Positions 1 to 51,912 of a DNA stretch of 51,912 nucleotides are shown piece by piece. Position numbers and translations under genes: made by a program. The stretch comes from a virus. Its lineage: Duplodnaviria; Caudoviricetes. The notes beneath the pieces were generated by a model that worked only from the letters and a program-made list of their open reading frames with translations, was not told the origin of the DNA and made no database searches. Positions within the stretch are counted from its first letter, which is position 1. Each line of letters opens with the position of its first letter. Where the stretch lies: positions 1-51,912 of the IMG/VR virus record IMGVR_UViG_3300030104_000504; one strand, 5' to 3'.

Positions 1-140
1 TACCTACTCTATTTGCAGATGAATCAACTACTAATGTATTTGAATCCCAATTAAAGTCTCCTGTACCACCTGTCAGTGCAGTAAGAGTTCCTAAGCTTGT
101 AATGTTTGGTTGTGCAGCAGTAGCTATTGTTCCTGTAAGA
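1..140. repeat. Near-identical copy of 51005..51144; first 55 bp exact
   Basis: Direct comparison: 1..55 = 51005..51059, first mismatch at base 56, scattered mismatches afterwards. Confidence 0.95.
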
Positions 141-2107
141 CTATTAACTACTAAACTAGCAGCAGCATATCCTGTTGCACTTGTATTTACTGTTGTGCTA
201 GGTACTGTCTGTGTATCTGTAAATAATCTAAATGTATTATCAGTAGAAGCATCATAAAATAAACCAGCATACTTAGTTGTGCTAGATTCTACATATTTAC
301 CATAAAAACCAAAGTCTGTTGAGTTACCTGTATTTTCATCTGTTAGACCTGTAAAGTTAGAATCACTAACCACAGATCCAGTTTGTGTAGTTGTTCCTGT
401 AACTGCTAAATTACCTGCTACTGTTAAGTTATTAGCAATCGTAATATCATTAGCTAGTTTATCCCCTGTAACTTGATCGTCTGCAATATGTGCTGTATCG
501 ATTGCTCCATCAGCAATTTGATCAGAATCAATAGCATCATCAGCTATCATAGAGTTTACTATAACATCACTACCAATTACAAAATCTAAAGTATTATCAC
601 TATCATCATATGTTACTGATATGCCAGTTTCTGTATTAGAGCCAACCATAGCTCCTACAGTATCTGAAATAGTTTCAGCTAGAGTTGTACCATTAACTGT
701 AATAGCATCAGCTTCTAGAGTACCGTCTATATCTACATTTCCTGAAATATCTAATGTAGCTGCTGATAGTTCACCACCTATTGTTAAGTTACCAGAACTA
801 GGATTGTAAGTAAATCCTGTATCAGTTTCTAGTCCTTGGCTTCCTGTAGCACCATCAACAAATACAGGGAATATAGTTTCATCTGTACTGTTGTTAGCTG
901 ACACAGTTACTGAGGTAGCTAAAGCTGCTGTACCTGTTGTATCTTGGTTAAGTGTTCCAACTACTAGATCGATAGTGCCATCTGCATCTTGATAGGTAAC
1001 TGTAATATCTGTTTCAGTATTACCTGAGAACATAGCTCCAATAATATCTTGAAGCTCTTCTGTAGTATGTATATCTGATGTTAGTGCTATAGTACCCGTA
1101 GTTGCAGGTAAAGTAGCTGTAATGTTACCGCTGAATGCGCTATGTGCTGGAGCTTGTAGTCGTGCGTAGTGTGCGTTACTAGATTCACAATAAAAATCTA
1201 TGTATGATTGAGTTCCACCATTTTTAAGAGAAATAGCTCCTTGACTCAAAACTAAACCATCAGTTGAGCCTCCTGCTATTCCTAGCGTTCCAGAAATATC
1301 GACTGCACCGTTAATATCAATCGTAGTAGCATTTAATTCTATTTCAGTATCAGATACAAGATCAAGTACACCATCTGCACTTTGATGTATGTAAGTACCT
1401 GAATCACCAAACTGTAGTTGATCTGTGCTAGATAAAAGAAGTCCAGTATCAGCTACATGAGTAAGAGAAACATCTTGATCATCTCCAAAGTTTATGACTG
1501 CTCCATCTGCTAGGAAAAGATCACTAAACTGTAATGAAGATGTACCTAGAGCGGCTCCATCTGAAGCATCAGGGACAAAAGCTGTAGTGGCTGTGATAGT
1601 TGTACCCTGAATTGTACTAGAGCCTGTGACGGCTCCTGTGACTGCTAGAGTGCTAGATAGTGTTGTAGCTCCAGTAACTCCAAAAGTTCCTGCTACTGTA
1701 CCATTTGCATCTACGTCAAGTGTATCTACGTGTGCAGTACCATCTATAAAAAGATCTTTAAATTCTAATGAGCTTGTACCCAGGTCTATATCATTATCTG
1801 TTACAGGTACGATAGCCCCATCTTGTATTCTTATTTGCTCTACTGCGCTGCTAGAAACTTCTACAAAGAAACCCCAACGATTGTTAGTACTGTCAACTAC
1901 AAGTTTATTAAGAAAATCTAAGTCGCCAATAGTATGTATGTTACCACCGTGTCCAGCAGTACCATCGTGTCTGTGTCCTGTAGCAGTAGCACTAGAAGAA
2001 GAATAAGTAAAAGCATTTTCAAGTTGGTTGTATTCATTATTGAATAATGCTGCTGTAATGGTATCTCCATCTACGAACGTACTTTGTCTAGTATAGCTTT
2101 GAGCCAT
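1..2107 (-). CDS. Main tail fibre, N-terminal part (runs off the window edge; missing from ORF track)
   Basis: ATG at 2107 right after the stop of 2111..3724; hand translation is open to base 1 (MAQSYTRQSTFVDGDTITAALFNNEYNQLENAF...GHRHDGTAGHGG...DSSANRVG); Thr/Asp/Gly-rich and shares modules with 49254..51911. Confidence 0.85.
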   Translation of the reverse strand, partial: MAQSYTRQSTFVDGDTITAALFNNEYNQLENAFTYSSSSATATGHRHDGTAGHGGNIHTIGDLDFLNKLVVDSTNNRWGFFVEVSSSAVEQIRIQDGAIVPVTDNDIDLGTSSLEFKDLFIDGTAHVDTLDVDANGTVAGTFGVTGATTLSSTLAVTGAVTGSSTIQGTTITATTAFVPDASDGAALGTSSLQFSDLFLADGAVINFGDDQDVSLTHVADTGLLLSSTDQLQFGDSGTYIHQSADGVLDLVSDTEIELNATTIDINGAVDISGTLGIAGGSTDGLVLSQGAISLKNGGTQSYIDFYCESSNAHYARLQAPAHSAFSGNITATLPATTGTIALTSDIHTTEELQDIIGAMFSGNTETDITVTYQDADGTIDLVVGTLNQDTTGTAALATSVTVSANNSTDETIFPVFVDGATGSQGLETDTGFTYNPSSGNLTIGGELSAATLDISGNVDIDGTLEADAITVNGTTLAETISDTVGAMVGSNTETGISVTYDDSDNTLDFVIGSDVIVNSMIADDAIDSDQIADGAIDTAHIADDQVTGDKLANDITIANNLTVAGNLAVTGTTTQTGSVVSDSNFTGLTDENTGNSTDFGFYGKYVESSTTKYAGLFYDASTDNTFRLFTDTQTVPSTTVNTSATGYAAASLVVNSLTGTIATAAQPNITSLGTLTALTGGTGDFNWDSNTLVVDSSANRVG

Positions 2108-2110
2108 TTA

Positions 2111-3724
2111 TTATCTCCTTCCTGACGGTCTATAGTCTGCGTATATACCATTAATTGCATAAGGTGCATTAGTATCAATACTAAATATTCTAAAGTTACA
2201 AGCGTCACCACTACCTTGTACTGCCTGTCTTACTAACGGATCATTAGAAGCTCCAAAAGCTACTGCATTAAATGCAGAAGAACCAAACGTAGCAGGTTCT
2301 AAAATCTGATCTAACGTATAATCAGGAGGTTGAGGTATCGTGGTATCTCCATAATTATATCTAATTCTAAGTGTAGGCTGGCACTGACCTTCTGGCGTAA
2401 CTGAAATCTTTGCATAGTTTAAAGTTTTACGAGTTCCTGCATCTCCAAAATCTAAGAAAGGTGTTTCATACAATGCACTAACCTTTGTTTCTGTACCTGC
2501 TGGATTAAACGTAGCACCTGTATCATGGTTATAAACATAGCCATCTTTATCTCCATGATATGTTTGTTCTAGGCCATCTTTATCTAATCCAGATGTAAAG
2601 GCGTGTGCTTGTATTCCTTCAGTCTCTGACCATTCAAATCCGTTAGGTGTAATCGTACCTATTATTCCTTTTGAAGATACTGTTGTTGCAGACGGTTTAG
2701 AATAAAATAAACGATACTGAGATTTACTTCTTAATACTGCGCTTGTTATAAACAGCTCATCTATTTCACTAGCTATAGTTCCAATAATAGATTGTATAGC
2801 TCTACTAACAGAACCAAGCTCAACGTCACCAATACGTGCTGTACCTGCAACAGTACGAAGTCCATCAGGACTTAAAAATACCAAGTCACCACCTATTTCT
2901 TGAATAGATGCACCATCCATACAGCCTACATTTTTTGCAATAGGTACTACAACAATATTACTTGAATCATTTATATTTTGTAACTTATAAATTGAATTGA
3001 CACAAAATATAATTAAATCATTACGGAAACTTCTAATACCTACTACTTTATCATCAAGTACAATACTACCTGAACCAGTACTTGTAAAATCATCTATATC
3101 ATTTGTACCGCTATAATATATAGTGTTAGGTGCTGTAGATGCTCCTGCTACTACTAAATGCTTATCATGTATCACACAATATTTAGGATACACTGTACCA
3201 CTAACTGTTATTTCTTTTGCAAAAAAAGTTCTGGTATTTATATTAGCTCCTGTACCTGTCATTTTAAAGTACATTGGTTTTACACCAGAGCCTTCATCTG
3301 TTATAACTACTTCACCGTAATCTGTATTACCTTCAAAGACTGCAAAGTTTGTTTGGCCTTGTGAAGTTCTAGCTGCTGCTGATCTTCCTGTAAATGTACT
3401 GTAGTTATCTCCAGCAGCATCCACACTAGCTCTGTTTATTTGTAACCAGCTTGTACCATCTTGGCTAAAGTATACATTAGTACCTGAAGAAGCAATAACT
3501 CCATCTGCATAAACTTGTAGCCCTTTAATTGCATTTGAACTATTAGGTCTAGCAGCAGAGCTTCCACCAAAAGTAGTGTAGCCATTAATACGTCTATAAC
3601 CACCATCAGGGTCTACTTCAAAGTTAGATAGCGCAACAGCAAAACCAGGCTGCCCTAGCAATTCTAATTGGTTAAGGTTAGTGTTAAGACCACCTTTACA
3701 TGATATACCAAATGGTTGAGACAT
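2111..3724 (-). CDS. Tail nozzle / tail tubular protein B-like (P22 gp10 / T7 gp12 analogue)
   Basis: 537 aa, beta-rich, N-terminal GGLN motif, propeller-like repeats (TIYYS, DLVFLSPDGLR); lies between adaptor and fibre. Confidence 0.7.
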   Translation of the reverse strand: MSQPFGISCKGGLNTNLNQLELLGQPGFAVALSNFEVDPDGGYRRINGYTTFGGSSAARPNSSNAIKGLQVYADGVIASSGTNVYFSQDGTSWLQINRASVDAAGDNYSTFTGRSAAARTSQGQTNFAVFEGNTDYGEVVITDEGSGVKPMYFKMTGTGANINTRTFFAKEITVSGTVYPKYCVIHDKHLVVAGASTAPNTIYYSGTNDIDDFTSTGSGSIVLDDKVVGIRSFRNDLIIFCVNSIYKLQNINDSSNIVVVPIAKNVGCMDGASIQEIGGDLVFLSPDGLRTVAGTARIGDVELGSVSRAIQSIIGTIASEIDELFITSAVLRSKSQYRLFYSKPSATTVSSKGIIGTITPNGFEWSETEGIQAHAFTSGLDKDGLEQTYHGDKDGYVYNHDTGATFNPAGTETKVSALYETPFLDFGDAGTRKTLNYAKISVTPEGQCQPTLRIRYNYGDTTIPQPPDYTLDQILEPATFGSSAFNAVAFGASNDPLVRQAVQGSGDACNFRIFSIDTNAPYAINGIYADYRPSGRR

Positions 3725-4491
3725 TAAACAAACCTCATACGATCATCTTTAAAAGTACCAGGATTAGGTTCCATTAAATTAAGTTTCATTAACTTTAATC
3801 CTCGTTTATAATCTTCTAAAGCAAATGCAGCAGCTTGTGGATTTTCTTTAAATTGATGTAAATAATATCTAGCTCTTGCTAAAAGTACAGAATTATAAAT
3901 ATTAGGAAATACTGTAGTATCCCCATGTGCAGATAACTCAGTAGGTAAATCATAAGCGTAAAACCAAATACGATATACTTTATCAGGAATAGGACTTAAT
4001 CCAAACTTACGTGCATCAGGACTTCGTGTTACTCTAGCAGGTGTACCACCATTAGCATCTTCTGCATCGTCTTTGTTTTCACTAACACGAAAATAATCTT
4101 TCCAAGCTTCAGTATCAATATATCCTAAATTTCTAATAGTATAAGGAGAAGACTCTCCACTAACTCCTACAGTTGTTAAAAGAAAATTATCCCAATCTAC
4201 ATAACCATAGTCATTAACTAAACTAGAACTAGAAGCTTTAAGCTCGTACCAGCGTTGATTAGCTACAGTTTCTACATATACATTACCGTACATTGGGTCT
4301 GTAGCTCCACTTTCAGCCGTAGCTAAAAAAGGCCATTGAGGTTCTTCGTTAACTATATCAAGATAACCTCTATTAATAGAATCTTTTGCGTGTTGCTGAA
4401 TACCTACAGCAGAGCCAAATGTAGCAGAAGTTAATTCAACTTCATTCATCTCACGTAATAGTTCGTTTGTTAAATTAAGAAATGTAGCCAT
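3724..4491 (-). CDS. Head-tail adaptor / tail tubular protein A-like
   Basis: 255 aa, MATFLNLTNELLREMNE start, WPFL and LSPIPDKVY motifs typical of podovirus adaptors; synteny after capsid. Confidence 0.7.
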   Translation of the reverse strand: MATFLNLTNELLREMNEVELTSATFGSAVGIQQHAKDSINRGYLDIVNEEPQWPFLATAESGATDPMYGNVYVETVANQRWYELKASSSSLVNDYGYVDWDNFLLTTVGVSGESSPYTIRNLGYIDTEAWKDYFRVSENKDDAEDANGGTPARVTRSPDARKFGLSPIPDKVYRIWFYAYDLPTELSAHGDTTVFPNIYNSVLLARARYYLHQFKENPQAAAFALEDYKRGLKLMKLNLMEPNPGTFKDDRMRFV

Positions 4492-4637
4492 TACTTTTTA
4501 TGAACCTTTTGTACGTCAAAGTTAGCAGTAAGACTTGCACCTTTATGAGGTTTAAACTTACCAGTATGCTTCATTAGCTTGTAACCACCTTTAGATTGTT
4601 TCATCCAATGGTATCCTTTAGGAGCAGAAACTTTCAT
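4491..4637 (-). CDS. Small basic hypothetical protein (48 aa)
   Basis: Hand-translated MKVSAPKGYHWMKQSKGGYKLMKH...VHKK; fills the gap exactly with overlapping start/stop codons on both sides. Confidence 0.7.
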   Translation of the reverse strand: MKVSAPKGYHWMKQSKGGYKLMKHTGKFKPHKGASLTANFDVQKVHKK

Positions 4638-5038
4638 CGACCTTTAGGTAAACTTTTATTATACCCAGCCATGCTGTTACAAGCGTCTTCCATTGCATAA
4701 ATATCAGACTTAGCTTTACCACCATGACCATACATCATTCTATTCGGACTACCTTTAGACATTTGCTTACGCATTGTATTGTCCATTTCTTCATCCATAG
4801 GTGAATAACCCATAGCAGCTTTTTTACGTTCTATTCCACCATATTTCATTTTACTTCTCCCTGTGTATTTATTAGGCGTATAACTTTGTTTACTAGTAAC
4901 TTTATTTAATCCTCCAGAATTGTATTGAATTTTTTCATTATATTCAGGAGGAAATATAGGAAGGTGTTCAACACCCCCATAAAATTGTTGGAGAAGTTTT
5001 TGTTTAGTTTCTTGCATTAAATTTTTTACAAAGTGCAT
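4634..5038 (-). CDS. Hypothetical Met/Gly-rich protein; probable main start at 4849
   Basis: ORF track; GGAG RBS precedes internal ATG 4849 (MKYGG...); contains xxGG motifs. Confidence 0.6.
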   Translation of the reverse strand: MHFVKNLMQETKQKLLQQFYGGVEHLPIFPPEYNEKIQYNSGGLNKVTSKQSYTPNKYTGRSKMKYGGIERKKAAMGYSPMDEEMDNTMRKQMSKGSPNRMMYGHGGKAKSDIYAMEDACNSMAGYNKSLPKGR

Positions 5039-5259
5039 TAATCTTGCTCCATTGAAAAGGTTTTACTTTTTAAACGACACGCTTCAAGTTCAGTATTGTA
5101 GTCTTTAATTTCTTTTTTAGTTTTTGAAGCTTTTCTAAAAATTCTGTCGTAATTAAAATCGTATGCTTTTTTGTCAAAGTTTTTTCTAAACCTACTGTCT
5201 TTACTAACAATGGCTTTTCTAAACATCATAGGATTTTCATCCGAACCTATTTGTGGCAT
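5038..5259 (-). CDS. Hypothetical protein (73 aa)
   Basis: ORF with GGAG RBS directly after the capsid terminator. Confidence 0.7.
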   Translation of the reverse strand: MPQIGSDENPMMFRKAIVSKDSRFRKNFDKKAYDFNYDRIFRKASKTKKEIKDYNTELEACRLKSKTFSMEQD

Positions 5260-5269
5260 TTAAATCTCC

Positions 5270-5301
5270 AAAAAGAAAAAGGGGCTACCGAAGCAACCCC
5301 C
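5270..5301 (-). terminator. Rho-independent terminator after major capsid gene
   Basis: Minus strand GGGGTTGC-TTCG-GTAGCCCC (cUUCGg tetraloop) followed by TTTTTCTTTTT. Confidence 0.9.
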
Positions 5302-5308
5302 GTTAACT

Positions 5309-6298
5309 TTAGTCTATACCGTAGAAGGCAGAGACAAGTGCTTCACTACGAAGAACCTGTGCGCCATATACGTGTAGACCACGAACAATATCACCAAAGC
5401 TATCAGGGTCACGAATAACCTCTGTATTGGTAATTGTTTGTGCAGTAGCCGTAGAAGACATATGACCAGCAAGAACTTTACCAGCAGCGTTAGACGTTGA
5501 GGCAATGTTGTTAGTCTTGTACATGTCAAATCCACGTAGCTTACCAGAGCTTACCAATCCATTACGGATTGAGCCTTGTCCTGCGTTGTAGTCTACTGAC
5601 AACAACTTAGAGGAGCTTTGAACAAGCTGCTCATAGAACTCAGGACTAGCAAGGAACCATCGTCCTTCTTCAGGAATGTTCTGTTCGTCTAGCAAACGTG
5701 CCATTCGAGAAAGAACATCAATAGGATCGTGTTCGCCTGAAGCAAAACCAATGTCCAAGTTACCAGTACCATCAAAGGTTCCAGCAGCAAGGTCAGTAGC
5801 GTTGTCAGAACCAAGAACGTGGTTAGGGCTAGATGCAGATACGCCAGCAAACATTTCAGCAATTACACCTTCATCAAAAGCATCTCGCAATGCATAAGCT
5901 GCTGAAGAAGTTGCTACCTCACGGAAATTAACGTGAGACATGTTTGTTTCAATATCATCAACGATGAATTTGAAAGCGTTTGCTACATCTACTGTCAAGC
6001 TTAGTTCTTGGTCAGTAAGTTTAGTAGCTGTTACATCCTGTCCTCTTTCATACTGATAAACAGTGATTTCAGGTTCTTTGATGATTCTTACAGTATCACC
6101 AAAAGCTGAAATTTCACCAGCGTAATCAGTATTAGTAATTGCTTCTACTACAGAAGACTTTCGGAAAAAGTTAAGTACCTGCTTCGAGTAAACTTTCGGC
6201 AGGAAAAATGAGTTTGTTTGGCCTGATACAGAGTTACCAAAGTTTGCATTGGTATCTGTACTTGGCTCAAAAAACTGGTCTGATTGATTATAAGCCAT
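5309..6298 (-). CDS. Major capsid protein (HK97 fold, P22-coat-like group)
   Basis: 329 aa; FLPKVYSKQVL, TNTDYAGEI..GDTVRI, C-terminal RDPDSFGDIVRGLHVYGA; follows scaffold, followed by terminator. Confidence 0.92.
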   Translation of the reverse strand: MAYNQSDQFFEPSTDTNANFGNSVSGQTNSFFLPKVYSKQVLNFFRKSSVVEAITNTDYAGEISAFGDTVRIIKEPEITVYQYERGQDVTATKLTDQELSLTVDVANAFKFIVDDIETNMSHVNFREVATSSAAYALRDAFDEGVIAEMFAGVSASSPNHVLGSDNATDLAAGTFDGTGNLDIGFASGEHDPIDVLSRMARLLDEQNIPEEGRWFLASPEFYEQLVQSSSKLLSVDYNAGQGSIRNGLVSSGKLRGFDMYKTNNIASTSNAAGKVLAGHMSSTATAQTITNTEVIRDPDSFGDIVRGLHVYGAQVLRSEALVSAFYGID

Positions 6299-6322
6299 GT
6301 TAATATACTCCTAGTAAAACAT

Positions 6323-7159
6323 TTATTTTACTACTCTGCCCTCAATCATAGCTTGTTTGATTTCTTCTTCAAATTTATCAAACTGATCAAGAGACATTGC
6401 AGCAATTTCCCTTTCAGTCCAAATTTTAGGCTGTTTAGCGTCAACGGATGTAGTTTTTGTAGAAACCATATCTGCTGCTGAACCTTGTGGCCTTTGTTGT
6501 TTGGGCTGTGATTTAGTTTGAGTAATTCCGTTTTCTAATTTATAAAGATCTATAGCTTTAGAAGCTAGAGTTACATTATCAGGATTTTCATAAATCCAAG
6601 ATTGTATTTGCTCTGGCTGCTCTTTAGCCCACTCATGGAACTCTTCAGATCCTCTAAGATCTTCAAAGTCTGGATGACGCTCTTTCAAAGTAGTCTCAGC
6701 ATCTCTTCTCAGTATTTCAGCTTCACGTTGCCGCATAGACTGTAATTGTGATTCAAGGTCTGCAACTTGTCTTTGACTTTGCATATGAGCTACAGATTCT
6801 ACTGTACTATAAAGATCAGGATATTCCTGTTTAAACGCTTCTAGTTCTTCTTCAGATCTAGGAGGTTCATATGCTGGTTGCGCTGAACGAGCCGCAGCTT
6901 GCAGTTCTTCCTCTTTCTGTTTAAACTCAGAAACTTTCTGATCATAATGACGTTTTAAATCATCGTATCTTTTTTTATAATTAGTTCTTTTTTTAGGTTG
7001 TACTTCCTCATCAGGGGCCTCTTCTGGGGTAGCCTGTTGTGGTGCATAAAACAATCCATCTGCATCTCCCTTCTTAGGGTCATCTGGAACATGCCAAGAT
7101 TTACGTGCGTTATATGGATTAGCTGTTTCTTCCTCTAAAGTTACTTCGGACATACTCAT
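6323..7159 (-). CDS. Capsid scaffolding protein
   Basis: 278 aa acidic coiled coil, YKKRYDDLKRH, HPDF motif, C-terminal EIKQAMIEGRV; directly upstream of capsid. Confidence 0.8.
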   Translation of the reverse strand: MSMSEVTLEEETANPYNARKSWHVPDDPKKGDADGLFYAPQQATPEEAPDEEVQPKKRTNYKKRYDDLKRHYDQKVSEFKQKEEELQAAARSAQPAYEPPRSEEELEAFKQEYPDLYSTVESVAHMQSQRQVADLESQLQSMRQREAEILRRDAETTLKERHPDFEDLRGSEEFHEWAKEQPEQIQSWIYENPDNVTLASKAIDLYKLENGITQTKSQPKQQRPQGSAADMVSTKTTSVDAKQPKIWTEREIAAMSLDQFDKFEEEIKQAMIEGRVVK

Positions 7160-7167
7160 TCTCCTTC

Positions 7168-7243
7168 ATGGGGCTTGTGTTTCGCAAGGTAGCCATATTA
7201 ACTCCGTCGAGTATAATGGGGCTTGACTTACCAAGGTAGCCAT
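7168..7243 (-). promoter_or_regulatory. Tandem duplicated RNA hairpin in scaffold leader
   Basis: Two copies of ATGGCTACCTTG-loop-CAAGCCCCAT (7216..7243, 7168..7196) with different loops; the second abuts the AAGGAG RBS. Confidence 0.7.
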
Positions 7244-7248
7244 AAAAA

Positions 7249-7821
7249 TTATTGAACGCTAGGCATCTTATTAGCACCGATCATAAGCTTCTTGATTTCT
7301 TCATCAGTCTTGCTTAAATCGTATCTGCCTTTTTCTAGCTCGTCTTCATCTTCATCACGAGCCATTCCTCCTAGGTTCTTCTTTTGGTAACCGCCATCAT
7401 AGGCACGTTCAGCATCGTCCATCATTACTTGGAGATTGTCTGCACCTATTTGGTCAGTTGCTTTTTTGGTAAATACAAACTCTCCATCCGATAATCGGGC
7501 TGGTATAGAGTCTGATACACCAGTTCCAGGGCCTTCGACTTCTCCAGCACCTGAAAATTCTGAAGCAGTAGTAATTACTTTATCCATTATATCTGAAAGC
7601 ATTGGATCGTTTTGTAATACACCTGCTAAATATTCTTGTTCTTCATCGTTAAGGGATTCATCCATAACGTAATTAATATAGTCTTCTTCCATTTCTTCAT
7701 CAGGAAGTTGAGAGTCTAAAGCTTCTTCCATTTCATCTGGTGGAATATTTGGATATGTATCTAAAGGTACTCCTTCTGTAGGAGTCATTAAAGCATCCAT
7801 TTCTTGATTTACTTCAGCCAT
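7249..7821 (-). CDS. Acidic head-associated protein with GPGTGxSDSIPARLSDGEFV motif
   Basis: 190 aa; motif familiar from phage virion/tape-measure proteins; lies between portal and scaffold. Confidence 0.75.
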   Translation of the reverse strand: MAEVNQEMDALMTPTEGVPLDTYPNIPPDEMEEALDSQLPDEEMEEDYINYVMDESLNDEEQEYLAGVLQNDPMLSDIMDKVITTASEFSGAGEVEGPGTGVSDSIPARLSDGEFVFTKKATDQIGADNLQVMMDDAERAYDGGYQKKNLGGMARDEDEDELEKGRYDLSKTDEEIKKLMIGANKMPSVQ

Positions 7822-8047
7822 TTTCCTTCCTCTCTAATGCTTCGTTAACTATTTCAGGTAGTTCTAAAAATCTACCTAGTAAATTCATCTTCCCCTGGCT
7901 GCGGTACACCTCCAACTCCGATGTTGCCCCCACCAGTACCTGTAGCTCCAAGGTCTTGAGGTTGTTGAGGTACTCCTCCAGCGGCTCCCATTGCTGCTTG
8001 TTCTTCGTTAATGGGGCCAGCTTCTGCGCCAGTTGCTTGTCCAGCAT
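7814..8047 (-). CDS. Small helical protein overlapping portal 3' end
   Basis: 77 aa, AGGA RBS, EVYRSQG motif like small post-portal phage proteins; its stop overlaps the next start. Confidence 0.65.
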   Translation of the reverse strand: MLDKQLAQKLAPLTKNKQQWEPLEEYLNNLKTLELQVLVGATSELEVYRSQGKMNLLGRFLELPEIVNEALERKENG

Positions 8048-10040
8048 TTTGCATTCCTATTATTTGTGCCATTATAGCTGCTTCTTCTGGATCGTTTAGA
8101 AGTTCATCAGGGTCTAAATCTAAACTATAAGCAAGCTCACTAATAAGCTTATTAATTTTAATAAACGGAGCAACAGCAGGATTTGCTGCTGTCTGTAAAA
8201 ACATAGTAAGTCTTTGACTCCGTACCTCTTTTTGCATCAAGCTGTTTGTGCCTGTAGCTTTTACTTCAAGATCTCCTTCAACACCTAAATCAGATTCTAA
8301 AAACTGCATATTCCATTGGAAGTAGGCTTCTCCTAAAGGTTTAAGAAGGAAATCATCTAAGTTCTTTATTACTGTTTTAATATTAAGTGAAGCTGCTCCT
8401 AATAGCATAGACATACCAGAAGCAGTTCTTGTCATACTTTGTACACCTGTTTGACCGTGACTGTAGCTAGGAATACCTGTTTGTTCATCTGCTAACTGTC
8501 TAAATTTGTCAAACATCATCATGTTTTCTTGTGATGTATTAGGAAACTTCAAACCATTTATAGCTTGACCAGGAACTCCTGCTTGTCTTCTGAATACTTT
8601 ACCAGGATAAATCTCCATACTTTGACCGCCAACTAGTGCAGTCTCATCTACATCAAATACAAGAGAGCCAGATAGTGCTAGATTATCAATAGCCATTCTA
8701 GCGTGACCATTCATAATCTTTTGGCTATCGTCCATGTTTTCTGCTACACCTATACCGAAAAAGCTATAGGGATTTTTTTCATAAGTAAAAGCATGGTAAG
8801 GAACTCTATAAGGAGTAAATGGATTAACTACTGCTCTAAGCATTTTACCATTACAAACCCAAGCATTTATTTGAACTTCATCTAAATCATCTACATCTTC
8901 TTCAATTTCCATTCCTACTTGACGAGCATATTCTGCATCCATTACTCCCCAATACTCAAGAACTTCAAACTGACTAGCACCATATTCATCTGTACGACTA
9001 TCATCTTTTAGTTCATGTTCATAGTCTTTTTCTACATAGTTAGGCCCCATCTGTAAACATTCACGTATTGCATCTTTGTCAAAATATGGAAGTTTACTAA
9101 GCCCTCTAAGTTGAGTACGATTCATACGATGTCTATGAAATACATACTCTGCTTCGTTTATTGTTGTTGCATTTGGATCTGGAAAGAAATCCCAAATACT
9201 TACAAACTCTATACGTGGAACTCTAACTGAAATAGGTTGATAAGTTCTATTACCTTCTTCATCTTCATCCCAACGATTAAGAGTTTTGTTAAAGTTAAAA
9301 GGCCCTTTAACTACACCAGTGCCGAACAATGCTGCTTCAAATAAAGAGTTTCGTATTTCACTAGCTCCATTAGATTCTTCAATCTGATCATGGATTAGCT
9401 TTTCCATACGCCTTGCAGCTTTTTGAGCAGGGTTTACTTCAAGAGCTTCTGGTGTTGGTGACAACCCTTCCCGCAACAAACCTTCTTCTTCTGCTCTTTT
9501 TTCAATGTGTTCTTCTTCAAACTTTCCTGTTCCATAAGTAGCTCCAGGTTTTAGTGTTTTACCATCTCCTTCGTATCCTACATCAAAAGGATTTTCTATA
9601 GCTTTCTCTGTTCCTTCATCAGGCGTAGTTGTTTCTAAACCAGGTACAGGATTTTGAATATCTAAATGAGCATGTTCAGCTACACCTTCAGGAACTTTAG
9701 TTTCACTTACACCTATAGGAAATTTGTTTGATCCGAAAATAACATCGACCAACTGACCAAATGCAGCGAGTACTTTGGTCTTTGTGACTTTAACAAATAC
9801 TCTAGATTTCTCGGACTCCCTAAAGCGTACACTTTTACCATATAGTCCTCTATAATTATGATAAGCTTCTAACCACCGTTTTTCATCTAAATCACGAGCA
9901 GACTCAGCAGACTCAAATCTATCTTGAATTAAACCCACAAGATTATTCTGTAGGTTCTCTTCAAGAGTAAGATTTAATCCCTTTTCATCCTCTACTTCTT
10001 CAAAGTAAAGATCATTAGATGTTAAAGTATTTTCAGCCAT
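7872..10040 (-). CDS. Portal protein
   Basis: 722 aa; SRVFVKVTKTKV, ALFGTGVVKG, WDFFPDP, FFGIGVAE, RTASGMSML motifs; follows terminase. Confidence 0.92.
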   Translation of the reverse strand: MAENTLTSNDLYFEEVEDEKGLNLTLEENLQNNLVGLIQDRFESAESARDLDEKRWLEAYHNYRGLYGKSVRFRESEKSRVFVKVTKTKVLAAFGQLVDVIFGSNKFPIGVSETKVPEGVAEHAHLDIQNPVPGLETTTPDEGTEKAIENPFDVGYEGDGKTLKPGATYGTGKFEEEHIEKRAEEEGLLREGLSPTPEALEVNPAQKAARRMEKLIHDQIEESNGASEIRNSLFEAALFGTGVVKGPFNFNKTLNRWDEDEEGNRTYQPISVRVPRIEFVSIWDFFPDPNATTINEAEYVFHRHRMNRTQLRGLSKLPYFDKDAIRECLQMGPNYVEKDYEHELKDDSRTDEYGASQFEVLEYWGVMDAEYARQVGMEIEEDVDDLDEVQINAWVCNGKMLRAVVNPFTPYRVPYHAFTYEKNPYSFFGIGVAENMDDSQKIMNGHARMAIDNLALSGSLVFDVDETALVGGQSMEIYPGKVFRRQAGVPGQAINGLKFPNTSQENMMMFDKFRQLADEQTGIPSYSHGQTGVQSMTRTASGMSMLLGAASLNIKTVIKNLDDFLLKPLGEAYFQWNMQFLESDLGVEGDLEVKATGTNSLMQKEVRSQRLTMFLQTAANPAVAPFIKINKLISELAYSLDLDPDELLNDPEEAAIMAQIIGMQNAGQATGAEAGPINEEQAAMGAAGGVPQQPQDLGATGTGGGNIGVGGVPQPGEDEFTR

Positions 10041-10043
10041 CTA

Positions 10044-10631
10044 TTAGTCAGGCAATACGCCAAGGTGTAGGAATTCAACCAAGAACGTCACAGTAGTAGC
10101 TGCTGTAGCTAGGTCTGCTCCGATTGGAGTAAGTCTTCCATATAAAGTTCTTGCAGATGCTGTGTAAAGAGTTCCTGCAATTACAATAGCTTCAGAAGTA
10201 GCAGGGCCACCTACAACACCAGCAGTTACGCTAGTGCTAACAAATGCATTAGCTGCATGACCATGAGAGTTCTGAATAATGTAAAGAGGTGCATTAGCAG
10301 ACCATGTGACTGCTGAACCACCATCATCTAGAATAGCTTCTGTAGCAATAATCTGCGTACCGCCAGAAGAAGTACCTAGTGAAAAGTCTACGTCATTACC
10401 ACTACCACCCGCTGTAACAATGTTACCTGCTGGAATAGCAATCAAGTTTCGTATGATTGTATCTGCTGGTTGAGTGAATGAAACATCTGTGTTAGTATCA
10501 TCAGTTACTGCAATAGTATCTGTAGTTACAGAAGTCCAAGAAGTACATACGTTATCTGACAATGCACGTACATCTGCAAGTGATGCAGAGTCCCTCCCTG
10601 TATTTCTTATGCTTACAACTGGATTTGCCAT
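10044..10631 (-). CDS. Putative virion structural/decoration protein
   Basis: 195 aa Thr/Ala/Val-rich, beta-like, GGAG RBS; function inferred only. Confidence 0.55.
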   Translation of the reverse strand: MANPVVSIRNTGRDSASLADVRALSDNVCTSWTSVTTDTIAVTDDTNTDVSFTQPADTIIRNLIAIPAGNIVTAGGSGNDVDFSLGTSSGGTQIIATEAILDDGGSAVTWSANAPLYIIQNSHGHAANAFVSTSVTAGVVGGPATSEAIVIAGTLYTASARTLYGRLTPIGADLATAATTVTFLVEFLHLGVLPD

Positions 10632-10745
10632 ATTAATCTCCGTTTAGTTTTTTAATTAATTCGTACTGCTCTTTAATTTCTTTTTGTTGTGCTTTTAACC
10701 TGTTTTCTTGTTTAGATATTTTAGATCTCTTTTCAAATTTAATTC

Positions 10746-12560
10746 TCAATATCCAAATTCCTTATCTACTGGCGTATAAGCTTGTTCCATTCTCATATTT
10801 CTAAATTGACTAAATACATCATTTACTTTAGGTCTTGACATAATTAAATACCTTAAAGCATCGTATGCATGATCAGGAGCATGAGTATCTACATCTTCAG
10901 GATTTGATTTATCTAAAGGAATAGATTGAAGCTCACGTATGAGATTTGGGCAAGTATTAAAAATTTGTACTTTAGGTCTGCCACTTGGTTGTATTCTCAA
11001 ATATTCGTGAAGCTGTATCTTTCCTTGAATTCTGTTTTTGTCGGCCCTACGGAGCTTATGACCTGCACGTTGTAATGTCTCTCCTACTGTAGGGCCTGTA
11101 GTTCCTGTTCTATTCCATGCTGCTGTATCAAGTACACCTGCAACTGCATAAGGATCAGCTAACTCCATGTTAGTGATCATCTGCGCTAAATCAACTCCTG
11201 TTAAATTTTTCTTATATAATTCTCTATATATAATTAATGTGCCGTCAGAGGGATCAACAGTACCCCATACACAAGCACTTTCAGAAGCATAACCATAGTC
11301 AATTCCTTTTACTCTTTCCCATCCTATAGGTATTTCAAAAGGAGTAATTACATGAGCATCTAAATCAAACTCTGTAAAAGCTGCTCCTTCTGTAACATCC
11401 CAATTACCTTCAAGTAACTGTTTACGTTGAACATCAGGCAATGCATTTAACATTTGCTCATATCTGCCATCTTTTGCAAGATAAGGGTTATCTTCTAACC
11501 TAGCAGGTATGAACCTACGTGTAAGCCCATCATCCCCTGTAAAAGTTTCGTTAGGCTCATTAGGATCTACGTAACGCTTTTTAACCCAAGTAGCTCCTAC
11601 ACCACCAGGGTTAGCCGTACAACGCATATATGGCGTTATTTCTGGATCTGTCGTTCTAAGTCTTGAAGATAGATAGTTCCAAGAAAACTCTGTTGATAAA
11701 TGAGTAATCTCATCAAAACCTATCCAAGAATATGCTTGACCCTGATAACGATATACATCTGCATCTCTTTCAAGGAAGCCAAACTCTATTTTGCATCCTG
11801 AAGGAAATGTCCAAACCTTTTCTACTTCTCTAAACTTACAACCTGGAAAAGCTCTAGGATATAACTCCCTAGACTTATCTATTAGTTCTCTAAGCTCTGG
11901 CATAGATCTTCTAAGTATTAATGCCCTATGAGCCGCTCTGTGAGCGTATCTAAGAGGGTCTACAAGCATAGCATATGACTTGCCACCTCCTGCTGCTCCT
12001 CCGTACAGTACATCCGTTTCTGGAGCTGCTAGGAAGTCTGTTTGAGGCCCTTCATTAGGTTTAAATATAACTTTAGTTGCTTCTTTTACTTTTGGAGTTA
12101 ACAAATCTAACTCATCTTCTGTAGCAACTTTACCTAATGAGTCTTGACCTAACTTAGTTTGAATCTTAGTCTGAGCGTTTAATGAACTTTTAGCAGACTT
12201 TAATTTCTTGTCAAGCTTTTCTACTCTTTTTTGTTTAGCCCTTAAAGACTGTCTAGCGGCTATTTTAGCTTTATTTGCTGAACTATAGTTATATTTACCA
12301 GGAGAGCCTGTAGATTTTCGCTCATCCTTTACGTATTTTGAAAGAGCTTGCACTGATATACTGTATCCTTTAGCCTCTATGAATAATCTACCTTCACGTA
12401 TTGACTTGATGGCTCCTGATACGATACCTTCTACAACCTCTTTCAGAACTTTATATTTAGCCTCGTTACGTACAAACTGTTTATTTTCTACATCTGCATC
12501 ATATGCAAATGGAGCTATGCCTTGACTTCTAGGTTTAGTTTTCGGCAACTTCATATTCAC
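10746..12560 (-). CDS. terL: Terminase large subunit with N-terminal extension
   Basis: Walker A YGGAAGGGKS, Walker B IGFDE, motif III TANPGG, nuclease GIDYG and DHAYDALRY. Confidence 0.95.
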   Translation of the reverse strand: MNMKLPKTKPRSQGIAPFAYDADVENKQFVRNEAKYKVLKEVVEGIVSGAIKSIREGRLFIEAKGYSISVQALSKYVKDERKSTGSPGKYNYSSANKAKIAARQSLRAKQKRVEKLDKKLKSAKSSLNAQTKIQTKLGQDSLGKVATEDELDLLTPKVKEATKVIFKPNEGPQTDFLAAPETDVLYGGAAGGGKSYAMLVDPLRYAHRAAHRALILRRSMPELRELIDKSRELYPRAFPGCKFREVEKVWTFPSGCKIEFGFLERDADVYRYQGQAYSWIGFDEITHLSTEFSWNYLSSRLRTTDPEITPYMRCTANPGGVGATWVKKRYVDPNEPNETFTGDDGLTRRFIPARLEDNPYLAKDGRYEQMLNALPDVQRKQLLEGNWDVTEGAAFTEFDLDAHVITPFEIPIGWERVKGIDYGYASESACVWGTVDPSDGTLIIYRELYKKNLTGVDLAQMITNMELADPYAVAGVLDTAAWNRTGTTGPTVGETLQRAGHKLRRADKNRIQGKIQLHEYLRIQPSGRPKVQIFNTCPNLIRELQSIPLDKSNPEDVDTHAPDHAYDALRYLIMSRPKVNDVFSQFRNMRMEQAYTPVDKEFGY

Positions 12561-12957
12561 CCTCTACTACCGTTTTAGCAGGAAGAATAAATAAAGAACC
12601 CCCATCAGTTTCTACGTTAACATCAATCCTATCTTGTTTACCTAGTCCTGTACGATCCAAGATTGTTTGTGCAGCTTGTAAACGCACATTAGCCTGGGGC
12701 ATAGGATCATCAGTATTCATAACATCAACAAGTTTCATAGCCGCTTGGGGTGCAGATTGAGCGAGGATTTGAGAGGCCAGTTCTATTATTTCATTTTTAA
12801 GTGATTTAATTACTTGGAAATAGCTGCCTTCGGCATACCCTGCAAGCTCCGCTGCTTCTTTTGGATCACCTCCTGTTTGGATTAGATAGCCTAAGAACTT
12901 TTGCTGCTTGTCTGTTAATTCTCTTTCTTGTTGTTTTTGAGGTAAATATCCATTCAT
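12535..12957 (-). CDS. Terminase small subunit-like protein (start reassigned from 12993 to ATG 12957)
   Basis: LTDKQQKFL...AAELAGY HTH pattern, AAQTILDRTG; upstream of terL; the track's TTG start is the -35 box of its promoter. Confidence 0.75.
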   Translation of the reverse strand: MNGYLPQKQQERELTDKQQKFLGYLIQTGGDPKEAAELAGYAEGSYFQVIKSLKNEIIELASQILAQSAPQAAMKLVDVMNTDDPMPQANVRLQAAQTILDRTGLGKQDRIDVNVETDGGSLFILPAKTVVEGEYEVAEN

Positions 12958-12964
12958 GCTGTAC

Positions 12965-12993
12965 ATTATAGTAGTGTATTTAGAGTTTGTCAA
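12965..12993 (-). promoter_or_regulatory. Perfect consensus sigma70 promoter driving packaging/structural arm
   Basis: TTGACA (12993-12988), 17 bp spacer, TATAAT (12970-12965). Confidence 0.9.
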
Positions 12994-13011
12994 GTCTTTT
13001 TTAAATAAAAC

Positions 13012-13040
13012 TTGACAAACTTACGATTCAACTGTATACT
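13012..13040 (+). promoter_or_regulatory. Sigma70 promoter facing the early arm
   Basis: TTGACA 13012-13017, 17 bp spacer, TATACT 13035-13040. Confidence 0.85.
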
Positions 13041-13567
13041 GGAGTAACTCCCTATGGGGGTTGTGCATATATATACCTCGTATATAATACTTTTAAAAGC
13101 TTTAAAAGGTGAGCGCAACTTTCCTAAGTATTGACAACTTGAAAAGCCCTTAAAATTTTTAAGATTGCATTACACCCCCACCACCCTGCCACGGCCACCT
13201 GCCCAGCCCCTCTCAAACTTATAGAGTATAACTTTTGAAAAGCTTCTGAAGCCTTGCAAGATTGATGCCAAGTTTAACAGCCCTGAAAATATTTTTAAAA
13301 GTTTTCAAATGTGGCCTAAATATTGCATAGCTCTGTAAATATATTCCATAGAGTGTACAATTTTTAAAAGGTATTCCGAAGTTTCATAAATACAGCAATA
13401 CTTTTAAAAACTTCTAAATACTTTCAAAAACTTATGAATTATTCACCATACTATCACGCTCCATTTTATCTCCATTATTCCTTATAGATTTCTAAAGAAA
13501 TTTAGCCGAGAATCTTAACCGAGTCGAGGCACGTAGCCGAGACATTAACAAATAGGGAATATTTAAA
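13041..13567. other. Long non-coding region; candidate genome terminus/origin
   Basis: No ORF >=60 aa, many TTTTAAAA/TTTTGAAA tracts, one C-rich island, lies at the strand divergence next to terS. Confidence 0.55.
13215..13236 (+). repeat. Dyad motif copy 1 (centre GAG)
   Basis: AAACTTATAGAGTATAACTTTT. Confidence 0.9.
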
Positions 13568-14161
13568 ATGGATCTACAAATAAACAAGGACAACACAGTC
13601 AAACTTCCAACTGCTATCAACAATTCAGAAGTAGCAATCGACGTGAAAGAAGTGAGAGAAGTAGTTAAAAAGCTTCTATCAGCAGAATTAGTAATCGAGA
13701 ATTTAACGCCTCGAATATTTAAAACATTTAGAGAAGTTATACATTCTCACAATGTAGAAGAATTTTTAAAGCTTCAAAAAGCTTTTTGCAATGCGTCAGG
13801 CTTTAAGAATGTATCTCAATTAGCTGAAGCTTCAGGCACAAAAACTATTCAAACCATGATTTCTACTTTGAAAAGATACACCAAAGAATTCACTGGCAAG
13901 CCTGAAAGCTTTGGAGAGATTCAAAAAGAATTGAAGGCAGTAGCGCAAGCTAAGAATTCAACACCCGCCAATGGCAAAGATGGGAAGACACCCGATTCTA
14001 CTGTTGAATCTGGAACAGAGTCAGAAGTACCTAGTGCGATTCCATCAAGTATTGTTGACCCGCATATAATCGAGTTTATCAACAAGGCACCTCGGCTATC
14101 TGTAGAACAACAGAAAGAAATTGGAAAGGTATTGGCTCAAATCAACTCACAAATCAAGTAA
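13568..14161 (+). CDS. First early gene, hypothetical (197 aa)
   Basis: ORF with AGGGA RBS; helical N-domain, flexible linker, short helical C-domain; no family recognised. Confidence 0.75.
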   Translation: MDLQINKDNTVKLPTAINNSEVAIDVKEVREVVKKLLSAELVIENLTPRIFKTFREVIHSHNVEEFLKLQKAFCNASGFKNVSQLAEASGTKTIQTMISTLKRYTKEFTGKPESFGEIQKELKAVAQAKNSTPANGKDGKTPDSTVESGTESEVPSAIPSSIVDPHIIEFINKAPRLSVEQQKEIGKVLAQINSQIK

Positions 14162-14174
14162 GGGTATTCCCTAT

Positions 14175-14201
14175 AGACCTAGGCAAGTCTCTAAACTGCC
14201 T
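14175..14201 (+). other. Compact H-type RNA pseudoknot candidate
   Basis: AGAC-CT-AGGCA-A-GTCT-CTAAAC-TGCCT: stem1 AGAC/GTCT, stem2 AGGCA/TGCCT. Confidence 0.55.
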
Positions 14202-14262
14202 CGCTTGCTGTGGATTTCTACACGTAGTAGAATAGAAGCTATACAATATGGATTTTAGAAAA

Positions 14263-14284
14263 AAACTTATACTGTATAACTTTT
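14263..14284 (+). repeat. Dyad motif copy 2 (centre CTG)
   Basis: AAACTTATACTGTATAACTTTT, 14 nt before ATG 14299. Confidence 0.95.
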
Positions 14285-14298
14285 GAAAAGGTTTAAAG

Positions 14299-14538
14299 AT
14301 GAAACAATACGCTCATATTTCAACATGGGATTTGCAAGGAAGCTTGTACTTGCTACCTATTTGCGGATCTAAAAAGGGTCATAGATTAGAGGGTCAAAAA
14401 GATATAAACTCTCAAGATATTATCCATAGATCGGACATAGACGATGAGTGGTTAAAAACTAATGTTGCTTGCAAGCAATGTTTAAACTTATACTTAAAAC
14501 CAACGAAAGAAGAATCAACACAGTTAAGCTTGTTCTAA
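14299..14538 (+). CDS. 79 aa Cys/His protein ending in beta-clamp motif QLSLF
   Basis: H...PICG...CKQC possible Zn site; C-terminus STQLSLF. Confidence 0.7.
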   Translation: MKQYAHISTWDLQGSLYLLPICGSKKGHRLEGQKDINSQDIIHRSDIDDEWLKTNVACKQCLNLYLKPTKEESTQLSLF

Positions 14539-14559
14539 AACTTATACTGTATAACTTTT
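14538..14559 (+). repeat. Dyad motif copy 3 (centre CTG); part of 43-bp exact repeat 14537..14579
   Basis: Overlaps TAA of upstream ORF; 14537..14579 is identical to 14812..14854. Confidence 0.95.
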
Positions 14560-14572
14560 GAAAGGATTTAGA

Positions 14573-14812
14573 ATGGATACTGAAGACTCAAGACCGACTC
14601 TAGAACTACCAGAATTTTTAAGCCAACAGGCAGACATTGCGTCAGCATCGGTTTACAATTACTATGTAGAAAACAAGCTAGATTTAAATGGCTTGTTTGA
14701 AGTTGCGGAGAATGGAGACGCTCGTTATAGTGAGCATGGTCAGGACTTATTCAATGGTTTCTATGACGATGCCGAAGAATTTCTTCTTGGACTGTACAAA
14801 AAGGGAAGTTAA
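14573..14812 (+). CDS. 79 aa acidic hypothetical protein (start reassigned to ATG 14573)
   Basis: AAGGA RBS then ATG; 17 D/E versus 5 K/R by hand count. Confidence 0.75.
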   Translation: MDTEDSRPTLELPEFLSQQADIASASVYNYYVENKLDLNGLFEVAENGDARYSEHGQDLFNGFYDDAEEFLLGLYKKGS

Positions 14813-14834
14813 AAACTTATACTGTATAACTTTT
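14813..14834 (+). repeat. Dyad motif copy 4 (centre CTG); part of 43-bp exact repeat 14812..14854
   Basis: Immediately follows TAA 14810-14812. Confidence 0.95.
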
Positions 14835-14847
14835 GAAAGGATTTAGA

Positions 14848-15084
14848 ATGGATAGAGAATGTCAAAAAAGAAAAAGTGTTAGTAGTTCTTGCTATGTTAT
14901 TTCTCCTGAAGTGCAAGAGCTTGCAAACAAAATGAAAAGGTTTGTAAAGGAACAAGAAAAAAGAAGAAACGACAAAGAAATTTTGGAAGCTCTTCTATCT
15001 TGTGAAGATCCAATTAAAGCAGTAGTAATGATGCAAGCTGAAAGAAAAAGGCAAGCTGAACTAATTAAGGATAACGATGAATAA
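14848..15084 (+). CDS. 78 aa helical hypothetical protein (start reassigned to ATG 14848)
   Basis: Same RBS/ATG context as 14573. Confidence 0.7.
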   Translation: MDRECQKRKSVSSSCYVISPEVQELANKMKRFVKEQEKRRNDKEILEALLSCEDPIKAVVMMQAERKRQAELIKDNDE

Positions 15085-15220
15085 AGAATCAAAAGCGATT
15101 GGCAGAAAAGCCGCAGGGTCTTATGGTAGACCACGAAACGCAAACAAGCGTCGAGGCTATAACGCTAAACGTGCGGGTAATAAAGCAATTAGAAAGGCAG
15201 GTAAAAACTATGAGGTTTAA
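15077..15220 (+). CDS. 47 aa Arg/Lys-rich peptide (not in ORF track)
   Basis: AAGGA RBS; MNKESKAIGRKAAGSYGRPRNANKRRGYNAKRAGNKAIRKAGKNYEV; coupled to both neighbours. Confidence 0.6.
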   Translation: MNKESKAIGRKAAGSYGRPRNANKRRGYNAKRAGNKAIRKAGKNYEV

Positions 15221-15368
15221 CTATTTGGTTGAGGTAGAATATAGAGATGGTTCAGTTCGGGCCAAGCTCTTTAACTACAAAGAGGCTGACAAGGCAAACA
15301 GGTATCACAGTAGAATGGAGAATACCTGGGGCAAATCTATCAAAAAAGTGACCACAAAAAGGATTTAA
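15210..15368 (+). CDS. 52 aa hypothetical protein (3' part of track ORF 15099..15368)
   Basis: ATG 15210 overlapping previous ORF end; MRFNYLVEVEYRDGS... Confidence 0.55.
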   Translation: MRFNYLVEVEYRDGSVRAKLFNYKEADKANRYHSRMENTWGKSIKKVTTKRI

Positions 15369-15369
15369 A

Positions 15370-16125
15370 ATGAGAGAATTTAGTGGGGGTAAACTCCTTA
15401 AAATAAAGGTAAAGCCAAAACCTAAAGGCTTTATCTTGTACGATGGGCCAAGTATTCTTGATGGTAAACCGATAGCTGTTATTGCTACGCTGTCTACCAG
15501 CAATAGAAAAACTGGCCCCATGATTCAGACATGGATTATTAGATCAGATATAGATCCAGTGTCAGCATCAAAAGAGGGAGAAGATTCTAGTATCTGTGGG
15601 AGTTGTCCTCATAAGCATAACTTAGGTGGTGCTTGCTATGTAAATATTGGTCAGGCACCATTAGCAATATTCAAAGCTTATAAACGTGGGCTGTACCCGC
15701 ATATAGATTACGAGGCAGACCATATTCATTTTGTTGGGCGTATGGTTAGGCTTGGTGCTTATGGTGATCCATCTGCTATGCCTTATGAAGTAGCAGAAAA
15801 AGTTGTTAGCATGGGTCGTGGTCATACTGGCTACACTCATCAGATAAGGCATAAGAAATTTGACAAGAGGTTCTTAAACTTGTGCATGGTTTCAGCAGAT
15901 ACACCAAAGCAAGCCTTAAAGTATCAAGCTATGGGAGCTAAAACATTTAGAGTTGCGCTAGAAAACGACTCGATGTACGATAGTGAAATTGAATGTTTGA
16001 GTGAGTCCGAGGGGTTACAGTGTGATGCTTGTGGATTATGTAATGGTCAACAGCAAAGCATTGCAATCAAAGTACATGGATCTAGAGCGAGTAAGTTCAA
16101 GTCCAAGTTGATCGCAGTAGGATAA
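15370..16125 (+). CDS. Cys-rich phage protein, possibly Fe-S / radical-SAM-like (GP88-like)
   Basis: SNRKTGPM, CGSC...CY, VRLGAYGDP, TGYTH, C-terminal C..CDACGLC and VHG. Confidence 0.55.
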   Translation: MREFSGGKLLKIKVKPKPKGFILYDGPSILDGKPIAVIATLSTSNRKTGPMIQTWIIRSDIDPVSASKEGEDSSICGSCPHKHNLGGACYVNIGQAPLAIFKAYKRGLYPHIDYEADHIHFVGRMVRLGAYGDPSAMPYEVAEKVVSMGRGHTGYTHQIRHKKFDKRFLNLCMVSADTPKQALKYQAMGAKTFRVALENDSMYDSEIECLSESEGLQCDACGLCNGQQQSIAIKVHGSRASKFKSKLIAVG

Positions 16126-16145
16126 ACTTATACAATATAACTTTT
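16124..16145 (+). repeat. Dyad motif copy 5 (centre CAA)
   Basis: AAACTTATACAATATAACTTTT overlapping TAA of 15370..16125. Confidence 0.95.
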
Positions 16146-16334
16146 AACATAACAAAGGAGGTCTTATGACATGGTGAGTCAAAGCTCACACACTTATATT
16201 CGGTACAATTTGAATGAATGTAAGCCAATTAAGTTTGGAAAAGTGATCGATAAAAAGGGCAGATAAAGAAGTCCCTTGTGTGTTTACTTAGCCTACGGTT
16301 CTAAAGGTAGGCTAGACTAAGTACATAAGATTAA

Positions 16335-16356
16335 AAACTTATACAATATAACTTTT
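16335..16356 (+). repeat. Dyad motif copy 6 (centre CAA)
   Basis: AAACTTATACAATATAACTTTT followed by AAAGGAG RBS of 16370. Confidence 0.95.
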
Positions 16357-16369
16357 AAAGGAGAAGTAA

Positions 16370-16579
16370 ATGTTCGATATAATAGTGATGAAGGCATCAA
16401 AGTTTTATGAGGAGTCTAGCTCTGGCTATGTTGCCATCACACCTAATTGGGTCTTTGAGATTGCGTTTGATCAGATACCTAGGTTACAATTTGGTATCAG
16501 CAGGGATGAGGGGTTTGAAAATTCCTACTGTATATGTTTAGGCAGCATCTGTTTTGGTGCGACAAAAAAGGAGATATAG
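16370..16579 (+). CDS. Hypothetical protein (69 aa)
   Basis: Strong AAGGAG RBS. Confidence 0.7.
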   Translation: MFDIIVMKASKFYEESSSGYVAITPNWVFEIAFDQIPRLQFGISRDEGFENSYCICLGSICFGATKKEI

Positions 16580-16580
16580 A

Positions 16581-17204
16581 ATGAGAGTTCTAGTAGCGTG
16601 TGAATCAAGTGGTACGGTAAGAGAAGCGTTCAGGAAGTTAGGCTATGATGCATGGTCAAATGATATGTTACCTGCTGATGACTCTTCTGAGTACCATATA
16701 CAAGGGGATTGTGTTGAGGCTATCAAGAGTAGGGAGTGGGATCTAATAATAATGCACCCTCCATGTACAGCGTTAGCAGTATCAGGTAACGCATGGTATG
16801 GTAAAGATATGCCAAAGCATCAAGAGCGTTTAGCAGCTATCGAGTGGACGATGAATCTTTGGAAGCTTGCTACTAGTGTTTGTGATCATGTATGTATGGA
16901 GAATCCAGTAGGAGTGCTGCCAATTAAACCAACACAGTACATACAGCCATATCAGTTTGGTCATCCTGAATCTAAGAAAACCGGGCTGTGGCTTCATGGG
17001 TTAAATAGTCTTGAAGATACTGACAATGTTAAGGAGATACACGACTCTCTACCACGTAAAGAGAGAATGAGAATACATTATCTCTCACCCTCTAAGGACA
17101 GGTGGAAGATAAGAAGTAAAACTTTTCAGGGGATAGCAGATGCAATGGCAGCGCAATGGCCTCTACAGTTTTCGTTAATGTTCAAGCAAAAGAAAGAGGC
17201 GTAA
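16581..17204 (+). CDS. DNA (cytosine-5) methyltransferase-like protein
   Basis: MRVLVACESSG (SAM-binding motif I variant), catalytic HPPC, ENP motif VI; AGGAG RBS before 16581. Confidence 0.8.
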   Translation: MRVLVACESSGTVREAFRKLGYDAWSNDMLPADDSSEYHIQGDCVEAIKSREWDLIIMHPPCTALAVSGNAWYGKDMPKHQERLAAIEWTMNLWKLATSVCDHVCMENPVGVLPIKPTQYIQPYQFGHPESKKTGLWLHGLNSLEDTDNVKEIHDSLPRKERMRIHYLSPSKDRWKIRSKTFQGIADAMAAQWPLQFSLMFKQKKEA

Positions 17205-17208
17205 AGTA

Positions 17209-17367
17209 ATGAAAGAATTTAAAGTCACTGTGACCAGCGGCTACAAGAAGATCTATTACGTTCAAGCAGAGGATTGGGAACAGGCCGAAGAGATTGTTTC
17301 AACAACCGAAGATGATCCCGATTTTGAAGAGTTCGAGAGTGATGAGATTGCAACAGAGGAGGTGTAG
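17209..17367 (+). CDS. 52 aa very acidic protein (not in ORF track)
   Basis: GAGG RBS; MKEFKVTVTSGYKKIYYVQAEDWEQAEEIV...EEV; 17 D/E versus 4 K. Confidence 0.7.
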   Translation: MKEFKVTVTSGYKKIYYVQAEDWEQAEEIVSTTEDDPDFEEFESDEIATEEV

Positions 17368-17501
17368 GTACATAGTTTGTGTACGTAAATGGAAGAGTTG
17401 GTATTGGATGGATACCTATAGTTCTGCTGAGAAGGCAATGTATGCACAGAATTTCTATAGGAAACACTACAAAGTTACTAAAATTTTTAAGGAGGAAATA
17501 A

Positions 17502-17762
17502 GTGTTTAAGTTTACTAAGAAACACTACGCAAAAATAAAAGTCCCTAGATACATCTTCACAAGGATACCTAATGATGAAGAAGGTAATCAGTTTGTGGAG
17601 CAGTTGAAAAAATATCTTAACAAAGATAGGTACGAGCTGCGAAAAAGAGGTCAAGGATTAGTTGACGGTGAGGATTGGAGGCGTTATACTCATGGTCAGC
17701 CGATAAGCAAATCAACTCATTTAAGAATTTACATAGAGGATAAATTGAATGACAACAACTAA
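17502..17762 (+). CDS. Hypothetical protein (86 aa)
   Basis: AGGAGG RBS, GTG start. Confidence 0.75.
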   Translation: MFKFTKKHYAKIKVPRYIFTRIPNDEEGNQFVEQLKKYLNKDRYELRKRGQGLVDGEDWRRYTHGQPISKSTHLRIYIEDKLNDNN

Positions 17763-18111
17763 AGAAAAAATTGTACTCACTGACAAGCTAATTGTTTCTA
17801 GCCGTGGGAAGCTCTGCGATAGATACTATCGAGCAGTCCTGATCAAGGGAGGAAGATTCGATAACGATAACCCTCCCAACGGCAACGCAGATACCATCGT
17901 GGTTGAGCAGCCATTTAAGGATGGTTCATGGGGGCCTACTGGTGGTAGCTGGTACGCTGAAACCTTACTAGGTCTTGATGAGTACGGTACTAGTGATGAT
18001 CCAAGCGACTCAATTTACATAGACGGTGGAGCGCAATGGCTAATCGAGGGTGGTATGCTCATAGCATTGAACGCCTATAAGAAACTAGGAGAAGAACGTG
18101 AAGCATCTTAG
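17749..18111 (+). CDS. Hypothetical protein (120 aa)
   Basis: GAGGA RBS, coupled in operon. Confidence 0.75.
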   Translation: MTTTKEKIVLTDKLIVSSRGKLCDRYYRAVLIKGGRFDNDNPPNGNADTIVVEQPFKDGSWGPTGGSWYAETLLGLDEYGTSDDPSDSIYIDGGAQWLIEGGMLIALNAYKKLGEEREAS

Positions 18112-18304
18112 TAAGATTAATCTCAAGTCAATTTCTGATGACCAGGTTAGGGATATATGGGCAGAAACTATTGACATACAGACAGCTAATCTTGTTGCTG
18201 ATAGATCCTCTAAGGATACTATATATTCAGATGCAGTAGCTCTGATGTACAAGTGTCAAAAAGAATTGAACAGACGCAAAGATTTTAGGAGGGAAGTTAA
18301 GTGA
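18098..18304 (+). CDS. Hypothetical protein (68 aa)
   Basis: AGGAG RBS, overlapping neighbours. Confidence 0.7.
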   Translation: MKHLSKINLKSISDDQVRDIWAETIDIQTANLVADRSSKDTIYSDAVALMYKCQKELNRRKDFRREVK

Positions 18305-18495
18305 GTTTATTTAACACGATTGCAAGAGCAGCATACGGTGATGAGTTCGTTGACAATATTGTTAGTGAGTGTGATCACGAGTGGGTACATTACCCTACAG
18401 AGTACGAGTCTTTATCTGGAAGAGGTACTGTGGTACAATATCCTGAGTATTATGAATGTGAGAAATGTGGAGAACAACATGGGCCAAGTGATTGA
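18301..18495 (+). CDS. Small zinc-ribbon-like protein (CxH...CxxC)
   Basis: CDHEW...CEKCG; GGAGG RBS. Confidence 0.7.
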   Translation: MSLFNTIARAAYGDEFVDNIVSECDHEWVHYPTEYESLSGRGTVVQYPEYYECEKCGEQHGPSD

Positions 18496-18670
18496 TATTA
18501 ATGCAGTTTTAGACATGAAAAGATTTGTGCGTAAGCACGATCTTCAATCTGAAGCTACTGAAGAAGCCATCGAAGATGGTACAAGATTGATCTTGAAATA
18601 TGGGGATGATTTCTTTTTAGGCTTCATCGAAATGTACATGGAGGAACTTGTTAGGAGGAATAAAAAATGA
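18479..18670 (+). CDS. Hypothetical protein (63 aa; 3' part of track ORF 18320..18670)
   Basis: GGAG RBS before ATG 18479 (MGQVIDIN...). Confidence 0.65.
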   Translation: MGQVIDINAVLDMKRFVRKHDLQSEATEEAIEDGTRLILKYGDDFFLGFIEMYMEELVRRNKK

Positions 18671-18837
18671 TTGTGTATGCACAGCATCCAAGAACAAAAG
18701 CACAAAGATGCATGTCTATACCACTAAACAAAAGAGAGTATCACGCTTTTACAAGAGGCAAAAATACTTTCAATTCAAAATTAACAAAAGATCAAATCAG
18801 TTTTATTAGAACTGGTTTATTAATCAAGGAGGATTAA
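18667..18837 (+). CDS. Hypothetical protein (56 aa, not in track)
   Basis: AGGAGG RBS, ATGA overlap; MIVYAQHPRTK...FIRTGLLIKED. Confidence 0.65.
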   Translation: MIVYAQHPRTKAQRCMSIPLNKREYHAFTRGKNTFNSKLTKDQISFIRTGLLIKED

Positions 18838-19011
18838 ATGATCTATCGAATCAGGGTACGTAAAAACAGATATGGTGTTAGTCATGGACGTAGTTTTATA
18901 GGCTTTCACATAGGTAAAAGATCTTTATACCTGGCTAAAGGAAAGTTTCCAGTGAAGATCAGTGACGTTAGGGGATGGGAACAGATAACAACTAAAGGAG
19001 CAAAGGCGTGA
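18838..19011 (+). CDS. Basic hypothetical protein (57 aa, not in track)
   Basis: AGGAGG RBS; MIYRIRVRKNRYG...GFHIGKRSLY; GTGA overlap with next gene. Confidence 0.7.
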   Translation: MIYRIRVRKNRYGVSHGRSFIGFHIGKRSLYLAKGKFPVKISDVRGWEQITTKGAKA

Positions 19012-19223
19012 GAGACATAGACGATTATCACTACTTTTGTGGTGACTTGAATGACGTTGAAGAATCACTGAATGAACAACAAAGAGTAGAGTCTTTAGCT
19101 GAGTTGTTCTCAGGAGAAGGAGAAACAGTTGAAGATTTTTGCCTAAAGCAAAAGAAAATGCTTGACTTCTCTGAAGATCCATGCTACCCTAGTTCACATA
19201 ATTTTTACGGAGAAAGACAATGA
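19008..19223 (+). CDS. Acidic hypothetical protein (71 aa)
   Basis: AAGGAG RBS, GTG start. Confidence 0.65.
   Translation: MRDIDDYHYFCGDLNDVEESLNEQQRVESLAELFSGEGETVEDFCLKQKKMLDFSEDPCYPSSHNFYGERQ
19162..19190 (+). promoter_or_regulatory. Candidate internal promoter for the replication module
   Basis: TTGACT, 17 bp spacer ending TGC (extended -10), TACCCT; 30 nt upstream of ATG 19220. Confidence 0.5.
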
Positions 19224-19444
19224 GTGCTACAGATCCTAACGTAGAGTTTCTATCTACTCTAGATGATTTTTGGGCGCAGTTATGGACTTTAAAGATAGGT
19301 GGTAGTCAACCTAGTGAAAGAATAAAGCAAAGGTTTTTTTCTTTTGTTAAGGATAGATGTTCTGATGTTGATGATTGGAGGTTAACTGACGATGTTATCG
19401 GCTCACTATTCAGTGAGTTTGTTGAAGAGTTGGGGAACTGGTAA
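19220..19444 (+). CDS. Hypothetical protein (74 aa)
   Basis: GGAG RBS, ATGA overlap. Confidence 0.7.
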   Translation: MSATDPNVEFLSTLDDFWAQLWTLKIGGSQPSERIKQRFFSFVKDRCSDVDDWRLTDDVIGSLFSEFVEELGNW

Positions 19445-19644
19445 TGTTTAAATTTACTAAGGAGCAATACGAAAAGATGCTGTCAATGTATGGCAGCTTG
19501 TTGTACAAAAACAAATGCATCTTAACTACTAAGAACGAAGGCACTAATGTTATTGTTAGTGTTGTAGAGGGCATCGACATAGACTTTTATGAAGATGTTT
19601 ACTTACCATTTATACGACAAGAGGAGAAAAAAATATGCGTATGA
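19444..19644 (+). CDS. Hypothetical protein (66 aa)
   Basis: TAATG coupling. Confidence 0.65.
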   Translation: MFKFTKEQYEKMLSMYGSLLYKNKCILTTKNEGTNVIVSVVEGIDIDFYEDVYLPFIRQEEKKICV

Positions 19645-20108
19645 TTGAAGGAATACCACAGGTTGTAACTGGAATAGCTTACTATCCACACATCACTGTG
19701 CCTGTACCTAACTACGGTAAAACAGCAAATGGATATGAGATTAATCTAGCTGTATCGGATGAGGTCTTTCAGCAATTCAAAGATGCTAACTTCAATGTTG
19801 GTTTGTTTGAATCAGGTAGGCGTAAGTATACTGAAGATCCTGTAGTACATTTCTATCAGTGGGAAAAGAACGCAAAGACAGGTAAGGAAAATGACAGACC
19901 TAAACTTGTGGACTCTGACATGGTAGAGATTAAAGAAGGACACCCTCTCTATGATGTTAAGATTGGGAATGGTTCTAAGGTAGCAGTACAGTGGAGGGCT
20001 GCAAACTATGGGCCAGAGAGACAGTATAAGAGAGCGGTTTTAGAAGCTGTTCAAATCCTGGAACTAGAAGAGTACAGCCCTTCTGGTGACGTAGCACTAG
20101 CATTTTAA
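19635..20108 (+). CDS. Single-stranded DNA-binding protein (T7 gp2.5-like)
   Basis: PKLVD...IGNGSKVAV...LEAVQILELEEY, C-terminal Phe; precedes primase. Confidence 0.75.
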   Translation: MRMIEGIPQVVTGIAYYPHITVPVPNYGKTANGYEINLAVSDEVFQQFKDANFNVGLFESGRRKYTEDPVVHFYQWEKNAKTGKENDRPKLVDSDMVEIKEGHPLYDVKIGNGSKVAVQWRAANYGPERQYKRAVLEAVQILELEEYSPSGDVALAF

Positions 20109-20117
20109 GGAGATAAT

Positions 20118-20363
20118 ATGACTGAAGAAGTTCAAAAACCAGCGGCAGTATATCGTAGTGAGGAAAAGGATTACGATGTATCCAAGCTAAATCCTGAAGG
20201 CCAGCAAGCTTTTATGCTGTTAGCTCAGTTGCAGCAGAATGAATTGCGTACAGCAGAGATTACTACCAATCATTACAAAGCAGCACAAGCTCATTACAAT
20301 TCTGTAATTAAAGCTAACCTTTCAGATGATGCATTGATCGAGGAAGAAAACGTGGAGACATAG
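20118..20363 (+). CDS. Hypothetical protein (81 aa)
   Basis: AAGGAG RBS; YDVSKLNPEGQ then coiled coil. Confidence 0.75.
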   Translation: MTEEVQKPAAVYRSEEKDYDVSKLNPEGQQAFMLLAQLQQNELRTAEITTNHYKAAQAHYNSVIKANLSDDALIEEENVET

Positions 20364-20366
20364 CTT

Positions 20367-22025
20367 ATGGCTTTTGTAGAGACTCATAGGGACTGCCCCT
20401 CCTGTGGACACAAGGGATGCCTTGCTGTTAACGAGGATGGGAGTGCTAAGTGCTTCTCATGTGGTGACTACATTAAAGGATATACTGAGGGTAACATGGA
20501 AGCTAAACCAAGGCTTGTAAAGGACAACGTAACAATAAATCAAGGAGAAATAAATGCTCTGTCGGACAGATCTATCTCTGTTAATACTTGTAAAAAGTAT
20601 GGAGTAAGATCTACAAAGAACTCTAACGGTGAAACAACTAGACACTTCTATCCCTACTTCAATGGTTCAGAAGAAGTTGCATACAAGACCAGAGTTGTAG
20701 AAGGCAAAGGCTTCTTAGCCTCTGGAAACATAACTGACTGTGGCTTGTTTGGACAGCAGATTGTAGGTGATAAGGGTGGAAAGTACATAACAATTACGGA
20801 GGGTGAGTGTGATGCTATGGCTGCTTATGAACTGCTAGGTTCTAAGTGGCCCGTAGTATCTGTAAAGAATGGTGCAGCAGGTGCAGAGAAAGATGTTAAA
20901 AACCAGATAGAATTTCTAGAAAAGTTTGACAACATCATAATCTGCTTTGATGCTGATAAACCTGGTCAAGAAGCAGCTAAGAAGGTAGCCAGATTATTGA
21001 AGCCTAACAAGGCTAAGATAATGGTGATGCCTGATGGACATAAAGATGCCAATGATATGCTGCGTAACAATCAACACGGTTCTTACGTGAACGCTTGGTG
21101 GAATGCTAAAACATATACGCCAAGTGGAGTGCTTAACGTCAGTGAAAACAGAGATAAGTTTCACAACAGAACCAAGAAGAAATCTATTCCCTATCCTTGG
21201 GAAGGTCTTAACAGGAAGCTAGAAGGCTTGAGGCAGGGTGAGCTAATAACCCTAGCAGGTGGTACTGGTCTAGGTAAGACTAGCGTAACTAGAGAACTGG
21301 AACACTGGCTTATAAAAAATACTGAAGATAACGTAGGCATCGTAGCCCTTGAAGAAGATTGGACTAGGACTGTTGACGGTATACTTAGTATTGAAGCTAA
21401 CGCTAGGCTCCACATTGATAGCGTCAGAGAAGGTTACTCCAAAGAAGAGTTGGAGATAATGTTTGATGATATGTTCGTTGACAATGATAACAATGACAGG
21501 GTTTGGATACACGCACACTTCGGGTCTAATGACATCGATGGTATCTTTAGTAAGCTTCGTTATATGATAGTTGGATGCGAATGTAAGTGGGTTGTGTTAG
21601 ATCACCTGCATATGATGGTATCAGCTACCTTAGAAGGGGATGAAAGAAGATCAATAGACTCTATTATGACACGGCTTAGGAGCCTCGCAGAGGAGACAGG
21701 AGCGGGTCTTATACTAGTGTCGCATCTACGTAGGATAGATGGCAATAAAGGCCATGAGAAAGGCGTAGAGACTGATCTGAGCCATCTTAGAGGCAGTCAA
21801 AGTATCAGTCAGCTATCCGATTGTGTTATCACATTGGAGAGAAACTCTCAGGCTGACGATCCTAAGACTGCATCGACTACTCGTGTAAGGATTCTTAAAT
21901 CTAGATACACTGGTGACGTTGGTATAGCTACTTATCTTTTCTACGATAAGGAAACTGGTAGATTAAATGAGGTAGATGATACTGATATAAACTTTGAAAC
22001 AGACCAGGACTTAGCGTTTGAATGA
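20367..22025 (+). CDS. DNA primase-helicase (T7 gp4-like)
   Basis: Zn finger CPSC...CFSC, TOPRIM EGECD and FDAD, Walker A GGTGLGKT, LDHL, LVSHL, LRGS, KSRYTG. Confidence 0.95.
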   Translation: MAFVETHRDCPSCGHKGCLAVNEDGSAKCFSCGDYIKGYTEGNMEAKPRLVKDNVTINQGEINALSDRSISVNTCKKYGVRSTKNSNGETTRHFYPYFNGSEEVAYKTRVVEGKGFLASGNITDCGLFGQQIVGDKGGKYITITEGECDAMAAYELLGSKWPVVSVKNGAAGAEKDVKNQIEFLEKFDNIIICFDADKPGQEAAKKVARLLKPNKAKIMVMPDGHKDANDMLRNNQHGSYVNAWWNAKTYTPSGVLNVSENRDKFHNRTKKKSIPYPWEGLNRKLEGLRQGELITLAGGTGLGKTSVTRELEHWLIKNTEDNVGIVALEEDWTRTVDGILSIEANARLHIDSVREGYSKEELEIMFDDMFVDNDNNDRVWIHAHFGSNDIDGIFSKLRYMIVGCECKWVVLDHLHMMVSATLEGDERRSIDSIMTRLRSLAEETGAGLILVSHLRRIDGNKGHEKGVETDLSHLRGSQSISQLSDCVITLERNSQADDPKTASTTRVRILKSRYTGDVGIATYLFYDKETGRLNEVDDTDINFETDQDLAFE

Positions 22026-23773
22026 AAATATTATTTGATATAGAAACTGATGGACTAGAATCGTCTGTCATCTGGTGTTTAGTTGCTCAAGAAATAGAGA
22101 CAGGACAAGTCTGGAGCTTTGGCCCTGATAAAATAGAACGAGGTGTGCAGCTTCTGAATAGAGCTACGCAACTATCAGGTCATAACATAATCGGATTTGA
22201 TATTCCTGTATTGGAGAAGTTAACTTCTTTTAAACTTGGTGATCAAGAGATCATAGATACCTTAGTATTCTCTAGACTATTTAATCCTGTACGTGAAGGA
22301 GGACATAGCCTTGCAGTATGGGGAGGTAAGTTAGGGTATTCTAAGATTGAGTTTGAAGACTTCGATAAATTCTCTGAGAGGATGCTAGACTACTGTAAAC
22401 GTGATGTTGCTTTGAATGTTAAAGTGTACAAAGCTTTACAGAAAGAAGGTGCTGGATTCTCAAGAGATTCTATGAGACTTGAATTAGAAACAGCAAAGAT
22501 CCTCAAGGATCAAGAGCAACACGGCTTTTACTTCGATGAATACAAAGCTAACATGCTTTTAGCACAGATGCGTGAGAAGATGTGTGAGACAGAATCAGAG
22601 GTAGCAAAAGTATTCAAACCTAAGATAGATGAGAGGTTAATCTTTCGTAAGGAAAAGAAGAATGGCGAGGTATCTAAGCAAGGAGCTTGGGATAATCCTA
22701 GTGGTAAGGGAGTTAGACTCTCTGATGAAGAGTATGAATATCTTTCTGATCCTTGCAACTTTAAAACTACAAGGTCTACTGTTGTGGACTTCAACATTGG
22801 ATCACGTAAACAGATAGGAGAATATCTTTTAGAGTTTGGTTGGAAGCCTGAAGAGTTTACTGTGAATGGTAGGCCAGTTGTAAACGAGAAGACCTTATCT
22901 CAAATAACTGACATACCACAAGCAGAACTTATCAAAGACTTCTTGATGTACCAGAAGAGAGAAGCACAGATAAAATCCTGGCTTGAGGCAATCAAGGATG
23001 ACTCCAGAGTTCATGGCTTTGTAATACCTAATGGTACTATCACAGGACGCATGACTCACCGTGAACCTAACATGGCACAGGTTCCTAGTTTAAGTTCTCC
23101 ATACGGTGCTGAGTGTCGTAGGTGTTGGTCTGTTCCTAGTGGATACAGTCTTGTAGGTATAGATGCTAGTGGCCTAGAACTAAGGATGCTTGCACATTAT
23201 ATGGAAGACAAGGAGTATACAAATGAAATCATCAACGGTGACATTCACACAACTAATCAAAAGCTTGCAGGACTTGAATCAAGATCTCAGGCTAAGACTT
23301 TCATCTATGCCCTCTTATACGGAGCAGGAGATGAAAAACTTGGGACTGTTTCTGGAGGCGGTAGAGAAGTTGGTAGTAGACTTAGAAAATCATTCTTCGA
23401 TAATCTACCATCATTTACAGATCTTAAAAACAAAGTATCAAGAGCAGCTTCAAGAGGCTACCTCAAAGGGTTAGACGGTAGGAAACTCTTTGTCAGGTCT
23501 GAACATTCTGCGCTCAACACTTTGCTACAGGGAGCAGGGGCTATCGTTATGAAGAAAGCTCTGGTGATATTCAATGAGTACATCGAAGACATGGATGCAC
23601 ACTTTGTCTGTAATGTACACGATGAATGGCAGGTAGAAGTGGAGAGTAGTATAGCTGATGAAGTAGGTATGCTTGGTGTTAAAGCTATTAGAGAAGCTGG
23701 TGAATACTTTAATTTGAATTGTCCTCTTGATGGAGAATATAATGTCGGAAGTAATTGGGCAGAGACTCACTGA
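22022..23773 (+). CDS. polA: Family A DNA polymerase (T7 gp5-like, Tyr762 type)
   Basis: ExoI FDIETD, ExoII GHNIIGFD, motif A DASGLELR, motif B KTFIYALLYG, motif C VHDE. Confidence 0.97.
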   Translation: MKILFDIETDGLESSVIWCLVAQEIETGQVWSFGPDKIERGVQLLNRATQLSGHNIIGFDIPVLEKLTSFKLGDQEIIDTLVFSRLFNPVREGGHSLAVWGGKLGYSKIEFEDFDKFSERMLDYCKRDVALNVKVYKALQKEGAGFSRDSMRLELETAKILKDQEQHGFYFDEYKANMLLAQMREKMCETESEVAKVFKPKIDERLIFRKEKKNGEVSKQGAWDNPSGKGVRLSDEEYEYLSDPCNFKTTRSTVVDFNIGSRKQIGEYLLEFGWKPEEFTVNGRPVVNEKTLSQITDIPQAELIKDFLMYQKREAQIKSWLEAIKDDSRVHGFVIPNGTITGRMTHREPNMAQVPSLSSPYGAECRRCWSVPSGYSLVGIDASGLELRMLAHYMEDKEYTNEIINGDIHTTNQKLAGLESRSQAKTFIYALLYGAGDEKLGTVSGGGREVGSRLRKSFFDNLPSFTDLKNKVSRAASRGYLKGLDGRKLFVRSEHSALNTLLQGAGAIVMKKALVIFNEYIEDMDAHFVCNVHDEWQVEVESSIADEVGMLGVKAIREAGEYFNLNCPLDGEYNVGSNWAETH

Positions 23774-24149
23774 TAAAATACAGATAGATAGTATAGTTAA
23801 TGACTCAAACGAAAATGGTGGTGGTTTTTATGTTAAATTTAAAGATGGTTCAGATATTCAATATGAACCCTGTAGTATTTTATTTAATGAGAAAAAGAAA
23901 ACGCTTTGGATAAATGTTGATCCAGATGAGTTAGATATATGTTTTTTCCACGATAGATTTAATCTAGGACATAACACTGACAATGAAACAGGAGCTTGGT
24001 TAGCATTAACTGACGGAAAATTATGTTACAATAAAAAGGTGGTTTCTAAACTACATACTTTCAAAGATGAAGATGCTTACAACGAAGAGGAGCATTTAGG
24101 ATGTCGTAATTGGCCTAACTGTGATACAGAGGGGTGTGGAGAGTGGTGA
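23742..24149 (+). CDS. Hypothetical protein with C-terminal HxGCxxWPxC motif
   Basis: GGAG RBS before ATG 23742 (track start 23727). Confidence 0.65.
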   Translation: MSEVIGQRLTDKIQIDSIVNDSNENGGGFYVKFKDGSDIQYEPCSILFNEKKKTLWINVDPDELDICFFHDRFNLGHNTDNETGAWLALTDGKLCYNKKVVSKLHTFKDEDAYNEEEHLGCRNWPNCDTEGCGEW

Positions 24150-24571
24150 AAGAAGTTGAACAATTTGAAATGTTTGATGATGACCATTCTGATTTAGGTA
24201 ATGGAGAAAAAAAATGTAATAAATGTAATACTCTTTTACCTTTAAGTAGTTTTAGTCCACATTCAGGAGGCACTTATTTAAGACCAGAATGCAGAAAATG
24301 TAATAATGATTTAAGTAAAGTCAGAGAGTATTTAAAATCTGTACATTCTCCTCCTTCAAAAAATTATGCTTGTCCAATATGCCTTGGCTCAGAAGAAGAT
24401 GTTAAAGGTAAAGGCAATACAAGAAATGGTTCTTGGGTTTTAGACCATTGTCACGAAACAGAATCTTTTAGAGGATGGTTATGTCACAAATGTAACAGAG
24501 CTTTAGGTGGTTTTGATGACAACATTGACATTTTAAAAAGAGCAATAAACTATTTAAAGGAAAACAAATGA
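24134..24571 (+). CDS. Endonuclease VII-family (His-Me finger) nuclease
   Basis: CPIC...LDHCHETESFRGWLCHKCNRALG..D plus N-terminal CxxC...CxxC. Confidence 0.85.
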   Translation: MWRVVKEVEQFEMFDDDHSDLGNGEKKCNKCNTLLPLSSFSPHSGGTYLRPECRKCNNDLSKVREYLKSVHSPPSKNYACPICLGSEEDVKGKGNTRNGSWVLDHCHETESFRGWLCHKCNRALGGFDDNIDILKRAINYLKENK

Positions 24572-25401
24572 AAGACTTAGATTATTTGGTAGAGGATATT
24601 TACGCCTTCATTGAAAGAGAAGAGGAGATAGATCCTAATCTTGTAGAAGACTTCGCAAGTAACCTACAGGATGCGTTGCTTCAATGGTCACAACCTAGGA
24701 AACAACGTAAAGGATTACGCATAAGTAATATCGGTAGACCTGCTAGGCAGTTGTGGTACGAAGCTAGGCAAGAAGATACTGTTAAACTTAATGCGATAAC
24801 AAGAATAAAATTTCTTTATGGTCATCTACTAGAGGAGCTACTACTCTTACTAGTAAAAGCTTCAGGACATAAAGTAACTGATGAGCAGAAAGAAGTAGAG
24901 GTTGACGGTATCAAGGGGCATATGGACTGTAAAATAAATGGTGAAGTTATTGATATAAAAACTGCATCTAACTTTGCGTTCAAGAAGTTCTCTGAAGGGA
25001 CTCTAGCTCAGAACGATACCTTCGGATACATGGCACAGCTTGCAGGTTATGAAGCGGCTGAAGGTACATCTGATGGTGGCTTCTTAGCGATCAACAAAGA
25101 GTCAGGTGAACTTGCTTTATTTAGGCCTGGTAAATTATCAAAACCTAATCCAGTTAATAAAATAAATAACTTAAAACAAGCTTTAGATCTTGACACACCT
25201 CCAGAGAAATGTTATACTCCTATACCTGAAGGTAAAAAAGGTAATGAAATTTTACCTCCCTCCTGTGTATACTGCTCATTCAAAAACGAATGCTGGTCTG
25301 ATGCTAATAACGGTCATGGTCTAAGAGTGTTTAAGTACGCTCATGGCTTGAAGTATTTCACCAGAGTAGCATCACAACCCAAGGTATTAGAACTAACATG
25401 A
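24568..25401 (+). CDS. PD-(D/E)XK exonuclease, Cas4/RecB-like
   Basis: GHMD...DIKT, GYMAQLAGY, C-terminal C...CVYCSFKNEC. Confidence 0.8.
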   Translation: MKDLDYLVEDIYAFIEREEEIDPNLVEDFASNLQDALLQWSQPRKQRKGLRISNIGRPARQLWYEARQEDTVKLNAITRIKFLYGHLLEELLLLLVKASGHKVTDEQKEVEVDGIKGHMDCKINGEVIDIKTASNFAFKKFSEGTLAQNDTFGYMAQLAGYEAAEGTSDGGFLAINKESGELALFRPGKLSKPNPVNKINNLKQALDLDTPPEKCYTPIPEGKKGNEILPPSCVYCSFKNECWSDANNGHGLRVFKYAHGLKYFTRVASQPKVLELT

Positions 25402-25694
25402 ATACTAAGATAATGAAAAGAATAAACAGACACTCTGAAAATATTTTAATAGAATGGGTAAAGACTCAAGTACCTGAAGAAGAACAGGAAAAGGTTTCTA
25501 TTAAGAATATAAAACAGTTACTACCTAGTGCAAAACATTTCTACGCCTATGGTCAAATACGACTGAGCTTTTACACTCTTAAATGGGCAAGGAAATGTAT
25601 AAAGAAACTTTACAACCTAGGAAAAGATATAGAATCTATTACAGTCAAAGACCTAGAAGATTTTGTTAATAGCACAAGAGAGCGATACAATTAG
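25398..25694 (+). CDS. Hypothetical protein (98 aa)
   Basis: ATGA overlap in operon. Confidence 0.7.
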   Translation: MNTKIMKRINRHSENILIEWVKTQVPEEEQEKVSIKNIKQLLPSAKHFYAYGQIRLSFYTLKWARKCIKKLYNLGKDIESITVKDLEDFVNSTRERYN

Positions 25695-26211
25695 TACTAA
25701 GAAAAAAGCTGTTAGTGGTAAGCGAAAACCAAGAGTACCTAGACCTAAAAAGATTGTAGCCCCTAACAATCATAAGTATGACTCTATATGGGAAGCTGTG
25801 TTACATGAATCAATATTAAAAGATTGGCATCATCATGGAGACAAAATATCCTACGTAATAGAACACACTTACGAACCTGACTTTGTTAGGAAGATAGGAA
25901 GAAAGACTATATTGTTAGAATCTAAAGGTAGGTTCTGGGACTTTCAAGAATATAATAAATACATCTGGGTTAAAAAACACTTACCTAAAAACATGGAACT
26001 AGTATTTCTTTTTGCTAATCCTTCTGCTCCTATGCCTGGAGCTAAACGTAGAAAAGATGGTACTAAGAGATCCCATGCTGAGTGGGCAGGAACAAACGGA
26101 TTTAGATGGTTTAGTGAAGAATCAATACCTAATGCTTGGATTGATTCAGAATCTAAAGAATCTGAAGACTTTAAAAAACGTAATGATAAAATTAATTTGG
26201 AGATGCAATGA
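25663..26211 (+). CDS. Endonuclease I-like Holliday junction resolvase (T7 gp3-like)
   Basis: YDSIWE, HTYEPDF, LESKGRF, AEWA..NGF, IPNAW; start uncertain. Confidence 0.8.
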   Translation: MLIAQESDTISTKKKAVSGKRKPRVPRPKKIVAPNNHKYDSIWEAVLHESILKDWHHHGDKISYVIEHTYEPDFVRKIGRKTILLESKGRFWDFQEYNKYIWVKKHLPKNMELVFLFANPSAPMPGAKRRKDGTKRSHAEWAGTNGFRWFSEESIPNAWIDSESKESEDFKKRNDKINLEMQ

Positions 26212-26576
26212 GTATAGATGACGCAACACCTCAAGAGTGGAATGATATGAATGCTAGAAGACATGAAGATGCTGTTAAACAAGGCCCATCTACTCTTGGT
26301 AAAACTTATTCTAAACTTATTAATAGTGCTATGGTAGATAACATAAATAATCCAGAACACTATAATCAAGGCGCAGTAGAATGCATAGAAGCTATAGAAG
26401 CTATGCTTACTCCTGATGAATTTGTAGGTTACTTACGTGGTAATTCTTTAAAATACAGATGGAGAATGCGATACAAAGGATCTCCTATTGACGATCAACG
26501 TAAGGCAGCTTGGTATGAAACAAAACTTTTAGAATACTGGACGGAGAATGAGGATGACTTGGGACAGAAAAGCTGA
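26208..26576 (+). CDS. DUF3310 / T7 gp1.7-like nucleotide kinase family protein
   Basis: DNINNPEHY...ECIEAI...GYLRGNSLKYRWR..YKG...D..KA.WY. Confidence 0.8.
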   Translation: MSIDDATPQEWNDMNARRHEDAVKQGPSTLGKTYSKLINSAMVDNINNPEHYNQGAVECIEAIEAMLTPDEFVGYLRGNSLKYRWRMRYKGSPIDDQRKAAWYETKLLEYWTENEDDLGQKS

Positions 26577-26718
26577 AAGAACCAAAAAATTTAATAAGAG
26601 AAAAGATTCAAAAAATAAAGCTAAAACTAAAAATTATAGAAAGTCGCAATTAAGAGAAGAGGAAGGGTTAGATGATATTAAAAACTGGAACAGTGGATTA
26701 CTTGGGGATTCAGATTGA
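26554..26718 (+). CDS. Small basic protein (54 aa, not in track)
   Basis: GGAG upstream; MTWDRKAERTKKFNKRK...; fills the gap before nrdA. Confidence 0.55.
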   Translation: MTWDRKAERTKKFNKRKDSKNKAKTKNYRKSQLREEEGLDDIKNWNSGLLGDSD

Positions 26719-28552
26719 TTACAATAAAGAAGATAACCTAAACGAGTTCTCTAAAGAAACTTTAAAAGATAGATATTTATGGGAGGATGAAAGTCATGCT
26801 CAAGAAGCTTTTGCAAGGGCCTCTGTATTTAGTGCAACTTATAAAGGACATACTGATTTCGATCTTGCACAGCGATTATATAATTACTCAAGCGATAATT
26901 GGTTCATGTTTAGCACTCCTATCTTATCTAACGGAGGAACCAAGCGTGGTCTACCTATCTCTTGCTTTCTTAATTATGTTCCTGACTCAAGGCGTGGTCT
27001 TTCTGATCATTATGATGAGAACATATGGCTGGCAAGCACAGGTGGAGGTATCGGTGGCTATTGGGGGAGCGTTCGCAGTAATGGTGTATCTACTAGTAAC
27101 GGCTCTGAGTCTACTGGCAGCATACCATTCATGCATGTCGTAGACAGTCAGATGTTAGCCTTTAATCAAGGAGTCACAAGGAGGGGTTCTTATGCAGCAT
27201 ATATGGATATATCTCACCCAGAAATTGAAGAGTTCATCAACATGCGTAAAACAACTGGCGGTGATCTTAACCGTAAGTGCCTTAATCTGCATAATGGCGT
27301 ATCCATTAATGACAAATTCTTGTCTGCTGTTCGTGATGATGACGATTGGAGACTCGTTGATCCTAAGTCCAATCTTGCAACCAGGATTGTTTCCGCACGA
27401 GATCTGTGGTTCCAACTAATACACACCAGAGCAGAGACAGGTGAACCGTATATAGTAAATCTAGATAGATGTAATGAGGAAATGCCCCAACAACAAAAAG
27501 ATATGGGGTTAAAAATATGTCAAAGTAATTTATGTTCTGAAATTACGTTACCTACAGATGAAGAACGAACAGCCGTTTGTTGTTTGTCTAGTGTTAACTT
27601 AGAATATTTTGATGAGTGGAGAAATGACTATAGTTTTATTCCTGATCTAGTTACTATGCTTGATAATATATTACAACATTTTATAGACAACGCTGTAGAA
27701 CAAGAGCCAGAAACAGCAGCGTTAACTTTACAGGAGTTTATGCCTCATGTTAAACCAGATAAAACAGGCTTTGCGAAAGCCGCTTATAGTGCATATAGAG
27801 AAAGGGCAATCGGCCTTGGTGCAATGGGCTTTCATTCTTACCTACAGCGTTCTAGATTACCCTTTGAGGGAATGTACGCCAGTAGTTTCAATAACAGATC
27901 ATTCAAACACATCAAAGAACAAGCTGAAAAGGCTTCTAGGTACTTGGCTGAAGAACGTGGAGAATCTCCTGACATGGCTGGTAGTGGTCTTAGGCATTCA
28001 TGTCTTCTTGCTATTGCTCCTAACGCCAGCAGCAGTATTATATGCGCTGGAACTTCTCCTTCGATTGAGCCTTCAAGGGCCAATGTATATACGCACAAAA
28101 CTCTCACAGGATCTTACAAGGTTAAAAACAAATATCTTGAAGAAATTCTGGAGGAAAAAGGAATAAATAATGAAAAAACTTGGAAGGATATTGCTGCTAA
28201 CGAGGGATCTATTCAGCATCTTAAAGAGTTATCTGAAGAAGAAAAAGAAATATTTAAGACTGCTCCAGAAATAAATCAGATATGGGTGATAGAACATGCC
28301 TACCAACGACAACAATACATCTGTCAAAGTCAAAGTGTCAATCTTTTCTTTAGTCCTCCAAAGGCTTCGGAAGCGCAGGAAGTCCATGATCTTTATCTTG
28401 ATTATGTTAATAGCGTACATTGGGCTGGAGCTACTAAGCTCAAGTCTTTATATTACTTGAGGTCAGATGCTGCTAGATCTACAGAGAATGTTAATTTAAA
28501 AATACCTAGAATAAACTTAGAAGATGTGGAGTGTCTTAGTTGTGAGGGATAA
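26672..28552 (+). CDS. nrdA: Ribonucleotide reductase class I alpha subunit (no ATP cone)
   Basis: FSTPILSNGG, PISCF, GGGIG, QSNLCSEI, AIAPNASSS, QSQSVN, KSLYYLR, C-terminal CLSCEG. Confidence 0.96.
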   Translation: MILKTGTVDYLGIQIDYNKEDNLNEFSKETLKDRYLWEDESHAQEAFARASVFSATYKGHTDFDLAQRLYNYSSDNWFMFSTPILSNGGTKRGLPISCFLNYVPDSRRGLSDHYDENIWLASTGGGIGGYWGSVRSNGVSTSNGSESTGSIPFMHVVDSQMLAFNQGVTRRGSYAAYMDISHPEIEEFINMRKTTGGDLNRKCLNLHNGVSINDKFLSAVRDDDDWRLVDPKSNLATRIVSARDLWFQLIHTRAETGEPYIVNLDRCNEEMPQQQKDMGLKICQSNLCSEITLPTDEERTAVCCLSSVNLEYFDEWRNDYSFIPDLVTMLDNILQHFIDNAVEQEPETAALTLQEFMPHVKPDKTGFAKAAYSAYRERAIGLGAMGFHSYLQRSRLPFEGMYASSFNNRSFKHIKEQAEKASRYLAEERGESPDMAGSGLRHSCLLAIAPNASSSIICAGTSPSIEPSRANVYTHKTLTGSYKVKNKYLEEILEEKGINNEKTWKDIAANEGSIQHLKELSEEEKEIFKTAPEINQIWVIEHAYQRQQYICQSQSVNLFFSPPKASEAQEVHDLYLDYVNSVHWAGATKLKSLYYLRSDAARSTENVNLKIPRINLEDVECLSCEG

Positions 28553-28742
28553 CATATTTGATTTAATAAAACGGATTAAAGACATGCTAGACTATTATAA
28601 ACTAGCTGATGATGAACGAAGGCTAGAGTTAAGAATATATAAAGTTAGATGGATTTGGTATCATACAATATTAGCTATAGGCTTAGGCATAGTAATATAT
28701 TTACTATGGGAAATAAATAATAAACTAGGGGGAATGCTATGA
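28524..28742 (+). CDS. Small membrane protein (start possibly 28584)
   Basis: One hydrophobic segment ILAIGLGIVIYLLW. Confidence 0.55.
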   Translation: MWSVLVVRDNIFDLIKRIKDMLDYYKLADDERRLELRIYKVRWIWYHTILAIGLGIVIYLLWEINNKLGGML

Positions 28743-28876
28743 GTGTTAAGGATGCAAAGTATTATATAAGTGAAACAAAAGAGTTTGTTACATACGAAGA
28801 ATTATTAAACGGACAATGGTTTTGGAAAGATAGTTACTTTGCTATGAGAGAATCAATGGTAGAGGAAGGTGAATAG
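28739..28876 (+). CDS. Hypothetical protein (45 aa, not in track)
   Basis: ATGA overlap; MSVKDAKYYISETKEF... Confidence 0.5.
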   Translation: MSVKDAKYYISETKEFVTYEELLNGQWFWKDSYFAMRESMVEEGE

Positions 28877-29024
28877 TACCTTTCATAGTTTTTGTGTTAG
28901 AATGTGGTTAGACTCTTGTGATGAAAATAATACTGTTATATCTGATCGTATATCTTTCCCTGTCTACTGTGAAAAATACAATGATTGGTTACAAGAAAAA
29001 TACAAGGAATATTTAAATGAATAA
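28869..29024 (+). CDS. Hypothetical protein (51 aa, not in track)
   Basis: GAGG RBS, GTG start; TFHSFCVRMWLDSCDEN... Confidence 0.55.
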   Translation: MNSTFHSFCVRMWLDSCDENNTVISDRISFPVYCEKYNDWLQEKYKEYLNE

Positions 29025-29223
29025 AATAAAAGAAGCTCTTGAATTAAAATATAAATACGAGATTAAAAAATATAAAGTAGATATTAATAATTACTTTACA
29101 TCTTCAGTAGGCGTAGCAGATCATCCATCTATAGTAGATACGGTTGATGGTCTTATAGAACAACTAGCAGCAGCAGAAGAAAAACTCGCAACATTGGAGA
29201 TTCTAAATGAGCCTAATGAGTAA
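29017..29223 (+). CDS. Helical hairpin hypothetical protein (68 aa)
   Basis: AAGGA RBS; VGVADHPSIVD motif. Confidence 0.7.
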   Translation: MNKIKEALELKYKYEIKKYKVDINNYFTSSVGVADHPSIVDTVDGLIEQLAAAEEKLATLEILNEPNE

Positions 29224-30169
29224 TAGAGATTACTATAAACCTTTTGATCACCCCTGGATGTTTGACTACTATGTGCAACAGAATCAAATGCACTGGTTTC
29301 CAGAAGACGTACCATTACATAATGACGTTAAGGATTGGCAAGATTTAGAAGAGCATGAGAAAAACTTACTGACTCAAATCTTTAGGCTGTTCACTCAGTC
29401 AGACGTAGATGTTAGTACAGGTTATGTTGATAGATACATGCGTATCTTTAAAAAGCCAGAAGCTCGTATGATGATGGGCGCATTCAACAACATGGAATCT
29501 ATCCACCAACACGCTTACAGTTTGCTGCTAGATACAGTAGGTATGCCTGAAATAGAATATAAAGCATTCTCAGAGTACGAAGCTATGGCAGATAAGCATG
29601 AGTATGTAGATTCTGTAAAGGTTACAAGAGGAGATAAAAAATCTATAGCTAAAGCACTTGCAGTTTACTCAGCATTTACAGAAGGGTTACAGCTTTTTAG
29701 TAGCTTTATAATACTACTAAACTTCCCACGCTTCGGGCGCATGAAAGGAATGGGCCAGATTATTACCTATAGTATACGAGATGAATCTCTTCACGTAGAA
29801 GCCATGACTAAATTATTTAGAGAGTTTGTACATGAAAATTTAGATATATGGAATGATGATTTTAAGAAAGAAATATATCAGGCATGTAGAGACATGGTAG
29901 ATCTTGAAGATAGATTCTTAGACTTAGTGTTTGAGATGGGTAACATAGAAGGTCTGTCAAAGAAAGAAATGCAAGACTACATAAGGTACATAGCAGATAG
30001 AAGATTATTGCAGCTAGGATTAAAACCTAACTACGAAGTTAAAGACAATCCTCTTAACTGGCTTGATGACGTATTAGGAGTAGAGCATCAAAACTTTTTT
30101 GAAGGTAGAGCTACTACGTACATGAAGGCTGGGCTACGAGGTAATATAGATAAGGTGCAGTTCGTATGA
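29207..30169 (+). CDS. nrdB: Ribonucleotide reductase class I beta subunit
   Basis: HWFPED, FTQSD, ESIHQHAY (radical Tyr), EGLQLFSSF, RDESLH, NFFE...Y. Confidence 0.96.
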   Translation: MSLMSNRDYYKPFDHPWMFDYYVQQNQMHWFPEDVPLHNDVKDWQDLEEHEKNLLTQIFRLFTQSDVDVSTGYVDRYMRIFKKPEARMMMGAFNNMESIHQHAYSLLLDTVGMPEIEYKAFSEYEAMADKHEYVDSVKVTRGDKKSIAKALAVYSAFTEGLQLFSSFIILLNFPRFGRMKGMGQIITYSIRDESLHVEAMTKLFREFVHENLDIWNDDFKKEIYQACRDMVDLEDRFLDLVFEMGNIEGLSKKEMQDYIRYIADRRLLQLGLKPNYEVKDNPLNWLDDVLGVEHQNFFEGRATTYMKAGLRGNIDKVQFV

Positions 30170-30375
30170 AAGAAGGAAATATAATATCATTTAAAGTATT
30201 TATAGATCGTAAAGGTAACTTAATGACAGAGTACAGTAAGATACCAGCAGAAAAAGTAACAGAAATATTCGAGTATCCTGATAGTTGTTACGTAGAAAAA
30301 ATTCTAAAAGAATTAGAACCTAAACTATTTAACCTTCATAAAACTTTAGAACAAGAGTTAACAGCTTTAAAATGA
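30166..30375 (+). CDS. Hypothetical protein (69 aa)
   Basis: ATGA overlap with nrdB. Confidence 0.7.
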   Translation: MKEGNIISFKVFIDRKGNLMTEYSKIPAEKVTEIFEYPDSCYVEKILKELEPKLFNLHKTLEQELTALK

Positions 30376-30542
30376 TAAACGATATTTTTAATTTTTGTGT
30401 TTATGTTTTACAAGTTATAGGACAAGTAACAGGTTGGGGATATGAACTTGCAAATATTATAATTTTTGTAGTTGTTCAACCTTTTTTAATATTATTATTT
30501 TTTACTTTATGGATTAAAAGTTATAATGAAAAAAGATATTAA
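30372..30542 (+). CDS. Small membrane protein (56 aa, not in track)
   Basis: ATGA overlap; MINDIFNFCVYVLQVIG...YELANIIIFVVVQPFLILLFF. Confidence 0.6.
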   Translation: MINDIFNFCVYVLQVIGQVTGWGYELANIIIFVVVQPFLILLFFTLWIKSYNEKRY

Positions 30543-31005
30543 ATATAATTTAGCCATGCTCTTCGTATTATTTTCGCTGCTTTTTACAACTTGTACAACT
30601 GCTGAAGCTTTTGATCAAGAAGAAGAAGCTCATTGTCTAGCTAAAAATATTTACTTTGAGGCAGGTAACCAACCACTAGCAGGACGTATTGCTGTCGGCC
30701 AGGTCACTATAAACAGAAGAGATCATGGTATGTTTCCACATACTATATGCGAGGTAGTTTATCAGGGAGGGGAGACTAGAAATAGATGTCAGTTTAGCTG
30801 GTACTGTGACGGAAAGCACGACATACCTACTGACTCTGAAACGTGGTTGGATAGTATAGTGTTAGCTTTTAGATTACTTAACTTTGATGACATGGATATT
30901 ACTGAGGGATCTTTGTGGTATCATGCTAACTACATTGAAGACCCTTATTGGGCTAGTGAACTTACTCCAACAGTAGTAATAAACAATCACATATTTTATA
31001 AGTAA
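30526..31005 (+). CDS. Cell wall hydrolase, SleB/Hydrolase_2 family
   Basis: Signal-like N-terminus; CLAKNIYFEA, V.INR, CEVVYQ, CQFSW, HIFY. Confidence 0.9.
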   Translation: MKKDIKYNLAMLFVLFSLLFTTCTTAEAFDQEEEAHCLAKNIYFEAGNQPLAGRIAVGQVTINRRDHGMFPHTICEVVYQGGETRNRCQFSWYCDGKHDIPTDSETWLDSIVLAFRLLNFDDMDITEGSLWYHANYIEDPYWASELTPTVVINNHIFYK

Positions 31006-31006
31006 G

Positions 31007-31210
31007 TTAAGCTGTTAAGTTTATTGTAGAGTTTTGCGATGTGTAATTTTTTAAATGTACTCTACCATCTGCAAACTCGTAGTACACAGTTCTAAAAACA
31101 GTTTGAAGTCTGTGTTCTTCTCCGTGTTTACGATCATACCTTACAACTTCTGTGCTATTATGTTTAGCCCATGTACCGACAGGTACAGGTGAAGATGTAG
31201 GCTCAATCAT
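31007..31210 (-). CDS. Hypothetical protein (67 aa), last gene of late arm
   Basis: ATGA-type overlap with upstream gene. Confidence 0.6.
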   Translation of the reverse strand: MIEPTSSPVPVGTWAKHNSTEVVRYDRKHGEEHRLQTVFRTVYYEFADGRVHLKNYTSQNSTINLTA

Positions 31211-31431
31211 TTAACTGATTGTAAATGCATTTTAGATTTACACATTATCTTTTGACTTGTTTCTAAAACAACTTCTGAATGTTTATTAAGAAGTTCAAGC
31301 ATTTCTTTAGACAACTCTAAGTCTTTTGATCCTCCTATAGCTTCTGCTATATAAGAAACAACATCTGCATTTGTTTTTAGTACGCTAGTCTCTGGAAGTT
31401 CTGTGAGACTAAAAAAATCTTCCATAGCCAT
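31207..31431 (-). CDS. Hypothetical protein (74 aa)
   Basis: In-operon ORF. Confidence 0.65.
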   Translation of the reverse strand: MAMEDFFSLTELPETSVLKTNADVVSYIAEAIGGSKDLELSKEMLELLNKHSEVVLETSQKIMCKSKMHLQSVK

Positions 31432-31432
31432 A

Positions 31433-31747
31433 TTACCACTTTACCTTATCAGCCCAATAAGCTGCACTCATTTTACCTCGTTTAATGTTCTTAGCGTGTC
31501 TTGCTTTGAAACTTTTACGCTTGGCTTTCATACGAGCAGACTCTCCTGCTTTAGGTTTACCTGCTGTCTTAGCTCCCTTCTGACCAAAACGAATTGTTTT
31601 AATCTTGTCACCTTCTTTAGCCACTACGATATGAGACTTCTTAGGATGGTTAGGAGTACGCTTAGGTTTGTTAAACCCTGACACTCCTGCTCTAGCTAGT
31701 CTAGGATCTCGTTTAGACTTGCCTCCTTTTTTATAATCTTCTCTCAT
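31433..31747 (-). CDS. Lys/Arg-rich phage protein
   Basis: IRFGQKG...RKSFKARH...SAAYWADKVKW. Confidence 0.75.
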   Translation of the reverse strand: MREDYKKGGKSKRDPRLARAGVSGFNKPKRTPNHPKKSHIVVAKEGDKIKTIRFGQKGAKTAGKPKAGESARMKAKRKSFKARHAKNIKRGKMSAAYWADKVKW

Positions 31748-31989
31748 ACTTTTCTGTGCCTCCTAGTTTTCTTTGCAATCTTTTTAGGCTGTTTACTATG
31801 CTGCTTACCTTTAGCAGTATCTTCCCTTTTCTTCTTTGTAGTAGCTGCGTACTCTTTAGAAGATAAAGACTTTATTGCCTTTTCAGGAAGATACCTCTCT
31901 CCAGTTTCGCTAGATTTTTTACCAGACTTGGTACGCCACTTCTGTTTTGTCCAAGCTTTTAAAGATTTTTGAGACTTCTTTAAGCCCAT
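31744..31989 (-). CDS. Basic protein, DUF5872-like C-terminal half
   Basis: QKSLKAWTKQKWRTKSG...ERYLPEKA. Confidence 0.7.
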   Translation of the reverse strand: MGLKKSQKSLKAWTKQKWRTKSGKKSSETGERYLPEKAIKSLSSKEYAATTKKKREDTAKGKQHSKQPKKIAKKTRRHRKV

Positions 31990-32183
31990 TACTTATATCC
32001 TCCACCTTTAGCTTTGTATTGCTTTGCAAGCATTTGAGCTTTACGAGCAGACCATTGACCTGGCTTACCTCCTTTAGAACCCGCTTTAATTTTATTAAAC
32101 AAATTCTTTCTCATGGTAGGTTTAGTATAATTTCCTGCTTTGTTTACAGTAGATTTTTTCTTGGGCTTTTTCTTTGCTGGCAT
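31989..32183 (-). CDS. Basic protein, DUF5872-like N-terminal half
   Basis: NYTKPTMR...GGKPGQWSARKAQMLAKQYKAKGGGY. Confidence 0.7.
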   Translation of the reverse strand: MPAKKKPKKKSTVNKAGNYTKPTMRKNLFNKIKAGSKGGKPGQWSARKAQMLAKQYKAKGGGYK

Positions 32184-32187
32184 TTTA

Positions 32188-32373
32188 TTATCCTATCATT
32201 TCTCGCTTAGGTACTTCTGCTATTGGATTTACCCCTGAAGGAACACAATAGCTTTCTATCCTTTTTGTTTGTTGAAGTAGAGAAGCAGTATTAAAACACT
32301 CCTCTCTATCATTAAATACTTGAATTGATTGCGGAACAGAATTTAAAATAATTACAAGTATAAATTTCATCAT
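32188..32373 (-). CDS. Small secreted-type protein with two Cys
   Basis: Hydrophobic N-terminus, F..REEC...SYCVP. Confidence 0.6.
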   Translation of the reverse strand: MMKFILVIILNSVPQSIQVFNDREECFNTASLLQQTKRIESYCVPSGVNPIAEVPKREMIG

Positions 32374-32409
32374 AGTTTGTAGATCTTATTACCTCCATTT
32401 AGTTAAGTG

Positions 32410-32625
32410 TTAATCCCAAAACTGTGTAGTTTTAGGTACGTTTACAGGCACACAATATGCTGAGATATTATGCTGCCTATCTCTTCTATCGTATTGGCTT
32501 ACATTGCCATGTTCTACTGCATGAGCAAATGTATTACAACGATAAATATTTCTAAAATACCATCCGTCATTTTCTAATGTGTTACCATTAATGATAACAA
32601 CTAACATAAAAGCCATTATAGTCAT
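32410..32625 (-). CDS. Small secreted-type protein with two Cys
   Basis: AFMLVVII...YF..IYRC...AYCVP; same pattern as 32188..32373. Confidence 0.65.
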   Translation of the reverse strand: MTIMAFMLVVIINGNTLENDGWYFRNIYRCNTFAHAVEHGNVSQYDRRDRQHNISAYCVPVNVPKTTQFWD

Positions 32626-33092
32626 TTAAATATTGCAATAACTAATGCAATTATTATGCCAGCAACTATTAAACCTATACCGCTTACTGAAGTCCAAACA
32701 AAAAGATCGTGTAATAATTGTTTTCTTTGTTTACGTTTTTCTATGACAGCTTTAACTGAAGCTTCATGTTGAGCTTTAGACTCTGCCATTACTTGAAAGT
32801 AATCATCTACAAATTTTTGATGATCTCTAGAAAGAACTGCCATGTTTCTTAGCTCTTCGTGAAATCTTTCCATTTGTCTTTTAGCCATAGCTAATTTCAT
32901 AGCCTCCTGTGGTGTTAAAGGTTGTACTAAAGACTCACGTTTTTCTATTTCTAATTTTTGCATACCTGAATTGATGGCTTGCATTCTATCTAATACAGAA
33001 CCTATATGCCCACCAGATTCTTTGACTTGACCAATCAATCCATTCACAGCACTTAATGCTGCTGTTACCGCTGCAATGGATTCAAATATCAT
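32622..33092 (-). CDS. Coiled-coil membrane-anchored protein
   Basis: Hydrophobic N-terminus, coiled coil, C-terminal TM; in lysis region. Confidence 0.65.
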   Translation of the reverse strand: MIFESIAAVTAALSAVNGLIGQVKESGGHIGSVLDRMQAINSGMQKLEIEKRESLVQPLTPQEAMKLAMAKRQMERFHEELRNMAVLSRDHQKFVDDYFQVMAESKAQHEASVKAVIEKRKQRKQLLHDLFVWTSVSGIGLIVAGIIIALVIAIFK

Positions 33093-33463
33093 TTCTTTTT
33101 ATTCATTATGCCTATGACAGATCTAACTCCAAATGATGCTGCTACTATTACACTCAAAGCATAGTGATACCACTCAGGCATATTTTGTAATACTCTAAAA
33201 CCCTCTTCGACATACGGAACTGTGGCAGGTATAAAAGCTAATACTAATGGTATGCTGAATAATATTGTTAACCACTCATCCTTCCAAGACTGTTGGGACG
33301 ATCTAGCCATAGCTGTTTCCCAATCTGCTACTGACTCAGCTTGTTTAACCATGACTGCTGCTTCAGCTTCTGCCTTAGCTTTAGTCTTAGCAACCTTACC
33401 TTCTAGCCAAGTCTGTCCTAAGCCAGCTACAGATTTAACAATAGCTCCTACTCCTAGTGCCAT
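33089..33463 (-). CDS. Holin (3TM-type)
   Basis: SWKDEW, two hydrophobic helices, PEWY...ASFGVR, basic tail; next to endolysin. Confidence 0.7.
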   Translation of the reverse strand: MALGVGAIVKSVAGLGQTWLEGKVAKTKAKAEAEAAVMVKQAESVADWETAMARSSQQSWKDEWLTILFSIPLVLAFIPATVPYVEEGFRVLQNMPEWYHYALSVIVAASFGVRSVIGIMNKKK

Positions 33464-33654
33464 GTCTGTTTCTCTGTTTTTAATTTAGGAGTATTTTTTA
33501 TCTCTCCTTCTAAAAGGCTTGCAATAACTTCTTGCTGCTCTTCAAACAACAATCTAAATTCTTCTAGCTGTAGTATATCTAAACCTACTTTAGTTTGATG
33601 CTTTAAGTAAATTGAATACAACATAATTAATAACGATTCAGCATATAATACCAT
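33454..33654 (-). CDS. Hypothetical protein (start likely 33654; track gives 33666)
   Basis: TAATG coupling to endolysin stop. Confidence 0.55.
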   Translation of the reverse strand: MVLYAESLLIMLYSIYLKHQTKVGLDILQLEEFRLLFEEQQEVIASLLEGEIKNTPKLKTEKQTWH

Positions 33655-34025
33655 TAGTAGCTCCATACCGTAGGTCTAGGTCTTTCATCAGAATTTTCAA
33701 TATCATCTAAATGTATGAACCTTGTTGAAGAACCTTTTTGATTTACACCTATACCTGTAAAACCTAGCTCTATGGCTCCCTGTATTAGCTTGTAAGCGTT
33801 TTTTCCACGTACACCTATATCTACAGCTCTTCCTGTAGAATGGGAGCCAGGAGACTTCTTACGAGCTTCTATGGGGTGTTCAGGACATCTATAGGCACTA
33901 GTTATTTTAAAAGGAAAACCCATGTCTTCTCTAAGTTGATCAAGCTTTTGCATAAACTCATCAGACATCGAATACTCTTCACAGTGTTTACAGGTTAGTT
34001 CTTCTTTTGTAAAATATTTATACAT
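33654..34025 (-). CDS. Endolysin, peptidase M15A family
   Basis: YFT.EELTCKHC, ITSAYRC, SH..GRAVD, FIHLD. Confidence 0.9.
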   Translation of the reverse strand: MYKYFTKEELTCKHCEEYSMSDEFMQKLDQLREDMGFPFKITSAYRCPEHPIEARKKSPGSHSTGRAVDIGVRGKNAYKLIQGAIELGFTGIGVNQKGSSTRFIHLDDIENSDERPRPTVWSY

Positions 34026-34760
34026 CTATAATTTTCCTAAATTTATTACTACTGGACTACCTTCTCCAGGACCACTACCGTAGTGTCTTCCTAAAGTTCT
34101 CATCTGAGTATATATACTTCTTCCTGCTCTTCTAGCATCTTTTAAATAATCCATAAAAGTTCCATCTACAGCATCATTATAGTTAAACCTATCAGTAACA
34201 ATAGTTTCCCCTTTAGGATTTTCTGTTATAGCTCCTTGACCTATAAAAGTTTTCATTGAATAAGCTGGATCTGTTAATTTACCTAATAAACTAACATTGC
34301 TCATCTGCCCACCAACATCTTTATATTTATTTGCTTCAGTCTCAGTTCCATAATCTACATACTCTATTACATTAGAGCCTCTTTTTTTAGCAGAAGCTAC
34401 AGAATTTTTAAGAGCTTGAATTTCGTTTTTACGAATATCTTTTTCAGTAATAACTTTTTGACCACCAGAAAGATCATACAAAAATTGTTTTATATTAGTA
34501 GGAACTAACATATTGTATGCTTGAACAGCAGGAACAGGTGATTTTTTTCCTGTCATAAACTTTTTTGCTTCAGTCATTGCTTTTGAAACTTGCTCTGGTA
34601 AGGGTAATTTACTATCAGGTAGTTTTAATTCTTGCCCAATAAATATTTTTCTTTTGTTTTTTATATTATTTGCTTTAGCAAGTTGCTCCATATCCACTTT
34701 TAATTTCTGAGCTATTTCGCTTAGAGTATCTCCTTTTTGAATTACATATTTTCTACCCAT
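34026..34760 (-). CDS. LysM-domain protein
   Basis: N-terminal YVIQKGDTLSEIA...LAKANNI....IFIGQELKLP. Confidence 0.85.
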   Translation of the reverse strand: MGRKYVIQKGDTLSEIAQKLKVDMEQLAKANNIKNKRKIFIGQELKLPDSKLPLPEQVSKAMTEAKKFMTGKKSPVPAVQAYNMLVPTNIKQFLYDLSGGQKVITEKDIRKNEIQALKNSVASAKKRGSNVIEYVDYGTETEANKYKDVGGQMSNVSLLGKLTDPAYSMKTFIGQGAITENPKGETIVTDRFNYNDAVDGTFMDYLKDARRAGRSIYTQMRTLGRHYGSGPGEGSPVVINLGKL

Positions 34761-37700
34761 TACTTACTTTCCTATCTTGTAAAACATTTAAAACTTTACC
34801 ACCATGTCCAAATCCTAAACGCCTTAAAGGATCTACACCTCCTCCTTTACCAAATCCCATTCTTCGTAGAGGGTCTTCTTCATCTACAAAAGCTGTACCT
34901 GCCTGTTGATCATAAGGCATACCTGTCATTTTATCTATACGTTCATCAGGTTCTGATGCCGCTCGTTCTATATCTACTTCACCACCCTTTTTAAACTGTA
35001 ATACTTCTTCTTCTGTTGTTTCAGGCTCATCGTAGAATAAATCTTTACCTGTAACTCCTTTAATTCCTTTTAGAGCTTGTTTACCTAAAGGAAGAATTCC
35101 ACTTTCAATAACTTCTTTTGTTGCTCCTTCCCAATCGCCAGCTTTTGCATCAAGTCCTGCTTTAACAAGACCAGTACCCATTTCTTCTACAAAAGCTAGA
35201 GCAGGGGCTACAGATTCAGCAGCGTCAAACCTAGGTCTACCGTCTATTAGTCCAGTGTTATACTTAACAATAGAAGATATAGATTCTACAAACCAAGGGG
35301 CATAAGTAGCTGTTCTTTGTAGACCATCTGCAACGTCTTTAACAAAATCATTTCCTTCTGTTTGTTGTGGTCTATCGTAATAAAAATCATCATTACCAGC
35401 CCACTGTCTAAACTGTTCCCATCCAATTAACACAGGAGTAACTGCTGCCATCCTAACAAGTGTTGCTGTATCTCCATTTTCTATTCTTTTAGTTAACGCA
35501 TTTACTTCAGCAGATTTTGCTTGCGCCCAAGATAAAAATTGACCCATAGCCCTAACAGGGCTGTTGTTTGTTTGTGTAAATAAAAGCCTGTTACCTACGT
35601 TAGGAACTATAACATCTCTCTCAGCTACTTTTCTACCTGCAATATCTAAAACACTTCTAGCATTTTTTTCATCAAAAGCTTCTTCAATAGTAGAGTATCT
35701 AGCTATTTTTCTTAAATCATTTACATTTAATCCCATGTCTTCTAATTCGGTAATTATTACCTTACTAAGTTTTTTATTACCTCTAAATTTTTTAGCCATG
35801 TCAAATGCTCTGTTTACTCCTACATCATAAGCAAACTTTCTTGATACGTTATTTAATGTTTTTAGACCAACAAATTGGAAAAATCTTTTGTTTACCCAAT
35901 CAGAAGCTCTTGTAGCAAGCCGTTGATCGCTTACAGGTCTAGACTTTAATAAAGTATCTAGTTCTCTTTCAAAACTTTTATCGTATTGGAAGTGGCTCAT
36001 CTTAGCAAAACTTTTACCTGTACCCTTTTGAAGTAGTGTTTTAGCTGATGCTCCAAAACCACTTTTATAAAAAGGCTGTGCTAAATCAGCTACGTTAGCA
36101 AGAGTAACCAAGCCTAAGTAAGTTGTGTTTGCTAAAGAAGTTAATACCCTAGTAGAATCTTCTAAAACGCTTCTTGATCCATAACCACCCCAATAAGCTT
36201 CTATAGAGTTTGTTAATTGTCTAGTATATTTTTCTCCAGCAAAAGATTCTCCACCCATAGCTTTTTTACCTTTGAATGCAGACTTAATACCTTTTAAAGC
36301 TAAATTAATTACCTCACCATTAGGGCCAAACATATCAGCAAATTCAAAAACTTTTAAAGATGAAGAGCCGTAATCTTGAATTACATCACGAGCATTTAAA
36401 TTTATTCTACCTTTAGATGCTAAATATTCCAGTGCTTCTGGATCAGTTAGTTTTCTTTCAAATTCAAAAAAATCAGCAGCCCTTCTAAAAGAAGTAGCTC
36501 TTCCTTCTTTATTATATTTAAAAGGACTTGCTCCTGATGAGCTAGAAACATACTTACCTGCTTTACTATTACTTAAATCTAGTACTTGATTAGCATATTG
36601 AGTAGCATTTAATTTTGCGTCAGGATTATTTTTATTATGTATAGCGACTGCTTCCATTAAATCATCTTTATGCTCTGCTATTTCTTTAGCATTTCTAGAC
36701 TTAGAAAAGTCATGCCTAACCGACATACCATAAAAATCTATTTCTTCGTATTTAATACCAGAAGCACCTGCTCTAGTTTTCATTTGTTCTTGAGCAGTTT
36801 TTAATAAAGGAACAATTCTTTTTACTTCATCAACTTGTTCTTGTGTAATACCTTTTAAAGTGTCATTTAATCCTTTATAACCAGGAACAAGACTTCCTTT
36901 AGGAATAAAACCGTACATAGCTTCGCCTACTATTTCCATAAGATCATCATCTTTACCAGAGTCTTTTAGAATCCCATTAATTTTACCAATCCATTCAGAT
37001 TGCGCTCTTAATGTACGTGCTTCTACAGAATCTGTATTCTGACCAAACCTAGAAAAAGTCAAATTACCGATTACTTTATTCCAACCACCATATGAATCTA
37101 ATCTTGTTGCCGTAGTTGTGCCAAATAAAGTTTTTAAATTTCTAGTGTTATAATTAAAACCAGCTTCGTTTATAGCCATCTTAGCAGTATCTTTATTAAT
37201 ACTTGTTATTGCATCTGAAGCATCTATTCTTTTCCAAGCAGCCCCTAAGCCAGCACCAATAGCCATAGAAACATATAAAGTCTCTACATCTTGTGCGTCT
37301 TCTCTAAAACCAGCACCGTGTATAAATCCACCTGTAGCACCTATCAAAGGTTTAGTTGCTTCACTCATAATTGCTCTAGCAGCTTTAGTAGAAAAACTTT
37401 CATTTTCTGCTAACAATTCTAATGCTCTAATGTTTACTTCATTTTTTTGATCTATAAGACCTATAGTTTCTTGTTTTATTTTTTTATTTAAAGCAGTTTG
37501 TTTTGAAGATAAAGATGATCTTTTAGCTTTTAAATCTGTTAAAGCAACTTCATCTTTAGTTTCTTTTATAAGTTTATTTAACTCTGCTCTTTCTTTTTTT
37601 ATAGCTTCTGTAGCAGCTAAGTATTCAGGAAGAAAAGAATTTTTAGCTCCTACTTCAGCAGCATTAAAACCTACTTCATCAGCAGCAGTATTAACTGCAT

Positions 37701-38466
37701 CCTCAACAGGTTTAGCTGTAGAAGCGTCTATAGTGACATTTGTTTTTGCTGCATCTTCAGGCTCTACATCTTTTAAAGCATTAGCAACAGTTCGTTTTCT
37801 CTGTACAAAATTAATTCCTTGTTGCACTCCTAAACCAAGAACACTTGAAGCACCACCTACTGTAGCAGCTATTCCTAAACTAGTAGGGCTAACTTCTCCA
37901 TATACAACTTTTTCTCTCAAAGCAGTATCACCTACAGAAACTCCTGCTCCTAAAGCAGCGGTTTTAGCAACTCTTGCTCCAACAGAACCAGCTTTAGCAA
38001 CCTTCAACCAAGGCATTGCAAAAGTAACAGGGTCAGCTACAGCAACCCCAAGTCTACCAGATAAAATAGCTAGATCTTCTTCAGACTCTTTTAAGTTAGC
38101 TAATAAAGGAAACTGCTCATCAATCTCTGCTTGACGTTCTTTTTCCATTTCATCTAAAGTTTCTGACCAAGATTTATCAGATGTTCCAGCTAGAACAGCA
38201 GCTTTTGCCATTCTAAAAATATTACCACCTATAGTAGTTTCTTGTGCTGCACCATAAGAAGCTTTAGTCGCATAGTCTATATCGTCTAAATCTATTTCTT
38301 CTTTCTCATCTTCTTCATCATCATAATAGTCAAAGTACTGTTTAAAATCATGATCTGAATCTAAAGGAGCTGTTTCTTCTACTATAATTTCATCTTCAGA
38401 AGAAACATCCTCATCATCATAATAATCAAAGTACTGTCTAAAATCATGTTGTGAGTAATCAGTCAT
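34753..38466 (-). CDS. Large internal virion (ejection) protein, 1237 aa
   Basis: Size, helical Ala/Gly-rich composition, last of internal-protein cluster; no catalytic motif recognised. Confidence 0.7.
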   Translation of the reverse strand: MTDYSQHDFRQYFDYYDDEDVSSEDEIIVEETAPLDSDHDFKQYFDYYDDEEDEKEEIDLDDIDYATKASYGAAQETTIGGNIFRMAKAAVLAGTSDKSWSETLDEMEKERQAEIDEQFPLLANLKESEEDLAILSGRLGVAVADPVTFAMPWLKVAKAGSVGARVAKTAALGAGVSVGDTALREKVVYGEVSPTSLGIAATVGGASSVLGLGVQQGINFVQRKRTVANALKDVEPEDAAKTNVTIDASTAKPVEDAVNTAADEVGFNAAEVGAKNSFLPEYLAATEAIKKERAELNKLIKETKDEVALTDLKAKRSSLSSKQTALNKKIKQETIGLIDQKNEVNIRALELLAENESFSTKAARAIMSEATKPLIGATGGFIHGAGFREDAQDVETLYVSMAIGAGLGAAWKRIDASDAITSINKDTAKMAINEAGFNYNTRNLKTLFGTTTATRLDSYGGWNKVIGNLTFSRFGQNTDSVEARTLRAQSEWIGKINGILKDSGKDDDLMEIVGEAMYGFIPKGSLVPGYKGLNDTLKGITQEQVDEVKRIVPLLKTAQEQMKTRAGASGIKYEEIDFYGMSVRHDFSKSRNAKEIAEHKDDLMEAVAIHNKNNPDAKLNATQYANQVLDLSNSKAGKYVSSSSGASPFKYNKEGRATSFRRAADFFEFERKLTDPEALEYLASKGRINLNARDVIQDYGSSSLKVFEFADMFGPNGEVINLALKGIKSAFKGKKAMGGESFAGEKYTRQLTNSIEAYWGGYGSRSVLEDSTRVLTSLANTTYLGLVTLANVADLAQPFYKSGFGASAKTLLQKGTGKSFAKMSHFQYDKSFERELDTLLKSRPVSDQRLATRASDWVNKRFFQFVGLKTLNNVSRKFAYDVGVNRAFDMAKKFRGNKKLSKVIITELEDMGLNVNDLRKIARYSTIEEAFDEKNARSVLDIAGRKVAERDVIVPNVGNRLLFTQTNNSPVRAMGQFLSWAQAKSAEVNALTKRIENGDTATLVRMAAVTPVLIGWEQFRQWAGNDDFYYDRPQQTEGNDFVKDVADGLQRTATYAPWFVESISSIVKYNTGLIDGRPRFDAAESVAPALAFVEEMGTGLVKAGLDAKAGDWEGATKEVIESGILPLGKQALKGIKGVTGKDLFYDEPETTEEEVLQFKKGGEVDIERAASEPDERIDKMTGMPYDQQAGTAFVDEEDPLRRMGFGKGGGVDPLRRLGFGHGGKVLNVLQDRKVSNG
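38315..38448. repeat. 38-bp intragenic direct repeat (HDFxQYFDYYDDE twice)
   Basis: 38315..38352 versus 38411..38448, 36/38 identical. Confidence 0.9.
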
Positions 38467-38478
38467 TTATAATAAATC

Positions 38479-40752
38479 CTATGCGGTTAAATATTTAAGA
38501 ACTAAATTAACTAATTCAGGACTGTTACCCTTTATTAAATTAGTTTTTATTTTATTTAAAGTATTTTTATCTGCTTTAAAGCCTCTTACAGATTTAAAAG
38601 CATTAGCTATTTGCCTAGCTTGTTGATTAATAATATCAGAATCTATTTTTAAACTTTCTTCTTCTGAAAGTTCTGCTACTTCACTTGGTCTTTCAAAGAA
38701 AGAAGTTTCTCTAGGAGTATCTAAAGTACGAGGATTTTTTCCTCTTTCTACAAATTCTCGCCTTCCTGTTATTCTTATGCTTTCTTTTTCTTCTGGTTCA
38801 GTTTCTAAGTTTACTCTATTTCTAGATCGTCTAGCTATTGCCCCACGACTCAAAGGAGTAACAGTATCTTCTTCTTTATTTTCTTCTACAAAAGAACTTT
38901 TTCTAGGGCCTCTTCTTTTTACAGGTTTACTAAACTTTTCTCTTAAAGATTGTATTTTATCTAAATAAGATGGATCTAAAGTTGTTTTTCCTGACTCTTC
39001 AAAAGCACTTTGTCCTTGATTTATAATACCATCTAAAATAGTATTGATTTGCTTTCTTTTCTCTTTATCGGTTAAAGTTAAACTAGTAAATATATTTTCT
39101 AACTGCTTTTCTACTCTAACAGAATTAAAACCAGGATTAAAAACTCCTTCGCTATCTTGCTCTTTATTATCTTCAGTAACATAGCCATCCTTTAAACCTT
39201 GTTGTTGAAATCTTGTCCTTTCACTTTGATCTATAAAACTATTTTTTATAAATGATCTTAATTTATTTTCAGGATCAGCAATAATACCAGACATAACGCT
39301 CTTAGGTTCTCCAGAAATAGCATTTAAAGTTTCTCTAAACCAGCTTTTCTGAGGCATATCTCTTACTTCTGTTGCTAAAAACTCTCCACCCTCTTCACTA
39401 GGTTTCAGCATCATAGAAACATACTCATCTGCCATTGATCTAATTCCTGCTGAAGTTAATTGTTCATTAGCTATAGTATAATTATCTTCTGTCTTTAGCT
39501 CACTAATAACATCTAAAAGTTCTTGATTAAATCTTTCATATGCATTGGCTATAAAAATTCTAGAAGATTCAGTAATCTCATTACGTTTTTTAGTATCCGT
39601 TACTTCACTAAATGTTTCCAACCTACCATCAGCCTGTGTAAGTTGATCTCGTATATATCTAAACGTCTTCTCATTACGTCCTCTACCAGACCAATTTATA
39701 GCTGCTTTTTTAGTATCTGATATTCCTTTTGCTTCATTCAATACTGATACTCTAACAGTTCTATTATTAATTGGTATATTTTTCTTTTTCATATCCTCTA
39801 TAATTCTTTGCACTTCAGGATCGTTCTGTGCTGCTTGTTGAGTAACGGCTTGTTCTACGGCTTGTTCTCTAAGCCTAGCCTCTTCACCAGTTAATAACTT
39901 AAAAGCATCTTCATTTTCAGCTTCAAACCGTACCATTATATTGTTTAAATTTTCAACAGGAGATACACCAGTTATATCTGAAGCATTTTTAACTAACTCT
40001 TTTAATTTTTTGTTAAAATCTCCATCTTTATCCATTAAAAGTCTATAATAGTCAGTATCCCTTAAAGTATTATCTCCTCCTGTAGCCATAAAATCCATAG
40101 CAGGAAACACTACATCGTCATCATAGTTTCCTCGTGTAGCAAAAGTAAATAATCTTTTAGCAAATCTTCGTGCTTTTCCTTTACCTATGTCTGTTTCTTT
40201 ATACCTTCTCATAAGTTCTTTGTCAGTTAAACCGTCAGCATATTCTAAAGTACTTATAGCATCATCCATTTCTTTTGCTTGTGTGTTAGCATCTTTTATT
40301 TCATCGTCTGAAGGTTTATATATAGGTTCTCCCATAATAGCTTTGTAATTAGGAATGTGTCCGTACTGAGCTTCAATTTTATCTAAATACCCCTGCCTTT
40401 TAAGATTTAAAATACTATCTGGAAGAGAAGTACCTTTACCTTGTTTCATTAAAAGAGTTCGTTGCTCTTTTAAATTTTCTAAAGGTTTTCTTAAATTATT
40501 TAATCTTGATTGAAATGAAGCTCCTTCTTGTCTTTGAAAAAAATCTTTAGCTTTATTCCCAAGCAACATGTCTCCTGCAAAACTAACAACGCCTTGCCCT
40601 GCTTGTTGCGCTATAGGAGCAGCAAAAGCATATAAAAGCTGCTGGCGCATAGCTCTTTTTCTATTTTCATTTTGCTCGTCTTCATTCATTTGAGCAGTCT
40701 GTACAAAAGAACTGCCAAGTAAAGAAGCTATATCACCTAAATCTTCTGCCAT
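38479..40752 (-). CDS. Putative internal virion protein, 757 aa
   Basis: Helical, charged; synteny. Confidence 0.6.
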   Translation of the reverse strand: MAEDLGDIASLLGSSFVQTAQMNEDEQNENRKRAMRQQLLYAFAAPIAQQAGQGVVSFAGDMLLGNKAKDFFQRQEGASFQSRLNNLRKPLENLKEQRTLLMKQGKGTSLPDSILNLKRQGYLDKIEAQYGHIPNYKAIMGEPIYKPSDDEIKDANTQAKEMDDAISTLEYADGLTDKELMRRYKETDIGKGKARRFAKRLFTFATRGNYDDDVVFPAMDFMATGGDNTLRDTDYYRLLMDKDGDFNKKLKELVKNASDITGVSPVENLNNIMVRFEAENEDAFKLLTGEEARLREQAVEQAVTQQAAQNDPEVQRIIEDMKKKNIPINNRTVRVSVLNEAKGISDTKKAAINWSGRGRNEKTFRYIRDQLTQADGRLETFSEVTDTKKRNEITESSRIFIANAYERFNQELLDVISELKTEDNYTIANEQLTSAGIRSMADEYVSMMLKPSEEGGEFLATEVRDMPQKSWFRETLNAISGEPKSVMSGIIADPENKLRSFIKNSFIDQSERTRFQQQGLKDGYVTEDNKEQDSEGVFNPGFNSVRVEKQLENIFTSLTLTDKEKRKQINTILDGIINQGQSAFEESGKTTLDPSYLDKIQSLREKFSKPVKRRGPRKSSFVEENKEEDTVTPLSRGAIARRSRNRVNLETEPEEKESIRITGRREFVERGKNPRTLDTPRETSFFERPSEVAELSEEESLKIDSDIINQQARQIANAFKSVRGFKADKNTLNKIKTNLIKGNSPELVNLVLKYLTA

Positions 40753-40756
40753 TCTA

Positions 40757-41272
40757 TTACTCCCTTGCTAGTAAAGATGATTGAATTTGATTATCAATCT
40801 CTTCTGGAAACTCTTCACCCTTCTGAGGTTCTTCTATTGTCTGTAAAGCTGATCCAAGTTGATCAGTTCTAGGCTCACCCTCTTCATCCATAATAACTAC
40901 ATCAATCATTTGCCTTTCTGCTAAAGCAATTAGCATGTAAGCAAGAGGCTCTGCTAGTAACAACATTAAGTCAGGATTAAATAGTCCCTCTTGAAAACCT
41001 TGCTGTAAGAATATTTCTACTAAAGACATTACAGGAACACCGTCTTCTAAAAGATCCATAAGATCTTCAAATAGTTCTTCTTCTGTAAACTTATTAAAAA
41101 AGTATTCAAGAGCATCATTCATGTCTGTAAATCTAGGTTGACCTTCCCAAGGCCAAGGCTGTTCAGGATCGTTAGTAAGCGACTGACCTGGAATAGGTCT
41201 TCTTATTTCTAACGCTTTTTGCCTTGCGTACTCTTCAATATCTTCTTCTGGTTCTAAAGCTACTTCTGCCAT
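40757..41272 (-). CDS. Acidic protein in ejection module (171 aa)
   Basis: RPIPGQSLT...WPWE..P, FNPDLMLLL. Confidence 0.7.
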   Translation of the reverse strand: MAEVALEPEEDIEEYARQKALEIRRPIPGQSLTNDPEQPWPWEGQPRFTDMNDALEYFFNKFTEEELFEDLMDLLEDGVPVMSLVEIFLQQGFQEGLFNPDLMLLLAEPLAYMLIALAERQMIDVVIMDEEGEPRTDQLGSALQTIEEPQKGEEFPEEIDNQIQSSLLARE

Positions 41273-41275
41273 GTC

Positions 41276-42349
41276 TTATGCTCCTAACATAGTAGGTGAT
41301 GAAAATGCTGATACGGATCTATCAATCCATTTATTATAGTTTTGACTTCCTCCATATCCTAAACCACTTTGATTACCCATTGTACTCATGTTTATGTAAC
41401 TAGCGTATGTTTCTTGTCCTGTAACATCTGCACCGCCTTGATCAACTGCAACTATAGGAGTAAGACCTGTTGATAATAAAGACTGATCTGATTGGAATTG
41501 AGGAGTATAACCTCTTTGTGAAGCGTATGTTTCATACTCAGGGCCTAAACCTACTGCATCTAAAGCAGCAGTAGATGCTACATTGGTTACTCCTTTTGCC
41601 GTACCTGTAGCAAAACCCTCAACTAAATTAGTAGGTTTAAAAGGATCTTTAAGTCTATCAGGTATAAAATCTAACAAACTTCTTTTTTCAGCTACAGCTC
41701 CTACAGGAGAACTAGGTAAATCTAAATTATTATCTAAAAAGCTAAGAGGATCTTTAACATCTACTGGAGATTGATTAGGGTTAATTGTTTTTTCTTGACC
41801 TAAAAAATCTGTTTCAGTAGTAGTTGGTTTTATTCTTGTAGCTCCAAAAGCTCTATCAGTAAAAGCACTTACATCATTTGAAAGTAAATCTCTACCAATA
41901 TCTGCAAACCCTGCAACATTGTTAGAAATATTTGTAGCTGTCTGTCCTATAACACCATCAGCCCCTAAGAATGTAGTTGGTGCGCCTTGAAACACGGCTT
42001 GCTTACCAAACAAACCTGCTGTTTTATTTGTTAAGAATTTAGTAGTGTTACTAAGGAAAGTACTTATACCGTCAGTAATGGTAGTAAAAGGTTTTGCAAC
42101 TAACCTAGTAAAGTTACCTGCTGCACCTAAAACAGTTTGGGCTGCTTGACCTACTCTACCTAGTGTTCCTAATCCTTTTAAAACACTTCCAAAGGTACTC
42201 ATCATAGCATTACCAATTCCAGGCATAATAAACATCATAGCAATCTGGCCTACTATACCAAGTTTACCCATGAACTTACCAAACTTTTTAAAGCCCTTCT
42301 TTATGCCCTTACCAATTTTCTTAAAGAATTTACCTATTTTTTTAAACAT
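41276..42349 (-). CDS. Putative ejection/pilot protein with amphipathic N-terminus
   Basis: MFKKIGKFFKKIGKGIKKGFKKFGKF then Gly-rich hydrophobic stretch. Confidence 0.65.
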   Translation of the reverse strand: MFKKIGKFFKKIGKGIKKGFKKFGKFMGKLGIVGQIAMMFIMPGIGNAMMSTFGSVLKGLGTLGRVGQAAQTVLGAAGNFTRLVAKPFTTITDGISTFLSNTTKFLTNKTAGLFGKQAVFQGAPTTFLGADGVIGQTATNISNNVAGFADIGRDLLSNDVSAFTDRAFGATRIKPTTTETDFLGQEKTINPNQSPVDVKDPLSFLDNNLDLPSSPVGAVAEKRSLLDFIPDRLKDPFKPTNLVEGFATGTAKGVTNVASTAALDAVGLGPEYETYASQRGYTPQFQSDQSLLSTGLTPIVAVDQGGADVTGQETYASYINMSTMGNQSGLGYGGSQNYNKWIDRSVSAFSSPTMLGA

Positions 42350-42350
42350 T

Positions 42351-45300
42351 CTAAACCTCGGCTAATATTTTAGAAATCATGTTAAATATTTTAGTTCTTG
42401 CTTGACCTAAACTACTATCTGATTTAGCTTTAAGAAACGTATCATTTCCTAAAGCAGCATTAAGTAAGTTTAATGCCCTGTCTTTTGCGCTTTGAGAAGA
42501 TTGTTGATCAAACGCAGCTTGATCTCTCATTTCCTGCCACAAAGCGTTCTGTGCATTATTTGTTAGGTTAAATGCAAAACCTGCTCCTTGTTGGTTAGCT
42601 GCATTCTGAGCAGCAGTATCTATAGTATTAGCTTTTCTACGCCACTCTATATTAGACTGCTCTACTGCTTGTGCATTAGCAGCATTCCAAGCATCTGCTC
42701 GATACTGTAGCTCTTGATCAAACATATTTACTTTAGCACCCAACTCAGAATTAATAGAATCTACTTTTATTTGATTCTCTACATTTATAGCTTCAGCTTT
42801 ATTAGCTTCTGAAACATTAAACTGCTCCATAAGATTTTTCTGAGAAGAATTAAATCTATCTATTTCACTAGCTAAACCAGCATTAAACTGATCTACTTGC
42901 GTTTCACTTTTAGCATTAAACTGTAGTGCTGCATTTTTTGCTGCTTGATCAGAAAGTAATCTATCTTGTTCCATTCTCTGATCTAACATTATTGCTTGTT
43001 GTTCATTATTTAAGTTGGCTATGTCCATAGATAAAAAGTTCTGAGCATTAGCAATAGATGCTTTAGTTCTATTATCGGCATTTGCCATATCCATTTGAGC
43101 TTGTAAAGTAGCATTCTGTATTACAGTCTGTTGACGATTATCAAGATCTTTCATAGTCATGTTCTGCATAAACTTACTATTAGCAAGTTCTACTTGTTGA
43201 TCAGCATTGAACTTAGTTAAATCTACATTAGCAACCATCGCAGCGTTTTGTATTGCTCGTTGCTGATCTACATTAAGTTGAGCTACGCCCATTCTTTCAG
43301 CTATCTGCGCTTGTAACAAATTAGTTTGCATCCTGGTATTAAGATTAGCAAGTTCAGTTTGTTGTGCTGCATTTAGATTATCTGCACTAGCTTGATTCTG
43401 TGCAGTTAAATTAGCAAGTCTCATTTGTTGATCGTTAGAAAGATTGGCTAGTTCCATCTGCTGTTTAAATCCAGCATTCTTTGATAAGAAATCTGCTGCT
43501 ACATTCATCTCTGCTAAACGTCTTTGATTTTCAGCAGTCATGTTCTCACGCTCAGTTTCATTAGCAAATTGTAACTCAGCTAATTCTAATTGTTGTTCAT
43601 TACCTAAGTTTTGAGCATTAGTAGCCTGTTGCTGCTGTGCATTTAAAACAGCCGCTTGCTGTCTGTTAGCTAGGTTCTGAGTTCTAGTTTGCTGCTGCTG
43701 CTCTGCTGTAGTTAATATAGCTTGTTGAGTAAACTGACTTTGAAGTGTAGCCATTTGCTGTGCGTACTGAGCAGTCTGACTTGCAGCAGTTTGCCTATTA
43801 GACAGATTAGCCATACGTCTTTGCATGTCTTGAGTAGACTGTGCAAGATTAGCTTGTTGCTGATTAGATAAGTTTTGCGCTGCTCTAGATTGTAATGCTT
43901 GTGCATTGCTCTGTGCTATAGGTAAAGCACTCTGTATAATAGCGTTAAACAAAGCATCTCTTCCTACGCTAGAAGCAGATAAACCTCTTTGAGCCATCTG
44001 TTGTTCTATAGCTGCTACTGCTGGTCTAGCCCATGCAGGAGTATTACCATCATCCATACCTGCTAGTAGTGTTTCCATTTGAGATGATACTAAAGCTTCT
44101 GTAGGTAAAGCTGCAATAGCCGCTCGTACTTCTACAGGCTGTTCATCTATTTGGGCTTCTACTGTTGCGGGGTCTTCTACAACGGCTGCTGTTATTTCAG
44201 GAGGTAGTTCTCCAACTTCTGCTATCATAGAAGCCGCACCACCTCTTGCAGCCTCTCCTGTTACTGTACGTCTTTTAGCAGCTTCATATCCTACAGTATC
44301 TATAATCTGTGCTGCTTGTCCATCTTCAGCAGGTGTACCTGTAATAGCCTCTCTTGTTTTAGCTTCTGCTTCTTTAGTAGGTGCAACATTTACACCATCT
44401 CTAAAAGTTACTTCAGGAACGTAAGCACTTTTACCAGGCTCATCACTAATTTGAAAATCTGTTTTACTTGCTTTAGCAGCTTCTTCTTGAGCCGCATCTC
44501 TTTCAGCAGCTTCTGCTTCAGTAAGAGTAGCTTGACCAGCTTCAACTTCTTTTGATACCTCACCCTCTGCTGCTTCTGTCGGATCTACTGCACCTGCTGT
44601 AACAGCGTCATAAGTTTTTGCAGTAACTTGAGTAGCATCATCAGCAGTTTCAGCAGTACCAGATTCAGCAGTAATTACATCAGGATCATCAACTTTAGTA
44701 AAAGTTGTATCTTCTCTGTCTGCAACTGACTTAACATCAGTACTTATTCCTGCTTTAAGTTTTTCTGCATTTGTAGAATCTTCAGTAATAGAACCAACGT
44801 CTAAGGTTTCTACGTCTGCATCTTTTATCATATCGTCAGGAGTAGACCCTGTAGCTATATTTTCAGTTCTTTCTGCTGTAGCTTTCAGCCTTTCTTCTTT
44901 ATCTGTTAACTCTGCCACATCACCTCCTGAATCATCGTCACCATCATCGCCTCCAATATCTTTACCCTTTTTCCAAGCTGCTAAAGCTTCTTTATAAGCT
45001 TCCATTCCTGCTTTACCTGCGGGAAACATTCTTCTTTCAGGTCTAGAAATACCGTCCCAAACATCAACTTCAGGCTCTGCTAAATTAGATCTACTCTGCT
45101 CTCCAGCAGAAAAAGAAGAATTACTTGAACCGCCTGAACTAGGGCCAGTAAAGTTACCAGTTACACTTTGCACATTACCAACATTTTGTCTGACTATATC
45201 ATTACCTTGATTAGAAGTAATTTCATTATTTCCAGGTTCAGTTGCATTTTCAACTACTGGAGTATAATTTGCTTCAACATCTTCTGATGTTGTTCTTTCA

Positions 45301-45617
45301 GCAGCGTCCCTTCTTGCTTTTAGTCTATCTCTTACTGGAGTTTTATCATCAAGAGGATTAAGAGCCTGATACATTTTTTTCCACACACCAGCTTCAGCAG
45401 ACTCTCCCATACTTGATCCTTTAAGATCTCTTTCAACTTGATCAGGAGCAACAGTATCTGGCCCTGCTCCTCCTTTAGTATCTGAATCTCCTTTAATTTT
45501 ACTTATTATTTTTTTTCCAGGATACCAACCTGTGTAAGCTTTAACACGCCCCTTTCTTTTTTGCTGTAAAGATTTTAAAACCTTTTTAGTATTTCTGGAT
45601 GCTCTTTTCTTACTCAT
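42351..45617 (-). CDS. Long Gln/Ala/Asn-rich coiled-coil virion protein (ejection tube-like), 1088 aa
   Basis: C-terminal half has 11-residue periodicity (ANLSNDQQMRL/ANLTAQNQASA/DNLNAAQQTEL). Confidence 0.7.
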   Translation of the reverse strand: MSKKRASRNTKKVLKSLQQKRKGRVKAYTGWYPGKKIISKIKGDSDTKGGAGPDTVAPDQVERDLKGSSMGESAEAGVWKKMYQALNPLDDKTPVRDRLKARRDAAERTTSEDVEANYTPVVENATEPGNNEITSNQGNDIVRQNVGNVQSVTGNFTGPSSGGSSNSSFSAGEQSRSNLAEPEVDVWDGISRPERRMFPAGKAGMEAYKEALAAWKKGKDIGGDDGDDDSGGDVAELTDKEERLKATAERTENIATGSTPDDMIKDADVETLDVGSITEDSTNAEKLKAGISTDVKSVADREDTTFTKVDDPDVITAESGTAETADDATQVTAKTYDAVTAGAVDPTEAAEGEVSKEVEAGQATLTEAEAAERDAAQEEAAKASKTDFQISDEPGKSAYVPEVTFRDGVNVAPTKEAEAKTREAITGTPAEDGQAAQIIDTVGYEAAKRRTVTGEAARGGAASMIAEVGELPPEITAAVVEDPATVEAQIDEQPVEVRAAIAALPTEALVSSQMETLLAGMDDGNTPAWARPAVAAIEQQMAQRGLSASSVGRDALFNAIIQSALPIAQSNAQALQSRAAQNLSNQQQANLAQSTQDMQRRMANLSNRQTAASQTAQYAQQMATLQSQFTQQAILTTAEQQQQTRTQNLANRQQAAVLNAQQQQATNAQNLGNEQQLELAELQFANETERENMTAENQRRLAEMNVAADFLSKNAGFKQQMELANLSNDQQMRLANLTAQNQASADNLNAAQQTELANLNTRMQTNLLQAQIAERMGVAQLNVDQQRAIQNAAMVANVDLTKFNADQQVELANSKFMQNMTMKDLDNRQQTVIQNATLQAQMDMANADNRTKASIANAQNFLSMDIANLNNEQQAIMLDQRMEQDRLLSDQAAKNAALQFNAKSETQVDQFNAGLASEIDRFNSSQKNLMEQFNVSEANKAEAINVENQIKVDSINSELGAKVNMFDQELQYRADAWNAANAQAVEQSNIEWRRKANTIDTAAQNAANQQGAGFAFNLTNNAQNALWQEMRDQAAFDQQSSQSAKDRALNLLNAALGNDTFLKAKSDSSLGQARTKIFNMISKILAEV

Positions 45618-45626
45618 ATAATTATC

Positions 45627-45863
45627 TTATTGAATCATTGAAGTTAAAATAGCAGCAGAAGTTGTTACTACTACAGTTATTACTAACCATGAAAGTTTTT
45701 CCCATCTTTTTGCGTGATTGTCCGTTGCCTTTCGTAACTCTCTTAGCTCTACTGTACACTCTGCCCAACGCTCACCACATTCTTTTTCATGGTGTGCAAT
45801 ACGATCTAAAGCTTCTAAAGCTATATCCATTTCTGTTTTTACTGCCATTTGTAAACTACTCAC
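45627..45863 (-). CDS. Small coiled-coil + TM protein
   Basis: HEKECGERW motif, C-terminal hydrophobic helix. Confidence 0.7.
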   Translation of the reverse strand: MSSLQMAVKTEMDIALEALDRIAHHEKECGERWAECTVELRELRKATDNHAKRWEKLSWLVITVVVTTSAAILTSMIQ

Positions 45864-46024
45864 TTGTCCTTTGCTAATCCTACATTAAGTGCAATCATAT
45901 CTATAAACTTATAAGCCTTTGCAACCCATTCATCGTCTTTAGGTGTAGGGGTTACTGCTGCAACTGCTGAAGCTAAAGCTACTGCTGCTGTTACAATGTT
46001 AAATATGTCTAATATTATTTCCAT
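45860..46024 (-). CDS. Small membrane protein, holin-like (54 aa, not in track)
   Basis: MEIILDIFNIVTAAVALASAVAAVTPTPKDD...ALNVGLAKDK. Confidence 0.7.
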   Translation of the reverse strand: MEIILDIFNIVTAAVALASAVAAVTPTPKDDEWVAKAYKFIDMIALNVGLAKDK

Positions 46025-46285
46025 CTATCCCGGCCCTCCTGATTCTAAATGTGCTTTGTGTTTAGCCTTGGCATCATCTGTAAAGTAAATCTCAGCTAGT
46101 TTTTTAACTTCATCTGATTCTCCACTAACGTCATCGTTAGGTGCAACTACATGACGATGAAAGTTTCTGGATAGTTCTGCTCCGTCATCAGTTACTATAG
46201 TAGCTGTACGGACTTGGATAACTTTCCAATCACCTACGTCTACTATTTCTATCTTGTCTTGTTTTGTTGATTTTTCTAAAGCCAT
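46025..46285 (-). CDS. Small fibre-associated protein / chaperone
   Basis: DKIEIV...IQVRTAT....DG.ELSR.FHRHV; follows fibre 3. Confidence 0.65.
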   Translation of the reverse strand: MALEKSTKQDKIEIVDVGDWKVIQVRTATIVTDDGAELSRNFHRHVVAPNDDVSGESDEVKKLAEIYFTDDAKAKHKAHLESGGPG

Positions 46286-46337
46286 AGTTTTCTCCTTGTG
46301 TGTCTGTGCTTATCGTCCAATAAGCATAAGTTTGAAT

Positions 46338-47480
46338 TTAAACATGGTAGCTAAGTGTGCCTGTAACATAAGTTCCACTAGAACTTGCAGCATGGTCTTG
46401 CCAAGTTAGTTGCGGCCAAGTGCTACCACTAGATGTAGCGTAAAGAGACAAAGTAGTATCATTAGAAGTAGGTATAAGAAAAGGAACACCGTTGTTACCA
46501 TAAGTCACCATGTAAGTAACGCAAGGTGTGTAGTATCCATTTGTAGAAGCGTTAATTGTGTAAGGTAATCCTGAAATCACAATCCCTCCACTGGGGCTAT
46601 TTGTCCAAGATCTACCTACATAAAATGTAATCCAAACACGATTGCCAATCTTGGTATAACGCCCTGAAGGTGCTAATGCGCCGCCTCCTGTTGGATTTGT
46701 AGAACCTCCTGAAATAAGAACGGGAGTCCATGTACCGTCTTCGTAGTCGTCTAAAGTCTCAGTTCCAAGACCTGCTAAACCCGGAGCATTAGAAGTAGCA
46801 CCAAAATCTATTCCGTGTCCTGATGCAAAATATAAATTTCCATCGGTTATCTCAACATTACCACCATCCTTAACTACAAAAGCCCCTGCATTAGTATTAG
46901 TTCCTAGCTTTAAATCACCTGTTGAATTTTCAAACTCCATTACAAAGGCATCTTTTGCTGCTGTTTCCATGCGGAGTTTATTATCACCACTTGCTACTTT
47001 AAGATGTAAAGGTAAACCACCGGGATCACTAACTCCAATACCTACTGCACCATTAGAACCCTGAACAAATAAAGCATGAGCATCATTATCAGACTCAACA
47101 CGGAAATCTATATCACCTGAGTCCTGATTAAATACAGTCTCACTACTTGAAAGTTCTAATCTATTTAATGCACTTCCTCCAGAGTACATATTCAAATTTA
47201 ATTTCATGCTTTCAGAACCGTCAGAAACATCTGTAGCAAATGTATTTATATAACCATAAGCCACCTTTTCATCAGCATCATTTTCAGCATAAATATTAGA
47301 TTGAAAAAGAACATCATTATCTGCTGGAGAAGATGAGTTACGATAAAAATCAAGAATTGGCCCACCATTAGCATCTGCATCAGTGCTGCTTAATGTTAAA
47401 TTTGTAGAGTTATCAGTAGTGCTAATAGTAATACCAGCATCAAAGTCTACTACGTCTGGTGAAATTTTAGTTATTGACAT
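46338..47480 (-). CDS. Secondary tail fibre / receptor-binding protein
   Basis: DFRVESD module, LDDYEDGTWTP, GRYTKIGNRV, GLPY tip domain. Confidence 0.8.
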   Translation of the reverse strand: MSITKISPDVVDFDAGITISTTDNSTNLTLSSTDADANGGPILDFYRNSSSPADNDVLFQSNIYAENDADEKVAYGYINTFATDVSDGSESMKLNLNMYSGGSALNRLELSSSETVFNQDSGDIDFRVESDNDAHALFVQGSNGAVGIGVSDPGGLPLHLKVASGDNKLRMETAAKDAFVMEFENSTGDLKLGTNTNAGAFVVKDGGNVEITDGNLYFASGHGIDFGATSNAPGLAGLGTETLDDYEDGTWTPVLISGGSTNPTGGGALAPSGRYTKIGNRVWITFYVGRSWTNSPSGGIVISGLPYTINASTNGYYTPCVTYMVTYGNNGVPFLIPTSNDTTLSLYATSSGSTWPQLTWQDHAASSSGTYVTGTLSYHV

Positions 47481-47494
47481 TTATGTTTTCTCCT

Positions 47495-47755
47495 TTAATC
47501 AGACAAAGAACTATCTGACGGATCAAAAGTTTTTCCTAGTACTGAAAACTGTGCTTGCCATTCGTTGATTTCTGCTAGTGAGGCATCATAAGCATCCTTA
47601 ACATAGCTCTCGTCACTTTTGCCATCCACAATAGTTATTTTTTTGTCTACTATAAAAATGTGGTTTTTGTCATCAACAACCTCCAAACCAACCATTTTCT
47701 TTGTGTTGTCTTCAGTGTCGTTATAAAACTTATCTATTTTAATTTTTAGTGCCAT
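47495..47755 (-). CDS. Small fibre-associated protein / chaperone
   Basis: 86 aa, AGGAG RBS, follows fibre 2. Confidence 0.6.
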   Translation of the reverse strand: MALKIKIDKFYNDTEDNTKKMVGLEVVDDKNHIFIVDKKITIVDGKSDESYVKDAYDASLAEINEWQAQFSVLGKTFDPSDSSLSD

Positions 47756-47763
47756 GTCTTCTC

Positions 47764-48924
47764 CTAAAGGTTGTAGTTCCAGTTACCAGCCCCATAAACC
47801 ATGATGTTTAAGTTTTTGGAACTACCTAGTCTATTTTTAAATGAAATATTATGACCGCTGACGATTACACAATATTTATTATCTGTGTCTGATGTTGCAA
47901 AGTTGCTAACTGACTGACTAACAATAGAAGCATGACCATAGCCAACATGAAACAAACAAGTATCTCCAGATGCGCCGTCATAAACTACTAACAAAGCACC
48001 GCCAGCCGTAGCTGTTCCTGCAAGTGCTATAGTTTTAGTTGCATCGTCAGCTAAAGTGACATAATTCATGCCGCCTGTAATGTTTCCAAACGAAGATCCA
48101 CCAATCCGCAAACCACCATCACTTTGGAGAATCATCCTTTGCGTTGCAGCCGCAGCACCATCAGCCGTAGTACTAAATACAAGTCTTCCGGGCATATCAT
48201 TAGTACCCGGAGTTCCATCCACAAACGCTTGGATTGAAGCACCTACTGGAGCAAGATCACCACCATCTGCCCCTGCAAACATTATCTGACCAAGAATGTC
48301 ACTATCTTGAACGACAGTGACTGCGCCTGTAGAAGTACCCCTACTTTTAGATAAAATTAGATAAGGGCCACCAGAATCATTTGAATTTCTTGTAGCACTA
48401 ATCGAGCTGGTAGCAGAACCAGTACCATGAACTTGAAATTGAGGTGCTACACCAGCTTGGCTTACTGTAGTAGTATGATTAATTATTACTTTGTCATTAC
48501 CACCGTCTACAAAAAGAGCATGGCTTAGTCCATTACTCTCTACACGAAAATCACTATCAGCACTTGCTTCGTTTATGATTACTGCTTCATTAGTGATATC
48601 TAATCTATTCTTACTATTCCCATTAATCATTGTGTTAAAAATTAATCTTCCATCTTCACTTCCATCAGAAACATCTAAAGCTATAGATCGAATATTAGCT
48701 AAAATAGTTTCTTCACCAGCATCATTATCTGCTTTAAATCGAAACATTCCTAAAGCGTCATTATCAGCAGGAGAAGATGAATCTCTAACAAGATCAAATA
48801 TCGGGCCATTAGAACTGTCTGCGTCAGTACTTTTAATAGTTAAAGCTGCACTATTATCGTCAACAGTAATAGTAACCCCATCATCAAGAGTAACTAGCTC
48901 TACTGGTATTGTCGTTAACGCCAT
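47764..48924 (-). CDS. Secondary tail fibre / receptor-binding protein
   Basis: N-terminal ~140 aa paralogous to 46338..47480; KSRG...DMPGRLVFSTTADG module. Confidence 0.8.
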   Translation of the reverse strand: MALTTIPVELVTLDDGVTITVDDNSAALTIKSTDADSSNGPIFDLVRDSSSPADNDALGMFRFKADNDAGEETILANIRSIALDVSDGSEDGRLIFNTMINGNSKNRLDITNEAVIINEASADSDFRVESNGLSHALFVDGGNDKVIINHTTTVSQAGVAPQFQVHGTGSATSSISATRNSNDSGGPYLILSKSRGTSTGAVTVVQDSDILGQIMFAGADGGDLAPVGASIQAFVDGTPGTNDMPGRLVFSTTADGAAAATQRMILQSDGGLRIGGSSFGNITGGMNYVTLADDATKTIALAGTATAGGALLVVYDGASGDTCLFHVGYGHASIVSQSVSNFATSDTDNKYCVIVSGHNISFKNRLGSSKNLNIMVYGAGNWNYNL

Positions 48925-48940
48925 ATATTATTCTCCCTAA

Positions 48941-49216
48941 TTAAAGGCTACTAGCCTCGTCACGCTCTTTGCGTGTCTTGTAATCATCTCTGCCAGTTAC
49001 CAAGGTTACAAAGTCTGCTTGGTTGCTTGGGATAGGATCTGTGAAGCTATCGTCGTTCATAAGCTTTGTTGTCCACTCAGTCTGCATACGCTTCCAGCAG
49101 TTGTTTTGCTTACCTGCTACTGCATCCTCTATCCATGTTTTAATGTCCAGCAAATCATTGTTCATGATTGCTTGCATTGTGTCGTTAATTGTTATTTCTA
49201 CTTTTAAATCTGCCAT
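48941..49216 (-). CDS. Small fibre-associated protein / chaperone
   Basis: 91 aa, AAGGAG RBS, follows main fibre. Confidence 0.6.
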   Translation of the reverse strand: MADLKVEITINDTMQAIMNNDLLDIKTWIEDAVAGKQNNCWKRMQTEWTTKLMNDDSFTDPIPSNQADFVTLVTGRDDYKTRKERDEASSL

Positions 49217-49253
49217 GTTACATCTCCTTTAAGATGGGTTATTTCGCCTGTTG

Positions 49254-51911
49254 TTAAGCTACTAAGTAGCCTGAAAAATAAGATTCAGTGTTTAAGTCCA
49301 TTTGTGCAGTACCACCTTGTTGTCTGATATTTACAAGGGCTGTATCACTAGCATCCATATCAGCTAAAACACTTAGGTTAATAGTATGTGTTGCGGAAGT
49401 TTGGTCTAATCCTCCAGCGTCAAAATAAGTTTGAAATACTCTGTTTGAACAAGTAATAGTCATGTAAACGTAGTCACAGTCTGCTGGCATATCAATTAGT
49501 AACATATTCGCATTAAGCTGGTATCTTCCTGTAACAGGTGCAGTAAATGTGTAAGTTGAGTCATTAAAATCTGCGTTGTTATCAAAAACTTCATTGTTAA
49601 AATACACAGTATAATTAGTATTAATCGCATAATTAGTTGCTGCTGCCGCTCTTACAAGAAACGCTGGTTGCAATGGCATGGTAACGTGGCCGTTAGCGTC
49701 AATATTTTGTGCTAAGTTTCCACTAGTATAAATTTGAACATTTGCTGCCTCACGCTGAATAATTCTAAAATCTTCTGAATCATCTAAAGCCAAATCAACG
49801 CCATCACCATTTGCTGAACCAGTATCACTATTTGATATTTTTATTGCAGCACTCGCACTTCCGTATAAATGTAAAGTGTTTGAGTAATAACTAGTTGGAC
49901 TTGCAGTTCCAATTCCTACTTTTCCATCTTTATCAATGGTCATTCTATTAGAAGCATTAACTGTAAAGCCCATTGCTTCAGAACCAGACGTAGTGTTGTA
50001 AGTAATTATTCCATCGTCTGCATCACCTGAATGTCCAAAGTTAATTGCTAATACAGAAGAGCTTCCACCTAAAATACTTAGCTCTGTATTATCGTCATCT
50101 TCAACAATTAATACAGAACCTGCTGTTGCTGTTGCACCGCTTGATGCTTTTTGTATAACTACTTCGTCATTGCCTCCATCCACAAACAACATATTTGCAG
50201 AGCCATTACTTTCAATTCTAAAGTCTCTATCATTAGAACCATCATTGATTACAATGCCTGTAGCATCCATAACCATTTCTTCAGTACCAGCAATATCAAA
50301 TCTTATTTTGTCTTCATCAGAAGACTCTTCAACCTGTATCTTGGTATCACTGTCAGCATCAAGTAGCTGATTAGCAGTAGTGCTAGAAGTATTAGTATTT
50401 GTAATAGCCTCTACCAAGACTCCAGTAGGAGGAGCAGTACTAAAGGTTAGTGTGGTTCCAGAGATTGCATAGTTTGATTTGCTCTGGTAAACCCCATCAA
50501 AGTATACCTGTACGTTATTCTCATGTACAGGAGCTACAGATAACGTCAGTGTTGTATCACTACCATCACCTGTCATTGTATTGATTGTATTATTAGATCC
50601 ACCTACAGTAGTTGTACTATGGTACGCTGTAATGACCCTACCACTTGCAGGAGCAGCACTTAAAGTTAATGTAGTACCTGATACGCTGTAAGCATTGTGT
50701 GCTTGGAATACACCGTCTACAAATACCATAAGGTTTTCTTCATCGTCAGGTGCATTGCTTAATGTAAAGGTTGTAGTAGATCCATCACCAGTATAGGTGT
50801 TGGTATCCATATTTGTACCTCCACCACCTCCTGCTATTGCTCCCCATTCATCTGTATAACCTTCAAATTTACCAGTAGTGCTATTGTACCTAAAGTATCC
50901 TGCTGCTGGAGATCCGGGTCTCTGTGCTGTTGTACCTACAGGTACGTGTATAGCATCTGTAGCACTTCCAATGTCAAGAGAGACATCAGGTGCAGCATTT
51001 AGAATACCTACTCTATTTGCAGATGAATCAACTACTAATGTATTTGAATCCCAATTAAAATCTCCTGTTCCACCTGTCAGTGCAGTAAGAGTTCCTAAAC
51101 TTGTAATGTTTGTTTGTGCAGCAGTCTGTAATGTACCTGTAAGATTGCCTGAGAAGCCTGTAGCAGTCAAAAGACCTGTAGAGGGGTTATAAGTAAGTCC
51201 TGTGTCTGTCTCTGCTCCCTGTGAGCCTGTAGCTCCGTCTACGAATACGGGGTATACTGTTTCATCAGTTGAGTTATTTGCTGAGACTGTGAAGTTATCC
51301 GCTGTACCTGTAGTATCTTGGTTAAGAGTGCCTATAACAAAATCAAGCGTATTGTCTGCGTCTTCATAGGAGACTGTGATATTTGTTTCTGTATTTGAGC
51401 TAACCATAGCTCCTACAGTATCTGCTATGTACTCATTTAAAGCTGTGCCGTCTACTGTAATAGCGTCTGCTTCCAGTGTGCCGTCTATATCAGCGTCACC
51501 ACTAACGTCCAATGTAGCTGCATCTAGCTCACCAGTAATTGTAAAGTTTCTAACGCCTGTATAATCTTTGTTGGAATCTAGTATAACGGCTTTAGAGGCT
51601 ATTGCAGTACCTACTGCTGTACTACCAAGGTCTAGAGCATTAAGCTCTCCTACGACTGCTGTAATCCCGTCTAAGGTATTTATTTCTGCTGTAGTAGCTG
51701 TTACACCGTCAAGTATGTTTAGTTCTGCTGCGGTACTTGTTACACCATCAAGAATATTAAGTTCCGCTGCTGTTGAAGTAACTCCGTCTAGGATGTTAAG
51801 CTCTGCGGCTGTACTGGTTACTCCGTCAAGGATATTTAATTCCGCTGTAGTAACTGTAGCTCCGTCAAGAATCTCCAGTTCAGCTTCAGTAATAGTTGCA
51901 CTGCCTATAAC
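49254..51911 (-). CDS. Main tail fibre, C-terminal part with C1q-like tip (5' truncated by window edge)
   Basis: Frame is open upstream of the track start 51512 to the window end; tip QPAF...FTAPVTGRY...YFSGYLV is C1q/TNF-like. Confidence 0.85.
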   Translation of the reverse strand, partial: VIGSATITEAELEILDGATVTTAELNILDGVTSTAAELNILDGVTSTAAELNILDGVTSTAAELNILDGVTATTAEINTLDGITAVVGELNALDLGSTAVGTAIASKAVILDSNKDYTGVRNFTITGELDAATLDVSGDADIDGTLEADAITVDGTALNEYIADTVGAMVSSNTETNITVSYEDADNTLDFVIGTLNQDTTGTADNFTVSANNSTDETVYPVFVDGATGSQGAETDTGLTYNPSTGLLTATGFSGNLTGTLQTAAQTNITSLGTLTALTGGTGDFNWDSNTLVVDSSANRVGILNAAPDVSLDIGSATDAIHVPVGTTAQRPGSPAAGYFRYNSTTGKFEGYTDEWGAIAGGGGGTNMDTNTYTGDGSTTTFTLSNAPDDEENLMVFVDGVFQAHNAYSVSGTTLTLSAAPASGRVITAYHSTTTVGGSNNTINTMTGDGSDTTLTLSVAPVHENNVQVYFDGVYQSKSNYAISGTTLTFSTAPPTGVLVEAITNTNTSSTTANQLLDADSDTKIQVEESSDEDKIRFDIAGTEEMVMDATGIVINDGSNDRDFRIESNGSANMLFVDGGNDEVVIQKASSGATATAGSVLIVEDDDNTELSILGGSSSVLAINFGHSGDADDGIITYNTTSGSEAMGFTVNASNRMTIDKDGKVGIGTASPTSYYSNTLHLYGSASAAIKISNSDTGSANGDGVDLALDDSEDFRIIQREAANVQIYTSGNLAQNIDANGHVTMPLQPAFLVRAAAATNYAINTNYTVYFNNEVFDNNADFNDSTYTFTAPVTGRYQLNANMLLIDMPADCDYVYMTITCSNRVFQTYFDAGGLDQTSATHTINLSVLADMDASDTALVNIRQQGGTAQMDLNTESYFSGYLVA
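51632..51890 (-). repeat. 39-bp / 13-aa tandem repeat (AELNILDGVTSTA), about 7 copies
   Basis: Hand translation; period 39 (e.g. 51721 versus 51760); codons synonymously diversified. Confidence 0.9.
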
Positions 51912-51912
51912 A

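What the first reader, a model, noticed from the sequence alone, without database searches (positions are those of the whole stretch)
13215..16356. Six-copy dyad motif at early gene junctions: candidate cassette/recombination-site array or operator regulon
Seen: AAACTTATA-NNN-TATAACTTTT at 13215 (GAG), 14263/14538/14813 (CTG) and 16124/16335 (CAA), all in one orientation, with invariant arms and a variable centre; a degenerate copy lies near 14236. Three copies overlap or abut the upstream TAA and four run straight into the next RBS, so they mark gene boundaries. Known: the AAACTT-N9-AACTTT geometry matches lambda Int core sites (attB CTGCTT-N9-AACTTG), where only sites with matching centres recombine, and repeated regulatory cassettes shuffle early genes in T4-type phages (PeSL elements). 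Inference: this is either an integron-like system for swapping anti-host genes or a set of operators/phage promoters for one dimeric protein. I recognised no recombinase in the window, so an enzyme would be host-supplied or novel (13568..14161 is a candidate binder).
Basis: partly seen in the sequence, partly recalled or inferred. Interest (0 to 1): 0.85.

Follow-up and report, generated by a model that had tools for sequence, protein, structure and literature searches.

The report
Early-gene junction dyads with cognate protein
An uncultured marine phage marks the starts of its first genes with six identical copies of a short symmetric DNA site that travels together with one unknown early protein, most likely that protein's docking site for switching those genes off, and related phages swap genes at these sites.

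Summary
AAACTTATA-NNN-TATAACTTTT occurs six times exactly, all on the + strand, in 13215-16356; chance expects 0.17 matches. The window is a 99%-complete, 51.9-kb phage record with T7-like replication genes. I found no phage RNA polymerase, integrase or resolvase.

The conserved unit is a 13-bp dyad, TTAYA-NNN-TRTAA, with A-rich and T-rich flanks. It sits just after a stop codon, mostly 15-21 nt before the next ATG.

Relatives carry lineage-specific versions of the dyad:
- TTATA/TATAA in the window and its near relative R1
- TTACA/TGTAA in two further lineages
- (C)TAACA-NN-TGTTA(G) in a fourth

All 19 loci that encode a homologue of the 197-aa first early protein (13568-14161) carry the matching dyad. 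None of 8 related loci without that protein carries any.

In three lineages, gene replacements and indels between relatives begin or end at the dyads. Crossover points vary and no recombinase is present.

Best reading (about 0.45): these are docking sites for a paired regulator, probably the 197-aa protein, that damps early genes. They also act as short homology patches for cassette exchange. An mRNA-level operator, a phage-specific promoter and true site-specific recombination remain rivals. No binding or transcript data exist.

The parts
12965..12993 (-). Consensus sigma70-type promoter (TTGACA-17-TATAAT, 12 of 12) facing the packaging and structural genes
13012..13040 (+). Consensus sigma70-type early promoter (TTGACA-17-TATACT, 11 of 12) at the head of the early operon. 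The same divergent pair is present in lineages B, C and D.
13172..13214 (+). C-rich, G-poor block directly before the leader dyad. A comparable block precedes the leader dyad of lineage D (L322 about 3419-3500).
   Evidence: read directly
13215..13236 (+). Dyad copy 1 (centre GAG), in the leader about 170 nt after the early promoter and 332 nt before the first gene. No RBS or ATG beside it.
13568..14161 (+). First early gene, 197 aa, member of a small unnamed family. Candidate cognate binder of the dyads.
   Evidence: (no PHROG or Pfam hit)
14263..14284 (+). Dyad copy 2 (centre CTG; TTG at the same place in R1)
14299..14538 (+). Cassette gene wA, 79 aa, no family. R1 has an unrelated membrane-protein gene at this place.
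14538..14559 (+). Dyad copy 3 (CTG). Its first base is the last base of the upstream TAA.
14573..14812 (+). Cassette gene wB, 79 aa, acidic, no family. Absent from R1.
14813..14834 (+). Dyad copy 4 (CTG), abutting the upstream TAA
14848..15084 (+). Cassette gene wC, 78 aa, no family. Absent from R1. Overlaps the start of the next gene (15077) with no dyad between them.
15370..16125 (+). 251-aa early gene (phrog_2554, function unknown), shared with dyad-less relatives. Its TAA overlaps dyad copy 5.
16124..16145 (+). Dyad copy 5 (CAA)
16146..16331 (+). Unit between copies 5 and 6 (31-aa ORF at 16171-16266). Missing from R1 exactly from dyad to dyad.
16335..16356 (+). Dyad copy 6 (CAA; CAG at the same place in R1), followed by the RBS and the 69-aa gene 16370-16579

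Best explanation
The six copies are docking sites for one phage-made, probably paired, sequence-specific protein. The best candidate is the 197-aa product of the first early gene.

Proposed sequence of events:
1. Host RNA polymerase starts at the consensus promoter at 13012-13040 and makes the early transcript.
2. The 197-aa protein accumulates and binds the 13-bp dyads. One lies in the leader and one lies right before the RBS of most of the following small genes.
3. Binding turns these earliest genes down. I favour binding to duplex DNA, blocking transcription through or from the sites, as 'stoperators' do. The same sites read in the mRNA would give a translational block instead.

Second consequence: every early cistron carries the same 22-45-nt junction, so ordinary or microhomology-driven recombination between co-infecting relatives swaps, deletes or inserts whole 'RBS + gene' units at these junctions.

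Shown here: the sites, their placement, their conservation, their lineage-specific versions, their co-occurrence with the protein family, and the breakpoint enrichment.

Inferred: binding, the identity of the binder, the dimer, the direction of regulation, and DNA versus RNA as the target.
For: (1) Specific constraint.
- Six exact copies against 0.17 expected, with no intermediate forms.
- Cores are unchanged where flanks diverge. In L018 vs L173, 6 pairs of 13 nt show no change at 87% background identity (P about 2e-5). In L320 vs L328, 40 arm positions show no change at 81% (P about 2e-4). In window vs R1, 40 arm positions show no change at 94% (P 0.08). All.
- In lineage A the centre changes (2 of 9 positions) while the 19 specified positions hardly do (1 of 57; Fisher 0.047).

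(2) Dyad symmetry kept through change.
- In 29 distinct copies of lineages A-C, core positions 4 and 10 are T..A (10 copies) or C..G (19 copies), never mixed.
- Lineage D has TAACA-NN-TGTTA, again symmetric.

(3) Cognate protein.
- 19 of 19 loci with a member of the 197-aa family carry the dyad type of their lineage. These are the window, R1, L018, L173, L174, L175, L176, L177, L319 and L320-L329.
- 0 of 8 related loci without it (L010-L017, found through the 251-aa gene at 59-88% identity) carry either type.
- L010 and L011 are closer to the window in the 251-aa gene (86-88%) than L018 is (62%), yet lack both protein and dyad. The two therefore move together.
- The family gene always lies at the head of the array, behind the same divergent consensus promoters.

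(4) Copies that make sense for a DNA site but not for an RBS-linked RNA site.
- Leader copies in the window and R1, and in 10 of 10 lineage D loci.
- A copy centred about +29 after a perfect TTGACA-17-TATAAT in L177.
- A copy 39 nt before the family gene itself in L176 and L177.

(5) No stable RNA fold. The hairpin is absent from the RNA minimum-energy folds of 5 of 5 junctions, with z between -0.34 and +0.67.

(6) Cassette exchange, as breakpoints within 30 nt of a dyad:
- window vs R1: 5 of 8 (P 3e-4)
- L018 vs L173: 4 of 6 (P 0.006)
- L320 vs L322: 4 of 6 (P 6e-4)
- L325 vs L328: 4 of 8 (P 0.002)
- L322 vs L325: 4 of 12 (P 0.02)
- L320 vs L328: 4 of 10 (P 0.005)
. Contigs of other samples show further arrangements.
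Against: - No binding, transcript-end or expression data exist. The only RNA libraries holding the region are available as contigs, which cannot show starts or ends.
- The 197-aa protein has no recognised DNA-binding domain. There is no Pfam or PHROG hit and no PDB sequence match (best E 0.04). The structure model is poor (pLDDT 57). Fold searches gave nothing above helical-bundle background. Its pI is 8.5 here but 4.6-7.7 in relatives. The helix-turn-helix I thought I saw near residues 82-106 is my own reading only.
- Co-occurrence rests on four lineages, not 19 independent cases. A 57-aa gene (18838-19011) and the methyltransferase are also shared among dyad-bearing lineages.
- 23 of 31 copies in A-C and 33 of 44 in D lie 10-21 nt before an ATG. 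This fits an RNA-level or promoter role as well as simple packing.
- Lineage B has no leader copy within 3 mismatches.
- Exact identity of copies within a genome could partly reflect recent spread or gene conversion rather than selection.
Confidence: 0.45

Rival explanations
1. The site acts in the mRNA. A 5-bp hairpin (UUAYA-NNN-URUAA) next to the Shine-Dalgarno sequence is bound by a phage protein (the 197-aa protein or another) that blocks or tunes ribosome loading, or marks a processing site. This would resemble a translational operator regulon for early genes (T4 RegA or gene 43 operator type; recalled).
For: - All copies lie on the sense strand of the early operon.
- 23 of 31 copies (lineages A-C) and 33 of 44 (lineage D) end 10-21 nt before an ATG, directly before the SD.
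- In lineage B one copy lies in codons 2-8 of an ORF, still inside a ribosome's footprint.
- The T..A to C..G change keeps a base pair.
- The variable 3-nt centre fits a loop.
Against: - The hairpin is not stable. It is absent from the minimum-energy fold at 5 of 5 junctions, with z about 0.
- In lineage D the arms are separated by 2 nt, so the inner pair would have to open.
- Leader copies with no gene beside them in lineages A and D, and the copy 50 nt before an ATG in L177, have no RBS to control.
- The loop is free in lineage A, whereas protein-bound RNA hairpins usually fix loop bases. This last point is general knowledge.
Confidence: 0.2
2. The dyads are promoters, possibly overlapped by an operator. 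Each early cassette would bring its own start signal, read by host RNA polymerase with a phage factor (the 197-aa protein acting as a small sigma-like or appropriating factor) or by an unrecognised phage polymerase. This would parallel the repeated promoters of PeSLs or the intergenic repeats of halovirus HF2.
For: - The position just upstream of the SD would give 10-20-nt leaders.
- The core of lineages A-C always contains a minimal -10-like word (TA-NNN-T or CA-NNN-T). The CTG, TTG and CAA centres make TATACT, TATATT and TACAAT, and TATACT is the -10 of the main early promoter. This is read directly.
- Site and protein lineage change together, as promoter and polymerase or sigma do.
- The array sits behind the gene of the candidate factor.
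- Precedents exist for intergenic repeats that are promoters: PMC2839356 (passages) and PMC8707807 (search listing only).
Against: - There is no -35 word and no TGn. The phages' own consensus promoters look entirely different.
- Lineage D has no -10-like word in the dyad (read directly).
- Symmetry kept by changes on both arms is not expected of a sigma-type promoter.
- One copy lies inside the start of an ORF.
- No RNA polymerase was found. No PHROG or Pfam hit appears among 45 and 29 ORFs. The PF00940 search was silent, but its controls were silent too, so that test is inconclusive.
Confidence: 0.13
3. The dyads are true site-specific recombination sites of a cassette system (integron-like). 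They would be cut and rejoined by an unrecognised enzyme: the 197-aa protein itself or a host Xer or integrase-type enzyme.
For: - Cassette gain, loss and replacement are bounded by the dyads in three lineages. One unit (16146-16331) is missing from R1 exactly from site to site.
- A cognate, lineage-specific protein exists.
- The layout is a short inverted repeat with a variable centre.
Against: - No tyrosine or serine recombinase is present, with working controls.
- The 197-aa model is all-helical with no catalytic-domain match.
- A 2-3-bp centre fits neither the 6-8-bp overlap of tyrosine recombinases nor the 2-bp staggered core within longer sites of serine recombinases (recalled).
- Crossovers are not at a fixed point. 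One event ends at the ATG after a 43-nt identical junction. One joins by 8 nt of RBS homology. Others lie somewhere inside the repeat.
- Orthologous sites differ in the centre.
- Many other mosaic breaks in the genome lie far from any dyad.
- The phage has its own annealing and exonuclease genes for ordinary recombination.
Confidence: 0.06
4. There is no trans-acting partner. The element is a cis-acting translation or linker module: an A/U-rich enhancer like the T7 gene 10 epsilon word plus an insulating weak hairpin. It has spread with the cassettes and is kept identical by recombination.
For: - The right arm and flank, URUAACUUUU, shares UAACUUU with the T7 epsilon enhancer UUAACUUUAA, which also sits upstream of an SD (PMC9590205, passages).
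- The distance to the ATG is fixed.
- Copies within a genome are identical, as expected of spreading repeats.
Against: - The epsilon-like word is absent from lineage D and altered in several lineage B copies (TGTAATTTTT).
- Symmetric change of both arms and lineage-specific versions tied to one protein family are not expected of a ribosome-directed signal, because the ribosome is the host's.
- Leader copies have no gene to enhance.
Confidence: 0.08

Closest known systems
17-bp dyad repeats of Cluster O mycobacteriophages (Corndog; PMC4351075, passages read)
   Same: - Invariant inverted arms separated by a variable 3-bp centre.
- Dozens of copies, many between genes.
- Phages without an integrase and not obviously temperate.
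- The authors predict a dimeric DNA-binding protein.
- One repeat pair flanks a gene present in only one genome.
   Different: - The Corndog arms are 7 bp and GC-rich. The copies are spread over the whole genome, and a third lie inside genes.
- According to the authors the copies are not tied to translation starts and are rarely at insertions.
- No cognate protein was named.
- Here the arms are 5 bp and AT-only, confined to the first 3.2 kb of the early operon, placed 15-21 nt before ATGs, enriched at exchange breakpoints, and linked to one protein family.
Stoperators and operators of Cluster A mycobacteriophages (L5 gp71, TipsytheTRex repressor; PMC9283540, passages read)
   Same: - A 13-bp site repeated in short intergenic spaces and near promoters.
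- Oriented with transcription.
- Bound by a phage protein of about 180-200 aa, which stops transcription.
- Site and protein specificity diversify between related phages.
   Different: - Those sites are asymmetric, bound by a monomer with two domains, number more than 20 across the genome, and serve lysogenic immunity.
- Here the site is symmetric, there are six copies in one early operon, no lysogeny genes were found, and binding is untested.
- No sequence or fold similarity to that repressor was detected. This is inconclusive.
PeSL mobile regulatory cassettes of T4-type phages (PMC2839356, passages read; PMC4122927, listing only)
   Same: - A conserved repeat between small, non-essential early genes.
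- Insertions, deletions and replacements between close relatives are bounded by the repeats.
- Crossover points vary within the repeat.
- The repeats were compared with integrons by their authors.
   Different: - A PeSL is about 100 bp, with a consensus sigma70 promoter plus a G+C-rich stem-loop terminator.
- Here the repeat is 22-45 bp, with no consensus promoter and no terminator.
- Mini-circles were not looked for here.
N4 virion-RNA-polymerase hairpin promoters (PMC4496689, passages read)
   Same: - Several copies in the first kilobases of the early region.
- Inverted repeats with a 3-nt loop.
   Different: - N4 needs a GC-rich heptamer centred at -11, fixed bases at -11, -10, -8 and +1, and a giant virion polymerase.
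- Here the stem is AT-only, the loop is free, and no such polymerase was found.
Integron attC/attI sites and lambda Int core sites (recalled, not checked in a paper here)
   Same: - Cassette arrays with a repeated site at each gene boundary.
   Different: - Those systems need a tyrosine recombinase, which is absent here.
- attC sites are recognised by folded structure, not by sequence.
- Lambda core sites are inverted 9-bp sites around a 7-bp overlap, whereas the AACTT words here are direct repeats.
T7 gene 10 epsilon translational enhancer (PMC9590205, passages read)
   Same: - UAACUUU lies directly upstream of an SD.
   Different: - Epsilon is a single cis word with no dyad and no cognate protein.
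- The word is not kept in lineage D.

Membership tests
PeSL (promoter-early stem-loop) cassettes | Consensus sigma70-type promoter inside the repeat | tested here: not met
   the only 11-12 of 12 promoter matches near the finding are at 12965-12993 and 13012-13040. At the dyads there are only 9-10 of 12 chance-level hits (14833, 16108, 16354). The region holds 15 hits against 21 expected.
PeSL (promoter-early stem-loop) cassettes | G+C-rich stem-loop acting as terminator in the repeat | tested here: not met
   no + strand terminator-like site lies between 13000 and 17000. The dyad stem consists of 5 A-T pairs.
PeSL (promoter-early stem-loop) cassettes | Gene gain, loss and replacement between close relatives bounded by the repeats | tested here: met
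PeSL (promoter-early stem-loop) cassettes | Excised mini-circles | not testable with these tools
   Only contigs could be laid. No circle-type joint was listed.
Stoperator/operator regulon (Cluster A mycobacteriophages) | Many copies of one short site in short intergenic spaces, co-oriented with transcription | tested here: met
Stoperator/operator regulon (Cluster A mycobacteriophages) | Asymmetric 13-mer bound by a monomeric HTH plus stoperator-domain repressor | tested here: not met
   The site is a dyad. The profile of the 197-aa family finds no such repressor in the PDB sequences.
Stoperator/operator regulon (Cluster A mycobacteriophages) | Repressor binding halts transcription | not testable with these tools
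   There are no binding or transcript data.
Integron-like or lambda-Int-type site-specific recombination | Tyrosine (or serine) recombinase encoded by the element | tested here: not met
   no match at E up to 1 in a 99%-complete genome. Controls ring in 14 and 13 of 14 genomes.
Integron-like or lambda-Int-type site-specific recombination | Crossover at one fixed point within the site; identical centres needed | tested here: not met
   Breakpoints fall at the ATG, at the SD and within the repeat. Orthologous copies differ in the centre.
N4-type hairpin promoters | GC-rich heptamer centred at -11 with fixed loop and stem bases; virion RNA polymerase | tested here: not met
   No polymerase appears among the PHROG or Pfam hits. 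The defining features are taken from PMC4496689.
T7-type single-subunit RNAP promoters | Phage-encoded T7-like RNA polymerase | tested here: inconclusive
   The PF00940 search found nothing, but its controls were silent too. There is no RNAP among the PHROG hits of 45 ORFs of 100 aa or more plus small early ORFs.
Dimeric operator regulon (generic repressor-operator pair) | Dyad symmetry kept by matched changes in both half-sites across lineages | tested here: met
Dimeric operator regulon (generic repressor-operator pair) | Cognate DNA-binding protein that dimerises and binds the site | not testable with these tools
   Co-occurrence only. The homodimer prediction never got into the queue, and no protein-DNA co-fold is on offer.

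The most novel reading that the evidence does not exclude
The 197-aa family and its dyads form a self-contained, recombinase-free cassette system. The first early protein is a new kind of junction-binding protein that silences the early cassettes. By stalling polymerases at its sites, it also actively provokes template switching or recombination exactly there. The three specificity types (TTATA, TTACA, TAACA) would then act like immunity or compatibility groups. These groups would decide which co-infecting phages can silence each other and trade early genes.
Probability: 0.12. Interest if true: 0.8.

Novelty: new variant of a known kind. Interest (0 to 1): 0.55.

Why it matters
Repeated dyads between early genes have been seen in several phages, but their reader is almost never known. 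Here a candidate reader can be named, because the site changes together with one small protein family across four lineages of abundant, uncultured marine podophages. That gives a direct bench test: three proteins against three sites, including cross-combinations.

If the pairing holds, it would explain how a phage without its own RNA polymerase times its earliest genes. It would also give a concrete case of regulatory sites doubling as joints for swapping host-takeover genes. And it would assign a function to a protein family that currently has no annotation.

Tried and rejected
- **Motif scans of public collections.** The lineage A word in viral contigs gave 29 loci. By BLAST only the three loci from R1 are related to the window; the rest are single chance hits.
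- **RNA evidence.** The two RNA libraries that hold parts of the region are kept as contigs, so no 5' ends, strand or level could be read. Contig ends at the dyads are what repeats do to assemblies, and I draw nothing from them.
- **197-aa protein.** Pfam and PHROGs gave nothing. The ESM Atlas gave only unnamed viral clusters. The AlphaFold model from a 9-row alignment has pLDDT 57. Foldseek against the PDB had best E 0.5. VIA wide gave Z up to 5.8 to TetR C-terminal bundles, below the helical background stated by the tool. The PDB profile search had best E 0.04. A profile search of 1.8 billion representatives found 11 proteins, none named. No homologue exists in 50,697 cultured phage records for three family members.
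- **Jobs that never ran.** A second fold with the 16-row alignment was not accepted. The homodimer job never entered the queue (18 hand-ins), so dimerisation is untested.
- **Family members P0014 and P0015.** No loci were found in viral contigs.
- **Common origin of the 275-nt units.** Ungapped identity between them equals the shifted controls. The R1 unit contains a 10-N gap, so its equal length does not count.
- **HTVC103P.** The nearest cultured relative by DNA polymerase (50%) has no such dyad in its early region.
- **L018 vs L319.** Two of its four 'near dyad' breakpoints are caused by an N run, so I do not use that pair.
- **L178-L183.** These six loci with only 25-54-aa partial matches to the family and no dyads were left out of the co-occurrence count.
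- **Earlier notes of this scan.** Nothing was found for this genome or this protein.

Full report
**What the window is.** The window is a whole IMG/VR virus record (51,912 bases, linear, CheckV completeness 99%). PHROG scans of its larger ORFs and the small early ORFs give the map of a podovirus-like phage:
- Packaging, head and tail genes lie on the - strand at 1-12993.
- Lysis genes, three large unassigned proteins and fibre genes lie on the - strand at 31433-51912.
- A + strand block at 13568-31005 starts with many small unassigned genes. It continues with a T7-type SSB, primase-helicase, DNA polymerase, nucleases and ribonucleotide reductase.

The DNA polymerase is closest (50% identity) to Pelagibacter phages HTVC103P, HTVC104P and HTVC115P. 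The preprint that describes that group reports a replication module and an HMO-2011-like structural module (10.1101/2019.12.14.876532, passages).

I found no RNA polymerase. There is none among the PHROG or Pfam hits. A PF00940 search was silent, but so were its controls, so that test is inconclusive. There is no integrase and no resolvase, and for these the controls ring.

At the switch between the two strands stand two divergent consensus sigma70-type promoters, 12 of 12 and 11 of 12 matches. A 574-nt leader then precedes the first early gene.

**The observation.** The pattern occurs six times exactly, all on the + strand, at the stated coordinates and with the stated centres. Chance expects 0.17 matches. 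Nothing lies between exact copies and chance-level 4-5-mismatch hits. The 'degenerate copy' near 14236 belongs to the chance-level class. Three copies overlap or abut the preceding TAA. Four are followed after 18-19 nt by an ATG with an RBS between, and one by a 31-aa ORF after 30 nt. One lies alone in the leader.

**Anatomy.** The two arms are an imperfect inverted repeat. A 5-bp core pair (TTATA/TATAA) flanks the 3-nt centre, followed outward by a C opposite a C and then AAA opposite TTT.

As RNA the hairpin does not appear in the minimum-energy fold of any of 5 junctions, and the folds are no better than shuffles (z between -0.34 and +0.67). As single-stranded DNA it is worth -0.5 to -2.1 kcal/mol on the top strand (three copies) and -3.4 on the bottom strand (one copy). 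It is therefore not a self-sufficient structure.

**Close relative R1.** One record, here called R1 (G001, 49,034 bases, 94% complete), is 93-99% identical over most of its length. It has four copies. The arms are unchanged apart from one base in the leader copy. The centres at the same places differ: CTG here against TTG there, and CAA here against CAG there. The centre therefore drifts while the arms are held (2 of 9 centre positions against 1 of 57 specified positions, Fisher 0.047).

The gene content between the copies differs in three ways:
- Where the window has wA, R1 has an unrelated small membrane-protein gene.
- wB and wC are absent from R1. There a dyad with a 43-nt stretch identical to copy 2 and its leader runs straight into the 47-aa gene (15077 in the window).
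- The unit 16146-16331 is missing from R1 exactly from dyad to dyad.

One replacement (16593-17355) and many further mosaic breaks elsewhere in the genome have no dyad nearby.

Contigs from other samples show more arrangements: the R1-type membrane gene followed by a dyad and wA; the 69-aa gene skipped through 8 nt of shared RBS; and a variant without a dyad after the 251-aa gene. These are contigs, so they show which forms exist and nothing about RNA ends.

**Wider relatives and the key result.** Ten loci found through the 251-aa gene include eight (L010-L017, 59-88% identity) with no such dyad at their tightly packed gene junctions.

Searching instead with the 197-aa first early protein brought loci whose early genes are punctuated by a related dyad:
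- AAACTTACA-CAA-TGTAACTTTT in L018, L173, L174 and L175, and in a binned contig L319. I call this lineage B.
- AAACTTACA-AAA-TGTAA in L176 and L177, lineage C.

Over 29 distinct copies of lineages A-C, core positions 4 and 10 are T..A or C..G and never mixed. The rest of the 13-nt core outside the 3-nt centre is invariant.

A distant member of the same protein family is P0017. It scores E 4e-5 against the family profile and E 2e-8 by BLASTP to the window's protein over 97 residues. It led to ten more loci, lineage D. Each carries 3-5 copies (44 in all) of a different dyad, CC-TAACA-AW-TGTTA-G. One copy lies in the leader about 450 nt before the family gene. Of the other 34, 33 lie 15-21 nt before an ATG and one, the first of a tandem pair in L320, lies 44 nt before it.

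No locus mixes dyad types, and the eight dyad-less relatives have neither type. In total, 19 of 19 loci with a family member carry the dyad of their lineage, and 0 of 8 without a member carry any. Six loci with only short partial matches were left out of this count.

These are four lineages rather than nineteen independent cases. The association nonetheless cuts across relatedness. By the 251-aa gene, L010 and L011 (86-88%) are nearer to the window than L018 (62%), yet lack both protein and dyad.

All four lineages share the same frame: divergent consensus promoters, a long leader, the family gene first, then the dyad-punctuated small genes.

**Constraint.** Between L018 and L173 the flanks are 87% identical, yet the six cores show no change in 78 positions (P about 2e-5). 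Between L320 and L328, at 81% identity, 40 arm positions show no change (P about 2e-4).

**Cassette exchange.** I took the ends of colinear BLAST blocks as breakpoints and counted those within 30 nt of a dyad core in either genome:

| Pair | Breakpoints near a dyad | P |
|---|---|---|
| window vs R1 | 5 of 8 | 3e-4 |
| L018 vs L173 | 4 of 6 | 0.006 |
| L320 vs L322 | 4 of 6 | 6e-4 |
| L325 vs L328 | 4 of 8 | 0.002 |
| L322 vs L325 | 4 of 12 | 0.02 |
| L320 vs L328 | 4 of 10 | 0.005 |

Chance is at most 0.08-0.15 per breakpoint. The lineage D pairs share genomes and are not independent of each other. The L018 vs L319 pair is spoiled by an N run.

The exchanged unit is 'RBS + gene + stop', and the constant part is the A-tract, the dyad and the T-tract. 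Crossover points are not fixed. Some lie inside the repeat, one at the ATG behind a 43-nt identical junction, and one in 8 nt of RBS. This is the behaviour described for PeSLs of T4-type phages, where crossovers were mapped at several points of the repeat (PMC2839356, passages). It speaks for ordinary or microhomology-driven recombination. The phage has an annealing-type SSB, an endonuclease VII and a Cas4-like exonuclease of its own for this.

**What it most likely is.** A short symmetric site is held exactly, changes on both arms at once between lineages, and is always found together with one fast-evolving small protein encoded at the head of the array. That is the signature of a cognate protein-site pair.

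I favour binding to duplex DNA, with a damping effect on the earliest genes, for three reasons:
- Some copies have no RBS to act on. These are the leader copies in lineages A and D, a copy about +29 after a perfect promoter in L177, and a copy before the family gene itself in lineage C.
- The RNA hairpin is not stable.
- In lineage D the arms are only 2 nt apart.

The closest described parallels are two. One is the stoperators of Cluster A mycobacteriophages: 13-mers in short intergenic spaces, bound by a 183-residue repressor that halts elongation (PMC9283540, passages). The other is the unexplained 7-3-7 dyads of Cluster O mycobacteriophages (PMC4351075, passages).

Against my reading, the protein has no recognisable DNA-binding domain, its model is poor, and every fold or profile search was empty or at background. 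Nothing here shows binding. The fixed distance to the ATG fits an mRNA operator or a promoter just as well.

A minimal -10-like word (TA-NNN-T) is built into the core of lineages A-C, and some centres turn it into TATACT or TACAAT. There is no -35, the phages' real consensus promoters look quite different, and lineage D lacks the word. I keep the promoter reading as a rival.

The integron or lambda-Int reading fails on the recombinase, on the geometry and on the variable crossover points.

**Novelty.** Two library searches ('HTVC103P'; 'HMO-2011' with promoter, intergenic and repeat) turned up no description of this motif or protein family, but these searches are narrow. No cultured phage in the 50,697-record collection encodes the family. 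I consulted no supplementary files.

Notes from other windows of this scan describe similar dyad arrays at early-gene junctions in unrelated phages, mostly without a named reader. They are untested leads. They suggest the layout is common, which tempers the surprise.

What is new here is the candidate reader and the three matched specificity types, which can be tested directly. I rate the finding as a new variant of a known kind, with interest 0.55.

Noticed in passing
window 12965-13040: Two divergent, near-perfect sigma70-type promoters (12 of 12 and 11 of 12) sit back to back between the small terminase gene and the early leader. The structural operon therefore also seems to have a consensus host promoter. 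The same pair occurs in lineages B, C and D (L173, L177, L322).
   Followed up: partly
window 13172-13214; L322 about 3419-3500: A C-rich, G-poor block lies directly before the leader dyad and recurs in the leader of the distant lineage D. It could be a Rho-loading stretch or another leader signal. This was not tested.
   Followed up: no
window 13086-13440 (family D12); L320 3320-3690; L173 3500-3900: The leaders are full of a second repeat family built on CTTTT-N-AAAAG / AAAGCTTT palindromes. The right flank of dyad copies 1 and 2 (CTTTTGAAAAG) forms one of them.
   Followed up: no
window 14263-15087: Copies 2, 3 and 4 are exactly 275 nt apart, although the two 79-aa genes between them are unrelated and reach 275 in different ways (14-nt against 13-nt leader; overlapping against abutting stop). 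Ungapped identity equals background. Unexplained, and possibly a coincidence.
   Followed up: partly
window 1-140 vs 51005-51144, 573-790 vs 51331-51548: Both ends of the record lie in similar fibre-like genes (94% and 72% identity between the ends). The linear record is probably cut inside a repeated fibre region, not at a true genome end.
   Followed up: no
L010 2854-2995 (and L011 leader): Dyad-less relatives have their own palindromes in the leader only (GTTATAAGCTTATAAC and variants, three copies 49-50 nt apart). Their first early gene belongs to a different family, which may be a parallel regulator-site pair.
   Followed up: no
L014 6756-7409; L017 3726-4007: Other relatives separate their small early genes with different repeats of 39-49 nt that contain G+C-rich hairpins followed by T runs. 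These are more like the promoter-terminator cassettes of T4-type phages.
   Followed up: no
L015 805-872: The leader of this relative holds tandem copies of GTTATCCACA. I recall this as the DnaA-box word, a possible use of the host initiator. It was not checked against a paper.
   Followed up: no
L173 7068-7328 (same in L018 5880-, L319 8762-): The last dyad of lineage B lies inside codons 2-8 of an 86-aa ORF, right after its ATG, instead of before an RBS.
   Followed up: partly
L319 (contig JAAXIF010000071.1, 44.8 kb): A contig binned into a Sphingobacteriales genome bin is a lineage B phage of this group, 94-97% identical to L018. It is more likely a phage contig caught by binning than a host assignment.
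   Followed up: no
window 15370-16125: The 251-aa Cys-rich early protein (phrog_2554, function unknown) is the most widely shared early gene of the group (59-99% identity in 10 loci). In lineage B it is itself a dyad-bounded cassette that can be replaced by an unrelated 231-aa gene.
   Followed up: partly

What the first reader, a model, noticed from the sequence alone, without database searches (positions are those of the whole stretch)
14263..15084. Exact 275-bp periodicity with three unrelated ORFs of 79, 79 and 78 aa
Seen: motif copies 2, 3 and 4 are spaced 275 and 275 bp. The ORFs after them are 240, 240 and 237 nt yet show no visible similarity (Cys/His with QLSLF; acidic; helical charged). 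Units 2 and 3 share an exact 43-bp block covering motif, RBS, ATG and first codon. Inference: fixed-length units with a supplied expression signal suggest length-constrained gene capture (a repeat-spacer array with gene-sized spacers) or an old triplication. With only two intervals, coincidence cannot be excluded.
Basis: partly seen in the sequence, partly recalled or inferred. Interest (0 to 1): 0.75.

Follow-up and report, generated by a model that had tools for sequence, protein, structure and literature searches.

The report
Promoter-like repeats flanking swappable phage genes
Three unrelated small early genes of an uncultured marine phage each sit behind a copy of the same 22-base signal; their equal 275-base spacing looks like coincidence, but the repeated signal marks places where such genes are swapped in and out in nature.

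Summary
Motif copies start at 14263, 14538 and 14813 (275 and 275 bp apart) and are followed by ORFs of 79, 79 and 78 aa with no detectable similarity. Units 2 and 3 share an exact 43-bp block.

The equal spacing is not a conserved property. It arises as 36+240-1 versus 35+240+0. The same genome has a 211-bp unit bounded by the same motif. Relatives carrying the motif show spacings of 216, 249, 263, 434 and 450 bp. An apparent third 275 in the closest relative is an artefact of a 10-N scaffold gap. The third ORF's family ranges from 61 to 110 aa.

The window is a whole 51.9-kb marine podovirus-like genome. Its six motif copies all lie on the + strand within 3.1 kb at the start of the early operon, five of them 13-21 nt before a start codon. 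Against close relatives and contigs from other samples, whole ORFs are present, absent or replaced exactly at motif/leader boundaries.

This works like the PeSL regulatory cassettes of T4-type phages. However, the motif is neither a sigma-70 consensus nor a terminator. No integrase, resolvase or phage RNA polymerase was detected. What the motif does biochemically remains inferred.

The parts
13012..13040 (+). sigma-70-type consensus promoter (TTGACA-17-TATACT, 11 of 12) at the head of the rightward early operon. A 12 of 12 partner faces left at 12993-12965.
   Evidence: Both lie in the inverted repeat I7.
13215..13236 (+). motif copy 1 (2 mismatches). No start codon follows directly; it lies about 330 nt upstream of the 197-aa gene.
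13568..14161 (+). first early gene, 197 aa (p197), of unknown family. It is present in all motif-bearing records and absent from the motif-less relatives.
14263..14284 (+). motif copy 2, followed by leader type alpha (GAAAAGGTTTAAAG) and the ATG at 14299
14299..14538 (+). ORF A, 79 aa, with Cys/His. An ORFan known only from relatives at 95% identity or more. Its stop overlaps the next motif by 1 nt.
14538..14559 (+). motif copy 3, followed by leader type beta (GAAAGGATTTAGA) and the ATG at 14573
14573..14812 (+). ORF B, 79 aa, acidic (pI 4.05). An ORFan.
14813..14834 (+). motif copy 4, followed by leader type beta and the ATG at 14848
14848..15084 (+). ORF C, 78 aa. Its family is mosaic and variable in length. 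Its last codons overlap the start of the 47-aa gene (ATGAATAA). It is absent or truncated in contigs of other samples.
14537..14579 (+). 43-bp block identical to 14812-14854 (motif, leader, ATG GAT A)
15077..15220 (+). conserved 47-aa gene (p47). In G001, L202 and one contig of run X19 it sits directly behind a motif with the alpha leader.
16124..16334 (+). 211-bp unit (motif copy 5 plus a 31-aa ORF) bounded by motif copies 5 and 6. It is absent from G001, L202 and a contig of run X4.
16335..16356 (+). motif copy 6, before the 69-aa ORF (16370-16579)

Best explanation
The three units are independent small early-gene cassettes of a lytic marine podovirus-like phage. Each consists of a 22-bp near-palindromic, phage-lineage-specific regulatory motif, a 13-14-nt Shine-Dalgarno leader and an unrelated ORFan.

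Genes are packed stop-to-motif. Spacing is therefore leader plus ORF length, and the two 275-bp intervals reflect two unrelated ORFs that both happen to be 79 aa. That is coincidence, not constraint.

The reiterated motif-leader blocks (22-43 bp identical) act as portable homology. Recombination between copies, within a genome or between co-infecting relatives, deletes, inserts or replaces whole ORFs while leaving each newcomer with a ready expression signal.

Shown: the motif positions, the unrelatedness of the ORFs, the variable spacing in relatives, and presence/absence/replacement joints at motif boundaries.

Inferred: that the motif is a transcription-level protein-binding site, and that homologous recombination is the exchange mechanism. 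I prefer a promoter or operator for a phage-encoded dimeric factor, at about 0.6. Other possibilities are an RNA-level signal at about 0.15 and a promoter for an undetected phage RNA polymerase at about 0.1.
For: Spacing
- Spacing is arithmetic: 36+240-1 and 35+240+0.
- In relatives too, the upstream stop abuts the motif and the ATG follows it by 10-14 nt.
- Spacing varies. The window gives 1048, 275, 275, 1311, 211. G007 and G006 give 216, 263, 249, 725, 998. G008 gives 216, 434, 450. G009 gives 217, 434, 450, 781, 1327. The ORFs in those units are 60, 77, 70, 132 and 69+70 aa.

Unrelatedness of the ORFs
- BLASTP finds nothing at E<=100 in 3 of 3 pairs.
- Local nucleotide and protein scores lie within shuffles.
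- hhalign probabilities are 0.0-0.2%.

Cassette exchange
- G001 carries a different membrane ORF between two motif copies, then a motif directly before p47. G001 and L202 lack the 211-bp unit, with breakpoints inside the motif.
- Contigs from other samples show ORF C absent (joint 14834->15072 with 9 other letters, X4, side 234).
- They show ORF C truncated (14954->15069, X6, side 143).
- They show the 211-bp unit absent (16112->16335, X4, side 255).
- They show another ORF start behind the motif-2 leader (loose end of 180 letters at 14297, X4).
- ORF C family members are 61-110 aa, with alternative N- and C-termini.

Motif
- 6 of 6 copies lie on the + strand within 3.1 kb of 51.9 kb. G007 likewise has 6 forward and 0 reverse within 2.5 kb of 46 kb.
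- Two lineage variants differ symmetrically in both half-sites: TTATA..TATAA versus TTACA..TGTAA.
- A consensus sigma-70 promoter lies upstream at 13012-13040.

Precedent
- PeSL-mediated shuffling in T4-type phages (PMC2839356, sections 13 and 16 read).
Against: - Exact equality of two adjacent intervals has an a-priori chance of only about 1.5% if sizes are uniform over 211-275.
- All cluster members examined are 79 aa, 15 of 15 for A and 14 of 14 for B. They are 92% identical or more, so they are not independent.
- The alternative unit in G001 is of similar size (about 270). Short units cluster at 211-275 bp, so a loose preference for ORFs of about 60-80 aa cannot be excluded.
- Only two motif lineages and about eight records were available.
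- Two of the joints (X19) have short sides of 22-28 letters, at 88% likeness, and are weak.
- No transcript 5' ends, protein binding or recombination were observed. The motif's role is inferred.
Confidence: 0.7

Rival explanations
2. Old tandem triplication of one 275-bp unit whose coding parts have diverged beyond recognition, while the motif and leader stayed under selection.
For: The unit lengths are equal. The 43-bp block shared by units 2 and 3 reaches into the first two codons. The ORF sizes are similar.
Against: No residual similarity was found at the nucleotide, protein or profile level, although the profiles had Neff of about 1 and little power. Identity stops abruptly after ATGGATA rather than decaying. 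Unit 1 carries a different leader, the one attached to p47 in G001. Units are exchanged singly in other samples. Compositions differ strongly: pI 6.8, 4.05 and 7.7.
Confidence: 0.08
3. Site-specific gene capture, integron-like: the palindromic motif is a recombination site cut and joined by a dedicated phage enzyme.
For: An imperfect palindrome lies at every cassette boundary. Joints fall at the motif or leader edge. Both half-sites co-vary between lineages. A lineage-specific protein (p197) co-occurs with the motif.
Against: No tyrosine or serine recombinase is present in a 99%-complete genome, and the controls gave hits in 14 of 14 and 13 of 14 genomes. Right-hand junctions are not at motif copies but inside the next gene's leader or first codons, as expected for homology-guided or illegitimate exchange. 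p197 has no recognisable fold.
Confidence: 0.08
4. The motif is an N4-type hairpin promoter or a T7-type promoter read by a phage RNA polymerase. The array is then just a row of such promoters.
For: The geometry resembles N4 early promoters: a 5-bp stem and 3-nt loop, then TTTT, then a purine in 6 of 6 window copies. N4 has a 3-base loop centred at -11 and four template A's as a ruler (PMC4496689, passages read). The compensatory stem change is seen.
Against: No PF00940 match was found, but that control gave no hit in any genome. The large virion ORFs have no Pfam or PDB-sequence match, and my crude motif regex, based on recalled motifs, found nothing. The hairpin is all A-T, at -0.6 to -3.0 kcal/mol with z of 0.6 to -1.2, whereas N4's is GC-rich. 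A consensus sigma-70 promoter heads the operon.
Confidence: 0.1

Closest known systems
PeSL (promoter-early stem-loop) regulatory cassettes of T4-type myoviruses (Arbiol et al. 2010, PMC2839356; Comeau et al. 2014, PMC4122927)
   Same: A reiterated intergenic motif runs from the upstream stop codon to the Shine-Dalgarno sequence and start of the next gene. It is placed mostly before ORFans in a plastic early region. Differences between close relatives are insertions, deletions and replacements bounded by the motif. The flanking ORF arrives with its expression signal (sections 13 and 16 read; abstract of the 2014 paper).
   Different: PeSLs are about 100 bp. They hold a sigma-70 consensus promoter and a stable, often G/C-rich terminator stem-loop. 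Here the conserved part is 22 bp, with no consistent -35/-10. The C-type variant replaces the base that would be the key -10 adenine. The hairpin is weak and no terminator was found on the + strand. The phage is a podovirus-like marine virus of about 52 kb, not a T4-like myovirus.
Stoperators of Cluster A mycobacteriophages (abstract of PMC9283540 seen in the search listing)
   Same: Many copies of one short site are distributed at gene boundaries, in one orientation relative to transcription, downstream of an early promoter.
   Different: Stoperators are asymmetric 13-bp sites (length recalled) bound by a monomeric immunity repressor of temperate phages. Here the site is a 22-bp near-palindrome. 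No repressor or integrase is recognisable, and the copies are confined to 3 kb.
Integron gene cassettes
   Same: An array of small, unrelated, individually mobile ORFs is separated by imperfect palindromes.
   Different: There is no integrase. The palindrome lies upstream of each ORF together with a ribosome-binding leader, not downstream as attC does. Right-hand junctions do not fall at a repeat.
N4 virion-RNA-polymerase hairpin promoters (PMC4496689)
   Same: A small inverted repeat with a 3-nt loop is followed by a 4-nt homopolymer spacer and a purine start position.
   Different: The stem is AT-only and thermodynamically negligible, and no giant virion polymerase was detected.

Membership tests
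PeSL regulatory cassette (T4-type) | Reiterated motif between the stop of one gene and the SD/ATG of the next, mostly before ORFans | tested here: met
   5 of 6 window copies end 13-21 nt before an ATG. Stops abut or overlap copies 3 and 4. A, B and C are ORFans.
PeSL regulatory cassette (T4-type) | Sigma-70 consensus -35 and -10 within the motif | tested here: not met
   The scan found 10 sigma-70-like sites against 12.1 +/- 3.2 in shuffles, and none recurs in register with the motif. The C-type variant has TGTAAC where TATAAC stands.
PeSL regulatory cassette (T4-type) | Stable stem-loop acting as a terminator | tested here: not met
   DNA folds give -0.6 to -3.0 kcal/mol, z 0.64 to -1.18. 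There are 0 terminator-like sites on the + strand in 12900-17300.
PeSL regulatory cassette (T4-type) | Indels and replacements between close relatives bounded by the motif | tested here: met
Integron | Tyrosine recombinase IntI next to the array | tested here: not met
   PF00589 gave 0 matches in the own genome, with control hits in 14 of 14 genomes. PF00239 gave 0.
Integron | attC palindrome at the 3' end of each promoterless cassette | tested here: not met
   The motif lies 5' of each ORF with its own SD leader. ORF C has no motif after it.
CRISPR-like repeat-spacer array | Short non-coding spacers of near-constant length between identical repeats | tested here: not met
   The 'spacers' are coding ORFs with an SD and ATG. 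Their lengths run from 211 to 1311 bp.
Stoperator system | One orientation relative to transcription, at gene boundaries | tested here: met
   6 of 6 copies lie on the + strand in the window, and G007 has 6 forward and 0 reverse.
Stoperator system | Cognate immunity repressor and a temperate lifestyle | tested here: inconclusive
   No repressor or integrase was recognised. p197 is unassigned.
N4-type hairpin promoter | Extrudable stable hairpin and a virion RNA polymerase | tested here: inconclusive
   The hairpin is weak. No polymerase was recognised by sequence. Structure-level search of the large ORFs was not done.

The most novel reading that the evidence does not exclude
The 22-bp palindrome is the binding site of a lineage-specific phage protein; the 197-aa product of the first early gene is the candidate. 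This protein both gates early transcription and targets cassette exchange. Lytic marine podoviruses would then carry an integrase-free, integron-like 'ORFan dock' that places new coding bodies directly behind a resident leader and start codon. Three different ORF bodies share the same ATGAA start behind one leader.
Probability: 0.08. Interest if true: 0.8.

Novelty: new variant of a known kind. Interest (0 to 1): 0.33.

Why it matters
The exact periodicity does not matter: it is best read as coincidence, and the report should stop it being treated as a new kind of array.

The substrate does matter. It is a compact, lineage-specific regulatory repeat that marks the edges of ORFan swaps in an abundant, uncultured group of marine phages. 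Parts of the stretch occur in runs from 13 studies.

It extends the PeSL principle, regulatory repeats as recombination handles, from T4-like myoviruses to a podovirus-like group with a different kind of motif. It also offers a small testable pair, motif and p197, for how such phages control early genes.

Tried and rejected
Searches for relatives and homologues
- GenBank phages, nucleotide search of 13000-17300: no match.
- tblastn of A, B and C against GenBank phages: no match.
Nearly all were 7-nt tandem repeats or chance hits; only L202 is a relative. This spent the single metagenome scan, so contigs carrying A, B or C in other samples could not be fetched.
- The viral-contig motif scan gave 72 stretches, of which only those from G001 and G005 are related.
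- The ESM Atlas gave a top score of 0.88 for A, with no family, and nothing for B.
- Rfam at E<=1 gave four implausible eukaryotic miRNA/snoRNA hits.

p197
With 14 sequences it reached 73.2.
- Foldseek found no match at E<=0.001. VIA-align's best was Z 5.3 to generic helical bundles. No function could be assigned.
- Pfam found nothing on 9 family members except one sub-threshold hit.

Large virion ORFs
- No Pfam match and no PDB sequence match.
- My regex for polymerase motifs, recalled from memory, found nothing.

Run data
- The RNA-library run X19 is held only as contigs, so it cannot show transcript starts.
- Uncovered bins are not evidence of absence.
- The X19 joints with sides of 22-28 letters are weak.

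Other points
- I first read the 275 in G001 as independent support, then rejected it on finding the 10-N run and the frame conflict.
- The 217 and 434 (2 x 217) spacings in L010 are treated as another numerical coincidence.
- Base composition of A, B and C (GC 0.33-0.40) does not set them apart from the genome (0.371).

Full report
WHAT IS THERE

The window is a complete or nearly complete virus record of 51,912 bp (CheckV 99%). PHROG matches identify:
- a leftward structural and packaging arm (terminase, portal, major head);
- a rightward early and replication arm from about 13.0 to 31 kb (T7-type primase-helicase, family A DNA polymerase, endonuclease VII, Cas4-like exonuclease, ribonucleotide reductase);
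- a second leftward arm with large unassigned virion ORFs.

The nearest cultured phages are Pelagibacter phages HTVC104P, 103P and 115P, at 46% identity over the primase-helicase. There is no nucleotide match in GenBank phages.

The 22-nt motif AAACTTATAC(NN)TATAACTTTT occurs six times. All copies are on the + strand, at 13215, 14263, 14538, 14813, 16124 and 16335. None was expected by chance.

THE OBSERVATION

It is correct in every number.
- The spacings are 275 and 275.
- The ORFs are 79, 79 and 78 aa, i.e. 240, 240 and 237 nt with the stop.
- Units 2 and 3 share exactly 43 bp (14537-14579 = 14812-14854), covering the motif, the leader, the ATG and four more bases.
- Unit 1 shares only 27-28 bp and has another leader.

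The three proteins are unrelated by every test I could run.
- BLASTP gave nothing at E<=100 for 3 of 3 pairs.
- Local nucleotide and protein scores lie inside codon- or residue-shuffled controls. The strongest case, A versus C at the nucleotide level, was reached by 28 of 300 shuffles.
- Profile-profile probabilities were 0.0-0.2%. Those profiles have Neff of about 1 because all known relatives are near-identical.
- None matches Pfam or PHROGs below E 0.01.
- A search of 5.8 billion clusters finds only relatives at 92% identity or more for A and B, and three clusters for C.

WHY THE SPACING IS EQUAL

Genes here are packed stop-to-motif, so spacing is leader plus ORF length.
- Unit 1 is 36 (motif start to ATG) + 240 - 1, because its stop overlaps the next motif by one base.
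- Unit 2 is 35 + 240 + 0.

Equality therefore needs two unrelated 79-aa ORFs and two offsetting one-base differences.

IS 275 CONSERVED?

No.
- The same genome holds a 211-bp unit bounded by motif copies 5 and 6.
- A second lineage carries a variant motif (AAACTTACACAATGTAACTTTT). Its spacings are 216, 263, 249, 725 and 998 in G007 and G006; 216, 434 and 450 in G008; and 217, 434, 450, 781 and 1327 in G009/L010.
- The ORFs in those units are 60, 77, 70 and 231 aa in G007, and 60, 132, 69+70 and 249 aa in L010.

The closest relative, G001 (94-99% nucleotide identity in the flanks), at first seems to give a third 275, with motifs at 17071 and 17346. That unit contains a run of 10 N.
- The two halves of its ORF are out of frame across exactly 10 bases.
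- An intact ORF requires a gap of 2, 5, 8 or 11 bases, i.e. a spacing of 267, 270, 273 or 276.
- Its homologue in L002 is 75 aa, which points to 270.

The third slot is not length-stable either. Members of the ORF C family are 61, 65, 67, 71, 72, 74, 78, 99, 104 and 110 aa. Some of the longest are gene-caller fusions across the motif. The family has alternative N-termini, a 13-aa indel and an alternative C-terminus.

CASSETTE BEHAVIOUR

In G001, the slot between the 197-aa gene and the conserved 47-aa gene holds motif, a different (membrane) ORF, and motif. The second motif carries exactly the window's unit-1 leader, now joined to the 47-aa gene. Identity to the window's unit 1 runs through ...AAAGATGAA and stops there. 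G001 and the metagenome contig L202 both lack the 211-bp unit, and the breakpoints lie inside the motif.

I laid contigs of three DNA runs and one RNA-library run from other marine samples on 13000-17000. They show the following:
- ORF B, then a motif, then the 47-aa gene, with ORF C missing. The joint is 14834->15072, with 9 other letters between, in X4 (side 234).
- A truncated ORF C, joint 14954->15069, in X6 (side 143).
- The 211-bp unit missing, joint 16112->16335, in X4 (side 255).
- A contig in which the motif-2 leader is followed by a different ORF start, as a loose end of 180 letters at 14297 in X4.
- Two further joints in X19 (14297->15076 and 16356->16567) fit the same pattern. Their sides are only 22-28 letters, and I used 88% likeness, so I count them as weak.

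Left boundaries thus sit at the 3' edge of the motif-leader block, sometimes a few bases into the ORF. Right boundaries sit in the next gene's leader or first codons.

No tyrosine or serine recombinase is encoded (with working controls).

The simplest mechanism is homologous exchange between the 22-43-bp identical blocks, within a genome or between co-infecting relatives, supplemented by illegitimate joins. This is what was proposed, and partly shown, for PeSLs in T4-type phages (PMC2839356, sections 13 and 16).

WHAT THE MOTIF IS

This part is inferred, not shown. The facts are:
- It is a near-perfect 21-bp palindrome with one conserved asymmetric position.
- It is strictly one-stranded in orientation.
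- It is confined to the first 3 kb of the early operon, in both the window and the complete genome G007.
- Five of six window copies end 13-21 nt before an ATG, with a Shine-Dalgarno sequence between. The first copy has no adjacent ORF and lies about 175 nt downstream of a consensus sigma-70 promoter (13012-13040, 11 of 12).
- The two lineages differ by the same change in both half-sites: TTATA/TATAA versus TTACA/TGTAA.
- The potential hairpin is all A-T and no more stable than shuffles.
- Read as a -10 hexamer, the C-type variant would lose the key adenine (my knowledge of sigma-70 promoters). The scan finds no sigma-70 site in register with the motif.

Together these favour a double-stranded site for a dimeric, phage-encoded protein, either an activator-dependent promoter or an operator or roadblock. 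They argue against a host-consensus promoter or an RNA structure.

One lead is the 197-aa product of the first early gene. It has homologues in 8 of 8 motif-bearing records and in 0 of the 8 motif-less loci L002-L009, which share the downstream 251-aa gene. These represent only two or three lineages. The family is small, with 14 representatives at E<=0.001 among 1.84 billion. A model at pLDDT 73 has no informative fold match.

An N4-like hairpin promoter shares the geometry (PMC4496689). It lacks a stable hairpin here, and no polymerase is recognisable.

COMPARISON AND NOVELTY

Functionally this is a PeSL-like system. It fails two defining PeSL features, the sigma-70 consensus and the terminator stem-loop, and it sits in a different phage group. 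I therefore file it as a new variant of a known kind, not as a member.

Searches of the paper library found no description of such a motif in this phage group:
- 'HMO-2011' + promoter + intergenic returned 0 papers.
- podovirus / early genes / conserved promoter / ORFan / recombination returned 5 papers, none relevant by title or abstract.
- HTVC103P + pelagiphage returned 5 papers, listing only.

The library lacks most subscription journals.

VERDICT

The periodicity is real in the sequence but most likely coincidental. The fixed-length and triplication readings are not supported. The underlying array of motif-delimited, naturally swapping ORFan cassettes is genuine and moderately interesting.

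Noticed in passing
window 12965-13040: Two back-to-back consensus sigma-70-type promoters lie inside a 19-nt inverted repeat between the packaging arm and the early arm. One faces left (12 of 12) and one faces right (11 of 12). This suggests a host with canonical sigma-70 promoters and a shared control region.
   Followed up: partly
window 13085-13434: An AT-rich family of short repeats (ACTTTTAAAAGC-like, families D3-D5 and D7) fills the 5' leader between motif copy 1 and the first early gene. It could be an origin or further protein-binding sites.
   Followed up: no
L018 (G001) 1654-1663; G001:C1:17224-17233: A run of 10 N inside a small membrane ORF makes the inter-motif distance read exactly 275. 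The reading frame shows that the true gap is not 10.
   Followed up: yes
window 13568-14161 and homologues in L010, L011, L221, L222: The 197-aa first early protein has a confident N-terminal helical domain, a low-complexity Gly/Ser/Glu linker and a C-terminal helical hairpin. It co-occurs with the motif and belongs to a very small family with no known fold match.
   Followed up: partly
L002 3975-6001 and L003: These relatives have 85-98% identical 47-, 52- and 251-aa genes. They lack both the motif and p197 and carry other small ORFs (70, 75, 77, 72 aa) packed without repeats. The motif system is therefore dispensable for expressing the shared genes.
   Followed up: partly
L010 2676-3327: The inter-motif distances of 217 and 434 are an exact 1:2 ratio. 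The ORFs involved are unrelated, so this is another numerical coincidence of the same kind as 275/275.
   Followed up: yes
window 14848-15084 and proteins P0003-P0005, P0034-P0051: The ORF C family is itself mosaic. It has two alternative N-termini, a 13-aa indel removing both N-terminal cysteines, and an alternative C-terminal half. Some database entries are gene-caller fusions that translate the motif itself (...KNLYCITF...).
   Followed up: partly
window 15370-16125: The Cys-rich 251-aa protein (phrog_2554, E 3.7e-72) has relatives at about 51-54% identity in large Klebsiella, Yersinia and Proteus myoviruses. It also has matches in Mycobacterium and Gordonia phages. It is a widely travelled early gene of unknown function.
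   Followed up: no
L004 3187-3296 and 3920-4007; L009 1693-1769; L007 805-872: More distant relatives carry 11-bp tandem iterons (for example ACGGCTATTCC repeated) upstream of the 251-aa gene homologue. These resemble replication-origin iterons.
   Followed up: no
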